34,269 nt of DNA, taken from assembly GCA_000934665.2 (NCBI GenBank), contig KZ539077.1, positions 1-34,269 on the forward strand, given 5' to 3'. The stretch's first letter is position 1. The number at the start of each line of letters is the position of its first letter. Both the position numbers and the translations under genes were made by a program. The notes under the pieces were generated by a model. That model ran no database searches, was not told where the DNA came from, and saw nothing but the letters and a program-made list of their open reading frames with translations. The stretch comes from Catajapyx aquilonaris (taxonomy: Eukaryota). This document shows positions 1 to 34,269 of the stretch, one piece after another.

Positions 1-889
1 TTGTGATTAATATTTTCAAACCGTGGATATAACCAGCAGTCCACTGTACTATCCTGCTGAGAGCAAAAAATCACTGTTCTATTTTTACCTCAGATAGGAA
101 CCGAATTGGACTGCTTCTCGCCGATATCAGGGTCCTTTACCAAAAAAAGGGAACTTCCTCTAGAGGTCAGCATGGAGACTGCCAAGTGGGCCACCATCAA
201 GATGGAGTTTTTCGATCGCTTTTTTTTCCCCCAGCCTCCCGGAAAGAGAATATACTCCGTATACGGACTCTCTTAATGAAGCAATTGACTTAATGCCATT
301 TTTAATAAAATAAAATTACATGATTAATTTTTTGCTCAAATATAATTAAATAAACTTAGATTAAACCAGTGAGGCTAATTAATAATAGACGAAATTCATA
401 CGCTTGAAATGAATTTGTAAGGCTGTAGACAACATCGAAGCTGCAATGCATGATGGAATTCTGAGCATGTGATAATTATTTTGGAATGAAATACCAGGTA
501 GCTGAAAATGTATCGCTTCGCTGGAGGTTACAGTTAAAGCTCGTGATAAAGAGAGCCTTGTTGAACTTTTCGTATATCGCCGTAATTGCCTCTGACGCCG
601 ACAACCTGCGACAATGGGCTCATTACATGCATTTATTCCCAGGCCTTGATGATTACTACCAACCGGCTTAATTGTTCAATAAATGCAGGGGTGGGGATGA
701 ACAGTAATTGCTTAACTGCATGTAAGAATTAATAATTGCCGTTGTTATCAGAAGTTAATATTGACACTATAGTCCTAAGGTAGACAGAATTTGAAAAAGT
801 GCCATTTCGTCAGATATTTGTGTTTTTTGTTTTTTTCAAAATTTGCTGAGACTTTTTCGAGAAGAAAGTATTGTAGAACGTCTCTACCT

Positions 890-1117
890 GTCTGTGGACA
901 AGTGTCAGGCAGACAAAAGTCTTAAAAAGTCTTACAGCACGGCTCTGTCTGACTGATACAGACAGACAGACAGACAGACAGAGCCGTGCTGTAAGACTTT
1001 TTTCGATTTTCGGGTTCCAGGTTCACTCGATCCGCCCCTTCCCCCCCAAACCCTTTCCCCCTGATACCCTGATACTTGTCCACAGACGGACGCACGGACA
1101 GAGCCGTGCTATAAGAC
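890..1117. mobile_element. (GACA)n-containing non-autonomous element ends in inverted arrangement (Helitron/Helentron-associated-like)
   Basis: A perfect 28-bp inverted repeat at 924-951/975-1002 surrounds a (GACA)n tract. An outer inverted pair lies at 890-908/1069-1087. A third copy of gacagagccgtgctrtaagact is at about 1097-1118. GACA/GTCY microsatellites near termini are typical of DINE-1/Lep1-like elements, so the family call is by analogy. Confidence 0.5.
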
Positions 1118-4100
1118 TGCTTTGGATATATGAGAAAAGATCTAAAAGATGGGTTTGCTAAAGGATATATTTTTCAAAGGGGACGGGGGCAGTCTGGGGG
1201 TAGGAGAGGGAAGAGGAAAAAGGTAAGGGCCGGAAATGCGTGGTATGAAAAAGTCTACTCTAATCACACTCACGTGATTTGCCAATTGTTTACCAATACA
1301 CATGTTGAATTTTAAGCTGTATGGGACATGTTTTTTGCTTGTTTCATATCGTACTGTCAATTACATCATGTGCAATATTAACACCTCAGTTGACGTCATC
1401 ATGCATTGCAGTACCTGACAAAATGTCACAACCTAATGAAGACACATCTTTGGCTCATTTTGGAAGTACATTTGCAGATATTTTCTTGTCACTCGCACCC
1501 GTGGAAAATCTCGTCATAATTGATATCGCCGTCTCCCCAAACATTTTGGGGAAGGGGGCGCCTAAAGATACCAGAGCGTGTGCGGGTGGCTGGGTGGGAA
1601 TGGATGGGGGGAGGGAGGGGGGGAATCGATGTCGAGAGGCGACGGCGCGAGGCGCGGGGAGTGTTCGCTCAGAGGCCCGCCAGAGTCGGTCGCGTGGGCG
1701 GGCGGCCGAACAAGGGGAGAGGGTGGGCCCCCCCGAGCTCTTTCTGGGACCAATCGCCTGTCTCCCCCACCACCACCCCCTCAAAATTTTGCACCCCCCG
1801 CCCCGGGGCACTACTCTATAAAACTTTTTTTTCACTGCGGCCATACCACCATTCTGATTTTGGCCCACGGGCAGGCTGCCTGCTTTGGCCCTCCCTTTAA
1901 ATCCCCCTATATCCATACTGGAAGAACGTGTCTTTTGTTTGTAGTGCTTTTTTTCCCTCATGGACTTCCTCTCAACTTTGCCGCTTCCTCAGCACTAATG
2001 GTCTGTGGGGCTTCTGGTCATTCCCGCTTCTATTGCTGCTGACCCACAGTCACAATATTCAGGTAAGCACATTGTTGGTAATATTTCACATATGACGAGT
2101 CTATGACCTCGAGGTTGTCTCACCCACATATCGATTTCAGCTACGATGGACAATGTTTTTGTGAGTAAAATGCGTGTTTCCATGATCGATATTTTGTAAT
2201 GGGAATCGTGCCTGTAACTTGCACTTTTCAAGTAATTTCAGCCTACAGTATCGTAACCATCTGACATTCCGTTCATGCTCACTTAATTACGATTGAAAAC
2301 ACGCCACAATTTTTTAAAATAAAGACGCAGAATTATTACGTCAACCATCATGATGCAATATGTAAATTTAAAATTGATCTCACTGTCCATGACCTATGAC
2401 CGCTTTATTATCCGGATCCGAAAAAGTCATTGATAAACACAACCCTGTCTACAACTTAAAATCTTGAGAATAATGGGCCCTGTCTTTGACTTCTCAATCA
2501 TTACTGACGCGAATCAAATTTGATCCCCTCGTCTCTCTTAAGTGGGCTATGACGCAAAGCTTTTGAGCCAAACATTATTTTAATACGTCAAAAATGAGGG
2601 GTCCTAGAGGAACTTTCCCATCACTCGGTTATTTCAGCCCAAGAGGGCGACTTAATGGAAGCGAAAGGTAGGACTAATATACGTTCGAGTGAAAAGCTCT
2701 GGGTGGTCTCTGGAGATTGGAAGCTCGACGTGCTCTGCGATCATGAACAGCTAGCTTTAAACCTGTTGCTGTAACATGTCGCAAAAATTTACCAGATCAA
2801 CACTGACCTACACGTGATAATTTGCATAATCATTTCACATGTCTTGACCCGAAGCCATTTCGTTATCTTTAGAGTATGAAAATCTTATCTTAATATTTAT
2901 TAGCTATTTTTTCAAATTAGATACAAAAAATAATAGTTTCGTTCATCTGACACTACTTTTCATGATTTTGTCAGCGTCTGAGACTTTTCAAAAACACTTT
3001 TTCGCTACTTCATTAGTAATTTGATATAAGCCCCACCCTTTGATGCGAGACTAATAAAAGCAAACTGCTCAGAAAGGTTTCACCTGCTGGGTTTTTTTTT
3101 TCTTGTCCTCGTTTCATTCCTCCTGAGATGCCGGCTTGACACTTGACAGAAAAGCGACAGAAGGAAAATAAGCACTTTTCCTCTCAAGCACTGCAAAACC
3201 TACACGTCTTTCCCAGATGGAAGTTTATCCCTTTTCGACTATAAATAGAATAATTGGTAGCGGTTTCAGGGAATTGTTATGATAGTTTATTGAGTTGACT
3301 TCAAAATAACTAGGAATGGTGCAAATTGGGCTATAATTAGTTTTATATGAAAATATTACGGAATTTTTTTTATTTTTATAGCACTTTGTCATTTTAGCCA
3401 AATTTTAATTGAAATATACACAAATTTTCATTGAAAGCATTGAAAGAAACGAAATTAAATTAACCAAAAACCACTTTGAAATCACGATGTGGAAAACACT
3501 GCAACGCCGGAATTCTCCCTGCCATTAACCAGCTATACACATGGTATCTGACCGAAATTGCCTTGAAACCGCTAACAGCACAGTGGCGCATGGACACTCC
3601 CCCACTCTCATTCCAGTATCTCCCTCCAACTACTTTACCCAAATCCGTTTTTTGCATTTGGAAGCATAGGGATGTTGCTAGGCCAATTTTCAGACCCGCT
3701 TTTCAAGTACAAAATTCCACAAAGTGATTGGTGGGTTTTGTACATTTGGGGGATATATTTAATGAGGTGACTCCAAAATGTCCAGGGGATAATCAATGCA
3801 TTTTAGGGAATTCCCTGGATATAATTATATGATTGCTGAGTGGCAGGGGAAATCAAATCGAATTTGGAAATCTAACATGCGAGCCAATTTCGCCACCTAT
3901 CAAACTTGATGGACGTACGGATTTAGCAGAGTGACCTAAAAATACGTGGATATCCGATATTTCGCTTAACAGAATCCTATCAACTCCACAGTTGCTGATC
4001 CTGCAAACTGACTAACTAGATCATAGCATCAAGAGAGTATCAATTTTCGAAATCAGATCTATCTTCAAAGAGAATTTGGAACCACCAACTCCATATTAGT

Positions 4101-7100
4101 TTACATACATATTCTATATCGTATTATGTAAGATATTACTGATTAATATCATTAATTTTTTTTTATAATACACCACAAAAAGAGGCCACATTTCATCTCC
4201 TGCCTTTAGCCATAAAATGCCCTTGGGAACCCCCGGATTTGTTCGAAAGTCTTCGACATGAACAAGCAATACTCTGAGAGAAGGATTTCCGGACGGATCG
4301 AAGAAACGGGACAATATTTCACGACTCAGCAGCCTGCGTGCCGAGATTCATGAAGAACCCAATTACCGCCTGTTTCTCTGCCGGATGCTTGCCTGATTTT
4401 GAGAATTGTGGATAGAATTCCAATGAAGAAACCTCCAACTAAAATTTCCTTAAAATGTTGCAATTTTTTTTACCTTAAATTTTTCTAGTTAGCCCTCATC
4501 ACCCTTGTCCTTTTCAAGCTGCAATAAGACGTCCAATTTGTGACACTTGTACGTCGCTAACGCCCCCTTTCGTTCCTTCTCCCAAGCTTGTAATTTGGAA
4601 CTCGACTCTGAGCCTTTCCTTCTCTCCTTTTAATCAAAGTCTCGAAAAGGAGTTTTTGCCTCTACACCCCCTTTTCTCCACCCACCCCTCCAAGAGTTTG
4701 GAGGATTGAAATCGGAGAGTCCATTGTAGAAGACTCCCCAAGTTACGTTGCTTATTCAACTCGGCAGTTATTTGCTTAGTAAAGTACTGCTGGTCTGAAA
4801 ATTTGCGAGAGCCAATTACTCGAATGTCAAGTGTCGTTCCGGAGTCATGAAGCATGAGGATGTATGTATGTGAGCCATGGCTGACCTTTTCGGATTTGAT
4901 TCATGGTCGCCATTTGCACCTGTGTAGATAAGAGCTTGGCCCCAAGTTATCGGGTCGTAAAATCTGAAAGCCCCTACAGTCACCAATCATAAACGGGCGT
5001 ATCTTTGGACCCTCATCGTATATGTCACATTCATTCGTGGTGTCTCTCAACATATTCAAAAAAGTAAGAGAAATTCATTAAAACTTTGAATGGGACACAT
5101 TAAGGACTTCTTGCAGCTTTTTAACAACTTGGGGCTAAAAGAGTTTGAAATGGGGAATTGTAGGGCGCATTAAAACGGCATGACTTTTTGACGTGCACCG
5201 TAAATTAAAATTATTCACATCACTAAATATATTTATGCACCTATCTACATAAAAATGTTTACCTCTATAAAAATTTATGCACCTTAATGAATATTTTTGT
5301 GCATGTTTCAGTGTGGTATGTATAACTCGGTATAACTCTGCTAAAATAGTTTCACAACTACTCTTATTTTGTAGTAAGGGCAAAGGTGACATGAGAGTGA
5401 CCGACCCTTTCCGATACCAAATCTCAACCGATATTGTGTGCCTGAAAAATTGTCATTTTTATTTCGAAACAGTTTAATAATATCTTACTTATGAGGAAAT
5501 TGCTTCCCACGCTTCATTTAATGGAAGATCGCATTGTCTTCTCGGACAGCAAGACAGAGCCTTTCTTTATGGATCGGCGAATAGAAAGGGGACCAAAAAA
5601 AAAAAGACTCGCCATCAAGCTTTATGAATTGGAAATCAGACCCTGACACGCAACAAGTTGAATCGCCTCTCGTCCCAAATTGCACATGAAATAACATGAA
5701 GAGGATGGTGGGACAAAAGGGTGGGCTATATATCACAGAGTGAATGAAAAAAAAATCACTATTGAGACATCTCGACTGATAGTTTCTATTATCCTTGCCC
5801 TTGGTTTTATCGGGTACTTTGGTTTTGGACTGGAAATTTGCATTTCCAATACCCTCTTTTGTACGGCAGGATATTGGAATCGGGAGAAAATCCGGGTTTA
5901 GTTTTCCTCAGTATGCATGATGAAAGCACAGAGCGTGGTATTCCTTTGGGATACCTGGACTTTTGCAGCTTCAAAAGTATCGGCAACCCTTGAAACCACA
6001 TGCGGAATTGTTGGCATATCCGTATGTTTTTACACAAAGTCATGTGCACTTTGCTTACTGTACTGTCCGGGAAACACTAGCCTACTTTCCAGTTATAAGC
6101 TCACTTGCAGTACCGGTTTTACCATGTTTTTTTACTCTCAGAAAATGTCTGATTATAACACAAACGATCGATTTATTCAATGGAAATTATGAAAAATATT
6201 TATGATCCAGAAACATATTTAGCTACTTTGGTTACACAATTAATTTCATTCAAGTGTAATTTTCATTGTTATACAGTTCTTCTCAGGTCAGCAAAGGGAT
6301 TTTGGCCAACGTCCGCAGCAGTCCGTTGCCTCTATTGATCAGGCAAAAAGGAACGATTTTAGGAGGACCATTAGCCAGGAATTTCCTCAGCCCTAAATTA
6401 CCCAGCTTGAAATTGTCTCTACCAATTACCGAACATAATGTCGCTTATTCTCCTACGTAATTTTACCAGTAGGTTAATTATAAAAATGAATTCGTCAACA
6501 GCCCACGTCGTATTTTCTTTGACTCACTATCGCAAACAATACATACACAATTTTAGCGCAAATTAGTTCGCATAATATCGCTCATCCTGTACTATCATTA
6601 CATCATGTGTGTCTCATATTTTTCATCATATTATGTTAGTACAAACATTAATTGATGGAACAGGACCAGTGCAAACAACAGTTGCACAAACACTTCTTTT
6701 AAAAGCGACCAACAAGCACCACTGTATGTCGGACACATCTGTTCATTAATGAAAGTTAATATTTGCTACATACCGGTACTTAATGTCACAGCTAATAATA
6801 AGTTCCTGCTCTTAATCTTAGTAATTAATCGAACTCTACATTCTTCATACGTAAACGCACTTTGTAGTGTACACTTTAGTGGGGGCCTATTTCCGCCGCA
6901 AGGTCCTCCTCCTGAAAATTTGGCCACTCTGGGGATCTTTAATGTACACTCGCGCAATATCACAAGCACTGTAGACCCTGCTTCCTAAGGGAATATTTAA
7001 AAGAATTACTATGCCACGATATTAGTATATTCTACGCACTTTTAATCCAAACCATAAAAGCGGTGTCTAAAAAACTGCGTACGTCACTGGGCACCTGTAA

Positions 7101-10100
7101 ACCCCCTTGAGCCCCCGAGGCCCAATTACCAAGGAACAAGCGCGAATCTGAGGCAAACATGGTGGAGCAGTATGGCAGGGGACAGTAAGTCTGGGATCCG
7201 TCTTCTGTGGTCTCCGGGGATCCACTTAGAGGCGGAAAAGGCGCCTCCAGCTGCCTCACTTTGCCACGATTTAATGGTCCAGAGTTAGTGATTGGGTCTG
7301 CGGCAGCACCCGGATAAAAGGGGACGCCAGGGGCTCTTACCAAGGATTCATTCATTCCTTTCTGAGCACCCTTCTTCATCTTACACGCTGTTTTGTATCC
7401 TCAGTTTTACTGTTGCTTTCTGATTAGGAAAACACGATACTGCGTAGGGTAAACTTCAAGGAAATGTGATCGGGGAATCCCCGTAACCAAAGTTGAATCC
7501 GCCAATCAGGCATTGCCTTTAGGGACGTATGTTAGAAAATCTCAAAAAGGAAAGTGCTGAATACGTCACACTGTTCCATAATGTGGAAAATATGAGCCCA
7601 AAGCGCAATATCAAGCTTCAAGCTTGAGAGCCTGCCCATGTATAAGAGTGTTACAGACTTTTTTTTTCTTCTTGAGTGGATTCTTCTTTCGGTGGGATTG
7701 CAGACTTTGTCCTTATTACGTCAATCACGTCTTAGAGCACCCACTGTATAACTGGTGTCCGGATATTTCCTGCTGGATATCACGTTCTTTCGTACTCATA
7801 GAAGGGGATTTCCTACACAAAAGCAGATTCAAGTCATCGGTGCGGCAAATTGGTGGTGCTATTGAAGCGGAAAAGCTGCCCCTGGTTGTGTTAGATATAC
7901 TCTTTTTTCCTATACTGTAAGTGCAGTATATGTATAATATTTTGTCCACCTGATTGCTTCGTTGAACATCCAATCTGCGTGTGATAATAATTGGAAGTTA
8001 TATTTTTGGAGTAACGTCGCACACCTCGGGGGTCGCTCCACTCTAATTCTTCCTGCAGGCGCTTTTTCGGGGGCACTAAAAACATTGTGTATGCCACGTG
8101 TAACTGTAATTGAGTGCTTTGAGGGATGTCCTCTAAAACTGGGATTACTAGGCCAAGGACCTCGTCGAAATTGTAATTTAATGAAAAGCTGTCACACATA
8201 ATTATTTCAGCTTGCTTTATTGAGTACCTTGTTTACAGGGAACAAAAATATGAAAATATAAGCTGAAAATTTTTATTGCTTTTCATGTCAAAATCCATCG
8301 CACTGTAAAGTTTACTTGTTAAATGAGATGACTGGAAGATTAAGCGAAAATTAACAGGGATAATCCGTTTAATCCTATGAAACAAACTGCTAATAAAGTG
8401 GACAACATGAAGGTCAAACGACGAAACTTTAACCCTCCTCAACTACTAAATCCTTTTTAATCCAACTAATTTCAAGTTTTTAGCACGAAGCAATTAAAAA
8501 ACTTATTAAATTACCGCAAATCCTTACAGAAAGCAAATATTTTCTCCTGTACATGTAAGCTTACAGTCTTACACCCAAATGGATTACCACAATATATGCA
8601 TCCTTTTTGACGTGGGCGACCGGAGCACCCACTAAGAAAACACGTCATCAATTTATGATTTCACCCGGATCTGAGCCAACCATGACCTTTGGCACGACGA
8701 AGGCGGACAAGATTAAAAGGCGCGTGTCTTAAACCAGAAATCAGGTGCGAGTCACACCGGAATCCAAGGGGCATTCCCGGACATTACATATTCTCCACCC
8801 GTTGCCCCGAGATGAAGTCACACCATTTGAGCCACCTGAAACGCTCCAGGGTGGTTCATCTCCATTTGATTCACTTTACTTCAAGTGTATGACACGGTTA
8901 ATTACACGCCCGGTACCCTTAAGTAGTGACTCCCCTAGGCCACACCTAAGTGATTTCTTTCGGACCAGTCCCACCATTTTTTATGTGTAGAGCTGAGGTC
9001 ATCTTATGGGTTGATAAAGGACCAGTGGTGAGGCGTGGTTGTTAGAAGTGTTTCAGCTGGCAGGCAGTGAGTGTCGAGAATTTTGTATCGGGTAAGAATG
9101 CTTATATTTTATTGCAAATAATTATTTTTGCAATATATTGAACTGGCCTCATTTTCCTAGAAGGTCATTAGTAGCCTCATTAGTGTCTGCACCATTATTA
9201 GAATTTTTTTTTACTTTCAAGAAAACTTGATTGCTTCGTCGCCCTTCCTCCAAAATCGTTTTGGTTTAGAGCACCAAATCGATAGGTCCGTCATTATACA
9301 CTGATTAGGCAATTTTCTTTACATCATAAAGCGAAGGAGCAGAGGAGTAACATAGGCTATAGGAAAATATTCTGCAAGTGCTAAAATTAGCTACGAGTTG
9401 AATTAGCGCAAGATGCTGCTAATGACCTCTGAGAAAACGTGTGGATAAACATGAGCGTACGTAAGGCACATGTGTGTTTATTATTTGAACTGAAATTTGC
9501 TTATTTTTGGATGTCCACTTCTTTCATCAGGTTCTGGTTTTCTTGCGTACAGTACCATACGTAGGGATACGTCACAACCACATATTTATACCATTTATGC
9601 GTGATGACGTTAATGAAATGGCTACAAATAAGCCATCTTGACGCCTGTTAATTATTAACCATTTATTCTCATTAAGTGCAGATTATTTTAGGTTCAATTC
9701 CTCAGTCGCCCAATTTACAAACAATCGACCCTATCCCTCGTAATTAAGAGCCCAATTCACCAAAAAGGATTGGGTTAAACTTAGGGGACCCACAATTTGC
9801 ATTTCCTTCTTTAGTCCTAAAATCGATAACCAGAAGCTGGCTTAAATTACTGCTCTTGCTATGTGCACATTGATTAATATACGTCAACATAGCTGTTGAC
9901 ATTTTCAGACATTGATTACAAATCCAAAAGAGCACCGGAATATTGCGTAGTACTAACCGAGAAGTAAACGTTAGCCGGATCCTGTAAACTCAATCCCCGA
10001 AGTGACAATGAACTTCTAATGTCAGAGGTGGGACAGCCATTGTGGACTTATCTGACCTCCATTTGCTGCTGAAAATACCGCAACTTCACATCGTGGTCAC

Positions 10101-10316
10101 TCCAGCCTAGCTATCATATAATGAACCTGTCTGCCTCCGGGGGTTAAGTACACTCTACACCATTCAAGTCGCCGGAGGCGACCATTAACGTTCCACAAGG
10201 ATGCGAAATGTGATATCGATAACCAATATATGTCTCCATAAAGTTGATGCCCTGTGACATTAACGGCTTAATGTCTTTTGGTCAAGATTTTTGACCTGTG
10301 TCAATACCTTTTTCAG

Positions 10317-10415
10317 ATCTCAGCCCAGCATCATATCAAGAAAAACTATATCACCAAGTGCGACTGGGTCATCCAGCAACTGTTACTACAGAGCTTCACA
10401 GACTAATCAGACACA
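10317..10415 (+). other. 5' UTR portion of the first coding exon (implies an upstream non-coding exon)
   Basis: Polypyrimidine acceptor cctttttcAG ends at 10316, 99 nt before the ATG. Confidence 0.55.
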
Positions 10416-11111
10416 ATGTGGGTAGGTTGGTTCCGGAGGTTTCTTAGCGTGGTGCTGATCCTGGCTGTGCTGAGCCGCTCAGAAGGAGGCATACTGAACA
10501 AACCTGGCAAGGAGTACCGCAAGCTCAAGTCCGGCAAAGTGCGGGCGTCCAAGGGCTCTGAGTATGTTCCTGCCGGAAGCAAAATGGCGAATGAGCCCAG
10601 CTGCGAAGAGCTCAGGGCCATGTGGCGCTTCTCCAAGCGTCAGTCTCGGGCAGCCGAGATGACCAACGAAATTCCGCAGTTCCGGGACCCGTTTTACACG
10701 AACACATGGGGTCCTGAGCCATTGGGGAGGAACCGGGTTCATCACTACGGAAGGGTGGTCCACGCTCCTCCTGCTCATGGGAACAGCCGCAACTCGGGCC
10801 CTAATAAGGCCAGGGCATTCGAGGAGGTGGTACGTATCTTCGGCAACCCTAGGAGCAACCCTAGCACCGGACCTGAACTTAGACGACGACCTCCCTCCCG
10901 GAAGACGTTCCGGGTTCTAGGTGGTGGGGTGCCACAAGTCTCCAATCCCTTGTCGTCGTCCGGGAAGTTCCAGGAGCTTCGGGACATTGTACGGAACGAG
11001 AGGATGAAGGACCTGCAGATGCAACAGCAGGCTGTGGTCAGGGCCATGCAGGACCAGGGTGACGCCGCGGATGACGAAGAGGAGATTGTCCTTCAGGAGG
11101 TGCCTATTGAG
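10416..11111 (+). CDS. First coding exon of an uncharacterised secreted (prohormone/neuropeptide-precursor-like) protein
   Basis: ATG at 10416 with an in-frame TAA at 10404-10406 just upstream. N-terminus MWVGWFRRFLSVVLILAVLSRSEG|G fits a signal peptide (basic n-region, hydrophobic core, small-residue cleavage site). Codons are GC-rich against AT-rich flanks. It contains the block EPSCEELRAMWRFSKRQSRAAEMTNEIPQFRDPF and basic sites (KR, RRR, RK). It ends at donor GAG|GTATGT (11111/11112) in phase 0 after 232 codons. Confidence 0.9.
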
Positions 11112-11226
11112 GTATGTACGACATAATTTTACGCACAACACTCAGTTTTCGCAGCGTGATTCTTGTAACCCTTCGCCTTTCCTGTACAGTTGCATGTTTT
11201 GCTGATATTACATTTTCCCGAACTAG

Positions 11227-11646
11227 GCGCCAATGGGAGGCCACTTTGGACGTATTGTCCATACTCCTCCTTCCGGAAAGTTCGGCGACCTGGTGGAATC
11301 GCCAACAGCCTTTGAAACAATCCGGTACGGACCTTCAGGTCGGTACAGGGACAGCCCCATAGCTCAAATGGCAGCCGCCGAGGGCAAAACCCGGGGCGGA
11401 GGCTTCCTCAGCTACCCCGACGTGCTGGCTCCTGCTCATGTGGGGCCAAGGGTCATCATCCCCGAACAAGAAGAGGAAGAAACACCCAGGCGGGTGGTCA
11501 TCGTGGAGGAGCCCAGTGGTGACCTGAAGGCCGAGGTGCCCTCTAGCGAAGGTCTCACCAGTTCTGAGGGATTCTTTGGGCCTATCCACCAAGAGGCCAA
11601 GGTCCCTCAGCAACAGTACCGATCAAGGGAATTCTCTCGACATCAG
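11227..11646 (+). CDS. Second coding exon of the same secreted protein (APMGGHFGRIVHTPP...REFSRHQ)
   Basis: A 115-bp intron (11112-11226, GTATGT...cattttcccgaactAG) joins in phase 0 to the frame of ORF 11233-11685. The exon has 140 codons and ends at donor CAG|GTAAAT (11646/11647) in phase 0. It shares peptide motifs with exon 1. Confidence 0.85.
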
Positions 11647-11934
11647 GTAAATACCATTAACACACTATGCATGTTAGGACCGTGAAAGCATGTGAGTGAG
11701 GGTCACAGGCCTACTTTTGACCGTTACGACCGTTACGGCCACCGCCATGACCATGCCCTTGTAGCGCGAGCCAGTTATGGCCACCCCAAAAGTTCGGTAT
11801 TAGACACACACAAAGCATATTGGCCTTCGTCAGTGAGAAACCATACCCTTAATGTTCCTGAGCACGTACCACAAGTGAGAAGAATGCCAGTTAAAAACTG
11901 AACAGTAGCTCCCCCCGAATCTATACGGCATGGC

Positions 11935-12000
11935 GGGGGGGGGGGGGGGGGGGGGNNNNNNNNNNNNNNNNNNNNNNNGGGGGGGGGGGGGGGGGGGGGG
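11935..12000. repeat. Poly-G tract with assembly gap
   Basis: G runs flank Ns at 11956-11978. Similar G/C homopolymers with Ns are at about 19901-19940, 28281-28319, 28778-28807 and 31048-31083. Confidence 0.95.
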
Positions 12001-15000
12001 CTGCCTACTCTTCAAAAGACGCAGATGCCGACGCCGAGCGGGGGCGGAGGAAATTCGCAACCCAACTCCCACTATACCCGCCTCCCTCTTCCTGCAAACT
12101 AGATCTCTCTAGCTCCCCTCTCCCCCCCTCTTTCCCCCTACTCCTTCCAATTTCTGAATGAAATCCCATTCGGGCACGGTTCCAACTGCACTTGGCTCTG
12201 GCCTCGGCGCGCTCGTTCACACGATAAAACTACAGCTATACCATCCTCACTAGGAAATCCAACTTTGGCCATACCGCTAAGTGTGGACATGGGTTTAGAT
12301 GACCAGCCTTGAAACACTAACTAAGGACAGAATATTAATATTTCTTTCTGAATTGAATTTTAAATATATCTTGAATAACTTAACATCAAGGAAAAAAAAT
12401 ATATGGACAGAGATTTTATGGGGTATAAAAAGTTTGGTCTCATTAGTAGCCCGCATTGCTCCAGATGTTACATGACGAGGTTTTGATTGTCGTCTTCGAA
12501 GTAATTCTTTTAAACTTTTCTTTTCCTTCGCAGCCTTCAGATGGAGCCAATAATGTTCCGTTTATATGCGGTGAAATTGGGCGAAATTCATTTTAACGTT
12601 TGATGTACCGGTTTTGTTTGATGAAACTGTTTAACTCTTTTGAATCATTTGCAACGTTTTTAATAATTAACTTCAAAATCAGGCAAAAATTTTGTAATTA
12701 TTCTTCAAAAAAATTTAGATTTTGCATATTAAGCCACACCATTCATTTTGTTTGTCGTGGTATTTTTGTAGTTGATATTAATTAGCAGAAGTATACAACT
12801 TTTTAATTAACATGTCATATTGGGCAGGTAGAAACGCCGCCACTTCACATTCACAAATTTATTTCACATATGAAATCATTTCCAACAATCTCGCCAACAA
12901 TGGCAATTAAGAGCTAGAGCTACAATGTGCAAAAATTGCAACAAATTAATTAGTTTTACTTCAACAAAAGTTTTAATAGGTTCTTACTTGAAGGCTTGGG
13001 TATTACAGTCAACAAGTTGGAAAATCATGAGTTTCGTTGTTTCACGAACTTAATACTTTCAACTTACCAAGTTTAATAACGAGCTCTTGACTATTATCTC
13101 AATCAAAAGGAACAGTAAGGGCCTATACAAAAGCTAACAACAGGCAGAACGTATTGCTAAGCGTTAAGAGCTGGCAGCTTCCTTTGTAGACTTCATTCAG
13201 TAGGAAACGCTTCCAACTATTCTCATTATTCGGACACCGCGTTCCAGCAGCACTAGACCCAAATAGTTGAAAACCGCTCCCGGTGGAGCATATGCTTTGG
13301 TGTTTAATCGCGCATAAGAGCAGCTTGTTAAAGCTAGAATTCACAGGAGCGCCCTGTTAACGATGGACCAACTAATATTAGGAATGACACCTTTCATTTG
13401 AAGGTTTGAATGCCATTTCGGTCGATTATATCCTAGGTTAAACCACCCCTATAGCGATAAGTTTAAAATTGTCTAAATTGAACACTATTTCTGTCTGACT
13501 CCGACATTCCAAATAAACATGGGCATAATGAGGTTCAAAATGCGAGTGGGCGAAAAACGTACTTTGACATATGACTGACGCCGTATTTTTCGGAAAAGCG
13601 TTGCCAGAAGCGGCTCTAAAGCCATCATAATGAGGTACGGAAATTGGACGTACACGAATGGCATTTTAAAATTCTGCTCGGTTCGTAATGCAATAGAACC
13701 AGACCTTAAGTAGGCTATACCAAATTGAGGAAACTGAATATGCGATCCCTAATTATGTCAGCTTCTTTAAACACTGATGGACAGAGCAAATAGTGTCTAA
13801 AGTAAAGCCAATATTTGCGCGATCGGAGCGTGAAAAACCGGGTTTTTATACCCGTGACAAGTTACATCCCCAAGACAACGGATAAGCATGGTGACTGATA
13901 GTTATATCCAAAGCGATGAATCCCGGCGTTGTGAAGTACAGATGCGATTAGAGTCCCAATTACTTTCTAATGGGATCACCATTTAGTGCGGCATAATTGG
14001 AGCGAGATTGAATTACCTTTTCCTCTTGTTTCTCCCGTGGGAAAATAATTCCAGATGGAGCTAGGTGTAACGTTATGAAAACGCATATTGGATTTGCAAC
14101 ATTAACGTATGCATTTATCCAGAAATTAGGTTTCGAGACTTATGTCACGGAGTTTCATTTTCAAGCTATCAAACTACTGAGGCAATTTAATGCCAGAGGC
14201 CCAATAACGAAATTTTTACAAAAAAATGGCACACTTATTTAGACCGACTTACGGGTTAATGTACAGTACGTATTTATTCACATAAGTTATGCCAATTGTT
14301 GTAAAAATCGAAAATTGTGGGCGACTTCTGGTATTGTTTGTCCGACTAAAATACCGGAACATTTCCGGCGATGGAGTCTCCGCGTGTTAAATTCCTGTTT
14401 GACATATCGTAATGAAGCTTAACTGAATTATTCCGGGCATTACATTTTAATGGACGTGGTCGGATATTAATCACGTTACACATACACCTACAGTAACTTG
14501 CCGGATCCCGTTGAGTGGACTATCAGAAATGCTGCAATCATGAGTAATAACAATTTTTTAAGTGTCATCGTGGGGGGTAGCCTATTTATAGCAGGTAATA
14601 ATAGCTACAGTATACTGTATTGTGTATGTTATATACCGTACTTAATTTTGAATGTGAATAAATATTCTAAAGTAAGCTCGTGATCGTTAATTACACTTTG
14701 TATTTAAAAATTAATTGCAACAACTGCTGATTCATGATCTGTTATTATGTCGATCTCATTATGATCCAGGATATTTGACCGCGGTTCTCATCCACGTGGC
14801 TTTCAGAAACTCGAAGCAAATTCAAACCCATGCTCCGCCTTCTGCACCCGAATTCCGACCATGAAGCAAGGCTTACGCTCTATATAATCCTGCCGTTGGA
14901 GACGAAGGCTATATAGCAATTAGCTCTGTTAGCGATAGCAAGTACCTGCGCATATTGCCATATCTAATTTCATCTCATAATTCTGAATATTACCGCAAAG

Positions 15001-15648
15001 CATTCGAATACCTCCATCGTCCTCAAACTTTGGGTCAATCATAATTCACGAAATTGGTAGAACCCTTGTTACACCCACTGTAAGTAAGCCTCGATCTTCC
15101 AGAGCAAGCAACGCATCCAAGCACAATGCAACCCAAATCTAGCTTAGCTGGAGAGAAAGTTTGTGAAGCGTGAAGCCTTGGTGAAGAGAGAGAGGATGGG
15201 CAATAATGCAAGTCGTCTGCACAAGCTTCTCTTGCATTCAAAGCAGGCCTCTCCTTTCCTTTACCCCCAAAAAACAAATCCATCCGACTTTAGCCAGGCT
15301 GCAGGCAGCACCAAGCCTTAAATTTAATTATGCCCTTAGAAGTGAAGGTGGTTGAACGCCCATGACTAGGAATCCGTCCCTGTCGTTCCCTCTCGCAGCA
15401 ACACCTATTTTGAATTGCTTGTTTGATTAAGGCCAAAAACGTGACTTATTTTCGGAATCGAGACTAGAATCGTGAATGGGCTGGCAAAACTGGCTCAATT
15501 CAATATTGAGAAGCCTTGAAGGAGCCTTGGGGGTGGGAAACAATTGCATTTTATTAAAATTTTTTGTAATTTCGTATTACGTGGCATACAAATGGTTCTT
15601 TTATTTACTAACTATGTGTATTGTTAGGTATGATTTTTTAATAATTAT

Positions 15649-15853
15649 TCTGAGCAAGGTGTATAAAGGATTCCTTTATAAGGTAAGTTTATAAGGTAAT
15701 GTGTATAAAGAATCCTTTATACACCTTGCTCAGATATAACTGCTCAGAATCAAGGTGTATAAATGATTCCTTTATAAGGTAAGTTTATAAGGTAACTTTA
15801 CACCTTTACACCTTTACACACCTTTACACACCTTTACACACCTTGACTCTGAG
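15649..15853. repeat. Two tandem ~90-110 bp hairpin units with a CCTTTACA(CA) minisatellite
   Basis: Perfect 25-bp inverted repeat at 15649-15673/15710-15734. Second inverted repeat at 15743-15763/15833-15853 (19/21). Direct repeat caaggtgtataaa..gattcctttataaggtaagtttataaggtaa at about 15656-15699 and 15751-15795. Confidence 0.8.
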
Positions 15854-15854
15854 T

Positions 15855-16080
15855 TACCACCACCACTGCCACTACCACCACCATTTCATCCTGATTGCAT
15901 ACTCTTCCGCACAACAGCTCTGCCACTTTGGTTCCATATAATCCAGGATAACCCCCCTGTAGAGCTTGAAGCCAATGTTCCTCATCCCTCTGCATTACAA
16001 ACACCGCCAAGTTTCCGCCTCTTGATTTATACTAGTCTGTAACTGTGCCAATCTTGGATACAACTCTGATGTTGGCAATG
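15855..16080 (-). mobile_element. Degenerate 3' end of an RTE-clade non-LTR retrotransposon
   Basis: Minus-strand translation with stops and frameshifts gives ..GTVTD*../IKRRK/..VMQRDEEHWLQALQGGYPG../KWQSCCAEEYAI. This resembles the RTE post-RT C-terminus (..VxDI..IKxxKWxWAGHVMRRxDxRW..xWxP..WRxxGEAY, recalled consensus). It is followed by a (TGG)n-type tandem tail at 15855-15883. Confidence 0.5.
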
Positions 16081-18020
16081 ATTAATCACAGTTAGTTCAA
16101 GTCTCGCCTTCATTGAATCGAAATATCCTTCTACCATTCCCCCCATTCATACCCCTGTTGCAAAATGGCCCGAACCCGAATTGAGTGGGGAGTGGGAGGG
16201 GATAGGGATGAACGTCACAAATCCCCTCCACCTCCCCTCTTTTTCTCCCTTCCTCTCCCCCTTTTACCCGAAACCCAAAATCAGCCTCCACCCCACTTCC
16301 ATTGACTCAGCGTTAGGACCAGCCCCATTTCGTGCAGCTGTTGTCAGGGGGGGCCATTGCTTTCCACCCACGCAAAAAGTACATAAACAGTAAAAACTGG
16401 TTCCACACCTTCTTCTTTTTTTACATGACGGTCGGCTTCAGAATGATTTATGATGCACCTGGACAGGATACTTTAGGAAAATTAGCCTGAAAAAGTGGTA
16501 ACAATGATATATCGCTGGACGCAGGCCTCATCATACTGTAGAGCTTCCCAAAATTGAATTTTGCCAGCGGGTGGGTATGGGCGGCAGATGGGAGTTTTAA
16601 AAATGGGGAATTGGGGAGATCAAAATATTTTTGATGGGATATAGGTTCTATGAATTATTATGGCTGCGTATATTTTCAAGCCGATCACACCAATGTAGAC
16701 AAATCCGGAGCTATCTTGAAATAGTTTTTTGGGTCAGAATATGTTCCATGTTTAAGGAGACATTATTACACATTCTTAGCTATTTGTGGCTGAATTACCC
16801 ACTATTAAATTTATTTTAAGAAAATTCATGCGTGATTTTTACGGTTACGTGCACTGTTTAGCATTCCTAAAATTTAAACCTGCTGTTGCGCGTCCTCACG
16901 TGCGATGGAATACGGTACATGCATGCAATTTAAAAGCAGTATGTAAAAGCAGAAGTATGTGGGCTTTTTAGATAGGTTGTCTTATCAGTGACTCGATACC
17001 TCTAGGTAGCTAAAAACTCCGGCACCATTTGACCCTTTGCTACCATTTGTGTCTACACTGCATTAAAAACACTACGGAGTGCCAAACTTAGAAATGCTTT
17101 TAGCGATATTTTAACGGCGACCGTTAAACCTATCGATGTCTATTTCTCTCGCAAATGTGCTAGCAAAATCAAAGTACCTTCTCTGCCTTTAGAAGATCAT
17201 CCAAAACTAGAAGCATAGTTTTTTCGAAAATTATATGACCCTGTGATTGAAAAGAATTCTAAGAATGTTGGCCAAATCGTGTGTGTTATCGTGTTATTTT
17301 TACCCAAATTATTTCTGGTGGGTGGTGGATTCCTCTGACGCTATTGCAGTGTCCGTTTGCGTGTGTGTACATGTGTAGACGTTTATTTCCAGGCTATAAA
17401 TGAGTATGTACGAGCACGATTTACGGCCACGATAGGGGTCTCTCGATTTAAATTCTCTGCATCAGAGTAACTGCAAACGCATGAGTTTCCTGCCGCACTG
17501 CAAGGTTAGGCTGATAAGAATCACACACATGCAAATTTTATGTGTGCTTCTGCTTGATTTAAATAGCTTATCTCTCCTGCAGTGTTTTCAAATGGATTAT
17601 CGAAATATGGACCAATATCTCTCTTTCTCTCTCTCTCCCTTTCTGCCTCATCTGCTTTTGTGCTTTTGTACCAGGGACTCCAACTTGACGATCGAAATAT
17701 TTGGCTACTACAATATTCAGATTACTTGTTATTATTCAATTTGCACTTTAAGCTGCTTTCCTCTTTTCCATCTTCTAAATATATTCTTCAAAAAGTTAAC
17801 TGCTTCTGGGGCTTGACTTTTGTACAGCGCATTCTTTGCAACAAAAAAAAACTCATTGCATGTCTGATGTAATTGGACATACCGTATGTCAATTATTGGT
17901 GTTATTCAACTTTTACAGAAATTTGAAAGAGTTGACTATTTTTCAAAATTATTTTTGTAAACACGAATCTTTTTTATTGTGATTACCACTAAGTGTAATG
18001 ATCAAAATTGCCCCTTACAG

Positions 18021-18141
18021 CCCAAATGTACCGAAGTGGAAAACCGCAAATGCAGCGTCAACAGTGAATGCGCTTGTCAAGGCCCCCACTTGTACCGATG
18101 TTCGGCAGGCAGATGCCGCTTCTTATCTCTCAGTGATACAG
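18021..18141 (+). CDS. Cys-rich coding exon (PKCTEVENRKCSVNSECACQGPHLYRCSAGRCRFLSLSDT), probably the third coding exon of the same gene
   Basis: Acceptor ttgccccttacAG ends at 18020 and a consensus donor CAG|GTGAGT is at 18141/18142. The phase-0 start matches the phase-0 donor at 11646. Six Cys are spaced C-x7-C-x5-C-x1-C-x7-C-x4-C. Linkage to the upstream exons across a 6374-bp intron is inferred. Confidence 0.7.
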
Positions 18142-18378
18142 GTGAGTCCCACAATTTGAATGGAAAACTTCCAAGAAAAGAGTCAGACACAGAGAAAGAG
18201 ACTGAAAAAAAAAATAATCCTGACCTAATTTCCAACTCAATCTCATTAGAGCTACTTATCAGTCTGCCCTATACAAATGTTAGAAAAATACTGGAAAAGC
18301 TCATGGTATTCATTAGAAGACTATGTCTGCTATAAAGTGAAGGGTTTCTTTTGACCTTCCACTATCTTCATTCATCAG

Positions 18379-18425
18379 GTTTTTGGACGCCAACAAACCA
18401 ACAGAGTTCGGTTCTTCATTATTGA
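18379..18425 (+). CDS. Candidate terminal coding exon (GFWTPTNQQSSVLHY*)
   Basis: Pyrimidine-rich acceptor atcttcattcatcAG ends at 18378. A phase-1 join gives 15 residues and TGA at 18423-18425, for a model of about 427 aa. A competing acceptor at 18462 exists. Confidence 0.45.
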
Positions 18426-18711
18426 AACCCTAATTTTAACAATGGCATCTATTTTTATTCAGGTGGTACAGTTCATGCCTTTGACCCTAAACTTGGTACA
18501 TTCGCCCTTGAGTTGACCTCTTCATTCCAAGCAATTATGGTCGATTACGTTTTGAGACTGACAAGAGACTGTTGTCTCAGAATGTCACTGCCGCCCCTTT
18601 TATCTTACCTAATTATCATGCTAATTTTGTTTGCCGTCGCCTCAGAGAAAAATGCCAACTTTCTCCACCGGTGTCTTCCGGCGTGATGGATAGCTTGTCG
18701 AAGTCTGGCCG

Positions 18712-18717
18712 AATAAA
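18712..18717 (+). promoter_or_regulatory. Candidate polyadenylation signal AATAAA
   Basis: AATAAA lies downstream of both candidate stop codons (18425 and 18686). The hexamer is common in AT-rich DNA. Confidence 0.3.
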
Positions 18718-21700
18718 GTTAGCACGAAATTCAGAGAAGAGAATATAAGTCAAAAAAATTATATTGGAGTTATGCAACCAGAATTTCAAATTAGATTTTT
18801 GGCTCAGAGAATGTTTGGCATAATTTTTTCGACAGCCAGTACGTTCTATGCTATTCAATTAGTTTATGCCGCTCATTTCAATTACCATGATATTTTCTGT
18901 TATCATTCTTCACGTATAGAGCCATAAATAATTGCGCTGAAAATGTCATACACACATCAGTTTAAATTTACTTCCATTAATATCAAGTCGGATGGCGTAA
19001 ATAATTGCCAATCAAACTGATATGGTACGGTCCTCGGTGATTTATTTTCCTGTCGAACAAAAAGCAACATATTCAATGCGGGAGCACCGGATTGAGTCAA
19101 CAACTTTGTTTACTCTGTTCTGTGATGTTAGGAAAAAAATCCCAGTCCCTCTGTGATAGGCATCGATTTCCTCCACTTGTTTCATCGGACTTCCCTTCCA
19201 ACTACAATAGTCCTTAAATGAAAGGAATCCTTATTGGAGCACAAATTGGCAAGGATCGCACGTAATTCCACGTTCTTTTGCAATGTAAGTCCAAATAAAA
19301 TGGGTCATGCGAAAACCTGTAACGGAAAAAAGAACCTTGGGATTCTTTACGACTGCGACTCCACAAGTTGTACATATAATTTAAATACCCTCTTGCTTTT
19401 AAACAATTCCACAATATATAATATTAAAATCCTATTCCTGTTGCATTCTGATTAGTACGCCACATAATGTTACCGCGACGCTTCCGATTGGCTCCCGTTC
19501 TGGGCAGGCGCAAAGGGGGTGAAGGTAGCGCTCTGGTGGGTGACAAGTGGAAGTGAGCAAAGCGAGGGTTTTTCTACAAGAATTTCTCGTAGAATGCTTT
19601 TAATTAACCCAAATGATTTCAGTGTCAGCGACAAAATGCTTTTTAGAAAATTCTAGTTTGTAACTTTTCCTACTAAAAAATTGTGGGGCTATTTTATACA
19701 AGTTACTGTCGAGAAATGATGGGGAAAAATGATACAAAAAATGACACACCCACACAATTTTTGAACGAAGCAAGGAAGCGCAATTAGCTGCCTATTAGTT
19801 TTAATTAGGGAATCCTGACAGGCTTCTAGGGGTTTGTTTACGAGGATATCGGAGTAAAATTACATCTTGTGTGCCTGAAAAGGAAGGGTGGGGAAGGAAA
19901 GGGGGGGGGGGGGGGGGGGGGGGGTGGGGGGGGGAGGGANAAGGATTGATGGCTCGGAAAGGCCACTTTGATGAAGGCGAGAGAGCTCGCTTCCAAAGGG
20001 CCCTAGGATCTAGCTAAAAATAGCACGTGAAATCAGTGAACTGCTTTTTTTTTTTTTAAAAAAAAAAAAGGCTGGCCTGCGTCAATGGCGAGGACACAAT
20101 GAACAATTGCGATATTGTCATTGAAAAAACCCCCTCATTATTGGATGTGATCGGATTACTCCACTATTTTAAACCAGGGCGGGATTTGGTTCATCCTTCA
20201 CAATCGCGAAAGGCTATTGGCGCTTGGAAAACCAGCTGATATATGTGCCAAAAATAAACTGATCCCGATCTATTTATGCGATCTATTGTGCACGAAAATT
20301 TCAGCCTAATGAATGGATGCCATAAATATTGTTGCATAATCCTTTCTCAATAACTGTTTGCGTCACTTTTCTAGGAATATCTACCATCTGCACGTTAAGC
20401 CCCCTTACATACAGTTCTGCTGGTGGCTCTTATTGCGATCTCAAACTGCGACACGATTTTGCACTCCCACATCCCCAAAATGGAAACCAAAATCCCTTGA
20501 ATAAGACCGGCGGGTATGTATAGAGCTGACATCGCACGTTTAGTAGTTCTAAAGCTGTTCCTAGAAGAGCGGTATAAACGTTTCAAAGATATGAATGGAC
20601 ATTTCATATCAAACATGGGATCAAAAAGGTGGACAAGTGCAAGGGACTTGAGCTTGACATTTCCACCCCCGTCCACTCTATTATCCTTCTGGGTACAAGG
20701 TACAACATAAAGTTTAAAGCCTTTCCCACATTTGCGCGTCAGCTTAAGGAAACTGGTTGAGCCAAAACATGCTTTGTCCAAACTGAAGGAAATCCTTCTC
20801 CCAATTCCCACTGAGAGATCTCTTTACTACCCTGGTTTGTTAGTCATGGGGCTCTGAGCCAGCTATGTGCTTTGAGGCCATGTGCATAGATCAAAGGGAA
20901 GGTCCCAACTTGGACTTCTAGCGTCCATGTCCCTGCTGACATGTTGTGAGGGTTTCTAGGAATTAATTGCCTGACCTACTTGTTTCACCTGCTCTCGGCT
21001 CCTTTTCAAGCTTGTGACGACTTTACATGTTGCTCAATTATGTCCGTTGGCAACCGTTAGAATTTTGAATAGAACTTGAGAGTGTAAAGGTTGTTTGCTA
21101 TAGACTTATTTCGAAAATCTGCGGAGGTGGCAATATCGACCCTCTGGTAATATACACGGTCTTTTCTCTAGGAATTAGCTGTAGGCTCTTCTATTTGACA
21201 AGGACTAAAGACTTTTCTCTTGTGGTTTTCCTCCAATAAGCGAATCTAAGCTTCGACTTGTTTGCCCAACTTTGTGGTCGGTAACATTCTTAATGCGCTG
21301 AGTAGGAGGGAATAGGAGGAGAGGATCCACTTTTGTGGCCATCCATCATCCGAACACACAAAGGTGGCATTGGGGGTCTCTCACTTTCCTCCATTACTTT
21401 CCACCGCTTTTCGGCTACCACAACTGAAGCGCTCCACAAAGAGATATAATGCGCTCCAAGTCACAAGTACAAATTGCTGGCTTCTCAGACCCTAATTTAT
21501 AACCTATTTTCCAGTCTTTGAAAATTCCGTTTAAATTCCGCTTAATGAATGGGAAGGTAAAGTAGAAATTCCATACCAATGTTGGGGAATTGCAGACCAC
21601 CGAATAGGTGGGGGTTGTTAATGCTTTAAATGCAAAAAATGTACAAATAATAATGGGGTTTTAGCTATAAAATTTGACACGAACAGCACCCACTTCGCAT

Positions 21701-24700
21701 AATGTTATGGTCTGTTGGCGCACAATTTCATTTACGCAATCATCTGAAAATGCTGCCCATTATATGACGCCCATTCTTTTAGGCCATTCATAATTACAGG
21801 TTAACATTCCTGTGGTCTAACCGTTCCTGGAATGAGAGCCCGCATTACCATATGCGCATAATAAATTCACTTTATTAGCAGGGGGACATGATGGGAAAAT
21901 TCTCTTTAAAAAGTTCTCGCGACATATGGGAAGTGCGTAACATTATTGAATCAAATGACTTTAACTCACTGTGTTTTTGTAATCTACTGCACATATTCAT
22001 GTGAAAAGCAACATCTGCCATTTTGAGAGTACCATCATCATCAAGCTTTCAAAATTGACATACTCTGCAGTTCTCAGTTCTGAACAAACACACTCGTATG
22101 GAAAATATACCACGCCCTGTTTCACTTGACAACAAAAACGTGACAAATTGTTCCGTCCAGAAAACATTTACCCAGCGTTACACGCGAGCAGATTACTTTC
22201 ATTGGACATCATTCGCCCACATCTACACTGTCATCAGATTTGTATCAAAGGGGCGCTCTCCATAATAGGCTATATATTCAGAGTGGAAATGTTTTATCCC
22301 CGAGTTAGATCGACGATCAGCTCCTCTCCATCCATGGCATTTGTGCAGAGGGATTTAGAATTTTTTGGCATTTGAAGGACAGAGAGAACAGGCTTCAATC
22401 ATGATTCAAAAATTAGGTCAGACCATATTACGATTCAGCAGCCATGTGTCACGTACAGTCAATACCTGATGTTCCACCAATGTTACACGGGTAAAAATTA
22501 TTCTACCTGATCTGTGCAATCTGATTTCAATATTTATACTGTTCCTGTGCGAATATTTAAGCAAGTATTTTAAATTTTAAATCGTTGATTGTGTAAGCTG
22601 CACTGCTGCTATTTGTGATTATAACTTGGCCATATTAAGTTCTTTTTAAACTATGCATAGAAATTCCTGTTGGAAAAGTTTTCTCATTACATTTGACCGA
22701 CCACGACGACTTCGACGTGGAAAACTTTTTATTATTATTTTCACAAGCTCATTCCAAATATAGCTGATGAAATTGCAGTTATTTTTACAGTCCAAAAACT
22801 TCCACCGGAAATATCTTTTTAAATCAGAAAATCCCGAATGTTCGATCGCCTCCGCAGCCATCTCACAAAATTACCCACCAGTGACCCACGCTTAAACTGC
22901 CCCCTCAACTTGTTGACCTTTTCCCCCTTCGCCCCTCAATGACGGTCACGCTCTCTATGGCCCAGCACATTATTCCTGGAAACTCCGCCGTTATCTAAGC
23001 CTAACCGACAACACCTGCGTCAGATTAATGAAAAGCCTGCCTTTGCTGATGACGAGATGAAAACTCGAGCTAAGAGTGTTTCCATGCAGATATTGTGACA
23101 ACAATCCGTCATTCAACGTCCTTATCTACACCCACGTCCTACGCACTTATATACTGGTCCATTGACAAAACATAATTAGTTTCCTGAATTTTACATGCAC
23201 ATTCCGACAGGAAATTCCCAAGTGTGTATTGGAGCATGCAACTCATTGGTTATACCCCCGTCGAATTGGGTTCTCTTTGAATACCCCTTCCGGAGCGATG
23301 AATGAAGCCTGCGAATCAATGAGAACCTAAAATCGATCCATGCTAAAACCCGACCTAGTTGGGTTACGAGAGCAACGATCTGACTACCTATAACTAATTC
23401 TATATCTATTGTTATATTATAGTCTCGGACCGACTTGGAAGCTGGCACTCAACTCCCTTGGAAAGCAGTGACCTGGGACTCTGGCAGAGGCGTAAGAGGA
23501 ACACCTAGAACCACTCGAGCTGTTCTACCACCGCAGCTATATAGGCTGCAATTCTAAATCCATGTAAGCTCCCCACCTTAAAAAAAAAAAGCTTCCTAAA
23601 CTATAAAAAAAATGCTGCTACAGGGAGTACTAAACTCCAATCGTCCTTCTGTCGATGGACAATCCTCTACTGGAAGCAACTTTCAATCCCACTTGTCACT
23701 TCTTATTGGTCAGGTGGGGGACGCCATTTTTTTTTTTTGCTTTCTGAAAAAAAAAAATGTACCATTTTTGAGAAACAATGCTACCGTATGGTGGGCAATA
23801 TGTTTCTTGCAGGTTGCTTAAATATCTGTCGTAGCCGCAGCAAATTCAGGAGGCCCCAGTTTTTGGCATGGTATTTTCATAGAATGCGAGTCAGTGTTGG
23901 AAATACCGGCCATTTTGAGGTTTTAAACCAGTTTTAACAAACAAACAAAAAAAACAGCGGTGTTTACATTCCTTGTGTTTCTTTGTTTATTGTGGTCACT
24001 GGGAAAGTTGGCTCTTTGTGGAAAAGCAAATCAGTGAACATTTTGAGTAATTAAATGTCTCACACTTGTGGGCGCCATTTTTTCACCCACATTATGCTAA
24101 GGAACGTGGTTAATATGAGAGTTTTAAAAAAAAAATGTAATGTGTGGCTAGCAAAAACAGGCTCTTTCAACTGAGAAAGGGAACAAAAAAACAGGATCGA
24201 TTCCATGAATGGGATCCTCACGAGGCTTGCACACGTTAATGCTGCACGTTATAAATGGCTGGAAAACTATACCGTGCATTGGCATTGTTGGCAGATTCCA
24301 AGCCACACTGTGGCATTGATTTTAATTTAATTGATGGCGTGAATAGTGTGCGCAAGTTGTGTTCTTAAAATGTTCAGACTGACGCAATTCTCGGCTTTAT
24401 TCGAAAAAGAAAAAAAAAACATGTATAGATAGAGTAGGTGGAGCGTATAGAAGTTTAAAAAAAAATTAAATATGTAGAATTTTCCATGGAATGTACACAA
24501 TTCGTACGACTCTGACAATAATGATCATATCCCAGAATATATCACATATGTAAAATGTATGTTCAACATATTTACTGTACGTACAGAACCTACTTTTAGA
24601 TACAGAGTCCCCCATCCCAAGCATTACCTGTGCACATTCTAGAAATACTTTCCTCTATTTTTGCTGAGCAACTTGAAACCCCCCAACAGTTTTAATCTCC

Positions 24701-26939
24701 GCCACCGATTTGGCTCTTTCCTAGTAGCCAAGCTTTCCAGACCAAATTGTAATATTTGCTGCTGTAAAGGAAGCCCTAGTGACACATGGAACACGGGAAA
24801 AAACATATCCCCCCCCCCCCTTCAAAAAAAAAAATCATATACACCTACATGTTACCTATCCTCCTATTTCTCATTTCCCACTCCAATGTCGTACTGTACA
24901 AGTTATGGTTGTGAACGTGATTGGACACGTGTTTATTTTTTCACTTTATTCTTCTTTCTTGTGAACATACCGATTTATCATAGGAACAACCGCACGTCAC
25001 TTTTGTACGCGAAGAATTTAAACCATGGCACCGACAATTCTTGCTGCCTATATGCGATACAATTTTGTTGGAGATCTCTATATAGGCATATAAGAACATC
25101 AGACAATACATATATTCAGACTTAAAGTAAACTTGTCTTCCCAAGATCTCTTTGATAAAACAAAGACATATTTTGAGCATTTGTCTAGTGAGCGAAGAGC
25201 AAAAAACTTCGTGGTGATATTTCATCTTCCTGCTAGCCTAATATTATCGTATTGTTGAGGAAATTAATATTCCTACGACCAAACGGCAGACAATAACACC
25301 CGCCTTTGGGTAAAACACAGAAAAAGACGGAAAGTTGCGCGAATCCTGGTCGATTACTTGTTATATTCGAGAACGGATTTTCTCCCGATACTTCCACTGT
25401 TTTATATGTCACTCATATGTACTATCAATATAAAAAAAGAGGTTCATATCACTTATAATGAACACAACAATGATGCTTTTTTTTGTTGCTTGCAGTATTT
25501 CAGTATTACACAATTTATTCCTTGTGGTGTGTAGTCTGAGTTTCTCATATTGTTCAAAATACACACTTTTGTCAGTGAAGCTCTCTCGGAGAAAGCAAAT
25601 GATCAACTTGGGTCCGGCGACTTTTTCATGCAGCCTCAATAACTAGATACTGTAGGCGATTGTGGGGTTAAAAATATTATTGATCATATTTTGTAACTTT
25701 TAAAACAAAAAGTGTGGTTACTGTATTTGCCTACATCTACATACTAATTTATTTGCTAAAAAGTCAATCATATTTTCAAAAGAGGAAAACAAACTCGTCA
25801 AGTGAAACCGAGGCTGGAATTTTAGGTATTGATCACCAGACTATGAAATGAGCCCCACGTGCTGATGATAGTCTCACGAGTAATAATGTGGTGATCAGAA
25901 TGTTGCAACAGGGTAACAGTTTCAATTATAATATTGTCTTCCAACACCAGTGTCGTGACTGCACTCATGCACCGCAAAGGGAATTTAATTTCGCACACGT
26001 TGGATGACGAGGCTGGTACACAACTATGTTTACGACTATACAGGAAAGTTCCTCATTCTTTAGCAGTGGTTTTCAGATACGTTTTTTGAGGCTGGAGTTA
26101 CTTGTTGGTATGTTTCACCGGTAAATATTGTGGACACTATTAGTTTTGTATGTCACTACATCCACGCCTTACTTATGTAGAGAGGTGTGCGACAGGTATT
26201 AGAACTCTCAGGATAGCGTGTGTTTACAGCATATTTATCAAAGGTTCTTCGGGTGTTGAGGAAGCCGGTACATGAAATATGAGGAACATGACAATGTATC
26301 GGTCATACAGTAATCACCAATGTTACAACACCTGTAAGAACCTATTTTTACCCGAACTTTCCTGTATAGTCAAGGACAGATACCGTAATATTGTGTTTTT
26401 TTGTTTTTTTTTTGTTCCAACATTTATCAGTGTAACACAATGTTCCCTCGCATTTTAATTTAATTTTAAGTTTGAAGATCTTTCGGGAGCTCATTATATC
26501 AAGTGTAACAAAAAAAACCGTCTTAGTCTGCAATTGAAATACAAATACTCATGCCATGTTTTCATTGGTAAATAGCAGGAACGAGAAAAATTTGGAAAAT
26601 GAACTTTGATTCTCGTCTTACATATCCTAACCTGCATATCTGTCACTCTACTTCCTTCTGATCCTGGTATTTAAAATTGTAATTAATCATGTGAAAGTAT
26701 TGTTAAAATAAAGAATGAATAGAAACAATAAAAATCCAAACAATTGAACTCTATCTTTATTTTGACCCTGGCCTGGTGTTACTCTCTATTACCTAAACTG
26801 CCTGTCATGGAATATTGAATGGTAAGTTCGACCCGGTAAGTTTGGCTGTTTTCATTAACGGCTGTTAACGGCAACCGTCATTTGCCTGCCCTCTGTAGTC
26901 AACCCCCAACACCTCCATCCTCTCCCGGCCTGGGGGTGG

Positions 26940-27058
26940 AGCACAGATGGCAGGCAAAAGACGGTTGGCAGGCGGACAGACGGACAGAGACGACAGACGG
27001 ACAGAGACGACAGACAGAGAGGCAGACAGACTCACAAACGGCTTTATTTATATAGATA
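26940..27058. mobile_element. GACA-rich Helitron-like (Lep1/HINE-type) element terminus
   Basis: Degenerate (CAGA/CGGA)n tract with a duplicated gacagacggacagagac unit, followed by ggctttatttatatagat. This layout is typical of termini of non-autonomous insect Helitron-like elements. Confidence 0.45.
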
Positions 27059-28887
27059 ACAGCGATCTTATCATATAAAAAGACATGATTTGGCCATAGA
27101 TGTTTCTTCTCCATCTAGTACTGAATCGTCTACAAACAATTTCTGGCAAAAGAGATATTTTAACTTGAACCATTTGAACCAGACTCTAATGGACTCTTTT
27201 GGACCATAATATACTGTATCACTCTGCACTCCGGTTATAAAAGGTGACTTATCCGAGTCCCCAAAAAACGATCCATTTTTTTTTTCCCCTCCCTCCGTGT
27301 GAATGAGCCGTTTCAGCGAAACCAGAGTCTGGCCCATAAATTGGCAAGGTTGTGCTCTCGAGCTGGCACCCGAACCTGGCTTAGGACACACCCACGACTC
27401 CTCTTTCCGAGTTAAGCCGCGATAATCAACGGACCCATGAATCTCAGCAGACAGTACCATTTTCAACATGCTAGCTGGAGAGAGAGAGGGAAAAAAAAGG
27501 TGGTCTGAATTTTAACTCAAAAGCTGGAGTCTAGTAATGGGTCTCATCAATAACAGTATTACGTAACGTGACTATGAATAAAAACAGTGTTTACCGTGTT
27601 TAATTTGGAATACATTAATTGTGTCAACAAAGCAATGTTGAATAGAGGGTAGTTTAAATGGTAATGAAAATTGATAGCGTAAATTTACTGGCCCTGATTA
27701 TTTATTTTATTTTTTAGCTTCACCCCCATTAGAGGGAACAGAGCCCTTTTAGGGGGGTGGATTACCACCATTTACTGGCCCAGATTATAAAATTGTGTAG
27801 CACTGATTTTTTTTTGCAAAAAAAAAATGCTCACTTCATAAAATTTCGTGAATATTTTTATGCACTTCTGAAACATTCTTGTGGACACTGTAATTAACTG
27901 AGTTAATTCTCCATTCAGTTCTAAGCTACATAATGAATTAGGCGATCTATCAGCGCACTGCAATTAAATTTACTGAAGCGCAACCCACCATATCATTTCT
28001 AATGACTCATGATATATTGCAGTATCAATAGGCTGAGTATTGATAAATGACCCACGCCTACGTGGATGACGTTTCTGGCCAAAATTCCAATAGGGATAGC
28101 CCTGTGACAAAACAGGGCGCAATGACATTGGCGAGGGATTTGGCAGTGACGTCACTGACGCCAGCTGACGCGTTGCAGCAAGTCCCCGATTTCTGAATGG
28201 GTGGGCGGAGGAGTGACTGGAGGGGTGGGTAAGGGTAGGAGGGTAGAATGGGAGGGGTGCCAAAATTGCAACCTAACACACCCCCCCCCCCCCCCCCCCC
28301 CNCCCCCCCCCCCCCCCCGCCGCCATGACATGACGCTACACTTAGTTGGAGGCGTCGTCGGATAGAGGCGCCACATACCAATGCAGCTTAAGTTCAATTG
28401 ATCGGGTTCCATTGGCGGTATTTTGCATTGGACTACTGCCATCTTGGGGGGTGTTGAAGAATTTCATTATCTTTGGACATGGGTTGGAATTAAATTGGGT
28501 GTGTGGGTGGGAACAGGAAATAGAAGAGGTAACGAATCATTCATTTGTTGTGAACTTTTAAGTGGTTCTGTCCATTTTAATTTGGTTCAGGAAGTAACTG
28601 TCCTGGCTTCAAACATCAACTTAGTAATAGCTATGTCGTAATTCTTTGATGGGAATTTTTTTAACTGGCTTGGTAAAATTAACTATTTAATCTGATGCCA
28701 AAATTAGGTAAATTGATAATAATCAGTGTGACATAGCTTACATGAAGACATGATAACAACACTTGCACTACCAAGCGCCCCCCNNNNNCCCCCCCCCCCC
28801 CCCCCCCGGGCTCAGTTTTAAATTTGATCGGATAACGCCTTTGTATTTGTACAAAAGAGTACCTCGCAGACTCGCAGACCTCGCAGA

Positions 28888-29640
28888 CCGTTATGGACAG
28901 GTTTAACTGTTAATATGAAGGCCCGAGGAATGAAAGGTTAGGTTACGTTACTCCCGCCGCGGCGAAATAACCTAACCTAACATTACATTCGCGAGGTTTT
29001 CAGATGTAGTTCTGGGGTCCGTCCGGCGGGAGTAACCGAACCTAACCTTTCATTCCCCGGGCCTTCATATTAACCTTGATATTAACAGTTAAATCTGTCC
29101 ATAACGGACCACGCCTACAATGGTGGCCGTAGGTTACTCCCGCCGCGGCGGAATAACCTAACAGCGAGTCTTTCAGATGGAGTTCTGAGGTCCAGACGGC
29201 GGAATTCACCTAACATAACATTACATTCACGAGTCTTTCAGATGGAGTTCTGAGGTCCAGACGGCGGAATTCACCTAACATAACATTACATTCACGAGTC
29301 TTTCAGATGGAATTCAGAGCACCCGCCGCGGCTGGAACAACGGAACCTAACCTTTCATTCCCCGGCCTTCATATTAAGAGTTAAATAAATCTGTTCATAA
29401 CGAACCACGCGTATAATGGAAGCCTAGGTTACTCCCGCCGCGGTGGGAGTCACCTAACCTAACATTACATTCGCGAGATTTTCAGATGTAGTTCTGGGGT
29501 CCGGCCGGCGGGAGGAACCTAACCTAACCTTTCATTCCCCTGGTCTTCATATTAACAGTTAAATCTGTCCATACCGGACCACGCGTATAATGGAGACCTT
29601 GATGGTTACTCCCGCCGCGGCGAAAGTTAATCCGCCGCGG
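28888..29640. repeat. Modular TTAGG/palindrome repeat, block 1 (~175-185 bp unit, first module inverted)
   Basis: Palindromic cores start at 28947, 29133, 29428 and 29605 (spacings of 186 and 177 for the full units). 28888-28960 is the reverse complement of about 29025-29108. An exact 65-bp tandem duplication lies at 29165-29294. Confidence 0.92.
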
Positions 29641-30944
29641 AGGTTGGGAGGATGGTTTTTTGATTTGTAGTGTCCTCTCCTCCTAGAAGGAGTGGTGGGC
29701 CGATCCTGGAGGTACTGCAATGCCTGGCCAACCCTTGGCGGAGGTGAGGCAAGCCTCGAGCACTCCGCCCCAACCCAAAAATCAGTTTAATATTCTGGTC
29801 CCCATTTTGGGGACGTACCACTGTAATCCCGGATTGTGGTCTTCCTAATATCACTACCAGAAAATCCATATAAATTATTGTGCAAAGTCCTTGCAAGCAC
29901 CATTCGGACTTTCGGCGGGATTTGCCTTTTCCTCTCGTATGTCTGTCATGGCGGACAAAGTTTGCCTTCAGTCAGATGGCGCTGGTGATTGTGTTTAGCT
30001 GTCTGTATTAATCACAAAGTCTATGGTTAGCGTCATCTCGGGTGCTGCCCTCTGGAAGGACGCCTCACGAACTACTGCTGGGGGCAGAAGCCTAGTCCCA
30101 GCCTAGTGAGCCTAGTCCATTACTCCGTGCCGAGTCCGTCCGTCTGCATGTTCCGACGCTCGTCGTGCGTCCGTCCGTCCGTCGTACCCGCCGTCGGGGG
30201 CATCATGCGACGACGCCGATGACTGACCGGCATGCTGACCCAGGTAGGTCACCATTGCTGCATAATGGAGGGGGTAACTCGATTGCCGGTTGAAGTGCAC
30301 GTAGGAATAATAGGCTGGGGTGGGCTGGGGAGGAAGACAATGTTCCTGGGATTTAGGTCGTCGATTTTCTGGATTAAAAAGCATCAAATCAGACTGTAGA
30401 TTTAGCGGAATCTTTATCAGAAAATGTAACACTCAGTACTTGAAACAGTGAGGATAATTGGACAACTCATTGCAGCACTTTATTGCCGGCCCTCACATCC
30501 AGGGTTGGAAATACATTGCCATGAAATTTTAAAAACCTGCCGTGAATAGGCAATTTTTACAGTGTGTAGGACCATTTTCCGATTATCCGGCGACATCCGT
30601 GCAGTCATTAGCCCGGATAATCGCGAGCATTGAGCATAGTGTATTTCCAGACGTGCACTAGAAGGAAGCATCCAGTGAAACCCAGGGTCCCCTACATGGG
30701 TGCCTCGCTGCCTCCCCACCAAGCTCCCCACCCTAGCCAGGGTACTGTCTCCACGTAGTCCTTATCCTTATGCCATTAATGGGCGGCCATATTGGATCTA
30801 GATTGCATGCTGCAGGATAGGAAATTGGCAAGCGTTTTCTTTTTTTGTTCAATGACATTTTTTCACTGCATGCAGGTAGATCCAATGTGAAGTAGATTCG
30901 ATGCTGTAGGTGTCCTGGAGGACTACCAGCGTCAGACCCTCTGT

Positions 30945-32317
30945 AATTCTGGGCTGACCCAGTCTCGCAAGACCCAGAGCAATGGACGAAAAAGTTGGGT
31001 TAACTTATGGCCGGCACCCGGCGAAGCCGCAGCTAACCGGCTATATCGGGGGGGCGGGGGGGGGGGGGNGGGGGGGGGGGGGGAATGAGCAGTTCGAAAA
31101 ATTACCGTAGATAGATAATTTACATTTCCCTCATTGTACAAGAATAATTATTGTACCTAACATAATTCTGAAAGACTAGCGAATGTAAAGTTAGGTTAGG
31201 CGGGAGTAACCTAACCTAACATTACAATTGCTAGTCTTTCAGATGGAGTTCTGATATCGGGCCGGCGGGAGTAACCTAACCTAACCTTTCACTCCCCGGG
31301 CTTTCATATTAACAGTTAACCCTGTCCATAACTGACCCCGCGTATAACGGAGACTTTATGTTACTCCCGCCGCTGCAGAATAACCTAACCTAACATTACA
31401 TTCACAAGTCTTTCAGATGGAGTTCTGAGTTCCAGTCGCGAATGTAATGTTCGGTTGGTTACTCCCGCCGCGGAGGAATAACATCAGATCTCCATCTGAA
31501 AGGTTCGCGAATGTAAAGTAAAGGCCATTTCACAAAAAAATGTCGCGCGGCAAACGGCGCGACTTGCGGCCAATTTTTTATTTGTATTTATTGTTGCCAA
31601 CAATTGGCAACAATAAATGTAAATAAAAAATTTGCCGCAAGTCGCTCCGTTTGCCGCGCGACATTTTTTTGTGAAATGGCCTTTAGGTTAGGTTATTCCG
31701 CCGCGGCGGGAGTAACCTAAGGTCTCCGTTATAGTCTTATACACGTGGTACGTTATGGACAGGTTAAACTGTTAATGACTTCACAGGTGTTGCCGGATAG
31801 AAAAAAGGTCCTGTAGACATAGTAATGTACTATTGTATGGAGGGTATGCTGCTAGGTTTAATCAAAAGAAGAAGAAAATTACCGCAGATAGATAATTTAA
31901 ATTTTCCCCATTGTACACGAAGCCTGTAATTAGACGAAGTGACTCGTATACTGTTAATACAGAAATGCTGACCATCTAATTTGGAATTCTGGGCTAACCC
32001 AGTTTGGCTCTCGCAAGACCCGCAAACTTTGCTTTACGAAATAGGTTACTCCCCCACCGGTTGGTCAGTGCCACCGGTTAGCCGGGTCCGCCGGGTGCCT
32101 GCCACGTTAAGTTACTCCCGCCGGTTTCTACCCTAACCTAACTTTTCGTTCTCGGATGGAATATCTGGCGTGAGAAACCTAACCTTTCCTGCGACTGACT
32201 ATCCAGATAGGTTACTTTATGTTACTCCCGCCGAGGGGTGTTGGCCGCGGCGGGAGTAACCAAACCTAACTTTACATTCGCGAGTCTTTCAGACGGAGTT
32301 CCGAGGTCTGACTGGCG
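30945..32317. repeat. Modular TTAGG/palindrome repeat, block 2 (mixed orientations, nested MITE, duplicated flanking modules)
   Basis: The same modules as block 1 occur at 31167-31776 and 32043-32317 in both orientations. Extra duplicated segments are 30945-30975/31985-32021 and 31098-31140/31875-31917, plus the inverted pair 31000-31040/32074-32110. Confidence 0.88.
31522..31682. mobile_element. 161-bp foldback MITE, PIF/Harbinger (Tourist)-like
   Basis: 79-bp arms at 31522-31600 and 31604-31682 with 4 mismatches and a 3-nt loop. Termini are AGGCCATTTCACA...TGTGAAATGGCCT. Flanks are TAA (31519-31521) and TTA (31683-31685). It interrupts the host motif gaatgtaaagTTAggttagg, seen intact at 31181-31200. 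Confidence 0.85.
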
Positions 32318-32885
32318 CACAGAGGGCCGGGAAGCGTATTTAGGCGGCCCGGTTATCATTTTACGAAGTTCATCGGAAATGCGTGAAAATAATGTAAATG
32401 CACGAGGAATAGTTCAAAGTGACAAGCCCTGAATAAATTTAGCGAGTGTTGATCTGAGAAACCTCAATTTTCACTTCCTGCACTTGTCTCTTCTAATTAT
32501 CGAGAAAAAGTGCAGTTTTGTCTTCTAGTAACCACCCTCTAATTCGAGTCAATGAAGTTCGTAAAAAAAATAGTAATTGTATTTCTCATGACCTACAAAA
32601 TTTGTCTAATGTCGTCCACTTTCCTGTCTTGTTGCAATCGATCACTGGTATTGTACCGAACACGAGGCAAGAGAAACTAGCAGCGAATACCTGCGAAGCC
32701 GCGTTTCCTGGCCTCATTTCCGGTGCGAGGGCGTTGGCGCGAAATTCAAACCAGCCTCGAATCTGATGGACCGGTTTAATTGTGGGCATGCCAAAGCAAG
32801 GATCTTGATCCTCAAATGATGGGGACACTGTCCCAGAATATCTCTGAAATTCTGAAGTGATTTTGTCGCTCATAACCTACAGGGA

Positions 32886-34146
32886 TGGTTACTCGCGCCG
32901 CGGCGGGAGTAACCTAACGTAACTAATCTGGAGAGTCTGTTGCAGGAAAGGTTAGGTTTCCCACGCCAGAAATTCCATCACAGAAAGAAAAGTTAGGTTA
33001 GTCTGTTCCGCAGCGGCGGAGGTAACCTGTGATCTCCGTTATGAACAGGTATAGCTGTTAGTATGAAAGCCCGGGTAATGAAAGGTTAGGTTAGGTTACT
33101 CCCGCCGCGGCGGAATAAACGCAGAACTCCATCCGAAAGACTCGCGAATCACGAATGTAATGTTGGGTAAGAGTACTCCCGACTGCTGGACCTCCATCTG
33201 AAAGCCTCGCGAATGTAAAAGGTTACTCCCGCCGCGGCGGAATAACATAAACTAAATTAAAATTCGCGAGGCTGTCAGATGGTCGGGAGTAACCTAACCT
33301 AACATTACACTCGCGATTCGCAAGTCTTTCATATGGAGTTCTGAGTTTATTCCGCCGCGGCGGGAGTAACCTAACCTAACCTTGCCTTACCCGGGCTTTC
33401 ATACTAACAGTTAGCCCTGTCCATAACGGAGACCTTTGGTCAGTCCCGCCGCGGCGGGAGTAACCTAACGCAACCTATCTGGAGAGTCCGTCGCAGGAAA
33501 GGTTAGGTTTGCCACGCCAGAAATTCCATCCGAGAACGAAAAGTTATCTTACAAACCGGCGGGAGTAGACGGCGGGAGTAACCTAACGACCCTAGCGAGG
33601 TCCGGTATGGACAGATTATGCCAGATTAATATTATATATAAAAGCCCGGGGAAAGAAAGGTTAGGTTAGGTTACTCCCGCCGGTCGGTCCTCAGAACTAC
33701 ATCTGAAATACTCGCGAATGTAAAGTTAGGTTAAGGTACTCCCGCCGCGGCGGGAGTAACCTGACCTAACCTAACCTAACCTAACTTTACATTCAGGAGC
33801 CTTTCTTTCACGAGTCATTAGGTTACTCCCGCCGGCAGGACCCCAGAACTCCATCTTTCAGCCTCGCGAATGTAAAGTTAGGTTTGGCTATTCCCGCCGC
33901 GGCGGGAGTAACCTAACGTTACATTTGCGAGCATCAGTGGAGTTCTGGGGGTCCTGCCGGCAGGAGTAAACGAGTAATGTAACCTAACTTTACATTCCAA
34001 GGGCTCTCATATTAACAGTTAAACCGGTCCATAACGGACAACGCGTATAACATAACGGAGACCGTAGGCTACTCCCGCCGCGGCTGAATAACCTAACCTA
34101 ACCTAACATTACTCGTACATTGACGAGTCTTTCAGATGGAGTACTG
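32886..34146. repeat. Modular TTAGG/palindrome repeat, block 3 (includes 400-bp and 147-bp palindromes)
   Basis: Cores near 32888, 33095, 33222, 33347, 33443, 33736, 33888 and 34068. An ~80-bp module D is directly repeated at about 32914-32995 and 33465-33546, and inverted at about 32139-32215. Confidence 0.92.
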
Positions 34147-34160
34147 GCCCCCTTACATTG

Positions 34161-34269
34161 CACTATAGCCCAGTCATTTTAGATTAAATTTTGGTCGAAC
34201 CTTAAAAAAATTAGTGTAAAGCTGGAAATTGGTACAGAGGTGCTCTTTGACCCCCTGAACAAGACACTA
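34161..34269 (+). mobile_element. Possible left end of a Transib-like non-autonomous DNA element (runs off the window)
   Basis: Begins CACTATAG directly after CATTG, just past the end of the repeat block. Transib TIRs start CAC(T/A) and have 5-bp TSDs. The other end is not visible. Confidence 0.3.

Follow-up and report, generated by a model that had tools for sequence, protein, structure and literature searches.

A 5-kb cluster of short repeat units joined at palindromes of a shared terminal repeat: possibly a decaying foldback/MITE-like family

A non-coding patch of about 5 kb in an arthropod-like genome has been found to be made of short repeat units with a common inverted end. As a whole it is strand-neutral and occupies 28888..34146 of the window (the entire stretch of 34,269 nt that was analysed), with arrays of two units, U and D, lying on both strands. 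The cluster is genuine and greatly exceeds chance expectation. From the one locus studied we consider that it may well be an old, decaying, non-coding repeat derived from transposons of the foldback/MITE-like kind and rearranged via the shared end, designated T.

Seventeen of the window's 19 CCGCGG sites lie inside 28888-34146, where a first-order Markov simulation (1000 runs) averaged 1.4 and reached at most 7; the figure of about 17 intact centres, reached by eye in the initial annotation, is thus confirmed. Half-sites (at most two substitutions from CGGCGGGAGTAAC or CGGCGGAATAAC) show the same concentration, 44 of 45 falling in this region and one in the remaining 29 kb. The recurring modules A, B, C and D described earlier all map inside the region and, in a search of the whole window, nowhere else: the rest of the window yielded only A/B/C/D matches of 10-14 nt (E 0.2-0.8) and, in its 29 kb, no isolated copy of a unit. 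The cluster is broken by non-module DNA at 29641-31166, 31777-32105 and 32312-32869, and both of its edges end in truncated modules (Table 1).

U is a composite unit of the form T-A-T-B-C-inverted T, about 175-220 bp long, present in seven copies that are 73.0-90.2% identical. The order and orientation of A, B and C are fixed in all seven; these modules are not free cassettes but parts of one composite unit, and the shuffling therefore concerns units larger than had been thought. The D unit (T-D-inverted T, about 112 bp) is bounded by inverted copies of T and occurs three times. At E<1e-3, 26 module bodies (15 A, 8 B and 3 D) were recognised on the two strands. Only one of the 16 adjacent pairs of these bodies lacks an intervening T site, and each of the four orientation flips between bodies is located at a T site, which upholds the view that most junctions fall at the palindrome or a half-site; one flip lies within a module body, at 31430-31440. 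The proposal that module order and orientation vary has held for the use of both strands and for the flips at T, but not for A, B and C within the seven U units.

Table 1 Units, modules and inserted sequences of the repeat cluster (positions are those of the window)
Position	Strand	Feature	Basis
28888..28959	-	Partial B-C unit (B body and long T arm), cut at the cluster's left edge	B 1-47, 91%
28960..29145	+	Composite unit U1 (T-A-T-B-C-inverted T)	Module mapping
29146..29440	+	U with tandemly expanded A sub-unit, then T-B-C-inverted T	TRF 29165-29319, 65-nt period, 2.4 copies, 97%
29441..29617	+	Composite unit U2	Module mapping; exact Logan contig spans 29282-29755
29690..29878	-	U2 snRNA-like sequence	70.5 bits, gathering score 46
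31167..31197	-	Partial inverted A, truncated T arm; joint here without one core	Module mapping
31198..31372	+	Composite unit U3	Module mapping
31373..31470	.	T-A, then partial inverted A and inverted T; flip inside module body	Module mapping
31471..31703	-	Inverted A unit, long T arm split by unrelated foldback MITE	Module and inverted-repeat mapping
31514..31690	.	Inserted foldback MITE, outside the family	87-nt arms, 93% complementary; high contig depth
31704..31776	-	Inverted B-C unit, truncated within B	Module mapping
32106..32233	-	Inverted D unit; inverted T cores 32111-32123 and 32221-32233	D 6-81, 89%
32245..32308	+	T-A sub-unit, non-module DNA after	Module mapping
32870..33012	+	B-C unit tail, joint 32900/32901, then D unit	Module mapping; exact contig spans 32886-33106
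33013..33234	-	U7 (B-C, A, A), left arm of large palindrome	Inverted repeat, 176-nt arms, 86%
33235..33451	+	U6 (A, A, B-C), right arm of U7/U6 palindrome	85.2% identical to U7
33452..33569	+	D unit, then duplicated T core	Module mapping
33570..33747	-	Composite unit U5	Module mapping
33748..33899	.	T with about 5-6 CTAAC-type pentamers and degenerate A, then inverted T-A-T	33757-33785, period 5, 5.8 copies
33900..34080	+	Composite unit U4, most diverged copy	Module mapping, identity
34081..34146	+	T-A sub-unit, cut at the cluster's right edge	Module mapping

T, which heads every module, is a terminal repeat of 23 nt composed of CGGCGGGAGTAAC and then two CTAAC pentamers. The palindrome consists of two inverted T cores with zero spacer, end-to-end contact of two units yielding CCGCCG/CGGCGG; there are 14 such joints, using 28 of the 44 half-sites, and the other 16 are solitary. 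Unit boundaries correspond to CCG/CGG, at the 14 joints and at solitary ends, which lie there or adjoin an A tail. The joint had been described as a 26-bp palindrome usually flanked by TTAGG on the left and CCTAA on the right. The exact 26-mer has no occurrence in the window, the best joints agreeing at 12 of 13 arm positions, and of the 17 centres 12 have CCTAA on the right and 5 have TTAGG on the left, just 4 combining the two; the pentamers number 2-5 per site and are always part of T. By our reading at least eight different kinds of end-to-end pairing, all exact at the axis, are found among about 17 joints, and the arm variants travel together with their units.

In structure predictions the joints form hairpins with energies between -8.5 and -15.9 kcal/mol. 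U, B-C and D units bear inverted ends of 13-16 nt; in predicted folds the B-C and D units fold back via 13-nt end stems (z -3.3, -4.2 and -2.6), and A sub-units alone, which have no working inverted end, do not fold back (z +1.0 and +1.2). Conservation is 93.4% in internal T cores and 97.1% in the pentamers, but falls to 73.9% in A and 78.1% in B+C bodies. Judged from sequence, such conservation of T above the bodies despite its CpG richness would suit gene conversion and a protein that recognises T equally well. Since T has diverged less than the bodies, it leaves room for site-specific insertion or recombination at the joint, and the higher conservation of this CpG-rich end is the sole observation that keeps the involvement of an enzyme open.

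The T core is identical at 13/13 nt to a conserved 28S rRNA 13-mer adjoining the R2 insertion site (28S consensus, PMC4370867 Table 3). Similarity to 28S does not extend past 13 nt and Rfam gave no rRNA family match at E<=5, so a 28S rDNA fragment has been rejected. A junction of rDNA with a healing telomere has been rejected as well, because the 28S-sense core runs into CTAAC (C-strand) and not into TTAGG (G-strand), an orientation opposite, by our reasoning, to that of a telomere capping a piece of 28S. A sequencing adaptor or linker artefact has been discarded since the recurring joints have diverged from one another in both arms and flanks.

Two tandem repeat periods, 65 nt (97%) and 177 nt (81%), have been detected, with only 2.0-2.4 copies per array; these short arrays, the mixed orientations and a depth of 1-18x single copy led us to reject satellite DNA. 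A palindrome with 176-nt arms (86%) is centred on a joint, its arms being made of several units, and there are direct duplicates of 105 and 130 nt (84% each) that contain several modules apiece. The array has been invaded by other repeats and by an unrelated MITE, the latter (31514..31690) of high copy number in the genome as its contig depth is 3955-12712 versus 15-27 for single copy. MicroRNA-like Rfam matches below threshold fall on this MITE, on the A foldback block 31369-31517 and, in one case, at 32276-32321. About 70 nt from the last joint a sequence resembling U2 snRNA was recognised; its 3′ ~130 nt give a good alignment, unlike its 5′ part, so that it looks like a 5′-truncated pseudogene.

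None of the 80 ORFs of at least 75 aa matched a Pfam family (E<=0.01), and no enzyme, transposase, Rep/helicase or recombinase is encoded, in agreement with the initial annotation, which had made this statement for the window. The cluster contains neither an ORF family nor a viral gene. In Rfam only U2 passes its threshold and the cluster has no ribozyme, rRNA or tRNA-like match at E<=5; a search for tRNA genes found none. A T 19-mer gave no matches in metagenome, viral and prokaryote genome collections, and a second joint 19-mer likewise had none among the 2.9 million contigs of the viral collection. The architecture of densovirus/parvovirus (rolling-hairpin virus) ITRs, hairpin-telomere resolution sites or baculovirus hr elements, with which the joints had been compared, is not borne out: there is no viral gene and no viral match. 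An A-module 19-mer occurs at seven metagenome loci, none of which (0/7) has the T core or a pentamer dimer, and these hits were taken as chance. Four module/joint strings had no occurrence in the literature searched, and no description of such a repeat was found there among the matches listed. No target-site duplication was seen at the units, which abut at CCG/CGG, or at the cluster edges, which are truncated modules.

In our preferred explanation the cluster is built from two short units, U and D, which share the terminal inverted repeat T and abut on either strand. The present arrangement would have arisen mainly as the 65-nt T-A sub-unit slipped in tandem, as segments of several modules were duplicated in direct or inverted orientation, and as the many direct and inverted T copies recombined or served for template switching in replication, the hairpin-prone joints probably acting as hot spots of exchange or switching between T copies. 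No dedicated enzyme would be needed today, and the copies would be decaying. The initial proposal of a non-autonomous family rearranged by a trans-acting enzyme survives as far as the non-coding modular repeat, the common inverted end and the palindromic joints are concerned, but the joint-recognising enzyme, although it may exist, is not needed, since an equal picture would result if the 23-nt T repeats recombined or were sites of template switching. We infer an origin by transposition, neither a target-site duplication nor a solitary copy within unrelated DNA having been seen to show it; recent activity is not supported by copies that are 73-90% identical. Further points against the preferred reading are the conservation of T above the bodies, the at least eight pairings of ends exact at the axis, which are many for undirected rearrangement, and the lack in the cluster of the plain two-armed layout of a foldback element.

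It is possible, although we think it unlikely, that U and D are non-autonomous TIR transposons, inserted by a transposase from elsewhere at the CG-rich end axis of their relatives and so building arrays. The terminal inverted repeats, the predicted fold-back of B-C and D units and the ends more conserved than the bodies are as expected of such elements, as are units found on either strand with many different neighbours and modules that are split only by the single flip inside a body. Nevertheless, the A sub-units have no working inverted end, multi-unit duplications are unlike the products of single insertions, no target-site duplication was recognised, the other 29 kb hold no isolated copy, and both the low summed depth and the divergence of the copies are unfavourable.

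That the arrangement is partly an artefact of a short-read scaffold assembled through a repeat seems improbable. Scaffold gaps, visible as N within homopolymer runs, lie at 28784-28788 and 31069, near or in the cluster, and N runs in G or C homopolymers occur at three other places in the window; the long-range order in the cluster is therefore not secure. Logan contigs break within the repeats, and among the matches listed none spans the whole cluster. On the other hand, exact contigs (28789-29159, 29282-29755 and 32886-33106), possibly from the same sample as the assembly, cover seven joints, and joints recur 14 times with diverged flanks.

Summed Logan contig depth over module bins is 14-391 versus 15-27 for exactly matching single-copy contigs (about 1-18x), which suggests a U/D family of low copy number and fails to sustain the claim of amplification. 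Other module joints were found in at least 15 contigs (the best 15 of 72), so differently arranged members of the family are present at other loci or as alleles.

The Helitron/Helentron idea would make the units non-autonomous elements of Helentron type (HINE/DINE-like), or tandem products of their read-through, that a rolling-circle Rep has spread; in our view this is very unlikely. In the parts of PMC7492417 that describe them, a subterminal repeat of 11-12 nt in the HINE left flank is accompanied by a complementary repeat 1-12 nt off and by a microsatellite, and the middle carries short tandem repeats. This part of the idea finds a counterpart here, as an inverted 13-nt pair stands ahead of (CTAAC)2-5 and short tandem sub-units, and 'inverted T / T / (CTAAC)n' resembles that flank. 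The boundaries, however, are CCG/CGG and not the two thymine residues (T/T) between which Helentron elements (HINE, DINE-1) insert without a duplication; no distinct right-flank (3′) palindrome or hairpin apart from the joint was found in the cluster, both orientations are intermixed, depth is low and the window has no Rep or helicase ORF.

Were the palindrome the site of a tyrosine or serine recombinase, its symmetric centre would let the enzyme invert, excise and re-insert units in a cassette-like manner, and zero-spacer joints exact at 14 axes, at least eight kinds of end pairing, arm variants travelling with their units, a T conserved more than the bodies and alternative joints in other contigs could all be so explained. 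We hold this to be highly improbable: the window encodes no recombinase, the copies are old, 16/44 half-sites are solitary, and homology-driven exchange between T copies predicts identical joints. We know of no animal precedent for such a cassette system. Just as doubtful is the idea that the 26-bp joint, with its 28S-13-mer arms and telomere-type pentamers, is the site of a novel animal recombinase or end-specific transposase exchanging units at the axis.

If the cluster is merely a decayed foldback/MITE-like repeat, it adds one more lineage-specific family, useful chiefly for annotation, and a caution on short-read assemblies, which are fragile at palindrome-rich loci of this kind. Should an enzyme lie behind the exact joints, they would be a rare animal case of site-specific joining of DNA units, and the 28S-identical core beside telomere-type pentamers would hint at the origin of the site.

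Among known systems, baculovirus hr elements and parvovirus/densovirus ITRs contain several imperfect palindromes, each with a 6-bp restriction-type site at its centre, within direct repeats. The cluster shares this layout but has no viral genes, its motif is absent from viral contigs, and it is set in ordinary host-like DNA with a likely host snRNA pseudogene and host MITEs. In subtelomeres, according to the relevant passages of PMC9498494, satellites and rDNA are joined to telomeres directly or through linkers; TTAGG/CCTAA pentamers stand beside complex repeats here as in subtelomeric or interstitial telomere-like repeats, but only 2-5 per site and always within T. MITEs and tandem arrays derived from them resemble our units in size (about 110-220 bp), in the lack of an ORF and in terminal inverted repeats predicted to fold back, whereas the units have low copy number, show no target-site duplication and abut without spacer instead of being dispersed. 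The foldback element Tetris of D. virilis is described in the sections of PMC4079207 devoted to it as a modular element that exists in many rearranged forms; its inverted ends (up to 1,735 bp) consist of short tandem repeats and can seed satellite-like arrays, and it has a middle domain and 8-10-bp target duplications. Unlike foldback elements (Drosophila FB, Tetris), the cluster has units of 65-220 bp, intermixed orientations throughout rather than two clean arms, no duplication seen and joints that are palindromes of 13-nt cores; like them, it is non-coding, modular and rearranged, with tandem sub-units and inverted multi-unit blocks of 176 nt that form a local palindrome.

The repeat system placed by the initial annotation at 28888-34146 is real, since the reference copies of its module bodies A, B, C and D were placed exclusively inside this region by window-wide mapping; module matches beyond it extended over just 10-14 nt (E 0.2-0.8). 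Half-sites, each one arm of the CCGCGG-centred palindrome (up to 2 substitutions to either arm variant), were found 44 times within the region vs once in the other 29 kb. The region holds 17 of the 19 CCGCGG sites of the window, matching the estimate of about 17 intact centres, vs a mean of 1.4 and a maximum of 7 expected from 1000 runs of a first-order Markov simulation, and all window copies of GTTACTCCCGCCG (12/12), CGGCGGGAGTAAC (10/10), TTAGGTTAGG (4/4) and CCTAACCTAA (14/14) are located there. The CpG observed/expected ratio is 1.02 in the region and falls to 0.76 outside it. CG-centred 6-bp palindromes are seen at the joint (CCGCGG), in A (TCGCGA), in B (CCCGGG) and in C (ACGCGT).

When all half-sites were oriented outward from their own axis, a 23-nt terminal repeat (T) was obtained, consisting of CGGCGGGAGTAAC followed by CTAAC CTAAC and heading all module bodies; the variant core CGGCGGAATAAC accompanies A. 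The palindrome is formed by two T cores placed back to back with zero spacer: 28 of the 44 half-sites make 14 such joints and 16 are solitary, six of them coming after an A tail. The 26-mer originally written for the palindrome has no exact copies, the best joints agreeing with it at 12 of 13 arm positions, and the flanks described as usual, TTAGG on the left with CCTAA on the right, occur together at just 4/17 centres (CCTAA right 12/17, TTAGG left 5/17). By our reading of the oriented half-sites, at least eight kinds of end-to-end pairing exist among ~17 joints, all axis-exact. In single-strand folding the joints gave hairpins with energies between -8.5 and -15.9 kcal/mol (z between -2.2 and -5.4), and B-C and D units closed via their 13-nt ends (z -3.3, -4.2 and -2.6); the same test revealed no folding of A sub-units (z +1.0 and +1.2).

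The B-C unit is composed of T-B-C and the short inverted core GTTACTCCCGCCG, the D unit (n=3) carries T at one end and inverted T at the opposite one, and the A sub-unit consists of T-A with one of two endings, a weakly conserved inverted core (TTTATTCCGCCG) or else GGTCCGNC immediately preceding the next T. Seven stretches align full length (alignment A1) as a composite unit, U, of the structure T-A-T-B-C-inverted T. The modules do occur on both strands and with varied joints, as first proposed, but A, B and C cannot be treated as independent modules, their A-then-B-C order being retained in 7/7 U copies. The U copies show 73.0-90.2% pairwise identity; for the inverted neighbours U6 and U7, which have private features in common, the value is 85.2%. 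Within A1 mean pairwise identity amounts to 93.4% for the internal T core, 97.1% for the internal pentamers and 89.0% for the tail inverted core, and to 73.9% for the A body and 78.1% for the B+C body; T is better conserved than the bodies despite its CpG-richness. The first 14 nt past T are similar among A, B and inverted D, and judging by sequence the A, B and D bodies seem to have diverged from a single ~65-nt ancestral unit. Module bodies detected at E<1e-3 number 26 (15 A, 8 B and 3 D), with a T site between neighbours in 15/16 adjacent pairs and at 4/4 orientation flips, a near tautology because T heads all bodies.

Features of the repeat cluster and of its surroundings
Feature	Position	Strand	Remarks
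U copy	start 28960	+	A1
U copy	start 29441	+	A1
U copy	start 31198	+	A1
U copy	start 33900	+	A1
U copy	33570-33747	-	A1
U7, inverted pair with U6	33013-33234	-	A1; second A
U6, inverted pair with U7	33235-33451	+	A1; second A
T-A tandem	29165-29319		period 65 nt, 2.4 copies, 97% (Tandem Repeats Finder)
Second tandem	29271-29620		period 177 nt, 2.0 copies, 81% (Tandem Repeats Finder)
Large palindrome	centre at joint 33234|33235		176-nt arms, 86%
Direct duplicate	33666/33818		105 nt, 84%; covers several modules
Direct duplicate	32871/33422		130 nt, 84%; covers several modules
Orientation flip	31430-31440		within an A body
Pentamer tract	33757-33785		5.8 TAACC copies within one T arm
U2 snRNA-like sequence	29690-29878	-	70.5 bits vs threshold 46
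Foldback MITE	31514-31690		177 bp, 87-nt arms (93%); in long T arm
High-copy repeat	30430-30815		in non-module insert
Repeats common to inserts	30942-30968/31982-32008		85%
Repeats common to inserts	31098-31144/31875-31921		89%
GC-rich segment	10407-11682	+	52-54% GC; open frames of 239 and 152 aa
N runs	11956-11978, 19940, 28302, 28784-28788, 31069		all in long G or C homopolymers

The tandems, the large palindrome and the multi-module duplicates indicate that the array grew largely by segmental duplication, direct and inverted, and not module by module. We read the cluster, with about even confidence, as a decaying foldback/MITE-like repeat; its anatomy, duplications, divergence and lack of coding capacity are observed directly, whereas we infer both its transposon origin and the route of its recombination. 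With ~44 copies on both strands in 5 kb, T is the sole homology between different units, so that unequal exchange, inversion or template switching would necessarily break and rejoin at T; such events at T copies would preserve the palindromes, and hairpin-forming joints would promote them. The conservation of T above the bodies and the variety of exact joints speak in favour of an enzyme; against its involvement are the old copies, the low depth, the duplications covering several units and the solitary half-sites. Among the enzymatic explanations end-specific transposition through terminal inverted repeats (TIR) fares best, and we regard it as unlikely.

Contigs from four DNA runs of one sample were compared with 28500-34269. 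Those with zero differences (28789-29159, 29282-29755 and 32886-33106; depth 15-27, run X1) span seven joints and do not count as independent support, because that sample may also have yielded the assembly. Alternative joints number 15 among the matches listed plus 57 more; those among the matches listed come from single contigs of about single-copy depth, include several joins between opposite strands and one of a C end to an inverted-T/D block (29598 to 32107), and show that other loci or alleles are arranged otherwise. The five N runs probably mark scaffold joins or artefacts of gap filling; those at 28784-28788 and 31069 lie just left of the cluster and inside it, so the scaffold is joined at both places. 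Partial misassembly of the cluster is considered improbable. Summed contig depth, which indicates abundance only roughly and gives no copy number, ranges from 14 to 391 in module bins across the four runs and suggests a low-copy family. The MITE, at 3,955-12,712 vs 15-27 for single-copy sequence, therefore belongs to a high-copy family, and the depth of 24,900-29,093 in the bin with the pentamer tract means that TTAGG-type repeats are very abundant in the reads of this organism.

A Helentron-type element is somewhat less probable than misassembly: the left-flank pattern is like that of HINEs in PMC7492417, but the boundaries here differ from T|T. Slightly less probable still is a site-specific recombinase that acts on the symmetric site, for which the exact joints speak and against which the solitary half-sites count. 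No enzyme is encoded in the window, as had been stated, 0/80 ORFs of at least 75 aa having a Pfam family.

No tRNA was found, and one Rfam family, U2 snRNA, scored above threshold. This sequence, separated by ~70 nt from the left array's last joint, aligns convincingly just in its 3' ~130 nt and therefore looks like a 5'-truncated pseudogene. The MITE probably carries a TA duplication; its microRNA-like Rfam matches are sub-threshold. The segment 30430-30815 is another high-copy repeat, with a summed contig depth of 1,109-4,295 and many contig loose ends at 30575 and 30621-30627. Two further short repeats are shared by the non-module inserts to the left and right of the middle array, so the inserts are themselves related. 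The open frames of the GC-rich segment, without a Pfam family, may be host gene exons; the 239-aa frame begins with a hydrophobic, signal-peptide-like segment.

The T core (e.g. 31263-31275) contains 13 nt identical to 28S rRNA. The stick-insect 28S consensus is GAAGCGCGGGTAAACGGCGGGAGTAACTATGACTCTCTTAAGG in Table 3 of PMC4370867, the same 13-nt word is present in R2 junction sequences in PMC3774820, and 26 papers in all contain it, several being on R2 or 28S primers. The identical stretch is bounded precisely by the axis and by the start of the pentamers; an rRNA family search gave no match. A chance match of this 13-mer to a ~4-kb 28S gene is of the order of 1e-4 and, allowing for how it was noticed, chance accounts for a few per cent at most, which is only an estimate. 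The identity may stem from an rDNA origin, imitate a site to which a protein binds, or be coincidental.

T-based 19-mers had no matches in metagenome, viral and prokaryote collections, and a literature text search found no occurrence of any of four module strings in the papers covered. Seven metagenome matches of an A 19-mer were dismissed as chance, T and pentamers lacking in all. The cluster is neither a viral ITR nor an hr element, to which it had been likened, and a classical satellite was rejected as well; no target duplications were seen at it, nor dispersed copies or an autonomous partner within the window, and the data on it show no active or new mechanism. The closest known kinds are MITE arrays, HINEs and foldback elements such as Tetris, described in PMC4079207 as modular, existing in many rearranged forms and seeding satellite-like arrays. 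The cluster has inverted ends and is non-coding, and its architecture is unusual: the joints have no spacer, the core is identical to 28S sequence, and pentamers of telomere type form part of the end repeat.
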